Made by a program: the position numbers and the translations under genes
Shown here: positions 1 to 56,778 of the stretch, in pieces
Position numbering within the stretch: the first letter of the stretch is position 1
Layout: each line of letters starts with the position of its first letter
IMG/VR virus record: IMGVR_UViG_3300010267_000002
Source: a virus
DNA length: 56,778 nt
Reading direction: 5' to 3' (one strand)
Notes under the pieces: generated by a model
What the model was told of the DNA's origin: nothing
Seen by the model: the letters and a program-made list of their open reading frames with translations, nothing else
Databases searched by the model: none

Positions 1-123
1 AGCACCATCATGGGGTCAGAAAGTTAGCTCAGAAGATATAGGATTTAAAGAGCCAGACGATATGAGCTTCTTATCGTATAATGTGTATGATGGCAAAGTG
101 TTTGATATATACAAGGAGGAGGA
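1..123. repeat. Terminal direct repeat (copy 1): identical to 56656-56778. Assembly overlap of a circular or circularly permuted genome.
   Basis: Base-by-base comparison of both window ends. The repeat lies inside the polymerase reading frame. Confidence 0.95.
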
Positions 124-130
124 GGAATAG
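2..130 (+). CDS. polA: DNA polymerase I (family A), C-terminal end; continuation of 54746..56778 across the circular junction
   Basis: Frame 2 reads ...APSWGQKVSSEDIGFKEPDDMSFLSYNVYDGKVFDIYKEEEE* with TAG at 128-130, in phase with the ORF running off the 3' end of the window. Confidence 0.85.
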   Translation, partial: APSWGQKVSSEDIGFKEPDDMSFLSYNVYDGKVFDIYKEEEE

Positions 131-132
131 TT

Positions 133-483
133 ATGAAAGATGCAAAGGTGAAAGCACCAAAGCGTATCTGGGATAATTACAAGGTAATAGGTGAGACGCT
201 AAAGTCAGATCGTATAAAGTTAGTGGTTGCTGCTGCAATTAGAGACGGTGTGAAGTACATCAATATCAGAGAATTCTACTTGAGGCAAAGAGACAATGAA
301 TGGAGACCTGGTAGAGACGGTATAACGGTACCAATAAACATACCAATCAATAAGGGTACTGATATGGTATTTCCTTATGATGCATTTATTACACTGCTAG
401 CTGCTGCAGCTAAAGAACTAAAAGATATGCCATTATATGACAGCAATAATGCAGTTTATTATATAAGGAAGGAAAAGAAATGA
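133..483 (+). CDS. Hypothetical protein (weak resemblance to PC4/YdbC-type ssDNA-binding proteins)
   Basis: 116-aa ORF. SD GGAGGAGG lies at 115-122 and the ATG at 133. Confidence 0.65.
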   Translation: MKDAKVKAPKRIWDNYKVIGETLKSDRIKLVVAAAIRDGVKYINIREFYLRQRDNEWRPGRDGITVPINIPINKGTDMVFPYDAFITLLAAAAKELKDMPLYDSNNAVYYIRKEKK

Positions 484-962
484 GACGCATAGCCGGGTTC
501 TCAAATTACTTTATAAATGAGTACGGCGATGTATACAGCGCGAAATCTAACAAAATACTGAAGCCTGGGACCTACGCTAACGGCTACAGATACGTTCAAA
601 TACGTGGTGATGACGGAGTACTAAAAAATAAACGTGTGCATGTACTAGTAGCCGAAACCTTTATACCTAACGAACTAGGTTTACCACAGGTGCATCATAA
701 AGATGGGGACAAGCTCAATAACAGGGTTAGTAATCTAGAGTGGTGCACCGGTAGCTATAACCAGCAGCAAAGCGCGTATAAGAAGTATAAGGCAGTAGAA
801 ATGTTAGATTTAAACGGCAAACACCTGCGGACATTCAAATCATTAAAAGATGCGGCTATTACTACGGGTATACCGGACAGTTCCATAAGTAGGGTTTGCA
901 ATGGTCAGAGAAAGACAGCAGGAAATTATAAATGGAGGTATGTTAAAGATGCTGAAACTTAA
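480..962 (+). CDS. HNH homing endonuclease (NUMOD4-like N-terminus, HNH_3-type core, C-terminal helix-turn-helix (HTH)-like module)
   Basis: Motifs seen: FSNYFINEYGDVYS, VHHKDGDKLNNRVSNLEW, and SISRVCNGQRKTAGNYKW. Confidence 0.85.
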   Translation: MRRIAGFSNYFINEYGDVYSAKSNKILKPGTYANGYRYVQIRGDDGVLKNKRVHVLVAETFIPNELGLPQVHHKDGDKLNNRVSNLEWCTGSYNQQQSAYKKYKAVEMLDLNGKHLRTFKSLKDAAITTGIPDSSISRVCNGQRKTAGNYKWRYVKDAET

Positions 963-1917
963 AGATTTAGAAATAGGTAAGTCATACGTAATACCTCTAG
1001 TAGTTCTTTCAGCAACTGCTAGGGAGACGAAAGCAAAGAAGCCATATTTAGCATTAGAATTATATGACGGTACAGATAAGATAACAGCTAACTATTGGGA
1101 ATGGTCTGGTAAAGTAGTACCTGAAAAGAATACTATATTAAATGTAAGTGGACAAGTCATTGAGTGGCAAGGGACAAAGCAGCTAAATGTACGCGGGTTC
1201 ACTACAAATACTGAAAAGCATATCAGTGAGTTCATGCCATCATCTAGTCTAGACATTGCAACAGTATACAAAGATGCTTATGAATTAGCTTCTAATATAG
1301 GAGACGAATTTCTAAGGTCACTGTGCCTAGGGGTTTTAGACGATTTACGTAGCTTATGGTTAACAGCACCGGCAGCCAAGGGTATACATCATGCTTATGC
1401 AGCTGGTACACTGATACATAGCTTATCAGTTGCACAAATAGCAAAGTCGATAGCAGCCGCAATACCTGAAGCCAATGAAGCACTAGTGGTAGCAGGGGGG
1501 TTGTTACATGACGTTGGTAAACTATTTGGTTACCGAATAAATGGTATAGTCTGTGAAATGACAGATGAAGGTAAGTTATTTGATCACCTATTCATTGGTG
1601 CAGAATTTGTAGGTAACCACGCGGAGAACCTGAATTTACTTAAAGATACTAGGGCTGAAGCTAAGCTGGAGATTCTTCGCCACATCATCCTATCACATCA
1701 TGGTAAACAAGAGCACGGCGCTGTAGTTTCTCCAGTAGCTCTTGAGGCCTATATTGTATTTCACGCTGATGCAATTGATGCGGCAGCAGAGATGATAAGG
1801 GATGCAAGTAAGAAGGTTGAGAACTCCAAGTGGACTGAAAAGATTTGGGCGTTAGATAATAAACCTCATCTAACCACTGATTACGTTCAGGCAGTAATGC
1901 GCGGCAATATTGAGTGA
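949..1917 (+). CDS. OB-fold plus HD-domain nuclease, YhaM-like 3'-5' exoribonuclease
   Basis: N-terminal OB-like segment, then HD motifs HHAYAAGTLIHS, LLHDVGK, ILSHHG and FHADAID. Start refined to ATG 949, which is 10 nt after GGAGG; the track start is 901. Confidence 0.75.
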   Translation: MLKLKDLEIGKSYVIPLVVLSATARETKAKKPYLALELYDGTDKITANYWEWSGKVVPEKNTILNVSGQVIEWQGTKQLNVRGFTTNTEKHISEFMPSSSLDIATVYKDAYELASNIGDEFLRSLCLGVLDDLRSLWLTAPAAKGIHHAYAAGTLIHSLSVAQIAKSIAAAIPEANEALVVAGGLLHDVGKLFGYRINGIVCEMTDEGKLFDHLFIGAEFVGNHAENLNLLKDTRAEAKLEILRHIILSHHGKQEHGAVVSPVALEAYIVFHADAIDAAAEMIRDASKKVENSKWTEKIWALDNKPHLTTDYVQAVMRGNIE

Positions 1918-1966
1918 GCAGCCGGCGTACTTTTCTATAGAACCTATGTACAACTGCTATATATTA

Positions 1967-1975
1967 TGTTATAAT
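1967..1975 (+). promoter_or_regulatory. Extended -10 promoter element TGTTATAAT, followed by a 12-bp 5'-UTR hairpin (2007-2034) abutting the SD of the 2052 gene
   Basis: TGTTATAATATAAT, then ATACCCAGCAGG-GTT-CCTGCTGGGTAT, then AAAAGGAGG. Confidence 0.5.
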
Positions 1976-2051
1976 ATAATAGAAGCTGAAGTTCTCAGCA
2001 AAAGTCGATACCCAGCAGGGTTCCTGCTGGGTATTAAAAGGAGGTTTAGTC

Positions 2052-2909
2052 GTGAAGCTTGCAGAAAGTTATGCAAACGCATCTATTGTAAAGACATTTG
2101 ATAAAGATGGTAAGGCCTATGCAACGATAAGTTACACTTGTGACCGTTGTGGTGGATCAGGTATTTTCTATGTTGCTGTACACAATGGCCGCGGCGTCCC
2201 TGCATTGCCAGATGCTGGTGTTTGCTATAAGTGCAACGGTAAAGGCAAAGTAACAAAGAATGTTCGTATGTACACAGACATAGAGTACGAGCACATGCAA
2301 CGTTCAAAGAAAAGGACTGATGAAAAGAAGCGTAAAGAACGTGACGCTAAAGTGGCAGAACAAAATCTACGTACGCTGAACAAATACGGGTTTGAGAATG
2401 TTGATGCTTATATAGTACTTGGCAACACATACGACATCAAGGATGAACTAAAAGAAGCTGGCGCTAAATTCTCTCCAGAATTACGTTGGGTACTGCCTAC
2501 AGAGCCTACCTGGTTAACAACTCATAGTTATGTGAAGGTATCAGTTGCAGATATCTTTATAATATCTAATGGTTACCTTGTGTTAAGAGATGACATACGT
2601 GAATTCAGAAATGCACTTGAACCAGTACGTGGTGAATACATTGGTAAGGTTGGTCAAAGACTCAGTGTCACAGCGACATTAACTAAAGCTGTACCTTATG
2701 ATGCATCGTTTGGCTACCAAAGAAGAATGACAACAGGGTATATCTACATATTTGAGACTGCTGATGGTAACACATTAGTATGGAAAACTACGAGTGCCTT
2801 GTTGGACACTGGTAAAGAGTACGATATTGTAGGTACAGTAAAGGAACATAGCGAATATAATAAAGTCAGACAAACGGTGCTGACGCGCTGTAAAATACAG
2901 GGGGTATGA
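2052..2909 (+). CDS. Hypothetical protein with a DnaJ-type CxxCxGxG zinc finger
   Basis: GTG start 7 nt after AGGAGG. Motifs CDRCGGSG and CYKCNGKG. Confidence 0.7.
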   Translation: MKLAESYANASIVKTFDKDGKAYATISYTCDRCGGSGIFYVAVHNGRGVPALPDAGVCYKCNGKGKVTKNVRMYTDIEYEHMQRSKKRTDEKKRKERDAKVAEQNLRTLNKYGFENVDAYIVLGNTYDIKDELKEAGAKFSPELRWVLPTEPTWLTTHSYVKVSVADIFIISNGYLVLRDDIREFRNALEPVRGEYIGKVGQRLSVTATLTKAVPYDASFGYQRRMTTGYIYIFETADGNTLVWKTTSALLDTGKEYDIVGTVKEHSEYNKVRQTVLTRCKIQGV

Positions 2910-3127
2910 TTATGATGTATTTACCAGACATGTTTGTAGCCTCAAAGGACAGCGACACGCATAGGGTTTGCGGGACGTGCGGTGAATTGAAGGAACTTGA
3001 TCAGTTCTACAAGGATGGCAAAGACAGCCACGGTAGAGTGAGGTACCGCAGGGACTGCAAAGACTGCTACAAGCGAGCAAGAATACTTGAGGCAAATATG
3101 AAGAAAAAAGGAGGTGCAAAGAAATGA
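2906..3127 (+). CDS. Small zinc-ribbon protein (CxxCG...CKxCY family)
   Basis: Motif CGTCGELKELDQFYKDG...RRDCKDCY. Its start overlaps the upstream stop. Confidence 0.65.
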   Translation: MIMMYLPDMFVASKDSDTHRVCGTCGELKELDQFYKDGKDSHGRVRYRRDCKDCYKRARILEANMKKKGGAKK

Positions 3128-3315
3128 CAACAATGAGATGTCCGTCATGCTCAGTAGATCTTGGGAGCCAGAAGACAATCACAGCTATAGAAGGTTTCCT
3201 GTTCTGCAATGACTGTGTAAAGGTTAAATACAGTGAGCAGGATATCATGGACCTAAGTGAGGAAGTAGTACCGGCAGATATAGGCATTGAACCTGAAATC
3301 AAGGAGGTTGAGTAA
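3124..3315 (+). CDS. Small zinc-ribbon protein
   Basis: Motif CPSC...CNDC. Translationally coupled (ATGA overlap). Confidence 0.6.
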   Translation: MTTMRCPSCSVDLGSQKTITAIEGFLFCNDCVKVKYSEQDIMDLSEEVVPADIGIEPEIKEVE

Positions 3316-3316
3316 T

Positions 3317-3523
3317 ATGACATTAGCTGATTTGTTTGAAAGGGTGGATGCAATACGCAATACCACGAATGCTATGAAGGCCAAAAAGAAACCAACCATT
3401 GTAGTTAATGCAGAAGAACATCCAGTTCATATCGTCGATCAGGTAAGAGCTATGACTGCTGGTACACCACAACGTATAACAAGAGCTTGTAACAGGTACT
3501 TTGCACACAGTGTATTTAAATAA
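3317..3523 (+). CDS. Hypothetical protein
   Basis: ATG 3317 lies after AAGGAGG (3301-3307). Same frame as the track ORF 3287..3523. Confidence 0.55.
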   Translation: MTLADLFERVDAIRNTTNAMKAKKKPTIVVNAEEHPVHIVDQVRAMTAGTPQRITRACNRYFAHSVFK

Positions 3524-3532
3524 GGAGGTAAG

Positions 3533-3808
3533 ATGACAATGGCACAAACGTTAGAGCAGTTATTGAAAGTAACACCAGATGAGGAACTAATTGATATTCA
3601 GATTGAGCTCACGAATGCTGTTGTACCTGCAACAGGTTACGCACGTAGCTTCTGTCGTAAAGTAAACAAGATGATTGACAGGGGTACGCTATGCATCAAC
3701 CCTACAACATACCGCAAGGTCTATTTACCAACATTAGCAAAAGCAGTGCAGAAAGAACTTGCTAGACGTTACGTAGAAAAAGTACTGGTGGGTAGGATTG
3801 AGCTATGA
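3533..3808 (+). CDS. Hypothetical protein
   Basis: 91-aa ORF. SD AAGGAGG lies upstream. Confidence 0.6.
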   Translation: MTMAQTLEQLLKVTPDEELIDIQIELTNAVVPATGYARSFCRKVNKMIDRGTLCINPTTYRKVYLPTLAKAVQKELARRYVEKVLVGRIEL

Positions 3809-4158
3809 AGAGACTAACAACTAAAGTGACTTACAAGGTGCCAGTATGGCCTTACTGCAATCATGACAACAAAAAATCTACACCATTAACTAGGTGCAGA
3901 TTCTGCACTGACCTAGGCAAGTACGGGTTCACGTGTGTGTTGCATAATGAACAGCTATCTTCGACAGGTGTACTCATCAACAAATGCGATAGTTGTATGA
4001 AGAAGCAGGGCGTTGTAGAGGATGTACCTACAGTATCGCCAAAGGACCTGATGACCTATGCGATCAAAGAATATCGCAAGTTGTATCAGAATTTATTACG
4101 TCAAGGCTTTCCAGAGCCAATAGCCGATAAGATAGCACAAGAGGGGGTTTTGAAATGA
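3805..4158 (+). CDS. Hypothetical Cys-rich protein
   Basis: 117-aa ORF, coupled to the upstream stop. Confidence 0.6.
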   Translation: MKRLTTKVTYKVPVWPYCNHDNKKSTPLTRCRFCTDLGKYGFTCVLHNEQLSSTGVLINKCDSCMKKQGVVEDVPTVSPKDLMTYAIKEYRKLYQNLLRQGFPEPIADKIAQEGVLK

Positions 4159-4346
4159 GTGACAGATTGCCAAAGTGCGATTTTTGCGATGAACGAGCTA
4201 GATATGATGTGAGAATACCGTTATTCTCAACTTGGGGTTATGTGTGTGAAACACACTTCCAGCAGTTTGACTGTAAGCTAGGAACAGGTCGTGGGCAGAG
4301 GTTGATATTGAAGGAGGATAAGTCGAATGACGACAAAAGTCTGTAG
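4155..4346 (+). CDS. Small zinc-ribbon protein
   Basis: Motif CDFCDERA...CETH. Coupled start. Confidence 0.55.
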   Translation: MSDRLPKCDFCDERARYDVRIPLFSTWGYVCETHFQQFDCKLGTGRGQRLILKEDKSNDDKSL

Positions 4347-4893
4347 GCAATGCGGCGAGATAAAGCCAATAGAACAATTCCGTAAGTACTACGGTGGCCG
4401 TAAAGGTACCTACAACACTTGCAAGTTCTGCGAAAAGATAAACTCGCGGGAAAAGTATCTGGCACGCAAGGAGTCCAATGGTACAATAACCGAGGCTGAA
4501 CGAGAGGAGCTACACAAGATACACGAGCTCTGGATGCATCAGAAGACACTAGGGCTTAAGCCGCCAAGATTTGCTAAGGGCAAGAGCACACCAATATCTG
4601 AAAGTTTAGATGATTTGGTGGCTAAGTATGCTGAACAAGCTAACGCAGTAAAAGAAGCTACCAATGAAGATATTCCAGCAGAGTTAGCCAAGTGGCTGGT
4701 AGCAGAATTAACTGAGGAACCTGAGTACTATCAGGAAGAGATCTATGAGGCGCTGAGAGCTAAGTACAGACCGCAGATAAGCATTGACAAAGACACAATG
4801 TTACCAGTATACGATGATACATACCGAAAAGTACTACAGGATATTTCTGCTAGATTCGACGAATACGAGGATTCATACTATGACAAGAAATAA
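4327..4893 (+). CDS. Zinc-ribbon protein; paralogue of 7133..7678 on the opposite strand
   Basis: N-terminus CRQCGEIKPIEQF...YNTCKFCE. C-terminus ELTEEPEYYQ...RFDEYEDSYY, shared with the 181-aa minus-strand ORF. Confidence 0.7.
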   Translation: MTTKVCRQCGEIKPIEQFRKYYGGRKGTYNTCKFCEKINSREKYLARKESNGTITEAEREELHKIHELWMHQKTLGLKPPRFAKGKSTPISESLDDLVAKYAEQANAVKEATNEDIPAELAKWLVAELTEEPEYYQEEIYEALRAKYRPQISIDKDTMLPVYDDTYRKVLQDISARFDEYEDSYYDKK

Positions 4894-4949
4894 TATGGAT
4901 ACCAGCTCAAGATTATATAGCGGCCATGAGCCGCGGAAGGGAGGATATT

Positions 4950-5126
4950 ATGAAAGAGACAACCGGTATCGTGCGGAGAATTGATGATCTTGGCAGGGTA
5001 GTTATACCCAAAGATATTCGACGGACATTAAGGATAAGAGAAGGCGATCCCCTGGAGATATTCATCGATGGAGAAGTAATACTGATACGACGGGCTGAGT
5101 TCGCCAAGAAGGAGGTGATAATATGA
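4950..5126 (+). CDS. AbrB/SpoVT-family DNA-binding protein
   Basis: Motif GIVRRIDDLGRVVIPKDIRRTLRIREGDPLEIF. ATG 4950 lies after GGGAGG. Confidence 0.8.
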   Translation: MKETTGIVRRIDDLGRVVIPKDIRRTLRIREGDPLEIFIDGEVILIRRAEFAKKEVII

Positions 5127-5419
5127 AACGACTCATAGCAATGGTAGTACTTGTATGTTTAATTGCTGCGCCGCTCGCCGCATGTACGCCAGGCAACAAA
5201 GTAATAGAACAGGTAGAGAAAACCAGTAGGTTTAGGTTGTCAGATGCAGAAAAGGTACTTGCAGACATAAAAGCCGAGTTAGCAAAAAAAGTAAAGCCTG
5301 AATACTTCGAGTCAGACGAATGGAAAGCATTTGTAGATGCGTACTGGGAAGGCTATAACCAGGGCCAGGCGCAGATGAAAGAACCTGAGTATAAAGATAT
5401 GACAGACATACAGTATTAG
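5123..5419 (+). CDS. Putative lipoprotein
   Basis: Signal peptide MKRLIAMVVLVCLIAAPLAAC, with a lipobox-like LAAC. Confidence 0.7.
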   Translation: MKRLIAMVVLVCLIAAPLAACTPGNKVIEQVEKTSRFRLSDAEKVLADIKAELAKKVKPEYFESDEWKAFVDAYWEGYNQGQAQMKEPEYKDMTDIQY

Positions 5420-5435
5420 GAAGGAGGAGGCCTTA

Positions 5436-5603
5436 ATGGATGAGGATTTCATTAAGATATTGGATGTAGTGTACCAGGTTGCTGAATTTAATGGCATGTA
5501 TTATAGAGCACTGCTAGAGCAAGGATTTGATGAGGATCAAGCATTAGAGCTAGTAGGAACAGTGACAGCTGCAATGCTTACAAGTAATAAGGAGGACTGC
5601 TAA
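5436..5603 (+). CDS. Small hypothetical protein (55 aa, below the track cutoff)
   Basis: GGAAGGAGGAGG, then 6 nt, then the ATG. Reads MDEDFIKILDVVYQVAEFNGMYYRALLEQGFDEDQALELVGTVTAAMLTSNKEDC*. Confidence 0.55.
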   Translation: MDEDFIKILDVVYQVAEFNGMYYRALLEQGFDEDQALELVGTVTAAMLTSNKEDC

Positions 5604-5607
5604 AAGA

Positions 5608-6723
5608 ATGAAAAAGATAGAGTTAACTATAGTAAGCGATTATGTCCCGTCATGGGGCATAGCCGATGCTATACGTGAATTATTTCAGAATGCATTAGAT
5701 CAGGAAGCACAATGTAGCGACAACAAGGCGTCATGGGAGTATGACGCCGCAACACAGACGTTAAGTATCAGTAACAAGAAGTCAGTGTTAACTACAAAAT
5801 CACTATTGCTTGGTTCGACAACTAAGTTCGGCGACCCAGCGACGATAGGCCAATTTGGTGAGGGTTACAAAATAGCAACCCTGGTGCTTCTCAGAAATAA
5901 TAAGCCTGTAGTATTCTATAACTACGGGTGCCGTGAAGTGTGGCGGCCAAGGTTTGTCAAGTCACGGCGCTTCGGCGCTGATGTGTTAACGTTCTTTATC
6001 GACACTAAGCACCCATGGTCCAAAGTACCCGACGAGGACCTAACGATAAAGATACATAATATCAGCGAAGATGAGTGGAACAATATAATAGTACCTACAA
6101 ACTTGCACCTCATGACAGACTACACAGTAATAAATGACACTGAGTTTGGTCAGATACTGGACATACCTAGCAAGGTATTTGTTAATGGCTTGTTTGTATG
6201 TGACTATGCAGAGTACACGTACGGTTATAACTTCAAGCCCGGTGTGCTGAGACTCGACCGGGATCGCAAACTGGCCTCAGACTTTGATCTCAAGTGGCTT
6301 GCATCTAAGATGTGGCGTGTGGCGAAGGGTCCAGATGTGTTACTACACGTAACTAAGTTGCTCGAAGCAGGCGCCGCTGACGTACAGTACATAGCAGATA
6401 CCTCCATAGGTTCACTACAGCATATAGCCCGCGAGGCGTACCTTCAGTTCACAGAGACGTATGGCAGCAACGCCGTGCCCGTCAGTAGCCAGTATGAGGC
6501 ATCCAAGGTGCCCTACACCCACAAACCTATTATAGTTAATGAAACCTACAAGCGTGTTATAACGTCATCAACACTATACAGCGCCCCCGAGCCAATGCCA
6601 GAGCCTCCCTCAATATCTGAGAGACTAACAGATTGGCTGCGCAAGTATGGTGATGAGCTATCAGTAGAGGCCTCAGCAGAGCTTGAGGAGCTCATAGAGA
6701 CAATCAGAGAGGAGGGGTATTAA
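5608..6723 (+). CDS. GHKL/Bergerat-fold ATPase-like protein
   Basis: N-box-like AIRELFQNALDQ and a G-box-like GQFGEGYKIA. Confidence 0.6.
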   Translation: MKKIELTIVSDYVPSWGIADAIRELFQNALDQEAQCSDNKASWEYDAATQTLSISNKKSVLTTKSLLLGSTTKFGDPATIGQFGEGYKIATLVLLRNNKPVVFYNYGCREVWRPRFVKSRRFGADVLTFFIDTKHPWSKVPDEDLTIKIHNISEDEWNNIIVPTNLHLMTDYTVINDTEFGQILDIPSKVFVNGLFVCDYAEYTYGYNFKPGVLRLDRDRKLASDFDLKWLASKMWRVAKGPDVLLHVTKLLEAGAADVQYIADTSIGSLQHIAREAYLQFTETYGSNAVPVSSQYEASKVPYTHKPIIVNETYKRVITSSTLYSAPEPMPEPPSISERLTDWLRKYGDELSVEASAELEELIETIREEGY

Positions 6724-6960
6724 AGCCAAATTCTTTAACGTAATTGAGAAAGAAGGACCGTAGAGCGCCGCTGTGGGGATGATAACTGGGAGCCAGTCGA
6801 GTTCATGGAGCTGACAATCGGGGACGTATTCCGCATGTACGAAGATACTGGCGAGCCCGTGATAGATCAGAATGGCCACAACGAATGGATTGCTACTGGT
6901 AAGCCATACATAAACAAAGATGGCATACCTACAATCAAAGCCTACAGTGGCTAAATGAGA

Positions 6961-6989
6961 GGACCAGTCGAATGACTGGTCCTTTTCTT
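6961..6989 (+). terminator. Rho-independent terminator closing the rightward early block
   Basis: GGACCAGTC-GAAT-GACTGGTCC followed by TTTTCTT. Confidence 0.7.
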
Positions 6990-7155
6990 ATGAGCATTTC
7001 TTCAGATACATGATAGCCAAGTCATGATGATATACAGGTAATCGTCCTTTCAGTATTGTCACAATCTCTACATACTTCAGTATGTTGTCTAATGTGGGCT
7101 TAGCTTTCATTTGATGTTTTGCGTCCATATAATCACCAAACGTAATTGTCTTCAT
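6988..7155 (-). CDS. Hypothetical protein
   Basis: ATG at 7155 lies after GGAGG (reverse complement of CCTCC at 7166-7170). Same frame as the track ORF 6988..7185. Confidence 0.5.
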   Translation of the reverse strand: MKTITFGDYMDAKHQMKAKPTLDNILKYVEIVTILKGRLPVYHHDLAIMYLKKCS

Positions 7156-7678
7156 ACTCGTCAAACCTCCTTGCAACAGCCTCAAACTTCTCCCTGTATT
7201 TAGGTTGTATCTTATTATCCGGTCCTAAACACTTAGTCATAAGCTCCTCCAACATATTTTGATATACGTCAGGCTCCTCAGTTAATTCTAATGTCATTAA
7301 CCTATCGTACTCATCCATCAACTCGTCACCAATACCCATCACCTCAGCAAGATATCTGTCAACGGATGTCTTCTTAGCCTCCTTGGTTAGACCCAGCACT
7401 TCAGCAGCGTAACGTCCCTTCGGCGAGAGACCACAGGCATGCAGTGTCTCATACAGAACCTTGGCTTGCTCCAGCAGCGCAACCTGTTTAGGCGTACGCG
7501 CTTTACTGTTATAAGCTACTGTAACAGCTTGATTGAAGTTTTCACATTCCTTACAGACGGTATGGTGACCTACTGTAGTATTGTAGATTCCCTTGCCCCT
7601 TGGTTTGTAAGGTCTATAACTACTAATTGGTAATAGCCTGCCACATTGTACACAGGCTTTAGTCGCATCCAAGTGCAT
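7133..7678 (-). CDS. Zinc-ribbon protein; paralogue of 4327..4893
   Basis: Motifs CVQCGRLLPISSY...CKECE and C-terminal ELTEEPDVYQ...RFDEYEDNY. Confidence 0.7.
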   Translation of the reverse strand: MHLDATKACVQCGRLLPISSYRPYKPRGKGIYNTTVGHHTVCKECENFNQAVTVAYNSKARTPKQVALLEQAKVLYETLHACGLSPKGRYAAEVLGLTKEAKKTSVDRYLAEVMGIGDELMDEYDRLMTLELTEEPDVYQNMLEELMTKCLGPDNKIQPKYREKFEAVARRFDEYEDNYVW

Positions 7679-8243
7679 GTTTTCGCCTCCTTAACTTCGA
7701 GAGTATTAGGTCTGTATTTGGACACCAACCACCACGTTTGTAGTCAGCTATGTAGTCCCGAATGATTTGATGTAATTCTTCGCATTCTTCAATCGTTAAT
7801 ACATTCATTTTGGCACTCAAGCGCTTATAACGCAAATACCTGTCAGAGCAGTGATTACACACCTCATCAGATCCGACTGGCACAGTTGCAGTGACGCCGC
7901 AACGCTTACATGTAATAGTTTTCTTAGCGACTGCCTGCTTAGCAGAGGCTATTGAGCTCAAGTACTGCTCAATTATCTGACGCTGCTGCCAAATATCCGG
8001 CGGCGCCTCAAAACCTTGCTGTGCTTTGTCACACCAGTACAGTATCTTTTGGTAGTACGTATTTATCGACTTTTCTGAACTTCGTATATTAATGCGACCT
8101 TTGCTTACTTTGTAGCTTTGCCAAGCCTTACCACAAGCTTCACATTTGTCACTGTGTAAATAATGCGCTAGAACATTTTCTGCACCGCAACATACACATC
8201 TACTAACTTCGCGTACTACACGTAAGTCATCCGTAAGGAACAT
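7659..8243 (-). CDS. Multi-zinc-ribbon protein; possibly N-terminally longer (see the ATA-start finding)
   Basis: 194-aa ORF with several CxxC pairs: CVCCG, CEACG, CKRCG and CNHC. Confidence 0.7.
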   Translation of the reverse strand: MFLTDDLRVVREVSRCVCCGAENVLAHYLHSDKCEACGKAWQSYKVSKGRINIRSSEKSINTYYQKILYWCDKAQQGFEAPPDIWQQRQIIEQYLSSIASAKQAVAKKTITCKRCGVTATVPVGSDEVCNHCSDRYLRYKRLSAKMNVLTIEECEELHQIIRDYIADYKRGGWCPNTDLILSKLRRRKHALGCD

Positions 8244-8290
8244 CTTTTGACCTGTCCTATCATTTATACCTAAATATTGTGCTATATCAA

Positions 8291-8312
8291 CACCTCCTGA
8301 TTATATTATACG
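8291..8312 (-). promoter_or_regulatory. Promoter/SD cassette CGTATAATATAAT-AGGAGGTG (minus-strand copy)
   Basis: The reverse complement reads CGCGTATAATATAATCAGGAGGTG. Near-identical cassettes precede terS (13987) and the scaffold gene (18657). Confidence 0.55.
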
Positions 8313-8377
8313 CGTTTTGTTCATTTGTTATAGCTTCAAGTGTAAAAAAAGTTAATCATATGATGTTTGTGTGTTAG

Positions 8378-8604
8378 TGTATAATAATGTATTAACATGT
8401 ATAATTGTGTACGATTTTGTGTATTGTGTATAATTCGTGAGGCCGGCCTTTATATATATGTGTAAAAAATAAAAATAAAATCTGTTATGTTATTATAACA
8501 ATAACAAAAAAGTTTTTAAAAAAATTTGAAAAAACTTAAAAATTAAATTGTACAAATAATACAAAATTATACACAATTTAACACAATTATACACTGATTA
8601 TACA
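8378..8604. promoter_or_regulatory. AT-rich dyad region: 3 x TGTATAAT on the left and 3 x ATTATACA on the right, flanking an A/T-tract centre. Candidate origin or operator region.
   Basis: TGTATAAT at 8378, 8398 and 8427. ATTATACA at 8566, 8586 and 8597. Central AGGCCGGCCT palindrome, plus A-runs and T-runs. Confidence 0.45.
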
Positions 8605-8734
8605 AGTATGTACAGATAATACAAAAAATACATGTTGTTCATGGATTGACTACAATCATATCTATGTGGTAGTGACTATGGTACACTGCGCCGCTGCTTC
8701 TACAATTAAACTATAGTAAAAGGAGGCTTAATCA

Positions 8735-8986
8735 ATATTTAATATTTGGGCCTTTCTTATTATTATATTATATCCTATATATATATACTTTTTTCATATT
8801 TTGATTGGAAAGAAAGAACTTTGTTTGCACTGTAGAACACATGTAATTACAAGGACCTTAGTAGTTATCCAGTCTTCACAAACTCTCAGACCTGACGCCG
8901 CTCTGGATTTGAAGCGGCGTCGGGGCGCTGAGAAGACATCTAGCCAGGCGCTGAGAGGACGCCTAGCACAAGCCAGGTCTTTTTAA
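8735..8986 (+). CDS. Possible small membrane protein with a non-canonical ATA start (very tentative)
   Basis: AGGAGG at 8721-8726, then 8 nt, then an in-frame ATA. The N-terminus IFNIWAFLIIILYPIYIYFFHILIG is transmembrane-like. The stop coincides with a terminator-like hairpin plus T-run at 8961-8987. The track only finds a TTG start at 8801, with no SD. Confidence 0.25.
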   Translation: MFNIWAFLIIILYPIYIYFFHILIGKKELCLHCRTHVITRTLVVIQSSQTLRPDAALDLKRRRGAEKTSSQALRGRLAQARSF

Positions 8987-9400
8987 GGCCAAACAGCTCC
9001 TGTGCCGCGGCGAAGCAACAATGTCACGACTCGCCGCTTCCCCGATCGCCGCTGTGCCGCCGCGCCGCCGCGGAGTCTGAAGCTAGAGGTCAGCCACGAC
9101 CGGACGGAGTGGTATTGTAGCTCCTCTTCGCAGCGGCGCTGCGGCGCCGAAGTACCATGCTGGGAAGGGGTTTTAGCGGCCGCATATCGCCGCCGCACGG
9201 TCGCGGCGGCGATGTGTTGGTTAGATTAGCTGCTAAGGTCCACTGTGGCATGAGTGGCATCGCCCCAGCGCCGCCTGGCCGTGGCTGGGAGAGACACATA
9301 AACGCGGCGACGCCTTGCTCACGCTGGCTGTGACGCGGCGCGTTTCACAGGCTAGTAGGTCATAGCCGGGCCAAGCCAATCTTGGTCGCTGCAGCGGGGT
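8860..9400 (+). other. GC-rich structured island A (non-coding; nested hairpins; motif-family member)
   Basis: Hairpins at 8894-8921 (9 bp), 9126-9152 (nested) and 9185-9212 (11 bp, ATCGCCGCCGC/GCGGCGGCGAT). Core GGGGTTTTAGCGG at 9167. GCTAG(T)AGGTCA boxes at 9082 and 9351. Confidence 0.6.
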
Positions 9401-9401
9401 A

Positions 9402-9428
9402 TAAAAAGCGCCCGCCGGGTGGCGGGCT
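9402..9428 (-). terminator. Rho-independent terminator of the leftward two-gene operon
   Basis: GCCCGCC-GGGT-GGCGGGC, with an A-run on the + strand (a T-run on the minus strand). Confidence 0.7.
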
Positions 9429-9451
9429 TATGAAAGCGAGGATGTGTTTAG

Positions 9452-9628
9452 CTATTCAGATTTGAGTTCGACAATCAGCTTGCTACCTTCTTTGTAGCCG
9501 ATCTGCTTGAGCGTCTGCTTTGGCACATACAGCGTGCCGATGTTTGGGACATCCAGAGGTCCATCAAGGACCTCTTTGAAGCGGATGGTGTTCTTCGTTT
9601 CTTTTTCAAACTCGAAGCTGACTCTCAT
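9452..9628 (-). CDS. Small protein (58 aa) with an AbrB/MazE-like C-terminal half
   Basis: GAGGAGG, then 8 nt, then the ATG. Reads MRVSFEFEKETKNTIRFKEVLDGPLDVPNIGTLYVPKQTLKQIGYKEGSKLIVELKSE*. Below the track cutoff. Confidence 0.6.
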   Translation of the reverse strand: MRVSFEFEKETKNTIRFKEVLDGPLDVPNIGTLYVPKQTLKQIGYKEGSKLIVELKSE

Positions 9629-9631
9629 GCT

Positions 9632-10408
9632 TTACACCTCCTCAGCCTCTTTGTTGCTGATAAGAGCCATTGCCTGTGCAAGCAAGTCTTTGGCATCAGC
9701 TGCTTTCAGGTTGTTGACCTCAACGCCGCTAAGCATCGCTGCTAGCTTCTCTTTGGTTTCATCTACAACTACAGTTCGTGTATCCTTTCGCAGAGCCTTA
9801 AGCTGTTCTTCAGCTGCAAGTAACGCTTGCCATCTTTCGTCCTCTTCGCTGAAGCCTTCTTTTGATTTCATGATGGACTTTTTAGACTGAACGTTTCTGA
9901 TCTCCTTGCGCAGTTTCTCCTGGTCAGCCTGCAGTGCTGCAAGCTCCTCAGCTGAATACTCAACTTTACCAGCGCTGCGGCGATTGCCACCGGCTGTTTT
10001 CTTTTTGCCTGTAACCAACCGAATGAGGTTCTCAGCTATTGCGCCGATCATCATTGTGCGGTAGTTGTCCATTGTCATGACCTTGCTCTTAGCGCGGGAG
10101 CGTTTTGACTGCTGGCTTTTCAGCATACCGTCCAGTGTGGCTTCATCAAGCTCTTTGAGGAACTCAACGTCAGCATCTGCTAAATTGTAAGCCTTTGCAA
10201 TGAGCTCATCCATTGCGCCGTGGTCTGACTTTGATTTTGCGATCAGCTCTTTGTACTCTTCAAAGTTGTCATTGATTGTCTTCAAGATGTCGTTGGCGAT
10301 TGTTGCTGCCAAACTTGTCAGCTGAGCGGTCCCTGCGAGACTTCTTGCGTTGGTAGCCGTCTCCTGGTTTTCCTGTTCGCTGAACAGATTCAACAGTTCT
10401 TTAGACAT
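9632..10408 (-). CDS. Helical protein of unknown function (shares the IRxxQSKK motif with 12946..13461 and 37503..37856)
   Basis: ATG 10408 lies after AAAGGAG. Reads MSKELLNLFSEQ... and contains KLRKEIRNVQSKKSIMKSK. The track start is 10465. Confidence 0.7.
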   Translation of the reverse strand: MSKELLNLFSEQENQETATNARSLAGTAQLTSLAATIANDILKTINDNFEEYKELIAKSKSDHGAMDELIAKAYNLADADVEFLKELDEATLDGMLKSQQSKRSRAKSKVMTMDNYRTMMIGAIAENLIRLVTGKKKTAGGNRRSAGKVEYSAEELAALQADQEKLRKEIRNVQSKKSIMKSKEGFSEEDERWQALLAAEEQLKALRKDTRTVVVDETKEKLAAMLSGVEVNNLKAADAKDLLAQAMALISNKEAEEV

Positions 10409-10504
10409 GGTAATCTCCTTTCGCACTGCACTCCCATGCAGCTGCCACACTGTAGTAGTGGCCAACTTATTTTGTTAAGCAGTAAATGCTCAACTCTTAC
10501 CTAT

Positions 10505-10539
10505 ATTATATCATGCAACTTCGCAGCTGTGTATATGTT
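10505..10539 (-). promoter_or_regulatory. Cassette promoter P1: AACATATACACAGCTGCGA box plus TGATATAAT
   Basis: The reverse complement reads AACATATACACAGCTGCGAAGTTGCATGATATAATATAGG. Confidence 0.6.
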
Positions 10540-10599
10540 TTTGAAAAACGATACAGTAGCTGCATCAAATTTTGAAATCGTGCAATAGCCGCCGTGGTT

Positions 10600-10895
10600 G
10601 TAGCACAGTTAAGTCAGGCTGGGGTTTTAGCGGCCGACCACATCTTCGCCTTGTCGAGGTAGCTGTGGTGGTGGCGCAGCGAAGTCAAGCTGTGGCGGGG
10701 TTTTAGCCGCGGTGGCGCAGCGAAGGCATGCTGTGGCGGGGTTTTAGCGGCCAGAGCCAGCCCTGGCAGGTGGAGGCTCTGCGATGCGGTAATGCGCCGT
10801 CCGGCCGAGGCTGGGTTATTGCTCACGCCCGCTGAGGCGGGCTGCAAGCTAGTAGATCATGGCCAGGCCAGGCTATTCATGAACTGCGCAGCCAA
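10600..10895 (+). other. GC-rich structured island B
   Basis: Three cores (10621, 10697, 10738) within about 2.5 units of a 41-nt repeat. TTGCTCACGC, hairpin GCCCGC/GCGGGC, then AGCTAGTAGATCATGGCCAGGCCAGGCTATTCATGAACTGCGCAGC. Confidence 0.6.
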
Positions 10896-10908
10896 GCTCA
10901 AATTTCCA

Positions 10909-10944
10909 TAACATATTTATTTCCGCGAAGAAATATGATATAAT
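10909..10944 (+). promoter_or_regulatory. Cassette promoter P2 (divergent copy) with TGATATAAT
   Basis: TAACATATTTATTTCCGCGAAGAAATATGATATAATATAAAT. Confidence 0.5.
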
Positions 10945-11012
10945 ATAAATATGGCCGAATATGGCTAAATAAATTATGCAGCTGCGATTCAGCAGCAGAA
11001 AGGTGGGTTATT

Positions 11013-11405
11013 ATGAACCGTTATTTTTGGGACAATGAGAGCTGTGCGGTTCTTACCGAGCAGGAGCTACGCGCGTTTTTCGACAAATTTAGAGAGATTG
11101 ACAGCGACTTCAGCCGTATGTACAGCACGTTTGAGCAATATGTGGAAGCGTGCTGCAGCGAGAGTGGTAGCTTGCAGCTACTGCGCAAGGGTCCAGGTCA
11201 ATTTAATTCCGCCGGCGGTGATGATGTCGGTGCAATATCTCAGTTTTTGGCTTTGCTAGAAGCCATCTGCAGCAGTGAAAAACCTGGCTGTGACGTCAAG
11301 ATAATCGTAGACGGATATATGCTCGAGGCATATGACCATCCAGCGTTGATGCAAGGCTTAATTAATGCGATAAGCGACTACTATGAAGAAGAATTATGCT
11401 GCTAG
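11013..11405 (+). CDS. Hypothetical Cys-rich acidic protein
   Basis: 130-aa ORF. SD AAAGGTGGG. Own promoter and terminator. Confidence 0.65.
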   Translation: MNRYFWDNESCAVLTEQELRAFFDKFREIDSDFSRMYSTFEQYVEACCSESGSLQLLRKGPGQFNSAGGDDVGAISQFLALLEAICSSEKPGCDVKIIVDGYMLEAYDHPALMQGLINAISDYYEEELCC

Positions 11406-11425
11406 CCACTGCGCCGCTAGCCACT

Positions 11426-11455
11426 GCGCAGCAAGCAATTGCTGCGCATTTTTAT
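11426..11455 (+). terminator. Rho-independent terminator
   Basis: GCGCAGCAA-GCAA-TTGCTGCGC followed by ATTTTTAT. Confidence 0.75.
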
Positions 11456-11459
11456 ATAT

Positions 11460-11668
11460 TTGAGCGTGGTACGGCGATGCCAAGTTGTGGCTGGGTTTTA
11501 GCCGCTATTGCATTGCATAGGCGTATCGTAGCCTCGAGGCTATAACTCAGCGTAGCCCAGCCGCGGCAGTATTGCGGTTGCAGTGTTGCTTACGCTGGTT
11601 GTGGCTGCAGAGACTTCCATAGCTAGTAGGTCACAGCCGGGCCAGGCTATTCATGAACTGCGCAGCTG
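11460..11668 (+). other. GC-rich structured island C
   Basis: Core at 11493, then GTTGCTTACGC, a hairpin, and AGCTAGTAGGTCACAGCCGGGCCAGGCTATTCATGAACTGCGCAGC. Confidence 0.6.
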
Positions 11669-11684
11669 TTAAATTTTTCTTATA

Positions 11685-11719
11685 AACATATACACAGCTG
11701 CGAGTCTATATGATATAAT
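11685..11719 (+). promoter_or_regulatory. Cassette promoter P3: AACATATACACAGCTGCGA box plus TGATATAAT
   Basis: AACATATACACAGCTGCGAGTCTATATGATATAATATAAT. Confidence 0.6.
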
Positions 11720-11756
11720 ATAATAGATAGAAATCATATTATTGGAGGGATTGGAT

Positions 11757-12194
11757 GTGAAGTACAAAGTGTTATCGCACACACACGAAATGACTGGAGG
11801 TTACTGCACAGCGAGTATATTCCGCTTGCAAGATGTTACTAATGGTGAGATACTGTATTTAATAATCGACGACTACTGCGGCACGTTAGCTACTGAAGAT
11901 TTTGTTTTGCAAGATGTTGATGACCGCTTTGTAATGATAATTGACACTTTTGAATTTGACACACTGTATGCTAATCACAAATATTTTGATTTGTACAGAT
12001 ACTGCTATAATGAATTTGTCAAAGAGGACTGTAGATATTTCAAATCCACGAAGTGGCTGCCCTACAGATTATTATCTGATAGTCTCCGTGAGCAAATTTC
12101 ACTTGGTTACTATCGCTGGCATAAACAAAATGTTGGTGACTGCTTTGAGACGGATGGTTATAGAATTATTTTTGCAGATGGATACAATAAATAA
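11757..12194 (+). CDS. Hypothetical protein
   Basis: GTG 11757 lies 7 nt after GGAGGG. The track start is 11742. Confidence 0.65.
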   Translation: MKYKVLSHTHEMTGGYCTASIFRLQDVTNGEILYLIIDDYCGTLATEDFVLQDVDDRFVMIIDTFEFDTLYANHKYFDLYRYCYNEFVKEDCRYFKSTKWLPYRLLSDSLREQISLGYYRWHKQNVGDCFETDGYRIIFADGYNK

Positions 12195-12223
12195 CTACGC
12201 AACAAAAATAAATTGAGTTTAAT

Positions 12224-12250
12224 CAGCAGCTAAGCGCTGCTGTATTTTTC
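12224..12250 (+). terminator. Rho-independent terminator
   Basis: CAGCAGC-TAAGC-GCTGCTG followed by TATTTTTC. Confidence 0.75.
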
Positions 12251-12321
12251 TGCAAGTTGTGCGGCGTTGCATTGCCAAGCTGAAGCTGGGTTTAGCGGCC
12301 GGTTATTATCTCGCCTGAGCA

Positions 12322-12687
12322 GGGTTTTAGCCGCGGTGGCGTGGCTTTGCCAAGCTGTGGCTGGGTTTTAGCCGCGGTGGCGTGGCTTTGCCAAGCTGTG
12401 GCTGGGTTTTAGCCGCAGTGGCGTGGCTTTGCCAAGCTGTGGCTGGGTTTAGCCGCGGGGTACAGTCCTGCCAAGCTGTGGCAGGGTTTTAGCCGCGGGG
12501 TACAGTCCTGCCAAGCTGTGGCAGGGTTTTAGCCGCGGTGGCGTGGCTTTGCCAAGCTGTGGCTGGGTTTTAGCCGCAGTGGCGTGGCTTTGCCAAGCTG
12601 TGGCTGGGTTTTAGCCGCGGTGGCGTGGCTTTGCCAAGCTGTGGCTGGGTTTTAGCCACGGTGGCGTGGCTTTGCCAAGCTGTGGCT
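12322..12687 (+). repeat. Tandem array of nine units of about 41 bp (39-41 bp), consensus GGGTTTTAGCCGCGGTGGCGTGGCTTTGCCAAGCTGTGGCT, preceded by a degenerate copy at 12274-12321
   Basis: Units start at 12322, 12363, 12404, 12445, 12484, 12524, 12565, 12606 and 12647. There are four sequence variants. No ORF of 60 aa or more is reported on either strand. Confidence 0.95.
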
Positions 12688-12750
12688 GACTGCAGGCGGC
12701 GGGACTAGTAGGTAGTCACCTTGCAGTCCGGCTGAGGCTGCGCTGTGTTG
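12688..12750 (+). other. Island D 3' module (bulged hairpin carrying an ACTAGTAGGTAGTCA box)
   Basis: GACTGCAGG-CGGCGGGACTAGTAGGTAGTCA-CCTTGCAGTC. Confidence 0.5.
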
Positions 12751-12754
12751 CAAT

Positions 12755-12800
12755 AAAAAAGGACCGCAGCATTTACTGCGGTCCTTTCTGATTATTTTTT
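12755..12800. terminator. Bidirectional rho-independent terminator
   Basis: AAAAAA-GGACCGCAG-CATTTA-CTGCGGTCC-TTTCTGATTATTTTTT, with A-run and T-run on the two sides. Confidence 0.75.
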
Positions 12801-12886
12801 ATCCATTTCTTAAGTTCTTCGAATGTGAATGGCGTGCCAGTTTCCCGGCAGTACTCTTCGAATCTTTTCAGGTCTTTATAGTTCAT
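12773..12886 (-). CDS. Possible 37-aa protein downstream of 12946..13461
   Basis: Reads MNYKDLKRFEEYCRETGTPFTFEELKKWIKNNQKGPQ*. Weak SD AAGGA. The stop lies inside the terminator stem. Confidence 0.35.
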   Translation of the reverse strand: MNYKDLKRFEEYCRETGTPFTFEELKKWIKNNQKGPQ

Positions 12887-12945
12887 CTCAGATTCATCCT
12901 TTCTTTTTTGACTGGCTGGGGCTTTGAAGCCCCAGCCTCGGTCGT

Positions 12946-13461
12946 TTACATCAAGCTTTTCAGAAGCTCGATTATTTTTTCTTGACTTAAGTTTCCTGAA
13001 CTTTCTATTGTGTCGATTATCGTCTGAACATCGGTTTTTCTGACATGCTCATTGTCAACTGGCTTGATTTTTTCACGACGTTCGATCAGCATCTTTTCAA
13101 TCTCGCAAGCTTTTCTGTATTCGTCATTGTCACCCTCTATATCCGTCAGCCATTTTGTGAGAGTCTTTTTTGATTGAATCGATCTGATTGCTTTAATAGT
13201 TTCGTCGTAGTCAAGCTTGTCGACGTCCTCTTGTGTGTATTGTGTGACAGGCTTTTCTTTAGGGTCTAAGAGCTGGCGAGCTTCTTTTAAGACTTGCTCA
13301 TACTTGAGCACTTCGGCCATTTCCTTTTCGTATGAGCTTTTGCCTTTTTGCTTTTTAAGCCGACACTTGACTGACTGAATCCTTTTAAGCTCTCTTTTGA
13401 CCTTTTCTACGTCGTTGTCAAATTTGTTAGCAACTTTCTCGATCTCTTTTAAGTTTGTCAT
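12946..13461 (-). CDS. Helical protein of unknown function (IRSIQSKK motif; paralogue-like to 9632..10408)
   Basis: 171-aa ORF. SD GAGG lies upstream. Charged, coiled-coil-like composition. Confidence 0.7.
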   Translation of the reverse strand: MTNLKEIEKVANKFDNDVEKVKRELKRIQSVKCRLKKQKGKSSYEKEMAEVLKYEQVLKEARQLLDPKEKPVTQYTQEDVDKLDYDETIKAIRSIQSKKTLTKWLTDIEGDNDEYRKACEIEKMLIERREKIKPVDNEHVRKTDVQTIIDTIESSGNLSQEKIIELLKSLM

Positions 13462-13491
13462 TTTAAAATCCTCGCTTTCTCTTGCTATTTT

Positions 13492-13516
13492 TTGACAACC
13501 AATATTCAGTTGTCAA
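13492..13516. promoter_or_regulatory. Palindromic operator-like site TTGACAAC-N9-GTTGTCAA in the leader of the 13461 operon
   Basis: Perfect 8-bp arms. Confidence 0.45.
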
Positions 13517-13595
13517 GGAACAAAGATTGAACAATAGCAATTTTGATCCTTTCCAAGTCAAAATTGATTATATTTATTATTCAATCTTTAATTAT

Positions 13596-13604
13596 ATTAT
13601 ATCA
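13596..13604 (-). promoter_or_regulatory. TGATATAAT extended -10 (leftward)
   Basis: ATTATATCA on the + strand, upstream of the 13461 gene. Confidence 0.5.
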
Positions 13605-13625
13605 AAAATAAATAAATAAAGATGC

Positions 13626-13634
13626 TGATATAAT
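13626..13634 (+). promoter_or_regulatory. TGATATAAT extended -10 (rightward, reads into island E)
   Basis: GCTGATATAATATCC. Back-to-back with the leftward copy. Confidence 0.5.
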
Positions 13635-13654
13635 ATCCAAAAATTATAACATTT

Positions 13655-13850
13655 TTTTGGCTATTATGCACAGGCCTGGCACCGCGGCGCAAGATCCAGT
13701 CAACAATCCGAAACCCCCAAAGAATAAACCAAGCCCAGTAGTATCGCGGCGGCGCATCCACACCGGAAAAATATGGTTAACCCCAAAGAATAGAAGCATT
13801 CTAGCGCCCCAACCCCGGGGCCCCCCATATTTAGGTGGGCCATTAGAATA
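13655..13850 (+). other. GC-rich island E, including a candidate cos region (GCGCCCCAACCCCGGGGCCCCCC at 13804-13826)
   Basis: A G/C tract with a CCCCGGGG palindrome about 190 bp upstream of terS, in a genome with terS-HNH-terL order. GGCTATT and CACAGGC boxes are shared with the other islands. Confidence 0.35.
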
Positions 13851-13986
13851 GTCCTGTAGTTTATAATTGACTTGTTACGCGTCCGTGAGTAAGGCCGAGG
13901 GTATTTATATATTAAAGATACAACGTACGTGTAACGAGTTGGCTTACTTCTAGACATTCTTGTAGCTATATCGGGTGACTGTGTGA

Positions 13987-14009
13987 CGTATAATATAAAT
14001 AAGGAGGTG
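13987..14009 (+). promoter_or_regulatory. Promoter/SD cassette CGTATAATATAAATAAGGAGGTG upstream of terS
   Basis: Near-identical to 18657-18678 and to the minus-strand copy at 8291-8312. Confidence 0.55.
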
Positions 14010-14014
14010 TTGTT

Positions 14015-14791
14015 ATGCTTATTAAATGTCCTAAGTGTGGGCAAGAGAAAGAAGCTCATCCAACAGACACCCACCTTTGTGTAGATTGTGTGCATGCTGA
14101 GAATAATCGGCTTACATATTATAGACAACACCAAGGCGACTGGATAGCAGAAGCTAAGGAACAAGGGATAGCACCTTGGTTAATGCAACCAGGCGAAACA
14201 CAGTGGGAGTACACTGTGTGGACAGCTTACCGTGATAGCTACCCAGGTAAGAAACCAACTTATAGCGACGTGGCGAAGCAGTTAGGCACTACCTACAATG
14301 TAGTTAAGAAGATAGCGCAGCGATGGAGTTTTCCTGTACGTATGCAGCTATGGATGGCTGAATGTGACAGAATTACAATGTTGCAGCGCAAAGAAGAGAT
14401 TCTTAGCATGAATAAAGCACATATCGACATGGCAACTAAGTTGCGAGAGAAACTCAACGCCGCTATAGACGCTATCGAGCCTAGCACATTGAAACCAAGT
14501 GAGATAGCGTCGCTCGCTAAATTGTCTGCGGATATGGAGCGCAAGGCTAGGATAGACTCTGAGGCCCAAGAGGACATGAGGAGACAATTGCTTGTAGATA
14601 ACTCCAACCCAGAACTTAAGAAGACACAAACTAAGCAGAGTGACCTCGGCGAAGTGCTGCAGATTCTATTGAAGGCAGGTGCGCTAAAGAACATTACCAC
14701 AATTGGTGTCAAAGAGACAACTACAAGAGAAGTAGTAGCTCGTGATGACGAAGGCAGCATAGCTGCTATGATACAAGAGGAGGACAACTAA
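14015..14791 (+). CDS. terS: Terminase small subunit
   Basis: Position immediately upstream of HNH and terL. N-terminal zinc ribbon, HTH-like YSDVAKQLGTTYNVVKKIAQRW, and a coiled-coil C-terminus. Confidence 0.7.
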   Translation: MLIKCPKCGQEKEAHPTDTHLCVDCVHAENNRLTYYRQHQGDWIAEAKEQGIAPWLMQPGETQWEYTVWTAYRDSYPGKKPTYSDVAKQLGTTYNVVKKIAQRWSFPVRMQLWMAECDRITMLQRKEEILSMNKAHIDMATKLREKLNAAIDAIEPSTLKPSEIASLAKLSADMERKARIDSEAQEDMRRQLLVDNSNPELKKTQTKQSDLGEVLQILLKAGALKNITTIGVKETTTREVVARDDEGSIAAMIQEEDN

Positions 14792-15351
14792 TGGGACGCA
14801 ACCAAAGGATGTATGGAAGCTTTCCATCTGAGGATATTGACGGTAAGCGCCGCTGCGTATTCTGTGGTGAACTTAAGCCACTGAGTGCTTATCATAAGAA
14901 TGGTTATAACCCTGATGGTAGTACTGCGTATCGTCAAGATTGCAAAGTGTGCTACAATATAAGGCGCCGTGAGAACAAAGCGAAGAAGAAACATTCAGAC
15001 TTTATTGGTGGGCAGAAGCGCCGCGGCGAAGTCGAGCCAAGCTTATCACACCAAGAGTGGAAAGAGGTACTGATTTACTTCGGCGGTAAGTGTGCTTATT
15101 GTGGATGCACACCGAAGCGAAGGCAACGACTAACTAAAGATCATTTGCAGCCTATAAGCGCTGGTGGAAAAACCTGCATAGAGAATATAGTGCCGGCGTG
15201 TAGTTCGTGTAACAGTTCTAAAGGTGCTGAGGATTTCAAAGAATGGTTCATGCGTCAACCATTCTTTAGCCAGGAAAGACTCAACAGGATTTTCAAATGG
15301 AGGACAATGATGAGGCAAGTAGGTGAGGAGGGGTCTATCAGTGGAAATTGA
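14791..15351 (+). CDS. HNH endonuclease (terminase-associated)
   Basis: Motif CAYCGC...KDHLQPISAGGKTCIENIVPACSSCNSSKG. The N-terminal zinc ribbon belongs to the CxxCG...CKxCY family. Confidence 0.85.
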   Translation: MGRNQRMYGSFPSEDIDGKRRCVFCGELKPLSAYHKNGYNPDGSTAYRQDCKVCYNIRRRENKAKKKHSDFIGGQKRRGEVEPSLSHQEWKEVLIYFGGKCAYCGCTPKRRQRLTKDHLQPISAGGKTCIENIVPACSSCNSSKGAEDFKEWFMRQPFFSQERLNRIFKWRTMMRQVGEEGSISGN

Positions 15352-16708
15352 TTTGAGCAAAGTAGATAAGGCCACGCTCCAAGCAATGCTGACGCCACGA
15401 TTGACTAAATATATACCGTTTGAACCTACGCCTAAACAAAGTGCGTTCTTACTTATGAACGATTGTAAGGAGATACTATATGGTGGCGCTGCAGGCGGAG
15501 GTAAGTCGGTTGCGCTGCTAATGGGAGCCTTACAGTTTGTAGATATACCAGGATACTCGGCGATCTTATTTCGTAAGACATATGCCGATCTTGCATTACC
15601 CGGTGCGTTAATTGATATATCAAAACAATGGCTAATGCCATTTGTAGAAACTAAAGAGGTTAAGTGGTCTGAGAAAGAAAAGCAATATGTGTTTCCATCA
15701 GGTGCAACGTTAAACTTTGGTTATCTGGAGTCTGCTAATGATTGTTACAGGTACCAGGGAGCTGAATTCCAGTATATTGGCATGGATGAGGTAACGCATA
15801 TTGATCCAGCTAACTATAGGTACTTGTTTTCTCGTTTGCGTAAACCAAAGACATTGCAAGTACCATTGCGTTTTAGGGCCTCAGCAAACCCTGGCGGAGA
15901 GTTTGGAGAGTATTACTATCAGAGATTCTTTGTAGAGGGACCGGAGAAGGGGCGCATATTCATTCCAGCTGGCTTAGATGATAACCCGTACCTTGATGCT
16001 GAAGCGTATAGAGAATCGCTTAATGAGCTTGATCCTGTTGAACGTGAAAGATTACTTAATGGTAACTGGGAGATTAAGTCACAAGGTGACATGTTCAGTA
16101 GACATTGGTTCGTAATAGTCCCAGCAACAGACATACCTAAGGAGGCTCGTTCTGTTAGATTTTGGGATATGGCTTCAACAGACCCTTCAAGGCGTAAGGG
16201 TAAAAATAAGCGCGAACCTGACTGGACTGTTGGTTTTAAGTTATCACATTACCAGGGTATGTACTGGATTGAGGACATCGTTAGAGTACAGAAGACACCA
16301 CAAGGTGTTGAAGAGACTATTAAGATGACTGCCGAACAGGATGGGTATTCTGTCGCCATTAGGATGGAGCAGGAGCCTGGTTCTTCAGGAGCCATAACTA
16401 TTGACCACTATGCAAGAAATGTACTAGCTGGGTATGACTTCGCTGGTGTAGTATCTACTGGTTCAAAGGTTGAGCGTGCCAGGACTGCATCTGCTGCTGC
16501 TCAAGCAGGAAGAATACTTGTATCTAACAGGTGTAGAAACATACTAGCATTCTTTGATGAGGCTGATGTATTTCCATATGGTTTAAAAGATGATACAATT
16601 GATGGATTGTCAGGTGCATTCAATTATTTTAGAGGATCAAATCTTATGAGGGTCCCGACAGGTATAAAAAAGAGTGGTGGGTCTTATTGGACTAAATTAA
16701 GGAGGTAA
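15341..16708 (+). CDS. terL: Terminase large subunit
   Basis: Walker A YGGAAGGGKS and Walker B-like YIGMDEV. GTG 15341 lies 7 nt after GAGGAGGGG; the track start is 15323. Confidence 0.9.
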   Translation: MEIDLSKVDKATLQAMLTPRLTKYIPFEPTPKQSAFLLMNDCKEILYGGAAGGGKSVALLMGALQFVDIPGYSAILFRKTYADLALPGALIDISKQWLMPFVETKEVKWSEKEKQYVFPSGATLNFGYLESANDCYRYQGAEFQYIGMDEVTHIDPANYRYLFSRLRKPKTLQVPLRFRASANPGGEFGEYYYQRFFVEGPEKGRIFIPAGLDDNPYLDAEAYRESLNELDPVERERLLNGNWEIKSQGDMFSRHWFVIVPATDIPKEARSVRFWDMASTDPSRRKGKNKREPDWTVGFKLSHYQGMYWIEDIVRVQKTPQGVEETIKMTAEQDGYSVAIRMEQEPGSSGAITIDHYARNVLAGYDFAGVVSTGSKVERARTASAAAQAGRILVSNRCRNILAFFDEADVFPYGLKDDTIDGLSGAFNYFRGSNLMRVPTGIKKSGGSYWTKLRR

Positions 16709-16715
16709 TAAATAA

Positions 16716-18086
16716 ATGGCCAAACTAGTAAACTTTAAACAGTTAGGCTCAACTGGGCTAAGGCGCCATGGTCCATATATCTATGAAGAATTTTTGCCAG
16801 AGCTACGCTGGCCTAGAGCTGGTAAGATATATCAAGAAATGGCTGATAACGACCCTGTTATAGGAGCTATACTGTACCTAGCTGAGATGCTTATTAGGGG
16901 GGTTACCTGGGACGTGGTTCCTGCTGGTGATACACCAGAGGATCGTGAGGCAGCAACGTTTCTTAAGAGCTGCATGGATGATATGGAGATGTCTTGGGCT
17001 AATGTAATATCAGAAATACTATCCATGTTCACTTATGGCTTCAGCTTCCATGAGATTATTTATAAGGTCAGGCGTGGACCTAATGAGCGCAATCCTAAAT
17101 ATCGTAGCCAGTATAGTGATGGGCGTATCGGCTGGCGCGCAATGCCTATTAGATCACAGACATCTATGGCCGAGTGGATTTTCAATAAGGACAACGAGTT
17201 AGTCGCTTTTGTGCAAGTTGCCGAACCAGACTATAAGCGTGTAATAATTCCTATGTCTAAAGGCTTGCTATTTCGTACGCGGGTCAGTAGAGACAACCCT
17301 GAAGGTAAGTCGCTGTTACGTAATGCGTATAGACCTTGGTTCTTTAAGAAACATTTTGAAGAAATTGAAGGTATAGGAATTGAGCGTGACTTAGCCGGTT
17401 TTCCTGTGCTTACAGCACCAGAGAACTTAGACTTATGGAATGATGAAGACCCACAAATGGTCGCGCTTAGAACCAAAGCTGAGGATCTTGTTTCGTCTAT
17501 CCGTAGAGATAGCGAAGAAGGTATACTCCTTCCTTACGGTTGGAAATTAGAACTACTTACGTCTGGGTCTAGTAGACAAATAGATATTGGCAGTACTATT
17601 GATAGGTATGATAATAGGATTGCTATAACACTGCTCTCTGATATTATACTTCTTGGTAATAAAAGCGGTTCTTTTGCTCTTGCTGATACAAAGCAGTCTA
17701 TGCTAGCCGCAGCCTTGCAAGCACAAGTAACTAACATAGCTGATGTATTTAACTCTAAGGCGGTGCCGCAGTTGTTTAAATTTAATACCTTTAATATTAC
17801 AAAACTTCCAAAGATAGTTCCTGGTCAAATACAAACGCCTTCGCTGAAGGAAGTTGCACTGCTGATGCGTGCTATGGGCCTTAATATTGCTGGTGACCAT
17901 AAATTGCAAAGTTATCTTAGACACTTACTTGGTATGCCAGAGTTATCAGAGGAGGATTTTAAGAAGATATACGAATGTCAAGCAACTGTGGCAGAAAAAA
18001 CAAAGACTACTAATGAAGACGTTAACCCAAATGACAGACCATTTGAACAAAATGATATGAGATACACCGGGGACGGTGAGATGTAA
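16716..18086 (+). CDS. Portal protein
   Basis: 456 aa, immediately after terL. Typical size and position. Confidence 0.8.
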   Translation: MAKLVNFKQLGSTGLRRHGPYIYEEFLPELRWPRAGKIYQEMADNDPVIGAILYLAEMLIRGVTWDVVPAGDTPEDREAATFLKSCMDDMEMSWANVISEILSMFTYGFSFHEIIYKVRRGPNERNPKYRSQYSDGRIGWRAMPIRSQTSMAEWIFNKDNELVAFVQVAEPDYKRVIIPMSKGLLFRTRVSRDNPEGKSLLRNAYRPWFFKKHFEEIEGIGIERDLAGFPVLTAPENLDLWNDEDPQMVALRTKAEDLVSSIRRDSEEGILLPYGWKLELLTSGSSRQIDIGSTIDRYDNRIAITLLSDIILLGNKSGSFALADTKQSMLAAALQAQVTNIADVFNSKAVPQLFKFNTFNITKLPKIVPGQIQTPSLKEVALLMRAMGLNIAGDHKLQSYLRHLLGMPELSEEDFKKIYECQATVAEKTKTTNEDVNPNDRPFEQNDMRYTGDGEM

Positions 18087-18123
18087 ATGAATAAAGACAA
18101 TTTATTAAAGGAGGTAAACTATA

Positions 18124-18633
18124 ATGGGTACTACTATAAGTACAGAACAAAATACGCGCACATCTGTAAGTGTATATAGGGACGATGGTTCATCTTCATA
18201 TATTACATTTAACGAGAGCGTGTATAAGGAAGAATGCTTGCCGTTTGAGATAAGCTTCGAAATCTCTAAGGCAAACGACGAGGGGCTGGTTAGTGGATGG
18301 GCTAATGTGACGCTACAACCTGATGGTACTCCGCCACTTGATTGGCAGGGTGATATTATTAGGACAGAAGTGCTTGAGAAAGCTGCCATTGATTTTATGC
18401 TAGATTATAGAGGTAGCGGTGTGATGCATAAAGGTGGATGCAAAGGTGTCGTTGTAGAGTCTATAGTGTTTACTAAAGACAAGCAAGCGGCTATAGGCAT
18501 ACCAGAAGGCACGATACCTGAAGGGTGGTTTATAACTGTAAAAGTTTTAGACCCGGAAGTGTTCGAACTAGTTAAGAGTAAAGCACTTAAGATGTTCTCT
18601 ATACAGGGTACTGCTAAACGAATTAAGCTTTAG
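18124..18633 (+). CDS. Prohead serine protease, XkdF-like
   Basis: Motifs GWANVTLQPDGTPPLDWQGDII, VVESIVF and GWFITVKVLD...FSIQG. Sits between the portal and scaffold genes. Confidence 0.7.
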   Translation: MGTTISTEQNTRTSVSVYRDDGSSSYITFNESVYKEECLPFEISFEISKANDEGLVSGWANVTLQPDGTPPLDWQGDIIRTEVLEKAAIDFMLDYRGSGVMHKGGCKGVVVESIVFTKDKQAAIGIPEGTIPEGWFITVKVLDPEVFELVKSKALKMFSIQGTAKRIKL

Positions 18634-18656
18634 TGATATACAATATAGCCAAACCG

Positions 18657-18678
18657 CGTATAATATAAATAGGAGGTG
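18657..18678 (+). promoter_or_regulatory. Promoter/SD cassette CGTATAATATAAATAGGAGGTG upstream of the scaffold gene
   Basis: Sequence identity with 13987-14009. Confidence 0.5.
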
Positions 18679-18686
18679 AGTTATGG

Positions 18687-19487
18687 ATGCCATACTTACT
18701 TGAAGACCTGGTGATTACCCGTGTCGACTTAGTTGATGAAGGAGCCAATTCGGCAGCTTTCATAGAACTTTATAAAAGAAAGGAGCGAAGCGACAAGATG
18801 GAATTAAAAGACATTATCGCTAAGATGAACCCTGAGCACGCTGCTGTTGTTCAAGCAGAAATAGATAACTTGTCTAGTGAGGTCGCTAAGGCAAAGGAAT
18901 CTACTGCTGCGTTAACAATTGAGCGAGATAGTGCAAAGGAAGCTTTGGAAAAAGCGACGGGAGACCTTAAAACAGCAAATGAAGAATTAGCAAAAGTTAA
19001 AGCAGAACTTGAGGCACTGAAGGCCAATGATGCAGCCTCTAACGAAGAGGACATTATCAAGGCTATGCCTGAAGAAGCTCGTGCATTGTACATTAAAATG
19101 AAAGCCCAAAAAGAAGCTGCTGAAGAAGCAATCCGTAAAGCCAAAGAGGCTGAGGCACAGGCTACAGCAATTGCTAAAGCAGCAGAACTGAAGGCTATTC
19201 CTATTGAGCAAGACAAGCTTGTAGGAATCCTTAAGGGAGCTTCTCCGGAATTGCTCGAAGTACTTACAGCTATCAATAGTGCTATTGAAAGTACTGTGTT
19301 AGGCGAAGTAGGTAAGAGATCTCCGGGACAAGCATCTTCAAGCAGTGAAGAAGCTTGGGCAAAAATTGAAGCTAAGGCGGCTGAGATTGCCAAAGCAAAA
19401 GGTATTTCGAAGGCTAAGGCCATCTCTCAGGCAGTAGAGGAAAATCCTGATCTGTACAAAGAGTATCTGCAAGGAGGTGCTAACTAA
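18687..19487 (+). CDS. Scaffolding protein
   Basis: Ala/Glu/Lys-rich coiled-coil composition. Position upstream of the capsid gene. Confidence 0.75.
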   Translation: MPYLLEDLVITRVDLVDEGANSAAFIELYKRKERSDKMELKDIIAKMNPEHAAVVQAEIDNLSSEVAKAKESTAALTIERDSAKEALEKATGDLKTANEELAKVKAELEALKANDAASNEEDIIKAMPEEARALYIKMKAQKEAAEEAIRKAKEAEAQATAIAKAAELKAIPIEQDKLVGILKGASPELLEVLTAINSAIESTVLGEVGKRSPGQASSSSEEAWAKIEAKAAEIAKAKGISKAKAISQAVEENPDLYKEYLQGGAN

Positions 19488-19834
19488 TGAATAATGCGTA
19501 TGAAATTCCAAACTTAAGGTTTAGTTTGCCGGCTGGTGAAGACATACCCCGTAGGCGCTTTATTTCCGTGAATTCTTCAGGCGAAGGCGTTCTTGCCACT
19601 GCGGGTGGTTCGGCCATTGGTGTGTCTATGAACGAAGCTGCAGCAGGTGAAGTTCTTGAAGTTGCCGATGGTATAGTAATAGTAGAGACCAGTGATGCAA
19701 TAGAAGCTGGCGCTAGTATTTCTGTAGCTGAAGATGGTCTGGCTGTTACAGCATCCGACGACGACGTGGTAGTTGGTACAGCACTTACTAATGCTGCCAG
19801 CGCAAATTTGTTTATTGCCGTTAAATTACTGTAA
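19487..19834 (+). CDS. Head decoration-like protein (DUF2190-like)
   Basis: 115 aa and Gly/Ala/Val-rich, directly before the major capsid gene. Confidence 0.55.
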   Translation: MNNAYEIPNLRFSLPAGEDIPRRRFISVNSSGEGVLATAGGSAIGVSMNEAAAGEVLEVADGIVIVETSDAIEAGASISVAEDGLAVTASDDDVVVGTALTNAASANLFIAVKLL

Positions 19835-19852
19835 GGAAGGGAGTGTTGATAA

Positions 19853-20824
19853 ATGCCTAAAATGCAAGATGCCCACATTGATAGAGCGTTAACAAATATG
19901 TCAGTTGCATATATGCAGGACGCTAGCAATTATATAGCTGACAAAGTTTTTCCTATCATACCTGTTAAGCGCCAGGCTGATCTCTACTACATTTATAACG
20001 CTGGGGACTTCTTGAGAGATGAAGCCAAAGTTAGAGGAGCTATTTCAGAATCTGTTGGTGGTGACTACGATCTTGATTCAGATACTTACTACTGTAAGAA
20101 ATATGCGTTCCATAAGGATGTTTCTCCAGAGGAGCGCGTGAATTATGATGAACCACTTGATGCAGATAAGGACGCACAGATTTTCGTGACCCAAAAGATG
20201 CTTATCCGTAGGGAAGTGGAATGGGCCTCTAAGTTCTTTAAAGCTGGTGTATGGTCTAATGAAATCGCTGGTGCTGAAAGTGCAGGCTCCGGTACTGTAG
20301 TATATTGGAACAAGGACACATCTAATCCCATCCAGGATATAACGAATGAAGCAGTCAAGATGGCAGCTCGTACAGGTTACAGACCTAATACTTTGGTTCT
20401 GTCCCCCTACGTATTCAATGCTTTAAAGAACCATTACGACGTTCTTGACAGAGTTAAGTATACCGAAACCGGTGTTGTTACAACGTCCTTGCTTGCGTCG
20501 CTGTTCGAAGTTGAAAATGTGTATGTAGCTTGGGCAGTAGTTAATAACAGTGCTAAAGGTGCTAATGATGATGTTAATTTCATCATGGGCAAGAATGCGT
20601 TGCTTTGTTACAGTAACCCTAACCCTAGCCTGAGAACGCCTTCAGCCGGCTATATCTTTTCTTGGGTTGGTTTAGAGGGTGCTGGAGCTTACGGTAACCG
20701 TATCGTTAGAATTCCTATGGATCTGCTCGGCCTAGGTGTAGAACGTATCGAGGGTGAAATCGCTTTTGATGCTAAGAAAGTTAGCGATGACCTCGGTGTG
20801 TTCTTTAAGGACATCGTAGAATAA
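19853..20824 (+). CDS. Major capsid protein
   Basis: 323 aa. Position after the scaffold and decoration genes. Strong SD. Confidence 0.8.
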   Translation: MPKMQDAHIDRALTNMSVAYMQDASNYIADKVFPIIPVKRQADLYYIYNAGDFLRDEAKVRGAISESVGGDYDLDSDTYYCKKYAFHKDVSPEERVNYDEPLDADKDAQIFVTQKMLIRREVEWASKFFKAGVWSNEIAGAESAGSGTVVYWNKDTSNPIQDITNEAVKMAARTGYRPNTLVLSPYVFNALKNHYDVLDRVKYTETGVVTTSLLASLFEVENVYVAWAVVNNSAKGANDDVNFIMGKNALLCYSNPNPSLRTPSAGYIFSWVGLEGAGAYGNRIVRIPMDLLGLGVERIEGEIAFDAKKVSDDLGVFFKDIVE

Positions 20825-21225
20825 TGTTTGTAGTTAGGCGCTCTTTTAGGGGACCACGAGGACCTATATCTGCTGGCTCTATTGTTGAGCCAGCAGATAT
20901 AAGGAACTTTAGGTACCGACTGCAAGAGAAGCATATCATAGAAGTTACCGAGCAGAACTTCAATGGCTATCGTGCATTTTTTAAACAGCGTTTTGGAGTA
21001 GACATTGGTGCAGCAAAGGAACTTGAAGAGCGTAAAAAGATGCTTGCTTCAAAATGTGCTAAACTAAAGCTAGAACTGCCCGAGGACCTAACTATTGAGC
21101 AGCTTGAACAAGCAATAATTGACGCTGAGGCAAAAGCTGAGGCAAAAGCTGAGGCAAAAGCTGAGGCAAAAGCTGAGGCAAAGGTTGCTGCAGAGGTAAA
21201 AGTTGCAAAAGTTACTACTAAATAG
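20824..21225 (+). CDS. Hypothetical head-associated protein with an (AEAK)n tail
   Basis: 133-aa ORF coupled to the capsid stop (TAATG). Confidence 0.6.
   Translation: MFVVRRSFRGPRGPISAGSIVEPADIRNFRYRLQEKHIIEVTEQNFNGYRAFFKQRFGVDIGAAKELEERKKMLASKCAKLKLELPEDLTIEQLEQAIIDAEAKAEAKAEAKAEAKAEAKVAAEVKVAKVTTK
21124..21183 (+). repeat. 5 x 12-bp tandem repeat GCTGAGGCAAAA encoding AEAK repeats
   Basis: Direct reading. Confidence 0.9.
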
Positions 21226-21236
21226 GAGGTGATAAG

Positions 21237-21626
21237 ATGTCTTGGAGTTATTCTGGAAATCCAGCTAATAGTGAACTAGATGAGCTCCGATTTATTATTG
21301 GAGATACAAATATGTCTGAACCTATTATGCAGGATGAAGAACTTGAGTATCTTATCACCAAGTATGGATCTAATAGAAATTTATTGATGTACCAAGCTTT
21401 TACACGTGCAGCAACTTTATTTGCTAGGGATATTAAACGTAGCTTAGGGCCACAATCTGAAGATCCCACTGAAAGACTAAAGTATTTCAGGGACCAAGCT
21501 AATTTATATAAGGCTAAGCTTGCAATTGCTGGCATATCAGTACCAATATATAATTATCCCAAGGTATTCCATAAAGGTATGCATAGCAATCCACCTTGGC
21601 CAGCAGGCGGTGGTAGGAATGTTTAA
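21237..21626 (+). CDS. Head-tail connector protein (gp6-like)
   Basis: Size and position in the connector block. Confidence 0.55.
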   Translation: MSWSYSGNPANSELDELRFIIGDTNMSEPIMQDEELEYLITKYGSNRNLLMYQAFTRAATLFARDIKRSLGPQSEDPTERLKYFRDQANLYKAKLAIAGISVPIYNYPKVFHKGMHSNPPWPAGGGRNV

Positions 21627-21927
21627 GAGCTTAAAACCTTGGATGAATTTACCGTTTGTTTTTAGACCTTACATTGGCCGTAGCGGTACTGGCGCTAAAC
21701 AGTTTGCTGCTGATGAATCTGGTTTATGCTATGCGGAAGGTTCTGTGAAAGTTGTGAAAGATGCTCAAGGAAAAGAAGTAGTATCTACAATGCAACTGTA
21801 CGTCGATGGTAACTCTTCTATTAAAGAACTCGACAATGTGGTGTTCGAGGGACGTGAGTCAGAGATTAAAGCTATCGGCTACTTTTATAGGAACGGGCGT
21901 GTAGATATGAAGGTGGTGTATCTTTAA
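21619..21927 (+). CDS. Head closure / head-tail joining protein
   Basis: ATG 21619 overlaps the upstream stop. The track start is 21520. Confidence 0.55.
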   Translation: MFKSLKPWMNLPFVFRPYIGRSGTGAKQFAADESGLCYAEGSVKVVKDAQGKEVVSTMQLYVDGNSSIKELDNVVFEGRESEIKAIGYFYRNGRVDMKVVYL

Positions 21928-22385
21928 TGCGTGGCTTTGCAGAATTTTCATTTAATAAACAGGATATAGATGCATTTACTGCTAGGTGCGAGTTTGCTAT
22001 AAGGAACATTGACAGAGGTACTAAGAAAGCTACTATAGCTGCAGCTGAAGAGATAATGAACGAAAGTAAGCGTCAAGTACCTAAATTGACTAAAACATTA
22101 TTATCTAGTGCTTTTTATGAAGTAACACGTAGAACAGATACAGCCGCTACAACTTGGGCCTATGAAGCACTATTAGGGTATGGCGGTAATGGAGATCCTA
22201 TAAATCCTGTTACTGGTAAGCCAGCGTCATATTACATGGTGGCAGTGCATGAGGATTTAGATGCGTTTCACCCTGTAGGTAAAGCTAAGTTCCTAGAGGA
22301 TCCAGTAAGAGAATACGCTAATAAGAACTTTAAAAGAACTGTATTTAAATATGCAAAGGAATCGCTAGCAGGCATGAGTGATTAG
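21927..22385 (+). CDS. Tail completion protein, HK97 gp10-like
   Basis: N-terminus MRGFAEFSFNKQDIDAF...AAAEEIMNESKRQVP is typical of this family. Position supports the call. Confidence 0.6.
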   Translation: MRGFAEFSFNKQDIDAFTARCEFAIRNIDRGTKKATIAAAEEIMNESKRQVPKLTKTLLSSAFYEVTRRTDTAATTWAYEALLGYGGNGDPINPVTGKPASYYMVAVHEDLDAFHPVGKAKFLEDPVREYANKNFKRTVFKYAKESLAGMSD

Positions 22386-22399
22386 AAAGGGGGCTGCTA

Positions 22400-22801
22400 A
22401 TGAATAAGCCATTGTTACTTGACATTGTATCATTTCTTATAGCTAAGCAAATTGTTATAGAAGATGGTACAGATGTATTTCGTGACTTTACTCCAGAAGC
22501 ACCCGATTCTCTAGTAGCTCTGCATGAGTATAGCGGTAGCCCTGCATCTTTATATGACCCTGCAGTTCATCGGTCTGTACAGATACTTGTAAGGGACCCT
22601 GACGCCGACACGGCGAGGCAAAAAGCTGTTAATATTTTTAAAGCATTTCAGGAAGAACAGGATGATGACGGTAGAGTAGATTTAACTCCAACCCGTTGGG
22701 GTCAGGTATACCTGCGTCAGCCTCCGTTCTTAATGAAACGCGATGAAAATAACCGAGTCTACTATGCCTTTAATATAGGCATAACAACTACTATTGAATA
22801 G
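22400..22801 (+). CDS. Tail terminator-like protein
   Basis: Position immediately upstream of the major tail gene. Confidence 0.5.
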   Translation: MNKPLLLDIVSFLIAKQIVIEDGTDVFRDFTPEAPDSLVALHEYSGSPASLYDPAVHRSVQILVRDPDADTARQKAVNIFKAFQEEQDDDGRVDLTPTRWGQVYLRQPPFLMKRDENNRVYYAFNIGITTTIE

Positions 22802-22814
22802 GAGGAATTAAACT

Positions 22815-23432
22815 ATGGCAATGAGAATAGGTTGCGACAATCTTGTGTATGCAAAGATGATCACAGAAGATACTGCTACAACAGCTCCAGTGTATGATGA
22901 AGTAGTATCTGCACCTGGTGTAATGCATATTAACATCAATCCTAATACTTCATTAGCGACAGCATTCTATGATGATGGCCCTGGTGAAACAGCTTCTACA
23001 TTAGGTAATATAGACGTTGAAATTCAAAAGAACGCCCTGACGTCTCAGAACAAAGCTGACTTACTTGGGCACACAATTGACGCTAATGGTGGTGTAGTGT
23101 ATGGTGATAATGATACGCCACCTTGGGTTGCAATTGGCTTTAGAACATTAAAGTCTAATGGTAAGTACCGGTATGTATGGCTGTACAAAGGCCGTTTCTC
23201 TGACCCTGAGGACAATAATGAGACTAAGGCTGATAGCATCAATTTTCAGTCTGACACAATAAGAGGTCAGTTCGTAAAACTTAACTACCCTGTGGAAGTT
23301 GCACCTGGTGTTGCTAAGAGAGTTTGGAAGTACGAAATTGATGCAGACAACCCTGATGCTAACGAGGCTACAATGCGTACCTGGTTTGATGATGTTAAAA
23401 TGCCATCCGCTACAGAAGATACTGGAGAGTAA
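22815..23432 (+). CDS. Major tail (tube) protein, phi13/TP901-1-like
   Basis: 205 aa. Position upstream of the chaperone pair and tape measure gene. Confidence 0.75.
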   Translation: MAMRIGCDNLVYAKMITEDTATTAPVYDEVVSAPGVMHININPNTSLATAFYDDGPGETASTLGNIDVEIQKNALTSQNKADLLGHTIDANGGVVYGDNDTPPWVAIGFRTLKSNGKYRYVWLYKGRFSDPEDNNETKADSINFQSDTIRGQFVKLNYPVEVAPGVAKRVWKYEIDADNPDANEATMRTWFDDVKMPSATEDTGE

Positions 23433-23465
23433 CAAAAATAAATCCGTTAAAGGGGGAAAATCTTA

Positions 23466-23816
23466 ATGTCTAACTTGGCAGATGTAAAGAACAAGACAGT
23501 TAAGATTACCTTAAATGACGGCGTTGAGCGTACAATTAAATTTACGCTCAATGCTTTGGCCGAACTGGAAGACAAATTTGGTTCAGTTCAAGCTGCTTTC
23601 GATAAGTTGGAAAAAGAAAACAGTATGAAGGCACTAAGAACCATTTTGTGGGCAGGCTTCTTACATGAGAGCCCTAACCTTACAGAGCAGGAAGTTGGTA
23701 ATCTAATTGATATTGCTTATATGGCAGAGCTTGTAGAATCACTCGGAACAGCTTTTGAAAGCGATATGCCGCAGGATAAAACTTCTGTAGAGGGATCTGG
23801 GGTCCCAAACGCCTAA
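23466..23816 (+). CDS. Tail assembly chaperone G
   Basis: 116 aa between the tube and tape-measure genes. Confidence 0.75.
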   Translation: MSNLADVKNKTVKITLNDGVERTIKFTLNALAELEDKFGSVQAAFDKLEKENSMKALRTILWAGFLHESPNLTEQEVGNLIDIAYMAELVESLGTAFESDMPQDKTSVEGSGVPNA

Positions 23817-24049
23817 ATCCCGATGATAGCAATGGGGCCGATCCCTTCAAAAGTGATGGTTGGGATTGGCCTTACATTCTATATGTCGGGAGAGTATGGC
23901 TACGGTATACTGAAAAAGAATTATGGCAGCTAACACCTAGGCAATTCAAAGCACAGTTAGAAGTGCATGCTGATATACAGCGTAGACTAAATGGCGCAAA
24001 AACACAAAGGGTACAAACAGGCTATATAGATCAACTTAAAGGATGGTGA
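23466..24049 (+). CDS. Tail assembly chaperone GT, made by a -1 frameshift at CCCAAAC (23804-23810)
   Basis: The -1 frame is open from 23780 to TGA 24047-24049. It encodes ...DWPYILYVGRVWLRYTEKELWQLTPRQFKAQLEVH..., and no start codon or SD of its own was found. Confidence 0.7.
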
Positions 24050-24053
24050 TACC

Positions 24054-27000
24054 TTGGCAAACTTCGCAAATCTAACAGCACAACTAAATCTTAATATACA
24101 GAACTTTGCACGGAATATGCAGAAGGCATCTGCCTTAGCTAGCAAGTTTGCTTCTGATCTACAGGGTAAGATAAATATTGGTATGGTGGAACCTGCAAAG
24201 AAAGCAAAGTTTGAATTTAAGGATGTAGCGCGTATTGTACAAGGTATCATAGTATCTAAAATTTTCTATAGCAGTTTGAATGCAATAAGACGCGCAACAG
24301 ACGCTGTATGGGAATTTTCAAAAGAGTTAGAGTATGCCAAGATGGTATACTCTAACCTATTTGGTGACACTGAGCTAGCTCAAGAGTTTATAAATGTTCT
24401 TAAAGATTTTGCTGCAGTTACACCATTCTCTTTTAAGCAGTCTGAAGAAGCGGCGAAGAGACTGCTAGCTTATGGTATAGAAGCAAAGAATGTTATGTTT
24501 GTGATGCAAGGCGTGCTATCAGCAGCTACCATTCAAGGTACTGATGCCGTTATAGAACCTATCTCCAGGGCCTTTGGTCAGATATACACCAAGGGTAGGT
24601 TAATGAATGAAGAGATGCGCCAGCTTGCTGAAGCCGGTATACCTGCATATGAAATATTGCAGGAGAAACTAAATCTAACCGCTGAAGAGCTTAGGAATCT
24701 AGGCAGAACGGCGATTCCTGCTCATGTAGCTATTAATGCACTTGTTGAAGGTATCAATGAGAGATTTGGAACTACTCTGCAAGCTGCTTCTAGTACTACT
24801 CAGGGTATAATAAGCAATATTGTAGATAACTCTACAATGTTGTTTGCCGGCATATTTGAGCCTTTTACAGAGTACTTAAGAGGCGCTCTAGGACGTTTCG
24901 GTGAGTTTATTAACGAGCTTAGAAGCATTTACGAGCTGAAGGGTCTTGGCGGTGTGTTCGAGAAACTAATACCGCCAGCACTGCAGCAAGATATAAAAGT
25001 GTTTATAGCTAATCTCAAGATTTTATGGGACATTATAAAGAGTAACTTGGCTTCGGCCTTTAAGCTTCTTGGTAGTCTACTTAAAGGGTTACTATATGCG
25101 TTTAATGCTTTAGCACCAGCTATATATACAGTTATTGGTACATTAGCTGGCTTATTAAAAATTATCACTAGTAATGAAAAACTAATGAAGGGCTTGACCA
25201 CTGCAATATTGGCCGCGGCGGCTGCGTGGGCTGTATACAAGCTTCAAGCGGTTGCAGCAAGTATAACTACTGTAGTAATCAAAGGAATAGTTGGTGCAAT
25301 AAAAGTTTTAGTAGCTGCTATGAACTTTGTGGTGGCTCATCCTATATGGGCTTTATTAGCTTTGGGTGTCGGTATTTTTATAGCACTGACTGGTGCTAGT
25401 GATAAGTTTAGAGATTCTATAAACAAACTATTTAGTGGGTTTACTAAACTTAGTGGTATGGATCCAAATAAAATGCTGCTGCCTGATTCTAAGGATAGAG
25501 CTAGTGACCTAGATAAATTCAATAAAGCTCTTGATGGTACTGGAAAAGGAATGGATGAGCTATCAAAGAAAGCGAATAAAGCTTCTAAGAGCTTACTGAG
25601 CTTTGATGAGGTATTCTCACTAAAGAGCCCTGACGAAGGAAATGCTGCTGATCAATGGGAAGATTTTATGGGCATCTTCGATGGTGCTGGTTTAGACTTA
25701 TCTGATATGCAGATTGAGTTTCCTGATGTCGGAGGTATAGCTACAGACTTTGTAGACAATCTTATAGGAGCTCTTGGTGGTAAAGATAAACTATTAGGTG
25801 CCGGCATAGGAGGCCTACTTGGTGCTGCTCTTGGGACTATAATTGGTGGTCCTATTGGTACTAAGATTGGTGGTATACTTGGAGCTATAGCAGGTTGGTT
25901 CTGGGATGATCTAGCTAAGCAGTTGGGTCTTACAGATGTTGGGGCTATTGCTTTGCCAATATCAACTGGGCTAGGAGCGGCTATAGGCGCCATTGCTGGC
26001 GGCCCAGCAGGAGCTTTAGTAGGTGGCGGTATTGGACTGCTAGTAGGTTGGTTTGTTAATGAGATAGCAAAGGCTTTAGAAACAGGTGACTGGTCTACTG
26101 TTGCAACTGCAGGAGGTATTGGAATAGGTGCTGCTATAGGAATGATAGCAGGCGGCCCAGCAGGAGCTTTAGTAGGTGGCGGTATTGGACTGCTAGTAGG
26201 TTGGTTTGTTAATGAGATAGCAAAGGCTTTAAAAACAGGTGACTGGTCTACTGTTGCAATTGCAGGAGGTACTGGAATAGGTGCTGCTATAGGAATAATA
26301 GCAGGCGGCCCAGCAGGAGCTTTAGTAGGTGGCGGTATTGGACTGTTAGTAGGTTGGATAATAGATAATATAGCAAAGGGTTTAGAAACAGGCGACTGGA
26401 GTATGATAGGGCTCTCTGTTGGTACAGGTCTAGGAGCGGCTATAGGCTTAGTTGCAGGAGGCCCATTAGGTGCAGTAGTTGGAACAGCAATAGGTGCGTT
26501 AGTTGGATGGATAACTGATATGTTTATAGAAGGTTTTTCTACAGGTAACTGGGATGTATCTGGTATATCATTAGGCTTAGGTACTGGAATAGGTGCTGCT
26601 ATAGGAATGATAGCAGGTGGACCTGTTGGTGCACTTATTGGAGGGGCTATTGGTGCTTTGATAGGTTGGCTAGTAGGGCTTATATCAGACAACTGGGGAG
26701 CTATAACTGATTGGTTTAAGCAAGCTTGGGCTGATATTGGGAAGTTCTTTGCAGGTATTGGCGAGTGGTTTGCACAGGTTGGAAAAGAAATAGGGGACTT
26801 CTTTGCAGATATTGGCGAGTGGTTAGATCAAGCTTGGACTGATATTACCACATGGTTTACAGATTTATTAAAGACTATAGGTGAATTTTTTGTTAAGATA
26901 TGGGACACTATCAAAGAAAAACTTAGTGGTGCCTGGGATTCTGTTAAAGAGTTCTTCCAAAATATATGGGACACTATCATAGAAAAGCTTAGTGGTGTCT

Positions 27001-27902
27001 GGGATTCTGTTAAAGAGTTCTTCCAAAATATATGGGACACTATCATAGAAAAGCTTAGTGGTGTCTGGGATTCTGTTAAAGAGTTCTTCCAAAATATATG
27101 GGACACTATCAAAGAAAAGCTTAGTGGTGCCTGGAACTCTATTAAAGAGCTCTTCCAAAAGATATGGGACACTATCAAAGAAAAGCTTAGTGGTGCGTGG
27201 GCGTCCGTCAAAGAGTTCTTCCAAAAGATATGGGACACTATCAAAGAAAAGCTTAGTGATGCCTGGAACTCTGTTAAAGAGCTCTTCCAAAAGATATGGG
27301 ACACTATCAAAGAAAAGCTTAAGGGGGCATGGTCGTCGGTTACTGAATTCTTTAGTGGCATGTATGACACAATACGTACTAAGATAACAGATATGTATGA
27401 CAGTGTTAAATCTGGCATAAGCAATATTTACCAGGCATTTAAGAACTGGCTTTCTGATATGTGGAATAATGTATTTGGTAAGTTCTTTGACTGGATAAAC
27501 AGTGCAATAAATAAGCTTAAAGATTTCTTTGGTCTGAATAGCAAAGCTCAAAATACTGACATTTCGTATGCTACTACAGGCGGATCAACTGGTACGGTAA
27601 CTATGGGGCATGCTCTTGGTGGTGTATTCAACAGAGAACACATAGCTAGATTTGCAGAAGGAAATAAAGCTGAAGCAATTATACCATTGGAAAATGAATC
27701 GGCCATGAAGCCATTTGTAGATGCAGTAGCTAATGGGGTTTCATCAGCTTTAATGCCCCTCATAGCTAACATATCGGTAGGACAGCAATCTCAACTTCAA
27801 CCACTATATGTTGGTACGTTGATTGCTGATGAGAGAGGGCTAAAAGAACTAAGCCGTAAGCTAGATATAATACAGCTAGAAGAAAAAGCAAGGAGGGGAT
27901 AA
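24054..27902 (+). CDS. Tape measure protein
   Basis: 1282 aa with internal repeat families. Position supports the call. Confidence 0.9.
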   Translation: MANFANLTAQLNLNIQNFARNMQKASALASKFASDLQGKINIGMVEPAKKAKFEFKDVARIVQGIIVSKIFYSSLNAIRRATDAVWEFSKELEYAKMVYSNLFGDTELAQEFINVLKDFAAVTPFSFKQSEEAAKRLLAYGIEAKNVMFVMQGVLSAATIQGTDAVIEPISRAFGQIYTKGRLMNEEMRQLAEAGIPAYEILQEKLNLTAEELRNLGRTAIPAHVAINALVEGINERFGTTLQAASSTTQGIISNIVDNSTMLFAGIFEPFTEYLRGALGRFGEFINELRSIYELKGLGGVFEKLIPPALQQDIKVFIANLKILWDIIKSNLASAFKLLGSLLKGLLYAFNALAPAIYTVIGTLAGLLKIITSNEKLMKGLTTAILAAAAAWAVYKLQAVAASITTVVIKGIVGAIKVLVAAMNFVVAHPIWALLALGVGIFIALTGASDKFRDSINKLFSGFTKLSGMDPNKMLLPDSKDRASDLDKFNKALDGTGKGMDELSKKANKASKSLLSFDEVFSLKSPDEGNAADQWEDFMGIFDGAGLDLSDMQIEFPDVGGIATDFVDNLIGALGGKDKLLGAGIGGLLGAALGTIIGGPIGTKIGGILGAIAGWFWDDLAKQLGLTDVGAIALPISTGLGAAIGAIAGGPAGALVGGGIGLLVGWFVNEIAKALETGDWSTVATAGGIGIGAAIGMIAGGPAGALVGGGIGLLVGWFVNEIAKALKTGDWSTVAIAGGTGIGAAIGIIAGGPAGALVGGGIGLLVGWIIDNIAKGLETGDWSMIGLSVGTGLGAAIGLVAGGPLGAVVGTAIGALVGWITDMFIEGFSTGNWDVSGISLGLGTGIGAAIGMIAGGPVGALIGGAIGALIGWLVGLISDNWGAITDWFKQAWADIGKFFAGIGEWFAQVGKEIGDFFADIGEWLDQAWTDITTWFTDLLKTIGEFFVKIWDTIKEKLSGAWDSVKEFFQNIWDTIIEKLSGVWDSVKEFFQNIWDTIIEKLSGVWDSVKEFFQNIWDTIKEKLSGAWNSIKELFQKIWDTIKEKLSGAWASVKEFFQKIWDTIKEKLSDAWNSVKELFQKIWDTIKEKLKGAWSSVTEFFSGMYDTIRTKITDMYDSVKSGISNIYQAFKNWLSDMWNNVFGKFFDWINSAINKLKDFFGLNSKAQNTDISYATTGGSTGTVTMGHALGGVFNREHIARFAEGNKAEAIIPLENESAMKPFVDAVANGVSSALMPLIANISVGQQSQLQPLYVGTLIADERGLKELSRKLDIIQLEEKARRG
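25795..26700 (+). repeat. About six repeats of roughly 144 bp encoding Gly-zipper, transmembrane-like segments (GGPAGALVGGGIGLLVGW...TGDWS)
   Basis: Read from the translated tape measure protein. Confidence 0.8.
26898..27359 (+). repeat. Seven near-perfect 66-bp repeats (IWDTIKEKLSGAWDSVKEFFQN), flanked by degenerate copies
   Basis: Read from the DNA and its translation. Confidence 0.9.
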
Positions 27903-27903
27903 G

Positions 27904-28260
27904 ATGGCAAACTTCACTGTTAATGGTATAGCAATTAAAAACCCTTCTAAATTTAAGATTGAGCGGTTCAATGTTACCAACATGGAGCGTCTAGCAGACG
28001 CTACCATGGTTGGTGATTTAATTGCAAAGAAGCGTAAGTTCTACTTTACGTACGATGCAATTAGCGGTGAGGATTTAGACACTATTCTTGAGGCTATTTG
28101 GGACTCAACAACTTTGTTCTTCCCTCTAGAGTATCTAGAAAACGGTGTCCCTAAAACTGCTACAGTATATGTAGGTTCTATACCAACAGAATTGCATAGA
28201 GCTGGTAGAACTACTAATTGGGTATGGAGAAATGTTACCTTCAATCTGATAGAAAAGTAA
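27904..28260 (+). CDS. Small tail protein (possibly a distal-tail-protein N-domain-like protein)
   Basis: 118 aa directly after the tape measure gene. Confidence 0.5.
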   Translation: MANFTVNGIAIKNPSKFKIERFNVTNMERLADATMVGDLIAKKRKFYFTYDAISGEDLDTILEAIWDSTTLFFPLEYLENGVPKTATVYVGSIPTELHRAGRTTNWVWRNVTFNLIEK

Positions 28261-28273
28261 GGAGGTGTAAGTA

Positions 28274-29605
28274 ATGTCACGAGTCGCAACAGATACAGAT
28301 TTTAATAATGATAGTAGGTATCTTGATGTAAGACTTGATATTTACTTCACCTCTACTCCTTTAAGCGTCTCAAAATCAGATTACTTAATAGACGCTGACT
28401 GGCTTGAAGAGGGCTCTACAGAATCATCCAATCCTTTCGGATCAATTTCTTCTAATGAGCTCTCCTTCAGGCTTTTCAATGATAATGGTATATTTAGCCC
28501 AACTAATGCGTCAAGTCCTTACTTTGGCAAAATAAAAGCTGGAGTACCTGTTGAGTTGTTTATTAAACCAGTCTATGACGATGAAGAAGTAGAATGGGTA
28601 CAGTTGGGTAAATATTACGTTACCGGTTGGGATGCGCAGGTTACTGGTACTTATGTGGACGTTGTGGCGAATGATGCGTGGCACAATATATTTAACAGTC
28701 CTATGCCGAATTATCCTATTACACGTAACACCACTTATTATGATTTTATGACAGACTTTTTCAACTTACTTGGAATAAGTGTTACTGTTGATGAATCCCT
28801 TGTAGGTAAAGTACCTTTCGCATTTGTGAGTGGCACTGTAAAAGACTTTTTACAGGAATTAAGCGCCGCGGCTCTTGGTTACGTAACAAGTACCAAGAAC
28901 GGAACCCCTATCATAGGCGCTTTTACAAGAGCTAAACCTGTTAGGGCTACTTTAACAGATGCTGATCAAATTAAAACTGTTTCCGTAAAACGGTCTATTA
29001 TACGAGCTTATGACGGAGTAGAGTTAACATACAGCGTTCCGCAGATTTCAGCGGTAACTACACTAGTAGAACTAAACGGCTTAACACTGACACAAGGCAT
29101 GAATGAGATAAATAATATAGCATTCAGTGCGGGGCCTCTTTGGCAAGTATCTATGGTTGATATTAAATCTAACAATGATGTAGTTACACTTAAAGACTTC
29201 ACAGCAACACAATGGTTAATATCGCTGCTTTTAGAATGTACAATTGAAGCCATTGCTGCAGACCTCAAAGTTTATGGAAAGACTATAGGGTTAACAGAAT
29301 TCACTTTATCTGACGATGCGGCGAAGCAATTAAGTATTTCAAATAAATACATCCAATCAACTGAATATGCGGAGTACTATAAGAGTATCCTAAACGCTTT
29401 CGTAAATAATGACACACCGCTACTATCGTTGTCAATACGCGGCAACCCATTGCTGAACATTGGAGACAAAGTAGTAGTTTCTAGTGCGAAGTATAATTTG
29501 AACTACACAGGTATCATACAAAGAATGAGTTACAAGTACTCAGGCGGCTTGACGTGCGATATGACGTTGCTGAACGCAGAAATATTGGAGGGGGTGGGTG
29601 TATGA
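28274..29605 (+). CDS. Tail/baseplate protein
   Basis: 443 aa. Position only. Confidence 0.6.
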   Translation: MSRVATDTDFNNDSRYLDVRLDIYFTSTPLSVSKSDYLIDADWLEEGSTESSNPFGSISSNELSFRLFNDNGIFSPTNASSPYFGKIKAGVPVELFIKPVYDDEEVEWVQLGKYYVTGWDAQVTGTYVDVVANDAWHNIFNSPMPNYPITRNTTYYDFMTDFFNLLGISVTVDESLVGKVPFAFVSGTVKDFLQELSAAALGYVTSTKNGTPIIGAFTRAKPVRATLTDADQIKTVSVKRSIIRAYDGVELTYSVPQISAVTTLVELNGLTLTQGMNEINNIAFSAGPLWQVSMVDIKSNNDVVTLKDFTATQWLISLLLECTIEAIAADLKVYGKTIGLTEFTLSDDAAKQLSISNKYIQSTEYAEYYKSILNAFVNNDTPLLSLSIRGNPLLNIGDKVVVSSAKYNLNYTGIIQRMSYKYSGGLTCDMTLLNAEILEGVGV

Positions 29606-31668
29606 TATATGGTTCTAATATCCTATCCTCAGTAGCAGCTAATTGGCAAGTAACGAACGGCACTGTTACAACAGAATCTATAACGCTTGAGGCTGGTGGG
29701 TACGCTGTTCAAAATATAGATTTAGCAGTATTACAATCTATACCTGAATACATGATGTTGTCCGTAGTAGCAACACCTTATGCTGACCCGTATGCTATGG
29801 GTCTTATAGCGGAACTTAAAGTATTGTCTGAGACAGGTGTAACGCATGTCTACACCATTCCTATAGTTGACACAGGTAATGGCGTATGCTCAATAGAGTT
29901 TCCAACCGAAGCTCTAGACCACGCGTCTTTAACTTTTACATTTAAGGCAACCGCTCCAGTAGTTATATCTGACTACGCTCTGTTTCCTCCTAAATTAACT
30001 GAGGTTGACTTGACAGAAGTGCTAGACAGATTGCCTAGGCTACTATCTGACTATAATCAGACATCTATAGAGGTTACGCAAAAAGAAGATATAGTAGCTT
30101 TGATTTCAGCGTACGTCACAGAGACTACTGAGCTCACAGGTAAATTCACACTTTCTTATGTCGCCTCGGAACCAACGGAACTAATCATAAGAATTAAAGA
30201 TAATGAAATCTCAGAGCTATATACACCTATGTATTTCTATGTGAACGCAGGACGTGGAACAATTGGAATACCGCATGCATATTTGATTAAGCAGCAAGGT
30301 TACCATAACTTTACTGTTACTGCTCAGGTCGTTAGTGGTTCAATTAAGATAGACCCAAGAAGAGTAATGTATATCATAGACGGCGGTCGTATTGCATATA
30401 ACGTAATGGACATTGGGTCTATAGCATATGATATAACTGTTCGCAAGTTAGAATCGGAGTCTCAGATATCTTTTATTTATGCAGCTTGCATAGATGATGG
30501 TATTTGTGTTATTAAGAAAAGCGCATACACAGAACTACCGGGCTCTGCCTGGATTGCTGAAGCTACCCTCGGAGAAGCAATAGATGCAGCAATAGAATTT
30601 GACGGGTATTGGATCACTGATCAGTATCCCTTTACGTTTAATACGGATGACGATCCTTGGGTAGGATGGGTAACTCCGACAGGTTCTCTTAATGTTAGAC
30701 GTTTGTATGCACAAGAGGACCCACTGGTTCTAGCTACAGATGTAAGTAAGGTAGCTATGGTGCGTGGTTGGAAAAACTCTATAGATATTGGACAAGACCA
30801 GGGTATGATAGTATTATACATTAAGAATGGGGTACCTTACTACAGAACTTATGCCGAACAAACAATAGGTAGTATGGCTTGGGAAGATGAAAGACCTTTA
30901 GCAATTTTTTCCGGTACAGCAGTAGATATAAATGGCTTCAGAACTAATGACTATAGAGTTGGTATAAATATCCTAGATAGTACTGGTACAACGCATTCTT
31001 TTATAACGCATAGGAACTGGGGCGGTATGGCATCACCAGTAGAACGTATTGATACAAGTATCACGGATATTATGTTTGAAGTAACACCGATAACATACCA
31101 TGATACGTATAGTGATGATGAGCGCATAGAATCGTCCATCGCAATTGAAAGGTTCTACGTATGCCCCGCTGATGTCGTACCAGAAATAGTAGGTACAGAG
31201 AGACTTAGCTTCTTAGATAAGAAGACAATTCAAGTAATATTCAACTATGAACTAGAATGTGAGCTAGACAACTTGAAAGCTTCCTTGGTACTGAAGAACA
31301 CATTAGATCAGCCATTTACGATAGAAACCGTAGAAGAAGCTGGTAATGTACTAACGATAAAGACAGTAGAGGAAATGCCCTTTAATCAGGATGTTATTTT
31401 AACATACAATATGGTAGGTTCGTACTACTTAGCCTTCAGAATCTCAAGTACATGTCTGTATGACTATGGTAATAGTATCAACTTGACCATAGAGGGTGTT
31501 CCACCGATTGGGTTCACTGAAGAGAATCTTGAAGTGGCAGTAACGGATATGGTGTTCAATGTTCAGCAAGTACACCATATTAACGCATATGATGGTGGAG
31601 AGAACCTTAAAACAAGTATAATGGATATTAGTTTTGTAGTAACTAAAGTTGGACATAACCCACTGTAA
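29602..31668 (+). CDS. Tail/baseplate structural protein
   Basis: ATG 29602 overlaps the upstream stop. The track start is 29554. Confidence 0.6.
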   Translation: MIYGSNILSSVAANWQVTNGTVTTESITLEAGGYAVQNIDLAVLQSIPEYMMLSVVATPYADPYAMGLIAELKVLSETGVTHVYTIPIVDTGNGVCSIEFPTEALDHASLTFTFKATAPVVISDYALFPPKLTEVDLTEVLDRLPRLLSDYNQTSIEVTQKEDIVALISAYVTETTELTGKFTLSYVASEPTELIIRIKDNEISELYTPMYFYVNAGRGTIGIPHAYLIKQQGYHNFTVTAQVVSGSIKIDPRRVMYIIDGGRIAYNVMDIGSIAYDITVRKLESESQISFIYAACIDDGICVIKKSAYTELPGSAWIAEATLGEAIDAAIEFDGYWITDQYPFTFNTDDDPWVGWVTPTGSLNVRRLYAQEDPLVLATDVSKVAMVRGWKNSIDIGQDQGMIVLYIKNGVPYYRTYAEQTIGSMAWEDERPLAIFSGTAVDINGFRTNDYRVGINILDSTGTTHSFITHRNWGGMASPVERIDTSITDIMFEVTPITYHDTYSDDERIESSIAIERFYVCPADVVPEIVGTERLSFLDKKTIQVIFNYELECELDNLKASLVLKNTLDQPFTIETVEEAGNVLTIKTVEEMPFNQDVILTYNMVGSYYLAFRISSTCLYDYGNSINLTIEGVPPIGFTEENLEVAVTDMVFNVQQVHHINAYDGGENLKTSIMDISFVVTKVGHNPL

Positions 31669-31700
31669 GGGTGGTAACCAAGTATAGGAGGTGTAAGGTA

Positions 31701-33719
31701 ATGAATGTAGAACAAAAAGTAAATATTCATAATAGGTTTGATGTGCATATCGACAACATCGAAACAGGAGAACATCGAGAATTTGTTGGGTACAACATTA
31801 TCCTTAACCAGATGTGGACAAGGTTGTGTGAGGGTCTTTCGTATTTCGAATATATTCATTTTGGTACAGGGACTGGAACACCAATACCAGAGGGAACTGG
31901 CTTGTTTAGTCATCTAGGAACGAAGCGAGCAGTGACAGAAGAGACTATTAAAGCCCTTCCAGTATCGAGTTGGAAACGAAAAATTGTTCTGAACCCAGAA
32001 GAGTTTGTAGGCTTTAAGATTAGTGAAGTTGGTATAGCTTTTGACAGTGATGTTTCGAGTCTAGTTACACATGCAATGCTTAAGGATAGTGAGGGTAATG
32101 CAATCTCGATTACCAAAAAGGATACAGATGTTGTAACTATTTATGCAACCGTGTTTATAACATTTATAAATAACCTTTCAGAGTTAAAGTTGATTGGTAT
32201 GCCCAATAACAATCAATTAATCAACTATTTAACTGGAGGTAATGCCCCACGTGGTTCTTTTGGGTTAAGTACAATTGAAAATCCATATTCAAATTTGGGA
32301 ACATCCGCTGTAGTTACATGGACTCCAGATATCCCAAATAGAAAAAGAAGAACAAATACGTCAAGGTTTGGAATTACATCTGGAAATGGTCATGTTAAAT
32401 ATTTAAACTTTACGGATCTATTTAGTCTAAAATTACCTGCACCCGATATATTTTCAGGTCAACCTTACACGGGTGTCCATATTGGAAGTGGCGATGGGGT
32501 TAATAAAAGTTTTATGCTACCGTCCGCCAATATTAGACAAAGCAGTTTAGCTATTAAAAAGAACGGTGTGGTTGTCTCAGATTATATTACAAATATAAAA
32601 TACCAAGAAAGCAATTCCAGAATTGCCAACCCTGCATCCTTGCCGGCAGGCAATGGGCAAGGAGTAGCACTTACACCCGATGGCACTGTTATGGCAGTGG
32701 CTCATATTACCTCACCATATGTCGCCACGTATGACAGGGTTGACGGGGTGTGGGTGAAGAGACCTGATCCTGCATCCTTACCGACGGGTACTGGGCGAGG
32801 AGTAGCACTCACATCTGACGGTACTGTTATGGCAGTTGCACATGATCGCTCACCATACATCACAACATATGACTGGGATGGAGAAGCATGGGTCAAGAGA
32901 CCTGACCCTGCATCCTTGCCGATAGGTAACGCCAGCGGAGTAGCACTCACGTCTGACGGTACTGTTATGGCAGTGGCACATTGGGACTCCAGTGGCTCAC
33001 CATGCATCACAATATATAACTGGGATGGAACGGAATGGGTCAAGAGACCTGACCCTGCATCCTTGCTGACAGGTAACGCCAGCGGAGTAGCACTCACACC
33101 TAACGGTACTGTTATGGCGGTTGCACATGATCGCTCACCATACATCACAACATATGACTGGGATGGAGAAGCATGGGTCAAGAGACCTGACCCTGCATCT
33201 TTACCAGCGCGCACTGGTACCGGAGTAGCACTCTCACATGATGGCACTGTTATGGCAGTGGCACATTGGGACTCGCCATACATCACTACATATGACTGGA
33301 TTGACGGAGCATGGGTAAAGAGACCTAACCCTGCATCCTTACCGACGGATACTGGGCGAGGAGTAGCACTCACATCTGACGGTACTGTTATGGCAGTTGC
33401 ACATGATGGCTCACCATACTTCACCATGTATGAATGGATTGACGGGGAATGGGTCAAGAGACCTAATCCTACGTCCTTACCAAGGGGCGATGGGCATGGA
33501 GTAGCACTCACACCCGATGGCACTGTTATGGCAGTGACACACTGGAACTCACCATACATCACCACATACATGGGTTTACCATTTACCCAAATAACTTTCG
33601 ACACACCACCTGCTTTGGATGATGTGATTACTGCAGACTATACTGTGGATGGAGTGTATAAGACCGACCAGTATGTCATAGATGTGTCATTCTCAATTCA
33701 ATTCGGGGAGGGGGTGTAG
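31701..33719 (+). CDS. Tail fibre / receptor-binding protein with a C-terminal seven-repeat (beta-propeller-like) domain
   Basis: ATG 31701 lies after AGGAGG. Seven repeats of about 45 aa: PASLPxGxGxGVALTxDGTVMAVAHxxSPYITTYDWDGxxWVKRPD. Confidence 0.7.
   Translation: MNVEQKVNIHNRFDVHIDNIETGEHREFVGYNIILNQMWTRLCEGLSYFEYIHFGTGTGTPIPEGTGLFSHLGTKRAVTEETIKALPVSSWKRKIVLNPEEFVGFKISEVGIAFDSDVSSLVTHAMLKDSEGNAISITKKDTDVVTIYATVFITFINNLSELKLIGMPNNNQLINYLTGGNAPRGSFGLSTIENPYSNLGTSAVVTWTPDIPNRKRRTNTSRFGITSGNGHVKYLNFTDLFSLKLPAPDIFSGQPYTGVHIGSGDGVNKSFMLPSANIRQSSLAIKKNGVVVSDYITNIKYQESNSRIANPASLPAGNGQGVALTPDGTVMAVAHITSPYVATYDRVDGVWVKRPDPASLPTGTGRGVALTSDGTVMAVAHDRSPYITTYDWDGEAWVKRPDPASLPIGNASGVALTSDGTVMAVAHWDSSGSPCITIYNWDGTEWVKRPDPASLLTGNASGVALTPNGTVMAVAHDRSPYITTYDWDGEAWVKRPDPASLPARTGTGVALSHDGTVMAVAHWDSPYITTYDWIDGAWVKRPNPASLPTDTGRGVALTSDGTVMAVAHDGSPYFTMYEWIDGEWVKRPNPTSLPRGDGHGVALTPDGTVMAVTHWNSPYITTYMGLPFTQITFDTPPALDDVITADYTVDGVYKTDQYVIDVSFSIQFGEGV
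32628..33590 (+). repeat. Seven tandem repeats of about 135-147 bp encoding the propeller-like blades
   Basis: Long stretches are identical between the repeats (for example GGTACTGTTATGGCAGT(G/T)GCACAT). Confidence 0.85.
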
Positions 33720-33722
33720 AAA

Positions 33723-33890
33723 ATGACTAAAAGTTTATCCTGTACTAATACCGAACCTATAATGAAACATGGTACCTTGCAGTGCACATGTGGTCAAGAG
33801 TTTTATTTTGAAACTACTAAGGACTGCATAGCTTGTATTAAGTGCAAAAAAATCCATGATGTAAAAGGCTTTCCTATCAAGGGGGGGTAG
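33723..33890 (+). CDS. Small Cys-rich protein (55 aa)
   Basis: Reads MTKSLSCTNTEPIMKHGTLQCTCGQEFYFETTKDCIACIKCKKIHDVKGFPIKGG*. Below the track cutoff. Confidence 0.45.
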   Translation: MTKSLSCTNTEPIMKHGTLQCTCGQEFYFETTKDCIACIKCKKIHDVKGFPIKGG

Positions 33891-33896
33891 AGGCCA

Positions 33897-34469
33897 GTGG
33901 AACTGACGTTTGAAGTATCAATGACGCACAATGATGGTGATAAAACGTTTTGTGGCCATGAACCAAATAATACCTTTATAAAGTACTATCAAGAATCACA
34001 ACGGCTCGGTAATAAAAGTGCTAAGCCATACCTTGGAGACTTTACAAATTTAACATTCAAAGAAGAGCCGCGGCGCATAACGCATCGTGCAGTTGAAAAC
34101 TTTGGTATTAAATCATTTCCGCGCCTTGGCGCTTATGGTTTTTATACACCAAAATATGCTGAAACTAGTTTCATGGTCATACCAATAAACAGACAGTTTC
34201 CATATCATGATATACCAAAAGTCACTATAACTGACACAGGAACTACAATACATCTCAGCATAGATGGAGATTACGAGTGCTACAGAATTATTGTAAGGAA
34301 GGATTACTTTGCTACAGAGTTTATAACGTATGGCACAGAATTTGACTTCGTACCAATGTATGACGGCGAGTGTTTGATATCCGTCTACGGGCACTCAAAT
34401 GAAATAACCGTCACTAGTAACCCTTATGAAGAGTATATTACTCTTGTAGATAGAACGGGGGAAGAATGA
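33897..34469 (+). CDS. Hypothetical protein
   Basis: 190-aa ORF with a GTG start after GGGGGG. Confidence 0.55.
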   Translation: MELTFEVSMTHNDGDKTFCGHEPNNTFIKYYQESQRLGNKSAKPYLGDFTNLTFKEEPRRITHRAVENFGIKSFPRLGAYGFYTPKYAETSFMVIPINRQFPYHDIPKVTITDTGTTIHLSIDGDYECYRIIVRKDYFATEFITYGTEFDFVPMYDGECLISVYGHSNEITVTSNPYEEYITLVDRTGEE

Positions 34470-34505
34470 ACAGACTCTCAAATCAAAAGTGGAGGAGTGG
34501 TGTCG

Positions 34506-35015
34506 ATGGATTCCAATGGTATAGGCTCTTACATTTCTAAGTTATTTGAAAATCATATACTAGTCGCATTGTCGGCTATTGGAGCACTTTTGTACCGTTT
34601 CTTTTTTCCAGAAGAACAATACCTATATGGTACATTAGCTGTGCTAGGTATGATGGCACTAGATCTAATTACTAAGCTATATGCTATTAAAAAGCAGGCT
34701 GGTGGTTGGAGAAAGTCTATCGCTTCATGTAAGATAAGTAGCCAATTGTTTTTTAAGGGTACAATTGATAAACTAATTGTCTTCGGTGTTATGCTAATTA
34801 TATGTGGTTTTGCATATCGGCTAACAATAGTATCTCAAGTTGCTATTTGGTTTACACAGGTTGTATTTACATTGATGTTTTTGAGAGATGCATTATCTAT
34901 AATTGAAAACTTAAGAGATGCTGGTATCAAAAGTTTAGGTCTATTTGAAAAAGTAGTCAGAAAGAAAATGAGCGAATACGTAGACGATAATGATGATGAG
35001 GAGGCGAAGGGATAA
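34506..35015 (+). CDS. Holin (toxin-secretion / LL-H-type holin family)
   Basis: Several transmembrane segments and the motif LRDALSIIENLRDAGI. Start refined to ATG 34506. Confidence 0.7.
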   Translation: MDSNGIGSYISKLFENHILVALSAIGALLYRFFFPEEQYLYGTLAVLGMMALDLITKLYAIKKQAGGWRKSIASCKISSQLFFKGTIDKLIVFGVMLIICGFAYRLTIVSQVAIWFTQVVFTLMFLRDALSIIENLRDAGIKSLGLFEKVVRKKMSEYVDDNDDEEAKG

Positions 35016-35317
35016 TGGAAATAACAACTTTACTAACAATAATTGGTCTGTTAGTAGCTCTAACAAATATTATCACTGAGGTGATAAAGAAAGCAACGTG
35101 GGATAAGATTCCTACATCATTGCTAGCAGTTATAGTTTCTCTAGCGCTAACGCTAGTTGCATTCTTTGCATACTGCCAAATTTCACAGATAGCAGTTACA
35201 TGGTATTTCATCGTCGCTGCTGTGGTAGTAGGCTTTATGGTTGCATATGCAGCAATGTTTGGTTACGACAAACTAAAAGAAGTACTTGAACGGTGGAGGG
35301 TGATTAAAAATGAGTAA
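35015..35317 (+). CDS. Small membrane protein (second holin or holin accessory protein)
   Basis: 100 aa with three hydrophobic segments, between the holin and endolysin genes. Confidence 0.6.
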   Translation: MEITTLLTIIGLLVALTNIITEVIKKATWDKIPTSLLAVIVSLALTLVAFFAYCQISQIAVTWYFIVAAVVVGFMVAYAAMFGYDKLKEVLERWRVIKNE

Positions 35318-36245
35318 CAGCCCATTGGTACAATATGTAAAGATCTCACCTAACAGTACTAACCCAAGAAGGAAAAAGATTAAGAAGATTACAATACATC
35401 ATATGGCTGGTCCATTATCTGTAGAAACATGCGGCGAGATATTTGCAAAGCCGGAGCGCAGAGCAAGTTCGAATTATGCCGTTGGTGTTGATGGCAGGAT
35501 CGCTATGTATGTAGAAGAGAAGAACCGTGCGTGGACTAGTTCTAATTCTGCCAATGATGATGAAGCAGTCACTATAGAAGTTGCTAATAGTGCCGTAGGT
35601 GGTGACTGGCCTGTTAGTGATAAGGTCCTAGCACGAACGATAGACTTATGTGTAGATATTTGCAAACGTAATGGTATAGATAAACTTGTATACACAGGCG
35701 ACAAAAGCGGTAACTTAACAAGGCATGATATGTTCGCTAATACCGTGTGCCCTGGACCATATTTGGGCAGCAAGTTTCCTTACATCGCTGCAGAGGTGAA
35801 CAAAAGACTAGGAGCCCAGACCCCTACCCCCTTTCTAGTAAAGGTTACAGCTGATGCGTTGAATATACGAAGTGGTCCTGGTGTTGCAAATAGCATTACA
35901 GGAACTATAAAAGACAAAGGCATCTATACCATTGTAGATACTATAGATGATTGGGGCAAACTAAAAAGTGGCGTAGGCTGGATACATCTCGGTTACACTA
36001 AACGGTTAGACTCAGCATCATCCGCTCCCACTCCCGCTCCCGCTCCCGCTCCAGCTCCAGCTCCCTACTTGGTTAAGGTTACTGCTAACAAGCTAAACAT
36101 AAGGAGTGGCCCAGGCACTAACTATAAAATACAGGGTGCTATTACAGATAAGGGAACATATACCATTGTAGATACTCAAGGCAGATGGGGCAAGCTTAAA
36201 AGCGGTGCTGGTTGGATATGCTTGGATTATACCAAGAAGATTTAG
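35310..36245 (+). CDS. Endolysin: N-acetylmuramoyl-L-alanine amidase plus two SH3-like wall-binding domains
   Basis: Amidase_2-like ITIHHMAG...NSANDDEAVTIEVAN...CPG. A duplicated FLVKVTADALNIRSGPG...WGKLKSG module is separated by a (PA)n linker. Confidence 0.85.
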   Translation: MSNSPLVQYVKISPNSTNPRRKKIKKITIHHMAGPLSVETCGEIFAKPERRASSNYAVGVDGRIAMYVEEKNRAWTSSNSANDDEAVTIEVANSAVGGDWPVSDKVLARTIDLCVDICKRNGIDKLVYTGDKSGNLTRHDMFANTVCPGPYLGSKFPYIAAEVNKRLGAQTPTPFLVKVTADALNIRSGPGVANSITGTIKDKGIYTIVDTIDDWGKLKSGVGWIHLGYTKRLDSASSAPTPAPAPAPAPAPYLVKVTANKLNIRSGPGTNYKIQGAITDKGTYTIVDTQGRWGKLKSGAGWICLDYTKKI

Positions 36246-36246
36246 C

Positions 36247-36282
36247 ATAATGCCCGGAGATTACCCGGGCATTATATTTCTT
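36247..36282 (+). terminator. Rho-independent terminator after the endolysin gene
   Basis: ATAATGCCCGG-AGATTAC-CCGGGCATTAT followed by ATTTCTT. Confidence 0.7.
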
Positions 36283-36476
36283 ATAATACAGGTAACAGGT
36301 TCGTGATATTAAGGTATATAAACACCTTAAAACATCATTACGAACCTGTATAAAACTTGTTGCAAGTCCACAGAAGCTTCTGTATTATATTATTAAGGAG
36401 TTACCTATAGTTTTTCACGAACCTATGTACTACCGCATTCTTTAATGATAGAATAGAAGAAAAAGGAGGAATTGAA

Positions 36477-37145
36477 ATGTTTAAAGTCAAGATAGGTGTT
36501 TTGGTGTTGGCGATCATATCATTAATAGTTCTGCAACATATTATTCCAAAGGATGAGCCTGCAGTGGAGGAATGTAGTATCGCTGCGACGCCGGAATGTA
36601 GTATCGCTGCGACGCCGGAATGTAGTATCGCTGCGACGCCGGAACCAATAGTAGAAGTTATTGAACAAGAGCCTGTTATGCCAGTAGAAAAACCGGATGA
36701 ACAAGGTCCTGAGATCTACAATGTACCGTTAGATGCTGCGCTGCAGCGCTATACATACAACTTATGTGTAGATTATGAGATTGAAGAGTACTACCCGTTA
36801 GTCCTTGCTGTTATGTGGCGTGAAAGTGAATTTGTGCCAACCCTAATTAGTAAGACAAATGACTACGGTCTCATGCAGATTAACAAGATTAACCACGAAT
36901 GGTTGTCTGAGAAACTTGGAATAACAGACTTCTTAGATGAAGAACAAAATATACATGCAGGTGTATTTATGCTGTCGTTATACCTACATAAATATGAGGA
37001 TATAGATAAGGCTTTGATGGCCTACAACATGGGTGAGGCTGGTGCAAAGAAACGCTGGGACGCTGGGATCTACTCTACTAATTATACGCGGACCACGCGT
37101 GAGCGATTAGAGCTAATACTGTCCGGCGAAGGTTACCAAAAATAA
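36477..37145 (+). CDS. Membrane-anchored lytic transglycosylase (SLT domain)
   Basis: N-terminal transmembrane segment. Motif MWRESEFVPTLISKTNDYGLMQIN. Confidence 0.8.
   Translation: MFKVKIGVLVLAIISLIVLQHIIPKDEPAVEECSIAATPECSIAATPECSIAATPEPIVEVIEQEPVMPVEKPDEQGPEIYNVPLDAALQRYTYNLCVDYEIEEYYPLVLAVMWRESEFVPTLISKTNDYGLMQINKINHEWLSEKLGITDFLDEEQNIHAGVFMLSLYLHKYEDIDKALMAYNMGEAGAKKRWDAGIYSTNYTRTTRERLELILSGEGYQK
36570..36641 (+). repeat. 3 x 24-bp tandem repeat encoding ECSIAATP
   Basis: Direct reading. Confidence 0.9.
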
Positions 37146-37192
37146 TGAATATATAAGAAAGATAATAAATTATCTAAATATCCCAATTTCTA

Positions 37193-37326
37193 AACATTCT
37201 CAACATTCTTAACTTTTTGACATAAAAATCATTTTTTTCAATTTTGAAAATAAAAATCTTTAAAAGTTTTTATACATATAAAATCTTAAGAATAACGCTT
37301 AGAAGGTTGAGAATGTTAAGAATGTT
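37193..37326. promoter_or_regulatory. Paired 9-mers AACATTCTC/AACATTCTT (37193-37210) and their complements (37309-37326), flanking about 98 bp of A/T tracts
   Basis: Direct reading. Confidence 0.45.
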
Positions 37327-37502
37327 GAGATTGTGAGAAAGTAAGATAAAGCTAATTACTCCGCATCACTGGTAGCATCTTGTTCTATGCGTTAACTCTT
37401 GAAGAAAATTCGTAAGAATAGGGGGTTTACTTTTAATGAAATAAAGAGTATAATATTATTAAAGGTACAAAATAAATTTACTAGTTGAAAGGAAGGATTA
37501 CC

Positions 37503-37856
37503 ATGGGTAAAACATTTACAGTGGAACTCACAGTTCCGGAGGGCTTGTCTGCTGGTGACGTATTTACAGCAGAGATCGAGATGCCGGCTCCTGTTAAGAA
37601 GCCGAGAGGTCAGCTTGCTGGCTTGACTCTTGAAGAGATGACCGACGAGCAGTTGAAGAGAGAAATTATCAACGCAAAGTCGGTTCTCTACAAGGCTAAG
37701 CAGCGGGGCGCCTCTGAGGAAACTATTGCTGCAAACCAGGCTAGAGTCGATGCAGCACTTGCTGAAAAAGCAAAAAGAACTGCTGCTGTTGCTAATGCTC
37801 CCGACGCGCCAAATGTTGCGGGCATTATGGATGGAGAGCTCGCTAACGAAATCTAG
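37503..37856 (+). CDS. Small helical protein (KREIINAKS motif, related to the IRxxQSKK proteins)
   Basis: ATG 37503 lies after GAAAGGAAGG. 117 aa. Confidence 0.65.
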   Translation: MGKTFTVELTVPEGLSAGDVFTAEIEMPAPVKKPRGQLAGLTLEEMTDEQLKREIINAKSVLYKAKQRGASEETIAANQARVDAALAEKAKRTAAVANAPDAPNVAGIMDGELANEI

Positions 37857-38306
37857 AGCCCTCACAAGACAATTGGCATCATCGCCAATTGTCTAAAGCC
37901 CATAGGTTACCATTGACCCCCCTTATTTCTGGTAACCCAACAATTATGTGCTTTAGACAGTTGGCGATGACTGGTAATCTGAGTTGGACCTCCCAGTAGT
38001 TTATCTACTGTCCAACTCACTTAGCATATTCTAACGGGTACGTTATGTATATAATAGGAAGACTCCAGTACCGATGCAGCCCTGTCAAGGTGCTGGCACA
38101 AGCTACCGCGTGTATGAGAGGCAGGTAGCTTCACATAAGATTATTCTTGGCAAAGGGAGCTGGGTAAGAGGTTAAGCCCAGTAGAAATCTATCCACAGGC
38201 TAGTCAGACTTATATGTATGACGGCCCGTGGTTGATTATAAAGCTGGTGTACCTTTCTCGCTTTCGGTACATCGGCGTATTATTATAAAGGGCATTGCGT
38301 GTTAAT
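37857..38306 (+). ncRNA. Candidate structured non-coding RNA region (hairpin-dense, no credible ORF)
   Basis: Stems at 37867-37894 (11 bp), 37905-37937 (7 bp), 37981-38018 (9+6 bp, nested) and 38100-38131 (8 bp). Shares 11-mers with islands A and E. Confidence 0.4.
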
Positions 38307-38415
38307 TGTGTGGTGGCGGAATAGGTAGACGCTAGAGTTCGTACACTAGAGGAGTCCCGCACATGAAAAAAGGAACTGAACTCCTCATGCAGGGTGCAAA
38401 TCCCTGCCCACACAA
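38307..38415 (+). ncRNA. tRNA-like element: 7-bp acceptor stem, type-II-like D arm and a T arm, but no canonical anticodon arm
   Basis: TGTGTGG / CCACACA acceptor pairing. TGGCGGAATAGGTAGACGC matches the tRNA-Leu-type D region. T arm GCAGGG-TGCAAAT-CCCTGC. The middle is a 7-bp stem GAGGAGT/ACTCCTC with a 24-nt loop. Confidence 0.45.
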
Positions 38416-38438
38416 TATCATATTATAGGGGGCGTTGC

Positions 38439-40166
38439 GTGTTGAATAACAAGATTCTATTTACAAATAACTACATAGAAGTTAGATGTGACCGTAATGA
38501 TATTGACACGCAAACAAAGCTCGCTTCAATTTATCCTGTTCATGTAAATCGTATAAGAACAAGTTATAGGATGTCTATACACAACACACCTGAGATACTA
38601 AAGTTACTTCGTAATATTGATGAGAATAATATAGACACAGCGCCGCTCGCCATACAAAACTACTTTTATAAGGAGATGCGGTTACGCGATAACGTATCAG
38701 ATTTATTGGCTAATGGTCCAAGACGCTCATGTGTTGTATCAGATAGATTAACGCTAAGACCACACCAGCAACTTGGCCGTGAATTAGCAGAATATTATGA
38801 TAGGTTTGCATTTTTCTATGACACAAGAACTGGTAAGACACCGCTTGCGCTAACTATAATAAAGGATGACATTGTAGCTAACCCCTCACATAAGTGGTTG
38901 GTTGTGTGCCCGTTGATACTTATCTACAATGCTTGGCTTGAAGATGCTGCGAAGTTCTTTCCTGAAATAAAAATCGTTAACTGTCATGCTCAAACAAAGG
39001 CTAAGCGTATAAAGGCAATGCAACAGCAAGCTAATATATACGTTACTAATACTGAATCATTTATAAACTACAAAGAGTACCTCGATAAAATGGGCTTTCA
39101 TGGTGTGTTTGTAGATGAGAGCTCAGATCTTAAGAGCCCAAGATCAAAAGTAAGTAAAGCAATGGTTGAATTTGCACAAACAGTGAATAGATTCTATTTA
39201 TTATCTGGCACACCAGCGCCAAATGGCGAATGGGAATATTATATGCAGATGCGATGCATAGATTACTATGGCTGGCAGCCAAGTTACACCCAGTTTAAAG
39301 AGAGATATTTCATAAACCTATCATATGAGCCTCAGTATGAAAAGCTCGCGCTTAGACCAGATATGAAGGATGAGTTATATAGCAGAATTAAAAAATATTC
39401 TTTATATGTAGATAAAGAGGATGTCCTAAACACGCCTGGGCGTACGTTCCATGAAGTCGAATATGAAATGCCTGAGGAGCTGATGAAGCACTACAGAAAG
39501 CTTAAGAATGAATTGTATGTAGAGCTTGGTAATGATATAAGAATAACTGCTCCAAGCTCCGCAGCAAAACTAAACAAGCTAAACCAGGTTACTTCTGGTT
39601 TTATACTAGATACTCAAGCGGCGAAGGAGAATAAGTTTTATGGTACTGAACTGGCCGAATGGTACTTACTGGATAATTGGCGGTTTAAGGCACTCGAAGA
39701 CTTACTTCAGCAAGATAATATCAAAGGAGAACAAGTTCTTATCTGGGCTAACTACAGAAGAGAGTTCGAGATTATTCAAAGCATTCTCGGCAAACGGTGT
39801 GCCTGCGTTTATGGAGGAACTAACCTTGCTGAAAAGAATGAAGCAATTAGAAAATTCAAGGCCGGGGAGATACAGTACCTGATTGCTAATCCGGCTTCGG
39901 CTGACAAGGGCTTAACGCTTACCAACTGTCACATAGCAATATATTTTAGTCTTAATTGGTCTTATGAACTTTTTAAGCAGTCATACGATAGAATATACGC
40001 GGATAAGTCTATACAGCCAAATCATTGCCACTATTATATAATGATGGCTAAGCACACAATAGATTGCATATTGTATAGAGAGGTTCTTCAGGGTAAGGGT
40101 AACGCAAGCTACTCTGTACTTAACCATCTTAAATCGGAGGCGATTACTGATGCGCATAGACTCTAG
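38439..40166 (+). CDS. SNF2-family helicase
   Basis: Motifs VFVDESSDLK, LLSGTPAPNG and GLTLTNCHIAIYFSLNWSYELFKQSYDRIYA. GTG 38439 lies after AGGGGG; the track start is 38394. Confidence 0.85.
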   Translation: MLNNKILFTNNYIEVRCDRNDIDTQTKLASIYPVHVNRIRTSYRMSIHNTPEILKLLRNIDENNIDTAPLAIQNYFYKEMRLRDNVSDLLANGPRRSCVVSDRLTLRPHQQLGRELAEYYDRFAFFYDTRTGKTPLALTIIKDDIVANPSHKWLVVCPLILIYNAWLEDAAKFFPEIKIVNCHAQTKAKRIKAMQQQANIYVTNTESFINYKEYLDKMGFHGVFVDESSDLKSPRSKVSKAMVEFAQTVNRFYLLSGTPAPNGEWEYYMQMRCIDYYGWQPSYTQFKERYFINLSYEPQYEKLALRPDMKDELYSRIKKYSLYVDKEDVLNTPGRTFHEVEYEMPEELMKHYRKLKNELYVELGNDIRITAPSSAAKLNKLNQVTSGFILDTQAAKENKFYGTELAEWYLLDNWRFKALEDLLQQDNIKGEQVLIWANYRREFEIIQSILGKRCACVYGGTNLAEKNEAIRKFKAGEIQYLIANPASADKGLTLTNCHIAIYFSLNWSYELFKQSYDRIYADKSIQPNHCHYYIMMAKHTIDCILYREVLQGKGNASYSVLNHLKSEAITDAHRL

Positions 40167-40542
40167 GGTATATACAGACGAAGCCGCCTTACTAAAGGCT
40201 GTAATAAGGTGGCTTGAACCGCAACAACGCAACGGTATAAAAGTTATACGTGTCTGCGACAGATACCATTCTGGATACAGCGACTTATTCATATGTGCAA
40301 GAGGCCGTTTCGTGGTTGCCGAGTTAAAAGATGACACAGGTACAGCGACGCCGCACCAAGAGATATTCATTAAAGAGATGATTGCAGCTGGTGCAGTGGG
40401 AGGAATCTGTAGAACTGTGAAGGACGTTGCAGACCTTATTGAAAAAGCTTTATATTGTCAATGTGGCCACACAGGCTCGCTACTTAAGTACTGTGCATAT
40501 TGCGGTAAAGAAATACAGTACGAAGGAGAAGACTATGGATAA
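40150..40542 (+). CDS. VRR-NUC domain nuclease with a C-terminal zinc ribbon
   Basis: Motif SGYSDLFICARGRFVVAELKDDTGTATPHQEIF. Confidence 0.75.
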   Translation: MRIDSRVYTDEAALLKAVIRWLEPQQRNGIKVIRVCDRYHSGYSDLFICARGRFVVAELKDDTGTATPHQEIFIKEMIAAGAVGGICRTVKDVADLIEKALYCQCGHTGSLLKYCAYCGKEIQYEGEDYG

Positions 40543-41092
40543 GATAATAGAGGACAATGCGGGTTTAATATTCGCGCAACTTAAACGTTTTAATGTTATG
40601 CATGACCCTGAAGCGCAGAGTATAGGCTACGAGGCCTTATGGAACGCCGCTATAACATATGATGAATCCAAGGGCTATAAGTTCTCAACGTACGCTACGT
40701 GCTGCATCTACAACGCGCTTGGCTCATACATACGGACGCTAAACAGAAAGCGCCAGTTAGAAGTTGCATCATATAACAACATAGCTTACCAAGAAGATGG
40801 GACCAAACATGAATATTTAGAGTTGCTTTCAACTAATATTGTAGATACAGAACAAGAGCTATTACAGAAGGAGCTTTATTGCACTCTAAATAGAGCTATA
40901 CAAATATCGTATGATAGATTGACAAACCCAAAGCACAAGGCAGTTATTAAGGTGTGGCGCGATGCTGAATACAATATCTCAAATAAGGAGATAGCTGCAG
41001 CCGTAGGAGTCTCTCAGCCGTATGTCAATCATATTATAAATACATTTAAGAATAGTGTCAAAAAAAGAATGAGGGGGTATTTCAATGAATGA
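40535..41092 (+). CDS. Sigma-70 family sigma factor (regions 2 and 4)
   Basis: Region 2-like EALWNAAITYDESKGYKFSTYATCCIYNALGSYIR. Region 4 HTH-like SNKEIAAAVGVSQPYVNHII. ATG 40535. Confidence 0.75.
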   Translation: MDKIIEDNAGLIFAQLKRFNVMHDPEAQSIGYEALWNAAITYDESKGYKFSTYATCCIYNALGSYIRTLNRKRQLEVASYNNIAYQEDGTKHEYLELLSTNIVDTEQELLQKELYCTLNRAIQISYDRLTNPKHKAVIKVWRDAEYNISNKEIAAAVGVSQPYVNHIINTFKNSVKKRMRGYFNE

Positions 41093-42434
41093 AGCTGCTA
41101 AAGTCATTAGTCTAATTCAAAGAACGTCAAGTTACAATGACAAACAGTACTTACTTAAAAAGAATGAGAATGTGCCGGGACTTAAGGAGATACTGAGATT
41201 TATCTATGACCCGTATAACAAGACAGGCATATCAACAGCAAAGTTAAACAAAGCTCTTGCAGAGTTTAAAGGCACAGGCGAAGAAGCTTCTATAACGTAT
41301 CGTGATGCAATAAAGTATTTCAAGTCACATAATACAGGTACAGATTATGATCTGGCGATGGCAGCACGTTTTATTAACTGCACCAAAGCTATGTATTCAG
41401 ATAACCCGTTTGCAGAAGAACTTGCTAAAGCAATAGTTACACAAGACCTACAGATAGGTGTAACAGCTAAGACCTTAAATGCTGTATACGGCAAGAATTT
41501 TATCCCTACTGTGGGATGTATGCTAGGTACTAATATTACTGACATACCCGCGCATAAAATAAAGTGGCCATGCATAGTGACTGAGAAACTGGACGGTATA
41601 CGCAGAATACTTATAAAAGAAAATGGCGTATGTAGATTATTCAGTAGATCTGGACATGAAGATACTGGTTTAGTAGATATAATGGAAGAGGCCCGTTATC
41701 TACCAGATAATCGTGTCTATGATGGTGAGCTATTAGCAATAGGTACTTTTAAAGACTCTGTAGCCCTTAGACAAGCCACGAACTCGCTTGCGAGTACAAA
41801 AGGCATTAAGCACGGCTTGACCTATAATATCTTCGATATGCTGCCCCTTGAGGACTTCTATAATGGAGTATCAGAGGACAACGCACTGGTTAGAAAGATT
41901 CTGTTGGGTGCTACGTTAATGGATGATAGTATACAAAACCTGGGTCTTGATGAATGGCCTAAGTTCATCGCCTCATATGGCGTGCATAAAAACTTACAGT
42001 TTATAAAACCTGTGCCTATTCTAGGATTTGTTAAGAGCATGGCTGAGGTTGAGCCAATAGTTGCAGAGATATGGGCCAGAGGCGGCGAGGGAGTAATGCT
42101 TAACTGCGCCGAAGCGCCTTATGAGTTAAAGAGGTCCAAGTCACTGCTAAAGGTTAAACGTACAGAACAGTACACTCTTAAGGTTGTAGATATGATTGAA
42201 GGCACTGGTAAGTTTGAAGATATGCTGGGTTCTTTAGTGGTAGACTACAAAGGTAACAAGCTCGGAGTCGGCTCTGGTTTCTCCGACGCACAGCGTATAG
42301 AAATATGGGAAAATCCTGAGAAATACATTGGTAAGTTCATTGAGATTGACACCTTTGGTGAATCAACAAACCAGCAAGGTACCAAGTCACTTAATTGCCC
42401 AATATTCAAGCGCTTCGTTGGGGAGGTAGAATAA
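41085..42434 (+). CDS. lig: ATP-dependent DNA ligase
   Basis: Adenylation motif TEKLDGIR, plus DGELLA, EGVMLN and LLKVK motifs. Confidence 0.85.
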   Translation: MNEAAKVISLIQRTSSYNDKQYLLKKNENVPGLKEILRFIYDPYNKTGISTAKLNKALAEFKGTGEEASITYRDAIKYFKSHNTGTDYDLAMAARFINCTKAMYSDNPFAEELAKAIVTQDLQIGVTAKTLNAVYGKNFIPTVGCMLGTNITDIPAHKIKWPCIVTEKLDGIRRILIKENGVCRLFSRSGHEDTGLVDIMEEARYLPDNRVYDGELLAIGTFKDSVALRQATNSLASTKGIKHGLTYNIFDMLPLEDFYNGVSEDNALVRKILLGATLMDDSIQNLGLDEWPKFIASYGVHKNLQFIKPVPILGFVKSMAEVEPIVAEIWARGGEGVMLNCAEAPYELKRSKSLLKVKRTEQYTLKVVDMIEGTGKFEDMLGSLVVDYKGNKLGVGSGFSDAQRIEIWENPEKYIGKFIEIDTFGESTNQQGTKSLNCPIFKRFVGEVE

Positions 42435-42435
42435 T

Positions 42436-42753
42436 GTGAGGTTGAGCATGGATGAAGTGAGGAAACAGCATGAAAGCACTAAAAAGTTATATGAACAAGG
42501 ATTACGGGGTGCAACAGCAAACGTTGAACAAGTGCTTGACTTATTTGATACGATTGAAGCCCTGATCGCCGAAAAGGACAAACTTATAGAATTACTTAAA
42601 GCAGCAAGAAGCCGTTTGCCAAACGTTATGCGATTTTGTGTTTGTGGCAAATGTAAATCTTGCGGTGAGCAAATACCTTATACGAACCATATATATTGTG
42701 ATCATTGTTTAATAATCTTAATCGACAAGGTGATAGGAGGGAAGGAAGGGTGA
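42436..42753 (+). CDS. Hypothetical zinc-ribbon protein
   Basis: 105-aa ORF. Its initiation region is duplicated at 44555-44582. Confidence 0.55.
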   Translation: MRLSMDEVRKQHESTKKLYEQGLRGATANVEQVLDLFDTIEALIAEKDKLIELLKAARSRLPNVMRFCVCGKCKSCGEQIPYTNHIYCDHCLIILIDKVIGGKEG

Positions 42754-42953
42754 GTTATTGGTATTGTCCAAACTGCAAAATAGAACTTGACGGCTGCCAT
42801 GTTACATATGAAGAAAAGTGCGAATATTGTGGTTCGTATGTTTTGTCTGTGCCTGAAACTATATCACAAGAAGAGCTGGACGAGTTAATCAAAGCCAAAG
42901 CAGAAGGGCGACTGAAAATATTGCCTGTAAAAAAGCGCTCCGCACAGCGCTAA
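42750..42953 (+). CDS. Small zinc-ribbon protein
   Basis: GTG 42750 lies after GGAAGGAAGG. Motif CPNC...CEYCG. Confidence 0.55.
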   Translation: MSYWYCPNCKIELDGCHVTYEEKCEYCGSYVLSVPETISQEELDELIKAKAEGRLKILPVKKRSAQR

Positions 42954-43099
42954 AAATAGAAGGAAAGGTGGTGTAATCTCCAGGACATATCTCTTTCGCC
43001 CTGCGGTGCGGCGCAGGGTATTCCTGGAGACATATCAGGCTTTATAGTATTCGCATGCTGTGATTGAATTAGTTGAGGAAGAAGGAGGTAAACCTTGTT

Positions 43100-43765
43100 A
43101 TGAAGGTAAAAATTAAGCACCTGAAACCTGGTACTGTTTTCAATGCCGGCCCTGTGGCCGTTAGAGTTTTGGAGCATTTCCCAGATGGGAAGACCTTGGT
43201 AATAACTGATGAATGTGTCGCTGACAGGCCTTTCACCTGTCAGCCCTTCAAGCCTAACAAGCTTGAAGATTGGAAAGGGAACAACTGGAAGATAAGCATA
43301 CTTCGTACCGACTTAAATAGTAACTTTTTGAATAGCTTCGACGAAGCCGGCGGACCAATACTGTCGGAAAACATCCTTCTGGCAAAATGGGACCTCACCG
43401 ACAACGCTGGCAATAACACTTATGGAAGCGTAACCGATAAAATCGCCCTACTGACGGAAGCCATGTTCAGAAAGTACAGCGAACAAGGGCTTCTTGACTT
43501 AAGAGATTGGTGGTGGTTAATCACACCGTACGCTGGCAGTACGTACCACGTGCGGTGTGTCAACACGGACAACGCGCTGTTCAATTATGATGCATACCAT
43601 GGAAACTGGGGCGTTCGTCCGGCTATGTTTGTAGAATCGGAAATCGAGGTAGAGGTCGAAGAAGACGAAGTCAATCTTTCCGATTCGACACTTCTTGAAG
43701 ACTTCACAACCAGACAGCTTATTGAAGAACTTTTCAGGCGAATAGGCGCGAAAAAGGAGGTTTAG
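43100..43765 (+). CDS. Hypothetical protein (WWWLITPY...GVRPA motif, DUF6273-like)
   Basis: ATG 43100 lies after GAAGGAGG. Confidence 0.6.
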   Translation: MKVKIKHLKPGTVFNAGPVAVRVLEHFPDGKTLVITDECVADRPFTCQPFKPNKLEDWKGNNWKISILRTDLNSNFLNSFDEAGGPILSENILLAKWDLTDNAGNNTYGSVTDKIALLTEAMFRKYSEQGLLDLRDWWWLITPYAGSTYHVRCVNTDNALFNYDAYHGNWGVRPAMFVESEIEVEVEEDEVNLSDSTLLEDFTTRQLIEELFRRIGAKKEV

Positions 43766-43772
43766 GTTTAAC

Positions 43773-44000
43773 ATGGGAGGATTTGTTATCGATGAAACCG
43801 GCAAGGTTGTAATTCATATCAGCTCACCTGACTTACTGACACAAGAGAGTATTGATTTCTGGGAGAAGGAATATGGCATCGAATTGCGATGCGATATATG
43901 CAACGCCCGGTTACAGCCCGGGGACCAAAAAGATCATTTCTGGCCGTACTTTTCGGACCGTAACCGCTGTAAGAGGTGTCTGGAGAAGGAAGGCTGGTAG
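43773..44000 (+). CDS. Small Cys-containing protein
   Basis: 75-aa ORF with SD AAGGAGG. Confidence 0.55.
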   Translation: MGGFVIDETGKVVIHISSPDLLTQESIDFWEKEYGIELRCDICNARLQPGDQKDHFWPYFSDRNRCKRCLEKEGW

Positions 44001-44010
44001 GAGGTAAACC

Positions 44011-44151
44011 ATGAACCGTTATCGTTGTCCCGCATGTGGCGGGAATCAATACACGTCATCGGACACAGCGGAGGGGTGCATCTTCTGCGGACACCAGGGG
44101 GAACTGGAGAAAATGCTGGAGATGGAAAATGAAAGCGAGGGAACTAAATAA
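44011..44151 (+). CDS. Small zinc-ribbon protein (46 aa)
   Basis: GGAGG, then the ATG. Reads MNRYRCPACGGNQYTSSDTAEGCIFCGHQGELEKMLEMENESEGTK*. Confidence 0.5.
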   Translation: MNRYRCPACGGNQYTSSDTAEGCIFCGHQGELEKMLEMENESEGTK

Positions 44152-44163
44152 GGAGGGATTAAC

Positions 44164-44367
44164 TTGATTGAGAAGATATATAGAAACAAATACATGGTCA
44201 GAAACAAATACCTGGCAACATGCGACAATTGCGGAACAGAGCAAGAGTGCGATAGCTGGTCAGATGTAATGGCCTTCATGAACTATGAAGGATGGAAAAC
44301 AAGATTGGTTGACGGGGAATGGAAGCATTTTTGCCCAGAATGTGTGGAGAGTGAGGTCGATGCCTAA
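44164..44367 (+). CDS. Small zinc-ribbon protein homologous to the C-terminal domain of the ThyX-like protein
   Basis: CDNCG...EGWKTRLVDGEWKHFCPEC, compared with CDMCG...AGWSTKIVAGEWINICPAC at 52365-52517. Confidence 0.6.
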   Translation: MIEKIYRNKYMVRNKYLATCDNCGTEQECDSWSDVMAFMNYEGWKTRLVDGEWKHFCPECVESEVDA

Positions 44368-44560
44368 AGTGATATTAGAGTTGCCGGAGTTGCCGGAGGG
44401 TTGTAGAGAATGTAAATTGAGCAAATGGGAGACATGGGAATATGACATAGATACATGGACAAATGTATTAGTTTGCGCTGCATTAGGTGAGGAATGCTCA
44501 GACGAAGGCAGACGGCCAGACTGTCCGCTAAAGCTGGTGGAGGGGAAGGAGGTCGAATAA
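44360..44560 (+). CDS. Small Cys-rich protein
   Basis: ATG 44360 overlaps the upstream end. Same frame as the track ORF 44285..44560. Confidence 0.5.
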   Translation: MPKVILELPELPEGCRECKLSKWETWEYDIDTWTNVLVCAALGEECSDEGRRPDCPLKLVEGKEVE

Positions 44561-44561
44561 C

Positions 44562-44804
44562 GTGAGGTTGAGCATGGATGAATCCGTAATGGAAGGTGGG
44601 CATTTGACGCCAGAGGAAATTAAGCAGTTGTGGCAGGAGAATGAGCAACTACAGGCACATGTGGCACGGATGAGGGAAGCATTAATATTCACAAAAGAAA
44701 AAATATATGAACAATTGTCTAATTATGTTAATGACCCAAAGAAGTTTAAGTATAGCGCAATAAGCATTGAATGTGTACAGAAGATTATAAGAGCTCTTGC
44801 TTAA
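44562..44804 (+). CDS. Hypothetical protein
   Basis: 80-aa ORF. Shares the first 7 codons and the upstream region with 42436..42753. Confidence 0.55.
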   Translation: MRLSMDESVMEGGHLTPEEIKQLWQENEQLQAHVARMREALIFTKEKIYEQLSNYVNDPKKFKYSAISIECVQKIIRALA

Positions 44805-44857
44805 TAGATGGGGTTAAAGCGAGGTGGTCAAAATGCTTACGAAAAGGAGGCGTCACT

Positions 44858-45019
44858 ATGACATATATACTAATATCATTTGCGTTACTTATATCGCTTA
44901 TATGCTTGGGCAATGGTATGAGAAAAGGAGCTACAAAGTTTGACTTAATTGCGAACATGGTGTTCAGTGTTGTATTCTTCGTGTTAGCAATTTTAATACT
45001 GATAGGAGGCACGATATAA
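44858..45019 (+). CDS. Small membrane protein (two transmembrane segments)
   Basis: ATG 44858 lies after AAAGGAGG. Reads MTYILISFALLISLICLG...VFFVLAILILIGG. Confidence 0.55.
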   Translation: MTYILISFALLISLICLGNGMRKGATKFDLIANMVFSVVFFVLAILILIGGTI

Positions 45020-45690
45020 TGCTTGCAATAGCTATAGATGGCGCTTGTCGTAGAAATGGCAAGCCAGATTGTGTATCAGCTGGAGGAGTATTTATAATGT
45101 GTATGGATGAGAATCTTAACCTCATCAACACCGCACTGCTATCCAATTATGAATTGAAGTCTACGAATCAACGTGGTGAACTACTGGCTTTGCTTACGGC
45201 CTTAGACTATGTATATGAGGCGCAGCAGCACGCTCAGATCATTACTGACTCTGAATATCTGTTTAATGCTATGACTAAGGAATGGTACAAGAACTGGATG
45301 AATAATGGTTGGATAACAGCCTCAGGAGCACCAGTTAAGAATAAAGATATTTGGGTTGAGATTATGAATGCTCAAATGAGATGCGAGAAGGCCGGCTATG
45401 AAGTTACCTTTTATTATATCAAAGGTCATGCAGTATCATTTGGAAAAGTGACAGCTAGTAAGCTTATAAATCAAGACAGCTCAGGAAGGCTACTGTATGA
45501 CGCAATCAAGACACGTGTTGAAAGCACTACACTTAAAGAAGGCATATATGACCAGATTGTAGAGCTATCCGTGAAAAATAACGGTTTTGTGTTAGACACA
45601 GACACACTCAATAGATTCATAATAGCTAATACTGTTGCAGATGCTGTGGCAACAAGGTGCGTAGAGGCCGCAGATGCGTTAGTAAAATAA
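45019..45690 (+). CDS. rnhA: Ribonuclease H
   Basis: Motifs IAIDGACRRNG, NQRGELLAL, IITDSEY and IKGH. Confidence 0.8.
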   Translation: MLAIAIDGACRRNGKPDCVSAGGVFIMCMDENLNLINTALLSNYELKSTNQRGELLALLTALDYVYEAQQHAQIITDSEYLFNAMTKEWYKNWMNNGWITASGAPVKNKDIWVEIMNAQMRCEKAGYEVTFYYIKGHAVSFGKVTASKLINQDSSGRLLYDAIKTRVESTTLKEGIYDQIVELSVKNNGFVLDTDTLNRFIIANTVADAVATRCVEAADALVK

Positions 45691-45732
45691 AATTTAGCCG
45701 TAAAATGCGGTATTTACTTATTCCATTAAATA

Positions 45733-45741
45733 TGATATAAT
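45733..45741 (+). promoter_or_regulatory. TGATATAAT extended -10
   Basis: Intergenic, upstream of the 45798 gene. Confidence 0.5.
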
Positions 45742-45797
45742 TATAAATATAGAGGTTAAAACCTTTATAAATACAAGTAAAGGAGGTCTTTTCAACT

Positions 45798-46559
45798 ATG
45801 AAAGACAAAACTAAAGACTTGGTAGTTAAAGACGAAACTACCGAATTAGTAAATCAGACTGGGATGCCGCTTGGCTTTGAGGATGACGATGCCAGTGATA
45901 TGATTATCCCACGCGTCAAGGTGATCCAAACACTAAGTCCTGAACGCAAGGACAAAATCGCTAATGAGGGCGACATTATCAATTCACTCACTAAAGAAAA
46001 ACTTAATGGTAAAGTGTTTATTCCTGTATTTAAGTTCAACAACAACATCTGGTGGAAAGATCGTTCAGAGGGAGGCGGTATTCGTTGTATCGCTAGAGAC
46101 GGTAAAGTCGGCACAAGATCCGATGGAACAACTTTAGTATGTGCATCCTGTAAGCGTTGTGAATTTGATAACACTAAGCAGGGCAAGGAATCACTTCCTA
46201 CATGCACGAAATATATTAACTTCTTCGGATTTTTTGCCGGTGAGCGTATGCCAATCATTCTAAGCTTTGCAAAGACTAGCTACAATGAAGGCAAGAAGCT
46301 CTATAGCTTAGCTAAAGTAACAATGCAAAACATGTGGAACTATGGTTATGCGTTGACTGAAAAGCTTCAAGCTAAGGGCGGAAATGAATGGTACATATGT
46401 GTACCTACTCCAGCAGGCCCCACTGAAGAGTCTGACAGAGAATTTGGCTTAGCACTGTATAAGATGTATCGTAATTCAATTCAGAATATTGAGTACGATA
46501 TGGAAGACAATACTTCAGCTAGTACCCCCGATCCAAACATAGAAGCAACAGAATTCTAA
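45798..46559 (+). CDS. Hypothetical protein with an acidic C-terminal tail (possible ssDNA-binding or annealing role)
   Basis: 253 aa. The tail DPNIEATEF resembles single-strand DNA-binding protein (SSB)-type tips. Sits in a replication-gene neighbourhood. Confidence 0.5.
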   Translation: MKDKTKDLVVKDETTELVNQTGMPLGFEDDDASDMIIPRVKVIQTLSPERKDKIANEGDIINSLTKEKLNGKVFIPVFKFNNNIWWKDRSEGGGIRCIARDGKVGTRSDGTTLVCASCKRCEFDNTKQGKESLPTCTKYINFFGFFAGERMPIILSFAKTSYNEGKKLYSLAKVTMQNMWNYGYALTEKLQAKGGNEWYICVPTPAGPTEESDREFGLALYKMYRNSIQNIEYDMEDNTSASTPDPNIEATEF

Positions 46560-46606
46560 TCAGTTCTGCAGAGGGGTGCATCTGCACTCCTAGTCTTTTT
46601 TGAGGG

Positions 46607-49585
46607 GTGGGTAATATTAGATGGAGTGAATATACGAATAGGATTTTAGCCGAGGTTGATAATGAAGCATTTTTCCTGAGCATATTAAACAATGTGCAAC
46701 GCAGAGGTCAAGAATGCAAAGCAGAATGTCCCTTCAAAGATCTACACGAATCCAAAACAGACAATAATCCATCTCTTACAGTTAACTTAGCAAAAGGTGT
46801 TTATTATTGCAACAGCTGCCATTCCAAGGGCAATATCCACACAATGCTTCGTGCAATAGAAGGGTTGTCTAGTGAGGAGGCGTGGTTTAAACTTGGCGAT
46901 AGCCTTAAAATTCCTAGACCTGATGGTACTAGACCTACACGACCAGATATTGAACCAGGGCTGGCTCAGCATTATCATAAAGCGCTGATGAGCATGACTG
47001 GACCTATCCGCGACGTACTAAGAGAACGCAGAGGCTTAACAGATGACACTTTAAAAAAGTTCAAACTAGGATGGGACGGGGACAGGATTACTATACCAAT
47101 ATATGATGAGTTCAATGTATTGGTAAACTTTAGGCGTTACAAATGGAACTCAACGGATGACCAATGGAAAGTACTTAACTATGTAGATGAGTATGGTAAC
47201 ACTTATGGTGAGGTACGTATCTTTGGTATAGATCGTGTGTTAGATGACTCAATTGACTACATAGTATGGTGCGAAGGTGAGATGGACCGCATCATCGCTG
47301 AGCAGTATGGATTTCCTGCTGCCTGCGCCACTAGTGGTGCTGGTACATGGAAAGCTGATTGGACTAGGCTATTCAGGAACAAGAAGCGTGTATATCTTGC
47401 CCAAGATAACGATGAGGCAGGCAGGAACGCTACCAAAAAGCTATGCGAGAAGCTCTACAGAGTTGTGGACGTTTTTGTAGTTAATTGGCCCAGCGACTTT
47501 CCTGTTAAAGGCGACATAACTGATTTCTTTGTAAAATGCAATCAGACGGCAGAAGACTTTCAGGCACTTCTAGATAACGCAACTAAATACATCGACCCCT
47601 TGCTTAAAGAGGACAGGGTTGCTGATGAGAGCGAAGCTATAGAGGTACATTTGTCTGAGAGTTCAGACGCTACACTATACGGAAAAAGAATCAGAGTACC
47701 TGTAATGGTTAGCGGTAAAGATAACACGCCATATCTATGCCCTAAACGCATAAAAGCATTCTGTGGTGATGCTGCAGATGGTGACAATAAGAAGTGTGCA
47801 AAGTGCAATCTATCAGTGCACGCAGGTGAGTTAATCTTCACAGTTGAGCCATCTAATAAGGACTTGATGAAACTAATAAAATGTACAGATAAGCAGCAGC
47901 AAGCGATCATATATGAGATGCTTGGTGTAAATGCAAGATGTGATCGCTGCAGGATAGACATTGAAGAGTACATGAATATTGAAGAAATTAGATTGATTCC
48001 TAAGGCAGAAGCTAACTTTGGATTCTCTAAAGAGCATGAATATGTAGTTCGTACAGGGTACTGCATAGGAAATGATCTAAAGACAAACAAGCGGTATACA
48101 ATGGCTGGTTACATGTATCCAGATCCATCATCGCAATATGCTACATACATATTTGATAAGGTGTACCCAGAGAAAGACTTAATAAGCGATTTCGAACTCA
48201 ATGATGAAGTTATAGAGTATCTTAAGCTGTTCCAAGTAACTGATGGTCAAACGGTACAAGATAAATTCAAAGAGATACATACAGATCTTGAGAGAAACGT
48301 AACGTATATCTGGGAACGAAGTAATGTAGCATTTGCTGTTGATTTAATATATCACACAGTGCTTAACTTTTATTTTCAAGATCAGTTTGTAAAACGTGGC
48401 TGGGGGGAGCTACTGATAATTGGCGACTCAGGCCAAGCGAAAACTACTATTGTAGAGCGTCTGATGCAGCACTACAGACTAGGTGAATTACATTCAGGTG
48501 AATCATCTAGAAGAACTGGGCTAGTATACAATATGCAGCAGAACAACAAAAGGTGGTTCTTAGTTTGGGGAGCATTTCCGTTAAATGATGGAGGACTGAT
48601 AGCCATTGATGAACTATCAGGACTTAGCGAAGAGGACCTCGCAATACTGTCAGATGTAAGATCAAGCGGAATTGCAAAAGCAACTGGAGTTATTACAGCA
48701 GAAACTACAAGTAGAACTAGAGCCATCTATATATCAAACCCTAGAAATGGCAGACCGCTTAACTCAGAAACTTATGGGGTTAATGCAGTCCTTAAACTCA
48801 TGGGTAAAGCGGAGGATGTCAGACGTTTGGATCTTGTTATATCAGTGGCCTCAGGAGACGTTGATCCGACTCTCGTTAATAGGCCGCTTAAAGACATGCC
48901 TGCCGTGCCACATGTGTACACGTCTGATGCTTGTAATGCTAGGGTCCTATGGGCCTGGAGCCGTAGGCCTGAGAATATCAAAATAACAGAAGAGGCAACG
49001 CAACGCATACTTAGCAAGGCCACCGAGATGGGCGCATATTACACATCGAAGGTGCCTATAGTTGAAGCGGCTGACCAGAGACTTAAGATAGCCAGACTAG
49101 CCGTTTCTGCGGCATGTTGTGTATGTTCTACAGATGAGACATTTGAAAATGTAATAGTTAAACCTGAGCATGTGGACTTCGTTGTAGATTTCATGAATAA
49201 AATTTATAAAGCAAAAAGCTTTGGGTATGATAAACTAAGTGAACAAGAGCGCTTAACATCAGACACATCAGAATCTAACATTACTAAGCTTAGAGCTATG
49301 TTCCTTACATTACCATTAGTAGACGCTAATGAGATGGCTAAAATATTGTACCAGTTGCCTTACTTTAGTCGTGCTACACTTGAAGACTACACGGGACTAG
49401 CAAAGGATGATCTTAGGCTATTGCTCAAGTTCTTAACTACGCAGCACCTTGTAGATAAATTCAAAGGTGACTATCGTAGATTACCGCTTGGTACCCAGTT
49501 GTTTGAGAATCTTACAACAGTTCCTATAACCAGAGAAGAAATAGAAGCGGCGCGTAAAAGCTACTACGCACCATCAGACTTTTAG
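46607..49585 (+). CDS. Primase-helicase (CHC2 zinc finger, Toprim, C-terminal P-loop ATPase)
   Basis: Motifs CPFKDLHESKTDNNPSL...CNSCHSKG, CEGEMD...AQDNDEAGR, Walker A-like GDSGQAKT and Walker B-like IAIDE. Confidence 0.85.
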   Translation: MGNIRWSEYTNRILAEVDNEAFFLSILNNVQRRGQECKAECPFKDLHESKTDNNPSLTVNLAKGVYYCNSCHSKGNIHTMLRAIEGLSSEEAWFKLGDSLKIPRPDGTRPTRPDIEPGLAQHYHKALMSMTGPIRDVLRERRGLTDDTLKKFKLGWDGDRITIPIYDEFNVLVNFRRYKWNSTDDQWKVLNYVDEYGNTYGEVRIFGIDRVLDDSIDYIVWCEGEMDRIIAEQYGFPAACATSGAGTWKADWTRLFRNKKRVYLAQDNDEAGRNATKKLCEKLYRVVDVFVVNWPSDFPVKGDITDFFVKCNQTAEDFQALLDNATKYIDPLLKEDRVADESEAIEVHLSESSDATLYGKRIRVPVMVSGKDNTPYLCPKRIKAFCGDAADGDNKKCAKCNLSVHAGELIFTVEPSNKDLMKLIKCTDKQQQAIIYEMLGVNARCDRCRIDIEEYMNIEEIRLIPKAEANFGFSKEHEYVVRTGYCIGNDLKTNKRYTMAGYMYPDPSSQYATYIFDKVYPEKDLISDFELNDEVIEYLKLFQVTDGQTVQDKFKEIHTDLERNVTYIWERSNVAFAVDLIYHTVLNFYFQDQFVKRGWGELLIIGDSGQAKTTIVERLMQHYRLGELHSGESSRRTGLVYNMQQNNKRWFLVWGAFPLNDGGLIAIDELSGLSEEDLAILSDVRSSGIAKATGVITAETTSRTRAIYISNPRNGRPLNSETYGVNAVLKLMGKAEDVRRLDLVISVASGDVDPTLVNRPLKDMPAVPHVYTSDACNARVLWAWSRRPENIKITEEATQRILSKATEMGAYYTSKVPIVEAADQRLKIARLAVSAACCVCSTDETFENVIVKPEHVDFVVDFMNKIYKAKSFGYDKLSEQERLTSDTSESNITKLRAMFLTLPLVDANEMAKILYQLPYFSRATLEDYTGLAKDDLRLLLKFLTTQHLVDKFKGDYRRLPLGTQLFENLTTVPITREEIEAARKSYYAPSDF

Positions 49586-49598
49586 GAGGTCGAGGAAA

Positions 49599-49865
49599 GT
49601 GAAGTTAGAAATTGAAATTGATGAAGCCTACATAGCCGAATTGGTATCTCAGGAAATCGCAAGACGCATTGTTGAAACGCATGGATATGAAAATCACGAA
49701 GCAAGATATGGAATAAGGGAAGGTGTAGACAAAGGAATCAAGCAATATATCTATTCAAAGAAAGATGCAATAATCGACAGGGTTGTAGATAGAGCGACCG
49801 TTGAAATTGTTAAGAAGGGTTTGCCTAAGTTGCTAGAAAATATCGTAAATACAAAGGAGGTTTGA
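49599..49865 (+). CDS. Hypothetical protein
   Basis: 88-aa ORF with a GTG start after GGAGG. Confidence 0.55.
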   Translation: MKLEIEIDEAYIAELVSQEIARRIVETHGYENHEARYGIREGVDKGIKQYIYSKKDAIIDRVVDRATVEIVKKGLPKLLENIVNTKEV

Positions 49866-50906
49866 ATGATAGAATATGAACAATTATTAGCTAAGCCACA
49901 GGGTAGCCTTGCAGTTGCCGCTCTAAAGAAGCTGACTAATTGCCACGTGTATAGTACAGTAACACAAGAAGAAGACGAGGAGGCCTGGTTGAAGGCCCGA
50001 ACTATAGGGATAGGCGGCTCTGATATAGGAGCTATATGTGGTGTAAGTCCATTCTCTTCAGCTAGACAGGTTTACTTAAATAAGACAGGGCAATTTCAAG
50101 ATGCACTTAAACCAAACGCCGCAGCACAAGAACGTATGCACTTTGGACATCTGTTAGAGCCTGTAGTAGCTGATGAGTACGCAAGACGGACTGGTGCAAG
50201 ACTACTAACTATCAATGCTTTACTGCAACACAATGAGTACCCTTGGGCTATTGCTAATATTGATAGGCTTATTATTGATGAAGAAGGCAATCCTATTGGT
50301 GTGCTTGAGTGCAAAACTACAAGTGAGTACAATAATGATGCCTGGGAAAGCGGTGACTTACTTACGTCTTACATATACCAACTAAATTGGTACCTATGGA
50401 TATTAGGCTTGGAAAAAGGCGTATTTGCTTGCCTTGTAGGTGGCAATAAATTTTATCACTATGACGTATTCAGAAATGATGAGCTACTGAGAGATACAAT
50501 AATACCAGCGGCTAAAAGCTTTTGGTATGACAATGTATTGGCCCTCAAAGAACCTGAGATGCAATCTACTGATACAGAGTTTGCAAACGGTATTTATAGT
50601 TCAGTAGTTAAGAACTCAGAAATTATACTTGACGACGACATATCAAATGACTTAGCAGCTACTATCCTTGATTGTAAGGCAAAGATTAAAGAACTGACAA
50701 AGACAATGGAAGAAGCGCAGAACAGACTTAAAGATCGCATTAAAGATAAAGAGATAGCGTACACCAAAGATTATACAATCAAATGGTCACCTAGGGCACA
50801 GAATAGGGTAGACACAGAAATGCTAAAAACGCAGTTCCCTGAAATATACGAGAAAGTTCTAAAACGCATTGAGTTTAGAGCTATGTATGTAAAAGGAGGA
50901 GCTTAA
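49866..50906 (+). CDS. YqaJ-like (lambda Exo-type) recombination exonuclease
   Basis: Motifs IGIGGSDIGAICGVSPFSSARQVY and ECKT. Confidence 0.8.
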   Translation: MIEYEQLLAKPQGSLAVAALKKLTNCHVYSTVTQEEDEEAWLKARTIGIGGSDIGAICGVSPFSSARQVYLNKTGQFQDALKPNAAAQERMHFGHLLEPVVADEYARRTGARLLTINALLQHNEYPWAIANIDRLIIDEEGNPIGVLECKTTSEYNNDAWESGDLLTSYIYQLNWYLWILGLEKGVFACLVGGNKFYHYDVFRNDELLRDTIIPAAKSFWYDNVLALKEPEMQSTDTEFANGIYSSVVKNSEIILDDDISNDLAATILDCKAKIKELTKTMEEAQNRLKDRIKDKEIAYTKDYTIKWSPRAQNRVDTEMLKTQFPEIYEKVLKRIEFRAMYVKGGA

Positions 50907-50909
50907 AGT

Positions 50910-51296
50910 ATGCCAGTAAATCCATTAGAGCATATGCTCAAAATGCAGAAAGAATTTCAGGATCGCGTCGACCCGCGCTACAACAGTGGCTTAAAAGAAC
51001 GCGCGGCATTCCTTAGAGACCACTTCGTATTCTGCAATCAGGAACTACATGAGATGCTGTATGAGGTACCATTTTTCAAACACTGGAAGAACTACAGTAA
51101 TATGACAGATGAAGAGATTGCTGAGGCATTTGATAAAGCAAAGAATGAGCTGATTGACGCTTGGCATTTCTTTATGAATTTATCAATAGGTCTAGGTATG
51201 GATGCAGAAGAGTTCTATCAACGTTATTTAGATAAGCATAAAGAAAATATAAGGCGCCAAGATGAAGGGTACGACCACACTATGAAACATATTTAA
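50910..51296 (+). CDS. All-alpha NTP pyrophosphohydrolase (dimeric dUTPase / MazG-like)
   Basis: Pattern QELHEM...KHWK...ELIDAWHFFMN...YLDKHKENIRR. Confidence 0.6.
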   Translation: MPVNPLEHMLKMQKEFQDRVDPRYNSGLKERAAFLRDHFVFCNQELHEMLYEVPFFKHWKNYSNMTDEEIAEAFDKAKNELIDAWHFFMNLSIGLGMDAEEFYQRYLDKHKENIRRQDEGYDHTMKHI

Positions 51297-51307
51297 GGGG
51301 GATAATC

Positions 51308-51586
51308 ATGACTAATAAAGTTGTTAATTTACCAGATGCCTGCACCGTCCGTATGGACAGTGCGCTATACGAGTCAGATGACTTCGTAGCAATATTGTCA
51401 AAGAAAGACGGCGACACGGCAATATTCTATAACACTGACGCGTTAACGCTAGGCATGGCTTTTAAGTTAGTTGCTAAGGAATTTGTTAAGTGCGTGGAGC
51501 AATGCTCGCCATCAGAGCAACAAGAGATAGAAGCTATACTATGTGATGCAAATATAATGGAAAGGTTGCGTGGGGCTGATGAATAG
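51308..51586 (+). CDS. Hypothetical protein
   Basis: 92-aa ORF with SD AAGGGGG. Confidence 0.55.
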   Translation: MTNKVVNLPDACTVRMDSALYESDDFVAILSKKDGDTAIFYNTDALTLGMAFKLVAKEFVKCVEQCSPSEQQEIEAILCDANIMERLRGADE

Positions 51587-52517
51587 AATAGAAGTTAAGA
51601 TACTAAATCCAGACGCAGTAACGGATGCTGAACGCATGATGGTTGCAATGGCTCGCCTAACACAACGCGGACATAACATTAGTAATATGAATGACTTTCT
51701 GGAACTACTGAACAAACCATATTCTGATAAACTTGTAGATTCTATGGTGTCGTTACCCCATCCAACCATCCAGAAGTTTGGCATTATAAATGTTGCTGTA
51801 GTTGGGGCGTCGCGTCGCTTCTTAGCACAAATAACACGGCATCAAAATGAAGTCAAGTTTATGTCTGGCTCATTACAGTATTCTGATTATTCTGGTAAGG
51901 CACAGTTCGTTGTACCTTATGAGATAATTAAATATGATAATGAAAACCCAGGCAAGCATGTTACAGACCTCTACATAGATGGTTGCTTAAGAGACTTATC
52001 TGAATATGAAGACCTTGTAAAATTAGTTGGTAGAGATGCAGCAGGCTATAAGATGCCACAAGGCATGCGTAATGTGCTATTGATTTCGGCCACGCCATAC
52101 CAATTAAAGCATATGATACGTCAACGAACTTGTAACAGGAATACGCTGGAGACCCAGTATGTTATGTTGTTAATATGGGAACAGCTATGGAGGCTAAGTA
52201 GCATGTACCATGACTGTGGACCATTCTGCACTACAGGCAGCTGCCCAGAAGGTAAGATGTGTTGCGGTAAACCATTTGGCGGATTAGCAAATCCTACGGT
52301 GTTACTGGATACGCGATTCAAATATATCAGGGGGAGTAAGTTGGCTATCGATAAAGAATATGGCAAGTACATTGTTACTTGCGACATGTGTGGTGATACC
52401 TTACCGGCTGAAGACACTCACAATGATGCTAGACGCGCAGTTAAGGAAGCTGGTTGGAGCACTAAGATTGTAGCCGGTGAATGGATAAATATCTGTCCCG
52501 CTTGTGAGGAGGTGTGA
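51570..52517 (+). CDS. thyX: ThyX-like flavin-dependent thymidylate synthase homologue with a C-terminal zinc-ribbon domain
   Basis: ITRHQNEVKFMSGSLQYS, where ThyX normally has RHRxxSxxxxSxRY. LKHMIRQRTCNRNTLETQ. Extra C-terminal CDMCG...CPAC domain. Confidence 0.6.
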   Translation: MGLMNRIEVKILNPDAVTDAERMMVAMARLTQRGHNISNMNDFLELLNKPYSDKLVDSMVSLPHPTIQKFGIINVAVVGASRRFLAQITRHQNEVKFMSGSLQYSDYSGKAQFVVPYEIIKYDNENPGKHVTDLYIDGCLRDLSEYEDLVKLVGRDAAGYKMPQGMRNVLLISATPYQLKHMIRQRTCNRNTLETQYVMLLIWEQLWRLSSMYHDCGPFCTTGSCPEGKMCCGKPFGGLANPTVLLDTRFKYIRGSKLAIDKEYGKYIVTCDMCGDTLPAEDTHNDARRAVKEAGWSTKIVAGEWINICPACEEV

Positions 52518-52518
52518 C

Positions 52519-52998
52519 ATGATTATACTTGTTGAAGGTCCTGATGGTGCAGGTAAAACCACAATTATCAAGCAGTTAATGGAAAGTCTTCCAGGAAGTT
52601 TCTATAGACACTTCAGCAATCCTAAGACCGAAGAAGAGGCTGATAATTACTGGAAGGTATATGCAGAAGCTGTAAGTTCAGCAGACCCAACTAAAGTGCA
52701 CATATTTGATAGAAGCTGGTATTCTGATGTTGTGTACGGACCAATCTTTAGAGGTAGACTAGAGATGGATCCAATGCATGTTAAGATGTTAGAAGCTCTA
52801 GTAAAGACGCATGGCGGAGGTTTTGTAATTTACTGCACAGCACCACTCAAGACCTTATGGGCACGCTGTAAGCAACGTGGCGAAACCTTTGTGTTGTCAA
52901 AGGATAAGCTGGATGAGGTGTCCAGATCCTATGCCCACGTAATGGCAACTCAATGCGGCTTACCCGTAATACGATATGACACGGGTGCTACATGGTAG
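52519..52998 (+). CDS. (Deoxy)nucleoside-monophosphate kinase, thymidylate kinase-like
   Basis: P-loop ILVEGPDGAGKTT. ATG 52519 lies after GAGGAGG. Confidence 0.75.
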   Translation: MIILVEGPDGAGKTTIIKQLMESLPGSFYRHFSNPKTEEEADNYWKVYAEAVSSADPTKVHIFDRSWYSDVVYGPIFRGRLEMDPMHVKMLEALVKTHGGGFVIYCTAPLKTLWARCKQRGETFVLSKDKLDEVSRSYAHVMATQCGLPVIRYDTGATW

Positions 52999-53561
52999 AC
53001 CCTAAAATATGTGAGGGGTGTGGCTGGGTATATCCTATAACGCATCCCGATAAGCGGTGCCGCTTCTGCGGCACCCCATTTAAGAAAAGAATATGCAAGC
53101 TATGTGGGCAATTTGCAGAGGTTGCAAAGGGCGAAAATATATGCAAGAAATGTAAGAGCAAAAAGGTTATGGCTAGTACAACACCCGAGCAAGCCTTAGC
53201 AAAGTTACAACGCCATCGCGCTAGAGTACGTAAGAAGAACGAGGATAAATTTAATGCATGGCTTGAAATGATCAGTAAAGTTCGTAAACCAATCAAGACA
53301 CTAACAGAAGATGAATGGATAAGAGCATGCATGCACTTTGGTTCATGTGCGACTTGTGGGTCTAGCTCTATAGATGCAAGAGGCATGTTTATACCATTCA
53401 AGTTCGGCGGAAGGTATGCAGCGTGGAATATTATACCGATATGTGACAAATGCGCCACAGCGCTTAAGTTCCAGCATAACCCATTCATTAGATATAAACC
53501 AGATATTCTAGACCCAATTGTAGAGTATCTACGCCCAATTCTTGAGGAGGCGATCAAATGA
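52992..53561 (+). CDS. Multi-zinc-finger protein
   Basis: Motifs CEGCG, CRFCG, CKLCG, CKKC, CATCG and CDKC. Preferred over the mirror ORF on the minus strand. Confidence 0.6.
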   Translation: MVDPKICEGCGWVYPITHPDKRCRFCGTPFKKRICKLCGQFAEVAKGENICKKCKSKKVMASTTPEQALAKLQRHRARVRKKNEDKFNAWLEMISKVRKPIKTLTEDEWIRACMHFGSCATCGSSSIDARGMFIPFKFGGRYAAWNIIPICDKCATALKFQHNPFIRYKPDILDPIVEYLRPILEEAIK

Positions 53562-53830
53562 AACGTATTCTTAAGTACACTCTAGATATTGTTGACTATC
53601 AGGAATTAACTCTGTCAGATAATAGTAAAATATTATCTGTAGCTAATCAGAGAGATAATATAGTACTGTACGCACTGACAAATGAAGAACCAACTACATG
53701 TACTTACGCAATTATTATACATGGCACAGGGCATCCTGCCGATGACGTGATAGGTGCACAATTTATAGGCACAGTAAGTCTATATAATGGCTCATTGATG
53801 TTCCATGTATTCGCAAGGAGGATAAGTTAA
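53558..53830 (+). CDS. Hypothetical protein
   Basis: 90-aa ORF with a coupled start. Confidence 0.55.
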   Translation: MKRILKYTLDIVDYQELTLSDNSKILSVANQRDNIVLYALTNEEPTTCTYAIIIHGTGHPADDVIGAQFIGTVSLYNGSLMFHVFARRIS

Positions 53831-54231
53831 TGAACATGGCAAGACGTAAAGTATTCAAAGATTTTACAGCTAACTTGGCAACGTTATCTAAATGTACAGA
53901 GCGCAAAGTTGCGGCTATAATAACTGACAGCAGTATGTCACAGGTATATAGTATAGGTGTAAATGGCGGTCCTAAAGGTTTAGCAGATTGCATGTGCGTG
54001 TTGGATGGAAAGTATGGATGTATACACGCTGAAATAAATGCTCTTATAAAGTGCACTAGTACAGAGCCTGGAAAAATTATGTTTGTAACTTTAGCGCCTT
54101 GTAAGCAATGCGCCACAGCGATAATAAATGCACCAGGTGGATTTTCAAAAGTATACTACTTTGAAGATTGGAAAGAAGATTTTGGTATACAATTATTAAA
54201 GGCCTCAGGTATACATGTAGAACGTATATAA
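53830..54231 (+). CDS. dCMP deaminase
   Basis: Zinc motifs CIHAEINAL and PCKQCA. Confidence 0.85.
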   Translation: MNMARRKVFKDFTANLATLSKCTERKVAAIITDSSMSQVYSIGVNGGPKGLADCMCVLDGKYGCIHAEINALIKCTSTEPGKIMFVTLAPCKQCATAIINAPGGFSKVYYFEDWKEDFGIQLLKASGIHVERI

Positions 54232-54300
54232 TACACAGAACGTGTCCGTAATACATTAGGCGATAAAATATATTAAGGTATTCTACGGACTAGCAACATG

Positions 54301-54309
54301 TGTTATAAT
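54301..54309 (+). promoter_or_regulatory. TGTTATAAT extended -10
   Basis: Intergenic, 10 nt upstream of AAGGAGG. Confidence 0.5.
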
Positions 54310-54327
54310 AATAAGGAGGTGTAAATA

Positions 54328-54564
54328 TTGGCGCATATTATAATTACAACAACAGCTGAAGAGCATGCTAAAGTACTAAGTGCTTTAAAAGATCTTGAAG
54401 GTAAAACTGTATCAGTATCAGAAATAGCAAAGAAGGCTGGCATGAATCCTAACAGGGTACGATATGTAATATCAGACCTTGTAGATGCTGGGAAAATACT
54501 CAGAATACCTACAAAGGCATTCAATAAGCACTATATAAGATATAAGTATGAGATAGTGTCCTGA
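54328..54564 (+). CDS. Winged-helix-like DNA-binding protein
   Basis: TTG start 8 nt after AGGAGG. Motif VSEIAKKAGMNPNRVRYVISDLVDAGKI. Confidence 0.6.
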   Translation: MAHIIITTTAEEHAKVLSALKDLEGKTVSVSEIAKKAGMNPNRVRYVISDLVDAGKILRIPTKAFNKHYIRYKYEIVS

Positions 54565-54745
54565 ATGTGGAAAGCCTATACTAAATGCGGAGGGGTGCAC
54601 AATGTGCCCGTCATGTGGGTTTTCTAAATGTAACTGAGTAGTAATGAGAGGTTTGTCCAAACTATAAGTTATATTCTATTACCACGAAGGTAGTTTACGG
54701 CTGCCTTCATGTGTAATATAATTATAATGAAGGAGAGTGATAGAA

Positions 54746-56778
54746 TTGGCTATAATCAGACCAAAAAGGAAAGCCGTAATACAGAAGGGCACCGGCTATA
54801 CCTACATAGCAGATTCTTTTGCTAAAGATCATAAGGTCGCTAACTTTTATGAAGTTGATGACCCACAAGAGATTCTACAACGCATCAAGCCATTTGAACT
54901 TTACAATCGCAAGTTTATTACATTTGATACTGAGACCCATGCACATTTCAAAAGTAGCAGCGAAGTGCCAAAGTCTGTTGTAAGAAGATGGGTAGGCTCA
55001 GGAAAATCGGCGCACCCACAAGACTATCCATTTTGTTTGTCTATATGTGACGGTAAGAATGCTTACACTATATATGACACAGTAGATAATGGTTTTGCAA
55101 AATTTAAGCAGTTGGCGCCATTATTCGAGGACCCAAGCATTGAAAAGATAGCCCATAATTGGAAATTTGATGCGCATATGTTTGCTAATGCAGGCATGAA
55201 GATAATAGGAAGGGTACATGATACTGTAGTTCTAACTAAGTTAGTAGATGAAAATAGGCATTCATTTCAGCTAAGGGATATTGCGGCTACGAAAAAAGGT
55301 GGCATAGTAAAGTTTGAGTATATGGTCGATGCATACAAACAAATGAACAAAGTGAATGATTATCGTCTAATACCGCGTGAGTTATTATCCGAGTACGCAA
55401 ATGCTGACGTATGGAACTGCTATCTTGTGTTTGTAGATGAATACCCAAAACTCATAGCAGACGACCTAGTTGAGTTATATGACAGAGAATGCGAACTTAT
55501 GATTGCACTATATGCAATGGAACGATACGGCATGCGTACTGACCCAAGCTATGAGGCCCCTTTGAAAACAGAACTACAACAGGTTACTGATGATGCAGAA
55601 CGCGCTATATATGAAGAGGCTGGCGGCATGTTCAATATAAATTCTGGTAAGCAACTGTACGATGTTTTAATGAACTTAGGCATAAATAAGAACTGGATAG
55701 GCATGACTGATAAAGGTAACCCTAAGTTAGACAAGGATGCATTAAACACATTAGCTGAAAAGTACGATGTGTCGATAGTACAAAAGATACTTGAGTACAG
55801 AAAGAATGAGAAATTGCTAAATACTTACGCTGTAGGTATATATGACCAAAAGGACAGCGAGGACAGGGTGCATTGTAGTATAAACCAGACAGAGGCAACT
55901 ACAGGTCGCATGTCAATAATTAAACCAGCGTTACAAACACTGCCAAAGAAAGATAAGCGTATAAGACGTGTGTTTATTCCAGATCCAGACTATGACTTAT
56001 ACTTTATGGACCTAGACCAGGTTGAATACAGACTATTTGCACACTATGCAAAGATACCAAGCTTAATAGAGTCCATTAAAAAAGGTTACGACGTGCATGC
56101 AGCAACAGCGGCTATGATATTCCATGTAGATATTGACGAACTAATAAGCAAGATAAACGCCGGAGACCCGGCCGCAAATGACATGAGAAGTAAAGGTAAG
56201 ACAATAAACTTTGCACTAATATATGGTGTTGGTCAGGACCATCTTGCAGAGCTGCTTAAGTGCACAGTTACTGAAGCAACCAATCTTAAAGTTAATTATT
56301 TTTCGCAGATGCCTGAAGCCCAAGCATTTATCTCCACAGTACACCAAGTAATAAAAGCACGTGGTTTTGTAAAGAACTTCTATGGTAGGCGTCGCCGCCT
56401 CGACCCTGATGATTGCTACAAGGCTCCTAATGCACTGATTCAAGGATGTGCTGCTGATTATATCAAGTCTAAGCTTGTGAATATGTTTAAGTACATTCAA
56501 TACCACAATCTTAAGACAAAGCTATTATTACCAATACATGATGAAGTTATAGTAATGAGCCATAAAGACGAACAAGAGCATATACCTGTGTTAAGATGGC
56601 TATTATCAGATTTCAAATCATTTAGGTGCCCTATAACGGCCGGCATTGAAAAAGGAGCACCATCATGGGGTCAGAAAGTTAGCTCAGAAGATATAGGATT
56701 TAAAGAGCCAGACGATATGAGCTTCTTATCGTATAATGTGTATGATGGCAAAGTGTTTGATATATACAAGGAGGAGGA
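54746..56778 (+). CDS. polA: DNA polymerase I (family A) with a 3'-5' exonuclease domain. It runs off the window end and finishes at 124-130 after the junction.
   Basis: TTG 54746 lies after AAGGAGAG. ExoI FDTET, motif A DLDQVEYRLFAHY, motif B RSKGKTINFALIYG, motif C PIHDEV. It is not in the ORF track because there is no in-window stop. 2033 + 7 nt gives 680 codons. Confidence 0.9.
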   Translation, partial: MAIIRPKRKAVIQKGTGYTYIADSFAKDHKVANFYEVDDPQEILQRIKPFELYNRKFITFDTETHAHFKSSSEVPKSVVRRWVGSGKSAHPQDYPFCLSICDGKNAYTIYDTVDNGFAKFKQLAPLFEDPSIEKIAHNWKFDAHMFANAGMKIIGRVHDTVVLTKLVDENRHSFQLRDIAATKKGGIVKFEYMVDAYKQMNKVNDYRLIPRELLSEYANADVWNCYLVFVDEYPKLIADDLVELYDRECELMIALYAMERYGMRTDPSYEAPLKTELQQVTDDAERAIYEEAGGMFNINSGKQLYDVLMNLGINKNWIGMTDKGNPKLDKDALNTLAEKYDVSIVQKILEYRKNEKLLNTYAVGIYDQKDSEDRVHCSINQTEATTGRMSIIKPALQTLPKKDKRIRRVFIPDPDYDLYFMDLDQVEYRLFAHYAKIPSLIESIKKGYDVHAATAAMIFHVDIDELISKINAGDPAANDMRSKGKTINFALIYGVGQDHLAELLKCTVTEATNLKVNYFSQMPEAQAFISTVHQVIKARGFVKNFYGRRRRLDPDDCYKAPNALIQGCAADYIKSKLVNMFKYIQYHNLKTKLLLPIHDEVIVMSHKDEQEHIPVLRWLLSDFKSFRCPITAGIEKGAPSWGQKVSSEDIGFKEPDDMSFLSYNVYDGKVFDIYKEE
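56656..56778. repeat. Terminal direct repeat (copy 2), identical to 1-123
   Basis: Base-by-base comparison. Confidence 0.95.

Follow-up and report, generated by a model that had tools for sequence, protein, structure and literature searches.

Strand-polar, non-coding repeat islands between early gene cassettes of related phages, and their possible role as recombination joints

In the hyperplastic early regions of T4-type phages, small orphan genes, each with its own promoter and terminator, lie beside conserved non-coding linkers known as PeSLs (PMC2839356, PMC4122927). Breakpoints of insertion, deletion and replacement between close relatives are located in these linkers, which are documented as exchange points between unrelated sequences (PMC4122927). 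A second precedent is the first-step-transfer DNA of T5, where several non-coding repeat and injection stop regions are better conserved than the poorly conserved early ORFs around them (bioRxiv 10.1101/866236). Type III antitoxins are built from short repeats of 31-62 nt in toxI and 40-48 nt in cptI (PMC3401426). Each PeSL is a single compact promoter-plus-terminator motif, and its conservation is explained by those functions. Known DNA-binding arrays include sopC of F, which consists of 12 x 43-bp repeats, and the arrays bound by p6 at either end of the phi29 genome.

The locus described here belongs to a siphovirus-type phage of ~57 kb from an uncultured lineage (IMG/VR record IMGVR_UViG_3300010267_000002); the window is the whole stretch of DNA analysed, 56,778 nt. 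A first-pass annotation had described an accessory locus of self-contained cassettes parted by five G+C-rich islands, A to E, and the cassette layout is borne out, as are the promoters and intrinsic terminators that it named. Islands A-D reach 58-71% G+C (100-nt windows) against ~41% genome-wide, whereas island E, at only ~47-53%, does not fit the description. The features are as follows.

8860-9440, plus strand: island A, the long single-copy member, with Y box 9167-9181, Z box 9315-9324 and W box 9352-9360
9427-9410, minus strand: intrinsic terminator of the leftward p258-p58 operon
9452-9628, minus strand: p58, conserved, 58 aa
9632-10408, minus strand: p258, a conserved, all-helical, basic protein
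10533-10505, minus strand: sigma-70 promoter of p258 (TACACA-17-TGnTATAAT)
10549-10567: conserved palindrome adjoining island B, perfect in the related locus L039 as CGATGCAGTAACTGCATCG
10600-10895, plus strand: island B, between divergent promoters, with Y boxes 10624-10634, 10700-10710 and 10741-10751, a 2 x 41-nt repeat, Z box 10819-10828 and W box 10849-10857
10909-11448, plus strand: cassette 1, with promoter TGATATAAT (10909-10944), p130 ORF (11013-11405) and terminator (11425-11448)
11460-11668, plus strand: island C, with one X-Y unit (Y box 11495-11505) followed by a body common to the window and the related locus L258, a Z-like box 11586-11595 and W box 11623-11631
11691-12242, plus strand: cassette 2, with promoter (11691-11719), p145 ORF (11757-12194) and terminator (12224-12242)
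12250-12750, plus strand: island D, with ten Y boxes, W box 12705-12713 and a terminal X box 12731-12740
12758-12787: strong bidirectional terminator ending both island D and the leftward p171 operon
12806-12889 and 12946-13461, minus strand: p27 and p171, conserved leftward genes with a promoter at 13605-13576
13655-13850, plus strand: island E, a 62-66-nt duplication (13683-13726 and 13745-13792) directly upstream of terS

Island A, p58, p258, p171 and terS form a fixed frame, with the variable cassettes inserted between p258 and p171, and terS, HNH and terL follow immediately downstream. The cassettes are self-contained units of early type, each with a sigma-70 promoter, a small orphan ORF and a terminator; p130 has no Pfam or PHROG match, and the cassette 1 promoter is a 74% copy of the promoter at 11685-11723. 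Neither p258 nor p58 yields an informative fold, p258 having no fold match and p58, modeled as a small beta-barrel (pLDDT 96), only weak beta-barrel matches. Island B had been placed after a terminator, but it lies between divergent promoters, beside the palindrome at 10549-10567, which is followed on the minus strand by a T run and so resembles a terminator or an operator. Island E, which had been grouped with the other four, is a separate element outside the A-D family; none of the boxes defined below were found in it, and it is a probable packaging (cos) region.

Islands A-D are non-coding. The ORFs within them are rich in Arg, Ala and Pro and overlap one another on the two strands, as first noted, and the 41-nt period rules out coding. 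The islands are composed of four short boxes, all on the plus strand and restricted to the locus.

Y box, plus strand: G(G/C)GTTTTAGCSGC
X box, plus strand: cAAGCTGwGGCTG
Z box, plus strand: TTGCTCACGC
W box, plus strand: CTAGTAGRT

X and Y together form units that recur 1-10 times per island, most commonly with a period of 41 nt and otherwise in spacing classes of 35/36, 40/41 or 45-48 nt; in most islands the units are followed by a tail of Z, a further X, and W. The tandem array in island D has nine 41-nt copies (12322-12688, 92% matches), and island A carries an invariant block, GGTCGCGGCGG, at 9199. The sharing of modules among islands is far above chance: GTTTTAGCSGC, at no more than one mismatch, has 18 matches against 1.55 expected, of which 15 are in the locus, all on the plus strand. 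The locus also holds 18 matches to the X box and four to CTAGTAGRT.

The same architecture recurs in 35 related loci from metagenomic phages of 48-60 kb (18 IMG/VR loci plus metagenome loci), and homologues of island A are present in 18 loci. Strand polarity is kept, with 358 of the 372 cores sharing a strand, spacing again falls into discrete classes, and Y does not vary among 306 unique units, in contrast to its flanks. GTTTTAGCSGC is retained in a relative with only 72-73% p258 identity, and the invariance of the 11-mer, the order of the tail modules and the polarity all persist across lineages in which p258 is ~53% identical. The genes p258, p171, TerS and HNH occur in every related locus of sufficient length, and the islands strictly co-occur with p258 and p171. 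Cassette order and content, on the other hand, vary even among phages whose p258 is 91-98% identical. Passive capture of host DNA would have left the islands unconserved among related phages, which is contrary to what these 35 loci display. Searches of Rfam (CRISPR repeat families included) and of GenBank phages and plasmids returned no match to the islands, supporting the earlier impression that they correspond to no described element. Islands A-D are thus a conserved family of strand-polar, sequence-defined, non-coding intergenic repeats.

The boxes are conserved as sequence and not as structure. The islands had been described as packed with nested hairpins, for which there is no support beyond what base composition leads one to expect. 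Folding z-scores were -1.65 and +0.17, neither significant, and no consistent pairing partner for the core appeared in 164 folds. At the level of units, the hairpin model paired 52.8% of cells against 51.9% expected, with mutual information (MI) of at most 0.1, and cognate and non-cognate arm pairs folded about equally. When pairs predicted for island A from the close clade were followed into divergent sequences, 32% of the changed cells kept them, compared with 31-41% in slid controls. The folded-RNA reading therefore failed on folding z-scores, on unit-level covariation and in the cross-clade test of island A, and nothing points to the islands being folded RNAs.

In seven relatives, homology to the p130 cassette stops exactly at 11505, the final base of the Y box in island C, although these identical ends may derive from only two or three events; the five of the seven that were inspected show three different continuations. 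Of 65 right ends of homology, 11 come to within 3 nt of where a Y box ends on its 3' side, where ~1.4 are expected (2.2% of locus positions); these 11 belong to the 26 right ends that lie inside islands, for which 6.6% is expected. BLAST HSP ends are approximate except at the one junction inspected base by base. No left end does so (0/65), and the breakpoints at the Y box are polar.

We tentatively favor the view that islands A-D are polar recombination joints for cassette shuffling, comparable to PeSL linkers and probably recognized by some factor. As joints they would permit gain, loss, duplication and reordering of cassettes, with an upstream cassette bringing its own terminator and X-Y unit along. 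Exchange at a Y box would leave stretches of homology that reach precisely to the final base of Y and give way to different DNA downstream, and unequal exchange between units would let arrays expand and shrink. Exchange might proceed by short-homology recombination through a YqaJ-type exonuclease, such as the phage encodes, or through a nuclease or recombinase that recognizes Y; the invariance of the 11 nt would reflect recognition by a conserved factor acting on DNA and not on folded RNA. Repeats of any kind attract recombination, and for that reason the joints may be incidental to some other primary function. Several observations count against joints: homology alone leaves unexplained both the invariance of the 11-mer across such distant p258 lineages and the upkeep of 200-550 bp of GC-rich DNA in a size-limited genome, Pfam yields no recombinase, integrase or ParB-like protein, and, as noted, p258 and p58 lack an informative fold.

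Two other functions deserve weighing, each of them unlikely. One is that the islands are arrays of RNA decoys, transcribed from the plus strand by terminator read-through or from unrecognized promoters, whose GGGUUUUAGC-containing units titrate a host factor; candidate targets are a type III toxin (the units acting as pseudo-antitoxin, like the pseudo-ToxI of phage PhiTE), a Cas protein or tracrRNA (an RNA anti-CRISPR), or an RNA-binding protein. The units, at 35-48 nt and 1-10 copies, overlap type III antitoxin repeats, and the near-identity of the island D units suggests the recent amplification expected of a dose-dependent decoy. All units lie on one strand, which folds 20-30 kcal/mol better than the minus strand by virtue of G.U pairs, and variation in X is mostly purine for purine or pyrimidine for pyrimidine (R/R or Y/Y) and still permits pairing with Y. 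In lying among small orphan early genes the islands recall anti-defence loci, genuine CRISPR repeats beginning GTTTTAGCCGC exist, and relatives of p58 occur in Agathobacter rectalis, a species with known cptIN loci. Set against this, the arrays lack any recognizable promoter of their own and either begin ~20 nt past the T run of a terminator or are situated between divergent promoters, and the structural signal was absent in three of three tests. There is no Rfam match, there are no unique spacers, toxin gene and A-rich cleavage motif are both absent, and no host array with the unit sequence was found among the matches listed in one genome scan.

It is similarly doubtful that the Y boxes, with X, Z and W, are sites arranged head to tail for binding by a protein of the phage (p258, p171 or p58) or of the host, in a nucleoprotein complex that would silence, insulate or time the early promoters or act like a centromere or iterons, recombination being a side effect. 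The conservation of sequence and not structure accords with such sites, as do their uniform orientation, their independence of transcription units and the co-occurrence with p258 and p171. The KorB operator consensus, TTTAGCSGCTAAA, has a degenerate central S that is common to Y as well. At 11 of 11 nt, Y matches the left half and centre of GTTTTAGCGGCTAAA, the KorB operator of RK2 (PMC5577506), and the identical 11-mer recurs in iteron-like repeats next to an ORF of 339 aa in an unrelated locus, L040. The match to the operator, one of 12 hits in the literature, may be chance, however, only half of the palindrome is present, and within the locus Pfam reveals no partner of ParB/KorB, Rep or HTH type; the fold results for p258 and p58, given above, count against this reading too. 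Moreover, the spacing classes lie ~5 nt apart, so the sites are not helically phased.

A GC-rich minisatellite that is selfish or neutral, propagates by slippage and gene conversion in the manner of the GC clusters of yeast mitochondrial DNA and serves no phage function would account for the variable copy number, the near-identical units within an array and the restriction to a dispensable region, but it is most improbable given an invariant 11-mer, ordered tail modules and strict polarity across such divergent lineages, and given that other intergenic regions are without the elements. We give still less credence to an end-related polar DNA signal acting on the cos-proximal, first-injected genome end, which could comprise Chi-like sites taming RecBCD/AddAB or ejection or packaging-termination signals (compare the T5 first-step-transfer DNA repeats): the locus lies immediately upstream of terS-HNH-terL, the motif is directed at the presumed cos site, the plus strand is GT-rich, AGCGG (the B. 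subtilis Chi sequence) lies within about half of the Y boxes, T5 repeats share the property of being better conserved than surrounding ORFs and all of the genome's DnaA-box matches (4/4) flank the locus, but the contig was assembled as a circle, with termini overlapping by 123 nt, and does not place the physical ends, the S position disrupts AGCGG in half of the copies, such a signal needs no copies between every pair of cassettes, and DnaA boxes are not enriched overall (4 versus 6.9 expected).

Type III antitoxin repeats, phage pseudo-ToxI and RNA anti-CRISPRs are likewise phage-borne, short, tandem and non-coding, with similar unit length and variable copy number, but the islands lack the promoter-repeats-terminator-toxin layout, any pseudoknot or structural signal and a known related host repeat. 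Integron attC sites also separate exchangeable cassettes in direct orientation, with the cassette boundary at a precise point of a conserved short core; here, an IntI-type recombinase was not found, Y (GTTTTAGC) departs from GTTRRRY, a conserved imperfect palindrome is missing, each cassette has its own promoter and the sites stand in tandem arrays. The results on folding, covariation and cross-clade pairing speak against both analogies insofar as they invoke RNA-like structure, whether multi-hairpin sponge RNA or attC-like folded sites. Centromere and iteron arrays share tandem direct repeats of ~41-43 bp, and the 11-mer links Y both to O_B of RK2 and to the array in L040, but no ParA/ParB/KorB or Rep gene was detected, the palindrome is a half, and the islands are dispersed between expressed cassettes. 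The T5 regions resemble the islands in their setting and their conservation, in DnaA-box matches (which flank the locus here) and in that function is unproven in both; T5, however, has mixed direct and inverted repeats with palindromes, paired DnaA boxes and a mapped terminal repeat, whereas the islands are uniformly direct, GC-rich and free of internal DnaA boxes, in a genome whose ends are unmapped. PeSL cassettes differ in that the islands are 200-550 bp of GC-rich, strand-polar X/Y/Z/W repeats of unrelated sequence, which part a terminator from the next promoter and in which the joint is an invariant 11-mer, in a phage of another type. Of the four analogies first offered, PeSLs are nonetheless the best fit: in both, conserved non-coding linkers stand beside small orphan genes that carry their own promoters and terminators, cassette content and order vary between close relatives, and the breakpoints of homology lie in the linkers.

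Islands A to D of the accessory locus are real and conserved, and as a sequence family they are hitherto undescribed. They are assembled from four types of short box, termed X, Y, Z and W, every copy of which lies on the + strand; the boxes are restricted to the accessory locus, where their counts are far above chance. The first-pass annotation had grouped five G+C-rich islands into one class. A to D do stand out from a genome with an overall G+C content of about 41%, and island E, which has none of the four boxes, is a separate element. The islands (with G+C content in 100-nt windows) and the boxes are as follows:

8860-9440: island A, G+C 55-71%
10600-10895: island B, G+C 60-70%
11460-11668: island C, G+C up to 60%
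12250-12750: island D, G+C 58-64%
13655-13850: island E, G+C 47-53%
+ strand: Y box, G(G/C)GTTTTAGCSGC, its core written as GTTTTAGC
+ strand, directly 5' of Y: X box, cAAGCTGwGGCTG
+ strand: Z box, TTGCTCACGC
+ strand: W box, CTAGTAGRT

An island opens some 20 nt past the T run of the upstream terminator, runs through 1-10 X-Y units, usually closes with a tail ordered Z-X-W-X, and is limited on its 3' side by the next promoter or a terminator. In island D the units form a tandem array of 9 copies of 41 nt with 92% matches. Promoters and terminators lie largely at the positions first assigned to them; island B, which was said to follow a terminator, instead sits between divergent promoters. 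The ORFs within the islands are overlapping Arg/Ala/Pro-rich artefacts, as had been supposed, and coding potential is ruled out by the 41-nt period and the stop codons. Nor are the units sigma-70 promoters: they contain a -35-like hexamer, TTGCCA, yet no -10 lies at a workable distance, and the tail spacing of 16-27 nt (both judged by eye) is incompatible with a promoter.

The intergenic regions hold several smaller features. Between the divergent promoters at island B lies a palindrome (10549-10567) with equivalents in the compared loci L034, L037, L039, L044 and L046; that of L039 is a perfect 19-mer, CGATGCAGTAACTGCATCG, and the conserved palindrome is preceded by TTGAAAAA. Its role may be that of an operator, or of a minus-strand terminator shielding the promoter of p258, a leftward gene of the locus. 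The cassette promoters (10915-10944 and 11695-11719, together with those of L029, L034, L169 and L174) have CYGCG in the spacer (TCCGCG or CTGCG), upstream of an extended -10 (TGnTATAAT), a common motif that suggests co-regulation of all cassettes. A 27-aa micro-ORF (12806-12889, minus strand) between the leftward gene p171 and a bidirectional terminator is probably a genuine small gene, since at least 9 related loci share it with 70-92% identity.

Island E, which lies directly ahead of terS, is a 62-66-nt duplication. It probably belongs to the packaging region, given the HNH endonuclease located between terS and terL; that terS-HNH-terL arrangement would place a cos site near it.

The window is a complete phage genome in circular assembly, with an exact 123-nt terminal overlap (1-123 / 56656-56778), and its coordinates are thus uninformative about the physical genome ends. 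The structural module is of siphovirus type and includes a 1282-aa ORF of tape-measure size. The other recognizable genes include:

endolysin, amidase-SH3
SNF2 helicase
DNA ligase
RNase H
primase-MCM helicase
YqaJ exonuclease
40427-41092: phage-encoded sigma-70-like factor, region 2 plus C-terminal HTH
50910-54231: nucleotide-metabolism cluster of dUTPase, ThyX, a deoxynucleoside/dNMP kinase-like protein and dCMP deaminase

This last cluster could be a sign of altered thymidine metabolism or of DNA modification. Pfam scans, which covered the locus proteins, most larger ORFs and part of the small ORFs, found no integrase, ParA/ParB, reverse transcriptase or Cas gene, and no tRNA or tmRNA was found. 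GenBank phages gave no match in near and distant searches or in a p258 protein search, and the phage has no close cultured relative; among cultured phages no TerL exceeds 44% identity, and plasmid searches were likewise negative. More distant homologues of the small locus protein p58 are present in Agathobacter rectalis, which hints at Clostridia as hosts. Another distant homologue lies in a 169-kb scaffold (L280, ENA ERZ28614521) in a different phage-like context (RVT_1 reverse transcriptase, YopX, DUF6273), so p58 is a widespread small phage protein rather than one specific to this locus.

Pattern scans of IMG/VR and metagenomes, together with look-ups of p258 homologues, brought to light 35 loci that share the architecture, the long contigs among them being mostly 48-60 kb. 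These loci keep one fixed order: island A, p58 and p258 (leftward), island B, then the variable cassettes and their islands, p171 (leftward), terS, HNH and terL. Across the family 358 of 372 Y cores lie on one strand, and the spacing of units is discrete, most often 40/41 nt, with further classes at 35/36 and 45-48 nt. Even in L174, whose p258 is 72-73% identical, GTTTTAGCSGC is retained while GCG replaces GGG. One scanned locus, L045, proved to be a collagen-like coding repeat unrelated to the islands. In a genome-contig scan with a loose pattern, the matches listed included Ala-rich coding repeats, unrelated CRISPR arrays and the like, and no host; a stricter pattern such as CAAGCTGNGGCTGGGTTTTAGCSGC would suit a prophage search.

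What lies between the constant genes is variable. Cassette content and order vary among phages whose p258 is 91-98% identical, p130 and p145 being the proteins of cassettes 1 and 2 in the window:

window and L258: p130, then p145
L227, L187 and L238: p145-like gene (35-37% identical), then p130
L207 and L226: p130 alone
L174: four cassettes

In seven relatives the p130 cassette, taken from its promoter through ORF and terminator to X and Y, stops being homologous at 11505, the last base of Y, and base-by-base inspection of L227, L187, L207, L226 and L242 revealed three different continuations past that point. Over all loci, right ends of long homology blocks fall within 3 nt of a Y 3' end in 11 of 65 cases, against 2.2% of locus positions; within islands the figure is 11 of 26, against 6.6% expected. 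Left ends never do so (0/65). The joint is thus both polar and precise. Few independent events, perhaps five, lie behind these Y-box breakpoints.

The best-supported reading, which we hold tentatively, is that islands A-D are recombination joints delimiting exchangeable cassettes, much as do the PeSLs, the promoter/stem-loop linkers between early genes of T4-type phages. PeSL linkers are points of sequence exchange (PMC4122927). In the present locus, array length would change through unequal exchange, and cassettes would be swapped either by short-homology recombination that relies on the YqaJ-type exonuclease of the phage or by Y-targeted cleavage or strand exchange. That Y stays invariant in lineages with p258 only ~53% identical argues for a conserved factor that reads it. 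There are leads, both from sequence comparison, that point to recognition of Y as double-stranded DNA. One is that Y agrees over 11 of 11 nt with the half-site and centre of the KorB operator, the sole relevant hit among 12 papers from a literature motif search and one that may be chance. The other comes from L040, an unrelated viral contig of 33% G+C that carries about 7 copies of ATAGGTAGGTTTTA(G/A)CGGC, mostly 32 nt apart (minus orientation, ~6650-6900), just downstream of a 339-aa ORF without a Pfam match; this array looks like an iteron-type origin using the Y-box 11-mer.

A bolder possibility, which we consider unlikely, is that Y is the target of dedicated machinery, either a cassette-acquiring nuclease or recombinase (candidates being p258, p171 and zinc-ribbon/HNH-like proteins) or, with Y as decoy, a host defence factor. 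The structure models of p258 and p58 tell little. The p258 model has no PDB fold match. That of p58 is a small beta-barrel with only weak Mop/EF-P/OB-like matches, and an AbrB-like assignment is wrong. Adjoining the locus are two leftward genes, p181 and p194 (7133-8243, minus strand), with multiple CxxC zinc-ribbon motifs and weak PHROG matches to endonuclease VII/HNH, and their products are candidate nucleases for the joints. The nuclease or recombinase version, if true, would mean integron-like or homing-like cassette acquisition in a virulent-type phage, and the decoy version that the arrays titrate a host defence factor, as RNA or DNA. Under either version this abundant phage lineage, so far uncultured, would carry a programmable platform for anti-defence cassettes whose joints are of a new kind.

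Doubtful to a similar degree is the idea that the islands are RNA decoy arrays, whether type III antitoxin mimics, RNA anti-CRISPRs or protein sponges. Unit length, amplification and the anti-defence-like setting fit; the arrays come without a promoter, a known host counterpart or a structural signal. On this last point the first-pass view of the islands as structured RNA is unsupported. A check it had named, Rfam at gathering score over the entire window, gave no match, and permissive searches returned only terminator-like and other sub-threshold chance matches, none within the bodies of islands A-D. Folding z-scores are -1.65 (+ strand) and +0.16 (- strand) for island C and +0.17 and -0.26 for island B, and the 20-30 kcal/mol greater stability of the + strand follows from G+T-richness alone. 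No consistent pairing partner for Y emerges from 164 folded cores, where its TTTTA is mostly unpaired. In 306 unique units a stem around the GGGTTTT loop is paired in 52.8% of cells, where the columns would predict 51.9% (MI at most 0.1), cognate arms fold only marginally better than, or equal to, arms of other loci, and X-to-Y pairing via G.U (75% of positions compatible) is not separable from transition bias. With neither covariation nor a preference for cognate partners, the hairpin around Y, the inter-unit hairpin and X:Y pairing were all rejected. For island A, 0 of 500 shuffles reached the compensatory-pair score of the RNAalifold consensus, a circular result, since the pairs were picked from the same alignment. 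When a structure was derived from the 12 close sequences without the covariance term, six divergent sequences kept it in only 32% of their changed cells, within the 31-41% of slid controls, and the RNAalifold structure was rejected. It follows that the conserved entities are the primary-sequence boxes.

Conservation at the sequence level, along with co-occurrence with p258 and p171, would also suit architectural or regulatory DNA-binding arrays, which we likewise think improbable and for which there is no identified binder. A purely selfish minisatellite is very unlikely, its behaviour being hard to reconcile with an invariant core, an ordered tail and strict polarity. End-related signals, Chi-like or T5-like, seem a long shot and hinge on genome ends that are unmapped here. 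Passive capture of host DNA is excluded by conservation of the islands in related phages.

The flanks of the locus have features of their own. Left of island A, 8300-8860 is non-coding and very AT-rich (10-25% G+C), with about 8 copies of a 10-nt periodic repeat, AAATTATACA, at 8545-8625 and several promoter-like sites on the minus strand. The whole genome has four DnaA-box matches, three in this region (8425, 8459 and 8567) and one at the start of island E (13664), so that all four bracket the accessory locus.

Fast turnover of phage accessory and anti-defence regions is well known, while the physical joints have been described for very few groups, such as the PeSLs. Islands A-D offer a searchable signature, a polar invariant 11-mer within 41-nt arrays, with which the variable cassettes could be collected for candidates of early or anti-defence genes. 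The lineage is abundant: the flanking p258 has more than 1,600 unannotated metagenome homologues. They also make it testable whether phage cassette exchange is purely short-homology recombination or is targeted.

How, then, do the islands compare with known systems? CRISPR arrays have unique spacers between repeats, whereas the 41-nt units have none. The units (35-48 nt, 1-10 copies) fall within the 31-62 nt repeat length of type III antitoxins (ToxI/CptI/TenpI), but the promoter-repeats-terminator-toxin order is broken by the missing upstream promoter, and downstream ORFs have no ToxN-like Pfam match. ParB/KorB sites are 13-16 bp palindromes; here conservation covers TTTAGC-S-GC and no more, the right half differs from TAAA, and Pfam searches of the locus proteins and most larger ORFs found no cognate ParB, KorB, ParA or Rep homologue. 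Integron attC sites are imperfect palindromes with a GTTRRRY core, from which Y (GTTTTAGC) differs, its arms lacking covariation; they serve promoterless cassettes beside an IntI tyrosine recombinase, whereas each cassette here has its own promoter and the same Pfam searches found no such enzyme. The T5-type FST repeats are similar in that the boxes stay invariant while neighbouring cassettes are replaced, yet those repeats carry paired DnaA boxes, which islands A-D lack (the four matches flank the locus), and they lie in mapped first-injected terminal DNA, whereas this locus comes from a circular assembly with a presumed cos position. The nearest likeness is to the PeSLs: variable orphan genes are flanked, and the indel and replacement breakpoints of close relatives fall inside the islands. 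A PeSL is a compact promoter plus terminator stem-loop, whereas here terminator and promoter lie 200-550 bp apart with an island between them, and no sequence relation to PeSLs was seen. Among the intergenic shuffling linkers of phage accessory regions, islands A-D form a new and unusually elaborate variant, and the locus represents a second type of joint, unrelated to the PeSL and far more elaborate.

Follow-up and report, generated by a model that had tools for sequence, protein, structure and literature searches.

A strand-fixed 13-nt motif in GC-rich intergenic islands of a phage lineage, most simply read as a recognition site

Centromere and iteron arrays made of ~40-bp tandem repeats adjoin the gene of their binding protein; examples are sopC of the F plasmid (12 × 43 bp) and incA of P1. 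A different kind of repeated site is the stoperator of the cluster A mycobacteriophages, the site of L5 gp71-type repressors: an asymmetric 13-mer of which more than 20 near-identical copies occupy short gaps between genes (PMC9283540). The operator of KorB, OB, reads TTTAGCSGCTAAA (PMC5577506). The locus described here shares traits with each of these systems. It was analysed within a phage DNA stretch of 56,778 nt, called the window below.

When both strands of the whole window are counted, the motif GGGTTT(T)AGCSG is found 15 times, always on the + strand, against a mean of 0.28 and a maximum of 2 in dinucleotide-preserving shuffles. An earlier note on this DNA had listed 15 copies on one strand, and all of them were recovered in place. 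The count of motif and reverse complement that it had proposed gives 15 vs. 0 in the window and 518 vs. 0 for exact cores in 81 related loci. The conserved block of the core is 13 nt long, GGGTTTTAGC-N-GC, and is usually preceded by AAGCTGNGGCT, the two together making a block of ~27 nt; the upstream (A)GCTGTGGC that the note had described is present at most copies. Among more than 170 distinct copies, positions 1–10 and 12 are nearly invariant, while position 11 can be C, G or A and position 13 C or T. A near-match with one mismatch had been pointed out inside the HD-domain (YhaM-like) gene and is indeed there (1331–1342), but it is not the sole one, as a second lies at 46641–46652. Sub-words of the core are not over-represented in the rest of the phage genome, nor are they skewed there.

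The copies are distributed over four islands, separated by an operon and two gene cassettes:

8841–9409, + strand: island A, ~570 nt of GC-rich non-coding DNA with one core (9168–9180), 23-nt repeats (8924–8967), TTGCTCACGC (9315–9324) and CTAGTAGGT (9352–9360)
9452–10408, − strand: leftward operon between islands A and B, with a 58-aa gene (9452–9628) and a 258-aa gene (9632–10408)
10590–10895, + strand: island B, with its three cores at 10622, 10698 and 10739, followed by a tail that carries TTGCTCACGC as well as CTAGTAGAT (10849–10857)
10910–11448, + strand: cassette 1, promoter-like region with an extended -10 (TGATATAAT), gene for a 130-aa acidic protein (11013–11405), terminator (11425–11448)
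11455–11670, + strand: island C, one core (11493–11505), tail with CTAGTAGGT (11623–11631)
11691–12242, + strand: cassette 2, promoter (11691–11719), gene for an acidic protein of roughly 145–150 aa (11742/11757–12194), terminator (12224–12242)
12250–12757, + strand: island D, a degenerate core with TTT (12288) and nine tandem units (12322–12688) with cores at 12322, 12363, 12404, 12445 (TTT), 12484, 12524, 12565, 12606 and 12647 (ending in GCCA); tail with CTAGTAGGT (12705–12713) and GGCTGAGGCTG (12730–12740)
12758–12787, no strand assigned: strong hairpin with a 12-bp stem, preceded by an A-run and followed by a T-rich stretch
12946–13461, − strand: 171-aa gene with an all-helical product, convergent with the last island

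The islands are non-coding and have a GC content of 63–66% (0.63–0.67 for island A), compared to 42% for the phage genome. They are modular, with the architecture leader-(unit)n-tail and a variable n, and the core is one among several linear motifs, which include CTAGTAGRT, GGCTGAGGCTG and TTGCTCACGC. The array of island D was identified by Tandem Repeats Finder as a 41-nt unit repeated 9.0 times at 92% matches; its units measure 39–41 nt and diverge from one another except in the core, and in relatives the spacing ranges from 34 to 48 nt. The same islands are present in 81 viral and metagenomic contigs, and island A is 79–91% identical in 10 metagenomic contigs. The object singled out by the earlier note stands, as one element of larger islands common to a whole phage lineage. 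The observation made there is confirmed, and the interpretation is partly supported.

Like stoperators, the cores are asymmetric sites of ~13 nt, with many near-identical intergenic copies in a phage and a strict rule of orientation (PMC9283540). Stoperators, however, are single sites spread genome-wide, whereas the cores are clustered in ~4 kb, in tandem arrays with GC-rich spacers. Moreover, the orientation of stoperators follows local transcription, while the cores keep one genomic orientation even beside the leftward operon. A helix-turn-helix repressor and a lysogeny module, as expected from a stoperator system, were not found among 50 proteins compared with Pfam. The same scan, outside which ~40 ORFs lie, yielded no partition ATPase, ParA/ParB, Rep, repressor, integrase/tyrosine recombinase or transposase. 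The centromere and iteron arrays (F sopC, P1 incA/incC) are similar in their ~40-bp direct repeats, short conserved core and conserved neighbour genes, but they differ in that no ParA, ParB or Rep homologue accompanies the phage islands and in that the spacing of the latter is variable (34–48 bp). The core also matches 9–11 nt of the left arm and centre of the KorB operator, with TTTAGCSGC, including the free central base, in common; this is a lead only (PMC5577506). As the right arm of the OB palindrome is missing, a KorB-type dimer site is absent from the core. Host range and replicon type are likewise unrelated to those of KorB and centromere systems.

The polarity of the cores holds across the lineage. 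They lie opposite in strand to the 171-aa gene in 40/40 loci and keep an equally constant orientation towards the small terminase subunit TerS (24/24) and a 371-aa gene (10/10). The 258-aa operon, on the contrary, is flipped with respect to the cores in 5 of 42 loci. Thus, although the cores are on the strand of the cassette genes, they stay on one strand beside the 258-aa operon whichever its direction, and their polarity is tied to the genome and not to the adjacent transcription unit. The strict co-orientation could in part be a product of tandem duplication. The number of cores per island is plastic, from 1 to 10 across relatives, and the core itself is kept across phages sharing only 42–50% protein identity. 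The recognition motif seen in the core by the earlier note agrees both with its near-invariant positions and with the strand count. A scan of 185,579 species, one genome per species, for two cores 18–38 nt apart returned phage-like contigs only, a gap that would miss CRISPR arrays with normal spacer lengths.

Such absolute strand polarity, fixed relative to the terminase genes, could also be that of a DNA signal for a translocating enzyme at the cos-proximal genome end. The cores would then halt AddAB/RecBCD coming from the free right end in the manner of Chi, or act as a brake or termination signal for the packaging motor, or as a DNA-ejection signal. The islands lie within ~1–5 kb of the end thought to be packaged last, and the + strand runs 5'→3' toward that end, which is the orientation required by Chi. 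Chi is likewise strand-specific, G-rich and used in one orientation, and copies stacked in plastic number (1–10 per island) near a DNA end would protect it. About 40% of the cores contain AGCGG, the Chi of Bacillus subtilis. However, Chi sequences of 5–8 nt are enriched genome-wide, whereas the phage core has 13 conserved positions, far more than any known Chi, and its sub-words show neither enrichment nor skew outside the islands; most cores carry AGCCG instead. The position of cos is itself deduced from the synteny of the terminase genes and from a run of G/C near 13.8 kb, and the last island is not always the largest among relatives. A translocase signal would, furthermore, leave the other conserved motifs, the GC-rich spacers and the placement next to terminators unexplained, and it is considered fairly unlikely.

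The gaps that hold the four islands of the window are all flanked by terminators or by promoters directed outward, and the islands appear, from the arrangement of these predicted signals, to be shielded from transcription. The right boundary of island A is the terminator of the leftward operon (9427–9410), and island B is placed between the leftward promoter (10533–10505) and the promoter of the first cassette. The islands that follow cassettes are directly downstream of intrinsic terminators, not behind promoters. Across the lineage, 105 of 168 islands follow a terminator-like hairpin with a T-run, the median distance to the island start being 43 nt. No promoter was found for islands B, C and D, and no + strand gene follows the array of island D. 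The hairpin at 12758–12787 is apparently a bidirectional terminator, closing island D and ending the convergent leftward operon. In Rfam, this hairpin gives weak terminator-type matches only. An abundant RNA would be unusual in this position after terminators, whereas a DNA site fits there naturally. The islands may nevertheless be transcribed, as terminators leak and a conserved TGTAATTAT in island A may be a + strand promoter of its own.

It is possible, though less likely than not, that the islands are + strand non-coding RNA modules, transcribed when polymerase reads through the cassette terminators or from cryptic promoters within the islands, that titrate or bind an RNA-binding protein or nuclease like the CsrB/RsmZ sponges. 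In such RNAs, GC-rich hairpins of no constant form would expose linear motifs rich in A/U (GGGUUUUAGC, CUAGUAGAU), just as CsrB/RsmZ carry many short linear motifs between variable hairpins and conserve the motif rather than the fold. A high GC content of islands in an AT-rich genome classically points to structured RNA, the cores share the direction of the cassette genes, and a strong terminator ends island D. In ensemble folds, no stretch is less paired than the U-run of the core. The units fold slightly better than dinucleotide shuffles, by only ~1 kcal/mol (p = 2e-4), and better on the + than on the − strand; hairpin modules would also naturally vary in spacing. Against this, the islands begin ~43 nt past intrinsic terminators without a dedicated promoter, and the motif has 13 nt and is not GGA. 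The indifference of core orientation to the inversion of the adjacent operon also speaks against RNA.

The folding tests themselves do not reveal a conserved structure. Between the upstream block and the bases that follow the core, 4.99 pairs of 9 can form, compared to 4.93 after permutation of the partners among copies, and the contiguous helix averages ~2.2 bp; this upholds the earlier view that the sequence and not one hairpin is conserved. Covariation in island A equals that of column shuffles and supports no helix, and its forward and reverse consensus folds have 4 pairs in common. In the CTAGTAGRT flanks, a purine opposite C gives A·C mismatches on the + strand and G·U pairs on the − strand only. 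Rfam holds no family matching the motif or the islands, including the CRISPR direct-repeat families, even at E ≤ 10.

Two further RNA functions can be weighed on these results. The first, raised in the earlier note, is that of a solitary repeat or RNA anti-CRISPR, mimicking the host CRISPR repeat and trapping Cas proteins or tracrRNA. The core contains GTTTTAG, a common start of type II CRISPR repeats, and the islands adjoin small acidic early genes, possibly anti-defence genes. This idea is not supported: besides the empty Rfam search, the conserved block has 13 nt, or ~27 nt when the upstream block is counted, beside 23–47 nt for CRISPR repeats, a conserved repeat-like hairpin is absent, the window scan found no anti-repeat-like complement of the core on the + strand, the islands lie directly after terminators, and a core that is the same at 42–50% protein identity does not behave as a mimic, which should track the host systems. 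It is regarded as very unlikely. The second is a pseudo-ToxI, a type III antitoxin mimic neutralising a ToxN-like abortive-infection nuclease of the host. Blower et al. are said to have found, in 2012, that phages expand type III antitoxin mimics. Tandem repeats (9 × 41 nt in the window, 34–48 nt in relatives) ending at a terminator resemble ToxI/CptI arrays, in which 34–45 nt is the expected repeat length. However, no cognate endoribonuclease gene is adjacent, no ToxN-like Pfam match was obtained, the flanking proteins match neither Pfam nor PHROG, and the 185,579-species scan for paired cores found no matching host array. As the units of one array diverge outside the core, a terminator stands upstream, and solitary copies and extra motifs would be left unexplained, this function is extremely unlikely.

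The genes between the islands suggest yet another role. In relatives, the inter-island cassettes comprise 106 ORFs in ~28 families, many of them singletons, and each cassette has its own promoter and terminator. The islands might be mainly linkers, either recombination substrates or self-propagating modular repeats, by which early accessory genes are shuffled, duplicated or exchanged, the core being maintained by a transmission advantage without a dedicated reader. The leader-(unit)n-tail form with variable n would fit, cassette exchange needs direct orientation, and a YqaJ-type exonuclease is among the phage proteins. The sites, all facing one way between gene cassettes, recall integron attC; unlike the R and L boxes of attC, though, the 5' core and 3' tail motifs of the islands are non-complementary, and no tyrosine recombinase, other integrase or transposase was detected among the 50 scanned proteins. 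A similar leader-(~40 nt)n-tail organization, intergenic, with variable copy number and variable flanking genes, is known from the pneumococcal BOX A-Bn-C, the Staphylococcus aureus STAR and the T4 promoter-early stem-loop (PeSL) elements, but these are dispersed over the host or T4 genomes, whereas the phage islands are confined to one syntenic region and their core is far stricter. Homologous exchange alone cannot keep a 13-mer invariant while neighbouring bases drift. Two cassette families dominate, that of cassette 1 being the commonest (33 loci), so that cassette turnover is moderate. A role chiefly as linkers is judged distinctly unlikely.

The motif, its polarity and conservation, its place in the genome and the absence of a conserved RNA fold are established, and the core, a motif of sequence and orientation without a conserved hairpin, would most simply be a recognition site. 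We infer a protein as the reader, duplex DNA as the target and an action of the resulting complex. Our leading reading, held tentatively and short of even odds, is that a conserved protein, probably encoded by the phage, recognizes the cores as asymmetric sites in double-stranded DNA. Linear, position-specific conservation with a free position 11 in a nearly invariant 13-mer is a typical pattern of protein contacts. On the other hand, the 34–48 bp spacing is not phased with the helix, and the 63–66% GC spacers and the slight hairpin excess have no obvious role in duplex recognition.

Candidates for the binding protein are the products of the flanking 171-aa and 258-aa genes and, where present, of the 58-aa gene. 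The 171-aa and 258-aa genes flank the arrays in all loci, and the former always adjoins the last island in convergent orientation. The 171-aa protein is 42–94% identical across the lineage and gave no family or fold match; it has a weak QSKK motif in common with the 258-aa protein, which is all-helical and has >1600 metagenomic homologues. The 58-aa protein has a weak AbrB/MazE-like C-terminal motif and is weakly similar to the MazE-domain protein encoded at 4926–5126. Neither the 58-aa nor the 258-aa protein matched Pfam, PHROG or PDB; the flanking proteins showed no DNA-binding domain, and fold searches were empty.

In the proposed mechanism, GGGTTTTAGC-N-GC and the upstream AAGCTGNGGCT would be read as duplex by a conserved sequence-specific protein, most likely encoded by the phage and perhaps one of these island-flanking genes, the AbrB-like one included where it is present. 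The sites are stacked in GC-rich spacers between early gene cassettes, beside the presumed last-packaged genome end. The bound arrays could build a nucleoprotein complex whose effect depends on orientation relative to the genome, and this complex may serve the phages of this lineage as a roadblock or silencer, or as a handle for replication, packaging or end protection.

The 13-nt core occurs 15 times on the + strand of region 9000-13200, which was read directly, and not once on the - strand. Once TTT is accepted beside TTTT, all of these copies lie where the earlier note had placed them. A scan of the whole window for GGGTTTTAGCSG, with one mismatch allowed, returns 15 matches (13 of them in 9000-13200), compared with a mean of 0.28 and a maximum of 2 in dinucleotide-preserving shuffles, which rules out a chance origin of the motif. 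The single near-match noticed elsewhere is indeed a one-mismatch copy, at 1331 inside an HD-domain gene, but it is not the sole one: a second lies at 46641. With its upstream block, the core forms a 27-nt sequence, CCAAGCTGTGGCTGGGTTTTAGCCGC, and the array at 12322-12688 consists of 9.0 copies of a 41-nt unit.

Pattern scans of viral, genome and metagenome collections yielded 81 related loci (472 kb in total), each oriented by its own cores. They carry 518 exact cores on one strand and 0 on the other, a single strand being used within every locus. The first 21 contigs have 126 exact copies on the + strand, 42 with one mismatch and 14 with two; the corresponding numbers for the - strand are 0, 0 and 4. 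Across the relatives, position 11 of the core is C, G or A and position 13 is C or T, the remainder being nearly invariant. The true relatives in the genome collection are small phage-like contigs only, including one that shares a bin with an Oscillospiraceae genome of roe-deer colon. All other matches there, from Poribacteria, Actinoplanes and others, prove unrelated, being local duplications or coding repeats rich in glycine, and host-encoded arrays are hence rejected. A role as RNA anti-CRISPR, as suggested initially, or as an antitoxin mimic has no positive support: no Rfam family was matched at the gathering threshold or even at E <= 10, and the scan of the genome collection, which is blind to CRISPR arrays with normal spacers, returned no host array. 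When the text of 8 million papers was searched for the motif, nothing but primers and the KorB operator came up.

The 15 copies are confined to four non-coding islands with a GC content of 63-66%. Each island is built of a short leader, n units and a tail. The unit consists of the core, GGGTTTTAGC-N-GC, followed by ~14-25 variable GC-rich bases and AAGCTGNGGCT; the tail contains the conserved linear motifs TTGCTCACGC, CTAGTAGRT and GGCTGAGGCTG. The islands and their neighbours are arranged as follows.

Islands A to D and the surrounding genes
8841-9409: island A
9452-10408, leftward: operon of the 58-aa and 258-aa genes, between islands A and B
10590-10895: island B
11013-11405, + strand: cassette gene 1, with an extended -10 promoter-like sequence and its own intrinsic terminator
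11455-11670: island C
11757-12194, + strand: cassette gene 2, likewise with these two elements
12250-12757: island D
12946-13461, leftward: 171-aa gene, convergent on island D across an apparent bidirectional terminator (12758-12787)

In the window, all islands are bounded by terminators or by promoters firing away from them. In the relatives, 105 of 168 distinct islands start downstream of a terminator-like hairpin and its T-run, at a median distance of 43 nt; those without a preceding terminator appear to be mostly of two types, which flank the 258-aa operon. A copy-number gradient towards the presumed cos site is present in the window and is not general in the relatives. Island A also holds a 23-nt repeat, GGCGCTGAGARGACRYCTAGCC (8924-8967), which contains CTAG, is present in one to four copies in different relatives and is another variable-copy module. 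Between the 171-aa gene and the bidirectional terminator lies an open reading frame of ~39 codons (~12767-12886, - strand, MNYKDLKRFEEYCRETGTPFTFEELKKWIKNNQ...), the DNA of which is conserved in relatives; a 37-aa gene is called there on L095, one of the public contigs with an identical 171-aa protein (L095 to L098). Several assemblies, including a 56.5-kb contig, stop inside island D, ~380-480 nt past the 171-aa gene, probably because its tandem array breaks assemblies.

Gene synteny around the islands is conserved among relatives. The strand opposite to the cores carries the 171-aa gene in 40 of 40 loci, while the gene for the small terminase subunit (TerS, 24/24) and that for a 371-aa protein (10/10) lie on the same strand as the cores. 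For the 258-aa gene, the orientation is opposite in 37 of 42 loci and the same in five; the inversion, which includes promoter and terminator, was read directly in locus L002 (5930-6709) and is also seen in loci L022/L064, L080 and L086. Inversion of the intervening operon therefore leaves the orientation of the islands untouched. The 58-aa gene was found in only seven loci besides the window.

As regards structure, the 9-bp stem described initially is visible in the array of the window but is not general among the copies, where pairing equals the permuted control. The upstream block forms 4.99 of nine pairs with the bases after the core, compared with 4.93 when partners are permuted, and contiguous helices average ~2.2 bp both for partners across the core and for partners within the unit. 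Fixed-register column statistics gave no consistent helix either; together with the permutation test, they rule out a fixed hairpin with a GGGUUUU loop or a closing helix within the unit. Inter-core segments fold only ~1 kcal/mol better than dinucleotide shuffles (-11.1 vs. -10.2, p = 2e-4). The folding advantage of the + over the - strand is largely compositional; a mononucleotide control overstates the effect. For the single-copy island A, nine orthologues (79-91% identity) were aligned; the consensus fold reaches -150 kcal/mol forward and -161 in reverse, compared with -116 to -123 for column shuffles. A global fold of this island is rejected: the forward and reverse structures are unrelated, with only four pairs in common, and compensatory changes are no commoner than in shuffles. 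Inverted repeats occur locally, but neither a conserved fold nor a clear strand emerges. In ensemble folds, pairing is lowest along the U-run of the core. A + strand RNA motif displayed between hairpins would account for the GC-rich spacers and for the variable spacing; we regard this as a serious rival explanation, albeit a doubtful one.

Other RNA readings were discarded. Around CTAGTAGRT, a short CTA-loop-TAG hairpin is possible in only 97 of 159 tails, and the next pairs outward oppose a purine to C, giving A.C on the + strand. The tail motif resembles a Cas12a repeat (GUAGAU) and a tracrRNA nexus (GGCUAGU), the needed partner stems of which are absent. A programmed frameshift or stop at G GGU UUU AG is opposed by unit lengths without modulo-3 preference (25, 21 and 13 units) and by islands devoid of credible open reading frames.

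What is established is a linear, asymmetric and strictly polar recognition motif within modular islands, in line with the earlier proposal that sequence and orientation are conserved rather than one hairpin. The reading that we favour, tentatively, is recognition of the double-stranded DNA by a conserved protein, probably one encoded by the phage, because the polarity of the motif tracks the genome and not the neighbouring transcription unit, because the islands fill gaps apparently shielded from transcription, directly after terminators, because the conservation pattern, with its one free position, resembles the footprint of a protein, and because an RNA fold finds no support. The motif is closest to centromere or iteron arrays and, in cluster A mycobacteriophages, to the stoperators, asymmetric 13-mers that lie between genes and depend on orientation (PMC9283540). 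TTTAGCSGC of the core is identical to the left arm and centre of the KorB operator (PMC5577506); as the right arm is missing here, this likeness is a lead and not a test. Each known kind of element resembling the motif differs from it in at least one defining feature.

The conserved 258-aa and 171-aa proteins are each represented by more than 1000 metagenomic protein clusters, all unnamed. Their AlphaFold models are all-helical (pLDDT ~78), and they have a weak, basic QSKK-type motif in common. Fold and sequence searches (PDB for these two) gave no significant match for them or for the 58-aa protein, the C-terminus of which shows a weak AbrB/MazE-like motif when set beside a true MazE-domain protein encoded at 4926-5126. 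Small and acidic, the cassette proteins match no family; 106 cassette open reading frames across the loci fall into ~28 families, two common and many singletons. This variability would suit a purely recombinational or selfish linker, an improbable explanation that leaves the invariance of the core unexplained.

Bases 1-123 are identical to 56656-56778, and this exact 123-bp terminal overlap indicates a complete phage genome of ~56.66 kb, circularly assembled (or terminally redundant), with 41.8% GC. A Pfam scan covered ~50 of its roughly 90 open reading frames.

Main gene modules
14015-14791: small terminase subunit TerS
14791-15351: terminase-associated HNH nuclease gene
15323-16708: large terminase subunit TerL, followed by structural genes
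Replication and nucleotide metabolism: primase-MCM fusion, SNF2 helicase, ligase, RNase H, YqaJ exonuclease, ThyX and a sigma-like protein

No tRNA or tmRNA gene was found in the window. The GenBank collection contains no close phage (TerL is at most 44% identical to any phage there), and neither a DNA search nor a search with the 171-aa protein returned cultured relatives. The sigma-like protein (40427-41092) has sigma-70 region 2 and a helix-turn-helix; a link with the islands was considered and is not supported. The 371-aa protein (5608-6723, phrog_6077) is conserved in relatives, with synteny, and has at its start an ELFQNALDQ box that resembles a GHKL-ATPase N-box. Two leftward genes at 7133-8243 (- strand; 181 and 194 aa) are rich in cysteine and show weak HNH/endonuclease VII-like matches; as their homologues are found elsewhere and in different orientations in relatives, both may be mobile nuclease genes. 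Upstream of island A, a 557-bp stretch of 25% GC (8244-8800) contains a 10-nt repeat in about six copies (AAATTATACA, 8545-8605), has many promoter-like sites on either strand, is kept in relatives up to the TGTAATTAT box just before the island, and could be a promoter cluster or an origin. Further repeats are a perfect 24-nt tandem repeat, GGAATGTAGTATCGCTGCGACGCC (3.2 copies, 36569-36644), inside the SLT-domain lysozyme gene (36477-37145), and long in-frame tandem repeats (153, 66 and 138 nt) at 25998-27321 and 32629-33568, in the presumed tape measure (1282 aa) and a presumed tail protein (682 aa).

A GC-richer patch in the AT-rich spacer upstream of the TerS gene (13650-13840), ending in CGCCCCAACCCCGGGGCCCCCC, is a candidate cos site, its position being deduced from the synteny of the terminase genes and from a G/C run near 13.8 kb alone. 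A Chi-like or translocase-read signal, which we consider improbable, would account for the polarity and for the location near the presumed last-packaged end; the 13-nt length, the lack of enrichment elsewhere in the genome and the other island motifs would stay unexplained. Beyond the favoured duplex-DNA reading, it is conceivable, if unlikely, that the islands serve as a polar DNA device at that end of a cos phage genome which is packaged last and injected first. The asymmetric 13-mer arrays, to which the conserved 171-aa and 258-aa proteins would bind or which a motor itself would read, would halt or slow a DNA translocase coming from one side and at the same time insulate a set of exchangeable early, presumably anti-defence, cassettes. 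This translocase could be the packaging terminase nearing the terminal cos, the machinery of a stepwise DNA ejection akin to that at the injection-stop signal of T5, or AddAB entering via the free end.

The motif represents a previously undescribed cis-element system of a widespread uncultured phage lineage, and its core is invariant enough to be used directly as bait for the reader. With this reader identified, two very common families of hypothetical phage proteins would gain a function, and it would become clear how early accessory genes, which probably act against host defence, are organised, insulated and exchanged in this lineage. Should the polar-translocase reading be true, the islands would constitute a new phage control of packaging, ejection or end protection.

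Follow-up and report, generated by a model that had tools for sequence, protein, structure and literature searches.

A nine-unit tandem array that expands a family of polar, non-coding repeat modules near the probable cos end of an uncultured phage, and its possible action in cis as DNA

The F-plasmid centromere sopC is built of 12 tandem units of 43 bp, and the pneumococcal BOX element has the form boxA-boxB(n)-boxC, with middle units of ~45 bp present in variable number. Among phages, the closest analogues of the locus described here are the PeSLs of T4, the first-step-transfer repeat regions of T5 and right-end Chi clusters. The PeSLs of T4-type phages are conserved intergenic composites of a terminator and a strong early promoter of host type that flank small orphan ORFs, and are sites of indels and replacements between close relatives; they are small, occur dispersed in several hyperplastic regions, and owe their definition to the promoter and terminator activities (PMC2839356, PMC4122927). 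The first-step-transfer DNA of T5 carries untranslated repeat regions and an injection stop signal among variable early ORFs, and these repeat regions, which are located in the long terminal repeat, abound in palindromes, inverted repeats and DnaA boxes (bioRxiv 10.1101/866236). Top-strand Chi sites at the right end have been described in the cos phages LLS (20:3) and MD8 (32:0), and the Chi-rich lambdoid phages lack recombination modules (PMC12315714).

The window analysed here is a stretch of 56,778 nt from a virus (IMG/VR record IMGVR_UViG_3300010267_000002). A sequence-only reading had claimed that it carries a nine-copy array of a 41-bp unit, and Tandem Repeats Finder bears this out, giving a period of 41 and 9.0 copies with 92% matches, a score of 580 and the consensus GGGTTTTAGCCGCGGTGGCGTGGCTTTGCCAAGCTGTGGCT. 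The array is not unique in the window, as a two-copy 41-bp array and further single cores (at 9168, 10622 and 11493) are found upstream. Four paralogous, GC-rich, non-coding modules lie on the same strand, and the array is the last of them in expanded form. The earlier reading overlooked this membership in a conserved four-module family. The modules and the features around them, in genome order, are as follows.

~8880-9400, + strand: module 1, non-coding, GC 62%; core GGGTTTTAGCGGC at 9168-9180, end motif CTAGTAGGT at 9352-9360, and several long palindromes
9632-10408, - strand: p258, a conserved, all-helical protein of 258 aa with two basic QSK[KR]S motifs, between modules 1 and 2
10590-10895, + strand: module 2; cores at 10622, 10698 and 10739, two-copy 41-bp array at 10670-10748, end motif at 10849-10857
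11013-11405, + strand: variable early cassette ORF, an orphan of 130 aa with a TGnTATAAT-type promoter of its own and terminator 11425-11448; homologue in the relative L002 only
11460-11670, + strand: module 3; core at 11493-11505, end motif at 11623-11631, between terminator 11425-11448 and promoter 11691-11719
11757-12194, + strand: variable early cassette ORF, an orphan of 145 aa, missing from the close relative L002
12224-12242, + strand: intrinsic terminator of the upstream cassette, a 7-bp stem followed by TATTTTT, shielding module 4 from rightward transcription
12255-12287, + strand: leader of module 4 (module span 12255-12750), followed by a conserved 34-bp leader unit at 12288-12321 (GGGTTTAGCGGCC...)
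12322-12688, + strand: tandem array of module 4, nine units of 39-41 bp in the order a, a, a', b, b, a, a', a, a''
12689-12750, + strand: tail of module 4, with end motif CTAGTAGGT at 12705-12713 and GCTGAGGCTG at 12731-12740
12758-12787, both strands: bidirectional terminator, mainly ending the leftward p171 operon and shielding module 4 on the right
12946-13461, - strand: p171, a conserved protein of 171 aa, a weak paralogue of p258 with a common IQSKK helix
~13650-13990, + strand: probable cos region, assigned from position and sequence only
14015-14791, + strand: terS, which with cos defines the axis whose orientation all modules share

The modules follow one plan: a leader, then n units composed of the core G(G/C)(G/T)TTTTAGC-SGC, ~14 variable nt and CAAGCTGWGGCT, and finally a tail with CTAGTAGRT. 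Every module carries the invariant core GGGTTTTAGC-SGC and terminates in CTAGTAGRT. All cores of the window lie within 9168-12659, in the ~5 kb that precede terS and the probable cos, and there are none elsewhere in the 56.7-kb genome; GTTTTAGC is found 13 times inside the modules and not once outside them. The core as a genome-wide polar motif is ruled out by this absence, and the G-rich k-mers that flank the cores show ordinary coding-strand bias only. When the array is cut at its unit boundaries, the order of variants described previously is reproduced exactly, with CAG in a', CACGG in a'' and b units of 39 and 40 bp. The 'degenerate copy' reported upstream of the array is really a conserved leader-unit subtype (GGGTTTAGCGGCCGGTTATTATCTCGCCTGAGCA, 12288-12321) that is also present in the relatives L002 and L004. 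In the window there are 10 occurrences of the 24-nt junction motif, compared with none in 100 shuffles. Neither strand has an ORF of 40 aa or more that overlaps 12217-12945, in line with the earlier statement that no ORF of 60 aa or more is present, and stop codons within the array number three per frame in all six frames. The proposed flanking terminators were recovered as well, at 12224-12242 (+) and 12758-12787 (both strands).

The array does not stem from faulty assembly, since the left and right contigs of ERZ27245368 jointly rebuild the nine-unit order. The same phage, with identical flanking proteins, was recovered from other samples, and the short-read contigs from these all terminate within the array. 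Because of this, and because the number and order of units differ among samples carrying identical flanking proteins, nine is best regarded as a strain-specific, or uncertain, unit number. A metagenome scan returned no match to the left flank of the array.

Comparison with the described systems reveals partial likenesses in each case. As with PeSLs, terminators (11425-11448, 12224-12242) and early-type promoters flank orphan ORFs in a plastic region, and both cassette loss and the breaks in homology between relatives fall at the modules: collinear homology of ~90% ends at 10710, the last base of a core, in the case of L004, and at 11505, the last base of the module 3 core, in the case of L002. 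PeSLs differ in that here a GC-rich module of 100-500 bp, made of tandem units, is placed between terminator and promoter, and the modules are polar with respect to the packaging axis and confined to a single ~5 kb region by cos. The T5 regions are likewise non-coding repeats at one end; in the phage studied here, as in T5, the repeats are better conserved than the ORFs lying between them, and further points of likeness are a run of nine direct repeats and a proposed cis role mediated by a DNA-binding protein. The repeats here are strictly direct, however, without DnaA boxes (8860-12760), and belong to a cos-type phage with HNH and terminase genes. As in LLS and MD8, nearly all motif copies belong to the top strand when terminase is drawn at the left, and they cluster by the right end, which exposes a free DNA end. 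Chi is an 8-mer that is scattered in coding DNA and equals the Chi of the host, whereas the conserved block here is ~24 nt long, is restricted to dedicated non-coding modules, and carries a motif that varies between sister phages. With sopC the locus shares tandem units of ~40 bp with one conserved site each (and, here, a partial 8-bp palindrome beside the core as well), but partition and initiator genes were not found, and polarity is strict, the modules are dispersed and spacing is variable. The succession of leader, n units and CTAGTAGRT tail recalls BOX, which is dispersed chromosome-wide in both orientations, while the modules keep to one region and one strand.

At least 47 related loci of an abundant uncultured phage lineage share this architecture; two marker proteins of the lineage have >1,200 and >1,600 protein clusters in metagenomes. 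Relatives with such arrays had been suggested as a check in IMG/VR, and 16 IMG/VR contigs carry the module architecture, as do 39 loci fetched via p258 and 8 further metagenomic loci. Over the 47 loci, 400 cores are on one strand and 0 on the other. This strand is that of terS (37/37 loci) and of terL (21/21) whatever the local direction of transcription; module 1 lies in a leftward transcription context, yet its core keeps the same strand. The last core is 1.15-2.25 kb upstream of terS, with a single locus at 3.2 kb. Over 135 distinct unit contexts GGGTTTTAGC shows zero entropy while its flanks vary, and the 10-nt core stays invariant among phages whose proteins are down to 50-60% identity, the remainder of the unit varying freely. 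Clade-specific variants of the core are GCTTTTATGC, GCTGCTTTTAGC, AAGCTTTTAGCC and GCGTTTTAGC. Following TTTTA there is a tendency towards an 8-bp palindrome (GCGGCCGC or GCCGCGGC); complementarity at the tested pair is seen in 93 of 200 units, compared with 65.9 +/- 5.6 in shuffles, and the palindrome is perfect in 26 of the 200. Being loopless, it could matter solely on double-stranded DNA. Unit spacing is not phased: type A shows values of 34-48 and 74-78 bp, and other clades have 37-38 bp. The top strand of type A units is rich in G+T (40% G and 28% T), a skew that types C and D do not have.

A genome scan with a two-core pattern returned only the phage-like contigs L009 and L010 together with four chance matches (L006-L008, L011), so the modules are not a host chromosomal repeat. 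The sole clue to a host is that L010 is a contig of an Oscillospiraceae MAG. The phage shows no DNA similarity to GenBank phages, its nearest TerL being 44% identical, and neither Rfam nor the literature searched contains the element.

The modules sit outside transcription units, the order around them being terminator, module, promoter. Module 1 is flanked by a leftward promoter-like site (~8753-8779, inverted repeats I5/I11) and a leftward terminator (9410-9427), and adjoins a very AT-rich stretch with 10-bp periodic repeats (8250-8860). Module 2 has outward-facing promoters on its two sides (leftward 10533-10505, rightward ~10910-10948) and a leftward terminator at 10567-10549. The promoters at ~10910-10948 and 11691-11719 are of the extended -10 type. 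Downstream of the array are the convergent genes 12803-12895 and 12946-13461, both on the - strand. A terminator or outward-facing promoter is present on at least one side in 52 of 54 distinct modules, and on both sides in 35, and the terminal array is invariably placed between convergent terminators. An intergenic location alone brings terminators and promoters close; what is informative is that the modules lie beyond terminators and before promoters.

Two conserved proteins are linked to the modules. In 40 of 40 loci the p171 gene adjoins the terminal module and runs opposite to it. The p258 gene flips in orientation (opposite in 30 loci, the same in 8), and p258, with 1619 homologues of which none is annotated, is a candidate, though unproven, binder of the modules. 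Searches of Pfam, PHROGs, NCBIfam, PDB sequences and profiles, and of AlphaFold models via Foldseek, returned no fold or family for either protein. Core type switches between sister phages (98% identical in HNH and 89% in TerS), a finding that a strict model of one protein for one site accommodates poorly, and none of five linked proteins tracks core type. Position 106 of p258 split type A and B cores in 19 sequences but failed on eight independent loci, where S or T accompanies type A cores, and it was rejected as a specificity residue. No tRNA or tmRNA genes were found in the phage. Neither integrase nor recombinase was present among the ORFs searched, and site-specific recombination was discarded as an explanation.

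The array had also been proposed to be a decoy or sponge RNA built on a 9-bp junction stem with G.U pairs. This stem is neither conserved nor covarying. In 137 distinct units of other phages, 51% of its positions are paired, equally on either strand and no better than in slid-register controls (0.25-0.51), and the arms of a unit pair with each other no better than arms swapped between units (z = -0.77). Mutual-information scans of 135 and 200 unit contexts, the latter set including variant cores, detected no Watson-Crick covariation. An alternative register of the stem (GGCUG/CGGCC) was rejected for the same lack of conservation and covariation. The analogy with CsrB/RsmZ also fails: no promoter-like site is present between the upstream terminator (12224-12242) and the array, as had been stated, the 367-nt array has no GGA motif, and no Rfam model matches within the modules, either at gathering thresholds or at E <= 10. 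The only weak Rfam matches are to the terminator region 12753-12870, including 12756-12789 against the 3' end of CsrC (17.7 bits, gathering 61). As the stem is not conserved, no promoter was found and Rfam gave no match, the RNA sponge is unsupported. More generally, it is distinctly unlikely that the + strand is transcribed into a multi-hairpin non-coding RNA, whether this were to titrate a protein in the manner of CsrB or to mimic a defence target, as a type III antitoxin or RNA anti-CRISPR. Every copy is on a single strand, a terminator follows the array, and the + strand of module 4 folds through G.U pairs to -279 kcal/mol (z = -8.1) compared with -190 on the - strand; however, this advantage is explained by G+T richness and the self-pairing of tandem units, and units of types C and D lack that skew. 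The phage encodes a SigK/SigE-like sigma factor of its own, from which the array might be transcribed despite the absence of a sigma-70-type site, as it might by read-through of the terminator, but all modules lie beyond terminators. Type III antitoxin repeats are similar in length to the units of 37-41 nt, and the nine units of 41 nt conform to a ToxI-like element in this respect, but not in the order promoter-repeats-terminator-toxin: there is no same-strand toxin gene downstream, and the neighbours of the array contain neither ToxN, AbiE nor any other Pfam family. Nor does the locus look like a CRISPR array or RNA anti-CRISPR: its units follow one another with no spacers in between, and the Rfam CRISPR-DR models have no match inside the modules. 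Two narrower candidates were rejected, and a third is disfavoured. A mimic of the tRNA-Lys anticodon loop (CUUUUAG) fits type C units alone and not A or B; tandem weak terminators would need a hairpin before the T-run, which is good in b units only and missing in types C and D; and promoters within the units that serve the phage sigma factor are made less likely by the A-poor composition of the units and their lack of a -10-like element.

Other DNA-level readings have to be set against the same observations. It is unlikely, if less so than an RNA, that the modules form a Chi-like array for end protection and recombination. After cos cutting or injection, a host enzyme of the AddAB/RecBCD type would enter the free right end and move leftward, meeting the modules from the 3' side of the top strand, and a short motif in the conserved block would switch it from degradation to recombination, with tandem copies raising the odds of recognition. 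Such a process would require no transcription and would account directly for breakpoints and copy-number change at the modules. The geometry resembles that of cos phages with right-end, top-strand Chi (here a ratio of 400:0 in favour of the terS strand, confined to the ~5 kb that precede cos), and the G+T-rich type A units contain the Chi-like strings GCTGWGGC, GGTGGCG and AGCGG. Known Chi sites are only 5-8 nt long, however, far below an invariant core of 10-13 nt in a ~24-nt conserved block; core k-mers are nil outside the modules, where coding-strand bias suffices for the flanking G-rich ones, and types C and D lack the G+T skew. Moreover, core type differs between sister phages that probably share hosts, and the phage encodes a RecE-like exonuclease and a Holliday-junction resolvase, unlike the Chi-rich lambdoid phages, which lack recombination modules. 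It is improbable that the modules have no dedicated function and are self-perpetuating, minisatellite-like linker DNA, kept by gene conversion and unequal crossing-over and providing passive homology only, as might be supposed by analogy with PeSLs and BOX. An A-B(n)-C build with a variable number of middle units, polymorphic copy number, breakpoints at modules, the exchange of core types between sister phages and the lack of a reader all suit such DNA, but an invariant 10-nt core in phages with 50-60% protein identity does not; the 400:0 polarity and fixed position would be hard to keep without selection, and the modules have not spread into other intergenic regions of the genome. Very improbable is an iteron or centromere array of sites for a replication initiator or partition protein (cf. 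P1 incA/incC, F sopC, P4 ori/crr), whose clusters would cooperate by looping or handcuffing. The tandem 41-bp units resemble sopC, the clusters flank the conserved p258 gene as iterons flank rep genes, module 1 abuts the AT-rich, 10-bp-periodic region, and the phage encodes a primase-helicase with no polymerase found. Against this, Pfam, PHROGs and NCBIfam searches of the ORFs revealed neither ParA/ParB nor TubZ/TubR, and no gene for Rep or integrase, the phage appears to be virulent, 8860-12760 has no DnaA boxes, the within-unit palindrome is only partial and unit spacing varies, and strict polarity over 4 kb with a fixed relation to terS would be unexpected for iterons or centromeres.

The explanation we prefer, tentatively and with somewhat less than even confidence, is that the array is the expanded terminal member of a set of polar, cis-acting DNA repeat modules, which are also a hotspot of cassette exchange, and is no RNA gene. 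The DNA half of the original proposal, a protein-loading array like sopC or a set of recombination or terminase sites near a genome end, fits the findings better than its RNA half: the core is invariant, its strand follows the terminase/cos axis, the modules occupy the last ~5 kb before cos and breakpoints fall at cores, but the binding factor was not found. We infer that the modules act at the level of DNA, that a specific reader exists and that there is a link to the genome end. They occupy the untranscribed gaps between independently transcribed early cassettes, and the repeated cores would be DNA recognition sites for a factor acting directionally, the direction being fixed by the genome end; more units would mean more recognition sites. 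The factor might belong to the packaging, ejection or end-processing machinery, or be a protein that coats the region. In favour of action as DNA, the conserved signal in the 135 and 200 contexts is one of sequence rather than structure. T5, LLS and MD8, and the PeSLs, offer published precedents for conserved repeats or polar motifs located at the end of a phage genome. Against it stand the lack of a recognisable fold or family for p258 and p171, the much better folding of the + strand array RNA, and the unphased spacing of units. In consequence, the modules are also the homology tracts for cassette swapping and for expansion and contraction of unit number, which is probably part of their biological role.

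A more specific form of this explanation is possible but doubtful, namely that the modules are previously undescribed, dedicated polar 'genome-end' DNA signals of cos phages of Gram-positive anaerobes, tandem sites read in one direction by a machine that moves in from the cos end. The reader could then be a host AddAB-type nuclease, for which the modules would be a purpose-built Chi island, or terminase nearing the terminal cos, or a checkpoint of ejection or entry like the injection stop signal of T5. Such a checkpoint might be run by p171 and p258 as early QSKK-helix proteins that bracket the region. If this is true, the genome-end array would govern the first-exposed DNA end and drive the swapping of early and anti-defence cassettes.

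Arrays of this kind systematically break short-read assemblies, and nearly complete 56-kb contigs end there, with consequences for how completeness is called in viromics. Should the machinery of end processing, packaging or entry prove to read the modules, these would offer a handle on how Gram-positive cos phages protect or meter their first-exposed end, and on the fast evolution of the early, probably anti-defence, cassette region and its capture of new cassettes.

The array exists as claimed in the sequence-only reading: TRF places it at 12322-12688 (period 41, 9.0 copies, 92% matches), and splitting it at the unit boundaries regained the variant order a, a, a′, b, b, a, a′, a, a″. It is non-coding, with no overlapping ORF of 40 aa or more and three stop codons in each of the six frames, and it lies between an upstream terminator (12224-12242) and a bidirectional downstream terminator (12758-12787). 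The segment at 12288-12321, previously taken for a degenerate copy, represents a conserved leader-unit subtype that is also found in relatives. The ends of the window overlap by 123 bp, so the phage genome, of about 56.66 kb, is complete and was assembled as a circle. The finding is genuine and reproducible, although under-described at first.

Analysing the repeats and inspecting the sequence placed the array among four paralogous modules, all rich in GC (58-66% vs a genome average of 40-42%). They are listed here with the two conserved orphan genes that bracket the cassette region:

~8880-9400, module 1: between a leftward terminator (9410-9427) and a leftward promoter
9632-10408 (-), gene for p258 (258 aa)
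about 10590-10895, module 2: an outward-facing promoter on each side
about 11460-11670, module 3: a rightward terminator on one side, a rightward promoter on the other
about 12255-12750, module 4: flanked by convergent terminators
12946-13461 (-), gene for p171 (171 aa)

Each module consists of a short leader, 1-10 units and a tail. The units follow the formula GGGTTTTAGC-SGC, about 14 variable nt, then CAAGCTGWGGCT, and the modules end in ...GCTGWGGCTG-N7-9-CTAGTAGRT.... Scanning the window located the junction motif AAGCTGTGGC-N-GGGTTTTAGCSGC outside the array at 10687, 10728 and 11482, and the core (the invariant motif of each unit) without the full junction motif at 9168 and 10622, all on the + strand; a whole-window search found no cores elsewhere in the genome. 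Small orphan ORFs occupy the DNA between modules, and every one of them has an extended -10 promoter and an intrinsic terminator to itself. Within 8860-12760, GCNGC pentamers reach 22-50 per kb in the modules, 4-10 times the genome-wide density (5 per kb), and the palindromes CTGCGCAG and GCAGCTGC recur beside cassette promoters; these may mark a regulator or a restriction/methylation target.

Related loci were gathered, in three sets, by pattern scans and protein-guided retrieval. The same architecture was present in 16 IMG/VR contigs (mostly from genomes of 50-60 kb) together with an Oscillospiraceae MAG contig, in 39 loci encoding p258 relatives and in eight additional metagenomic contigs; four genome hits (L006, L007, L008 and L011) were chance matches. 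Farther clades keep the architecture with the core altered to GCTTTTATGC, GCTGCTTTTAGC (an 11 x 38-bp array in contig L044), AAGCTTTTAGCC (37-bp units) or GCGTTTTAGC. In several lineages the terminal module again has a run of 7-11 units, so nine copies are typical for that position. GenBank phages contain no similar DNA, their closest TerL being 44% identical, while metagenomic homologue clusters number 1619 for p258 and 1292 for p171, none of them annotated, indicating a lineage that is abundant but uncultured. The genome encodes a SigK/SigE-like sigma factor (40427-41092), suggestive of a spore-forming host among the Clostridia and of promoters specific to the phage; together with the extended -10 promoters it fits a Clostridia-type host. 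One relative (L072) carries a small acid-soluble spore protein gene (SASP, PF00269; 1738-2169) between p171 and terS, a further hint of a spore-forming host.

Polarity was counted in 47 loci, those having three or more cores: one strand bears 400 cores and the other 0. The core strand is that of terS (37/37) and terL (21/21), and the p171 gene is always opposite (40/40), whereas the p258 gene flips relative to the cores (30 opposite, 8 same). The final core lies 1.15-2.25 kb upstream of terS, or 3.2 kb in one locus. The gene order terS, HNH, terL is that of HNH-dependent cos phages and, with a G/C-rich tract (CGCCCCAACCCCGGGGCCCCCCAT, ~13805-13828) upstream of terS, points to a probable cos just upstream of terS, within 13650-13990. 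If so, the modules would occupy the final ~5 kb of the genome as packaged.

The array had been proposed to specify a sponge or decoy RNA, but that interpretation is not supported and is held unlikely; five lines of evidence favour DNA instead. Conservation lies in the sequence: across 135 distinct unit contexts, GGGTTTTAGC shows zero entropy and a mutual-information scan detected no Watson-Crick covarying pairs, nor did an APC-corrected scan of 200 contexts that included variant cores. The 9-bp stem proposed for the unit junctions is paired at 73% of positions in the window's own units, but at just 51% in 137 distinct units of other phages, where the opposite strand also gives 51% and slid registers do equally well; its arms pair no better within their own unit than after swapping between units (z = -0.77). 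Predicted folding does favour the + strand (-279 vs -190 kcal/mol), because that strand is rich in G and T (40% and 28%) and tandem units self-pair; this skew is absent from the units of other clades. No Rfam family matches the modules, and the array contains no GGA motifs. The stretch from the upstream terminator to the array has no promoter-like site, and all four modules fall outside the neighbouring transcription units, whatever the direction of transcription. Among 54 distinct modules of relatives, terminators or outward promoters shield at least one side in 52 and both sides in 35. A partial 8-bp palindrome (GCGGCCGC or GCCGCGGC) follows TTTTA in 93 of 200 units (65.9 +/- 5.6 expected), an excess that is suggestive only, the units not being independent of each other; lacking a loop, it can be relevant on duplex DNA only.

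The modules also mark points of exchange. Collinear homology, with flanks about 90% identical, ends at 10710 against one relative (L004) and at 11505 against another (L002), each being the final base of a core, and L002 lacks the cassette at 11757-12194. The ORFs searched include no site-specific recombinase, but they do include a RecE-like exonuclease and a Holliday-junction resolvase. Each query gave 13-15 contigs, from several further samples, whose proteins are identical to those of the window's flanking genes; all of those examined stop inside the array, including a near-complete genome of 56.5 kb (L063). Short-read contigs of the same phage (L061-L070) end within it from either side. Left and right contigs of one sample together restore the same nine-unit order, while order or number differs in other samples. 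The array is thus real, recurrent, polymorphic and an obstacle to assembly, being a systematic assembly breakpoint.

In the search for a factor that reads the core, p258 and p171 proved to be weak paralogues (BLASTP E = 6e-4) sharing a basic helix, [IL][KR]x[IV]QSKK[ST]; this helix recurs in p258 as an additional, invariant copy (MLKSQQSKRSRxKSK). AlphaFold models both proteins as helical (pLDDT 80 and 78, respectively), with no matching fold in the PDB. Core type differs between sister phages that are 98% (HNH), 89% (TerS) and 87% (p258) identical, and among the residues of p258, p171, TerS and HNH the only one to follow the switch is p258 position 106, which sits within the invariant basic motif of p258. 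This candidate specificity residue was rejected by an independent test on eight new loci, as S or T at that position also accompanies type A cores.

Several other features of the genome were recorded:

8250-8860, very AT-rich (26-34% GC) control region between divergent genes, with two inverted sets of ~10-bp periodic repeats (TGTATAATTG / AAATTATACA)
8398-8435 and 8545-8625, the periodic repeats by TRF (inverted repeats I2, I4, I6)
21124-21182, perfect 12 bp x 4.9 repeat (GCTGAGGCAAAA)
25998-26399, 153 bp x 2.6, in a 1282-aa tape-measure-like ORF
26895-27321, 66 bp x 6.5, same ORF
32629-33568, 138/276 bp x 6.7, in a 682-aa ORF
36569-36644, perfect 24 bp x 3.2 repeat (GGAATGTAGTATCGCTGCGACGCC)
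within 49866-54231, MazG/dUTPase-like, ThyX, thymidylate kinase and dCMP deaminase genes

The AT-rich region looks like an operator or origin, and two distant relatives (L031, L049) have AT-rich 9- or 18-bp arrays at a comparable place. The repeats within the tail genes at 24054-27902 and 31671-33719 are coding and in frame. The repeat at 21124-21182 includes GCTGAGGC, a string also common in the modules. At 49866-54231 the RecE-like exonuclease adjoins the nucleotide-metabolism genes; none of the ORFs searched proved to be a DNA polymerase, and DNA base modification is possible.

The best-supported reading, held tentatively, is a polar, cis-acting DNA element. A DNA array close to a genome end, the alternative offered earlier, pointed in the right direction. 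Arrays of units would serve as recognition sites near the packaging end, lying in gaps that separate early cassettes and are not transcribed, and the same units would double as homology for cassette swaps and for unit gain or loss. In its most sharply specified form the element would be a Chi-like array. Some cos phages are described as having numerous top-strand-only Chi sites that cluster at the right end (PMC12315714), and the modules share this geometry. However, the conserved block far exceeds every known Chi in length, is missing from the rest of the genome and differs between sister phages, and the phage encodes its own exonuclease; for these reasons a Chi-like role is doubtful. Lower likelihood is given, as to the RNA, to linker DNA without function, which is quite improbable, and to iterons or a centromere, which are more so still.

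The nearest architectural parallels known are the PeSLs of T4-type phages (PMC2839356, PMC4122927) and the conserved untranslated repeat regions of T5 first-step-transfer DNA (bioRxiv 10.1101/866236); the modules lack some defining features of each and so are not members of either. They are best classed as a variant, itself new, of the known kinds of phage intergenic repeats, and are noteworthy for a core that does not vary, for a polarity of 400:0 and for belonging to an abundant lineage.
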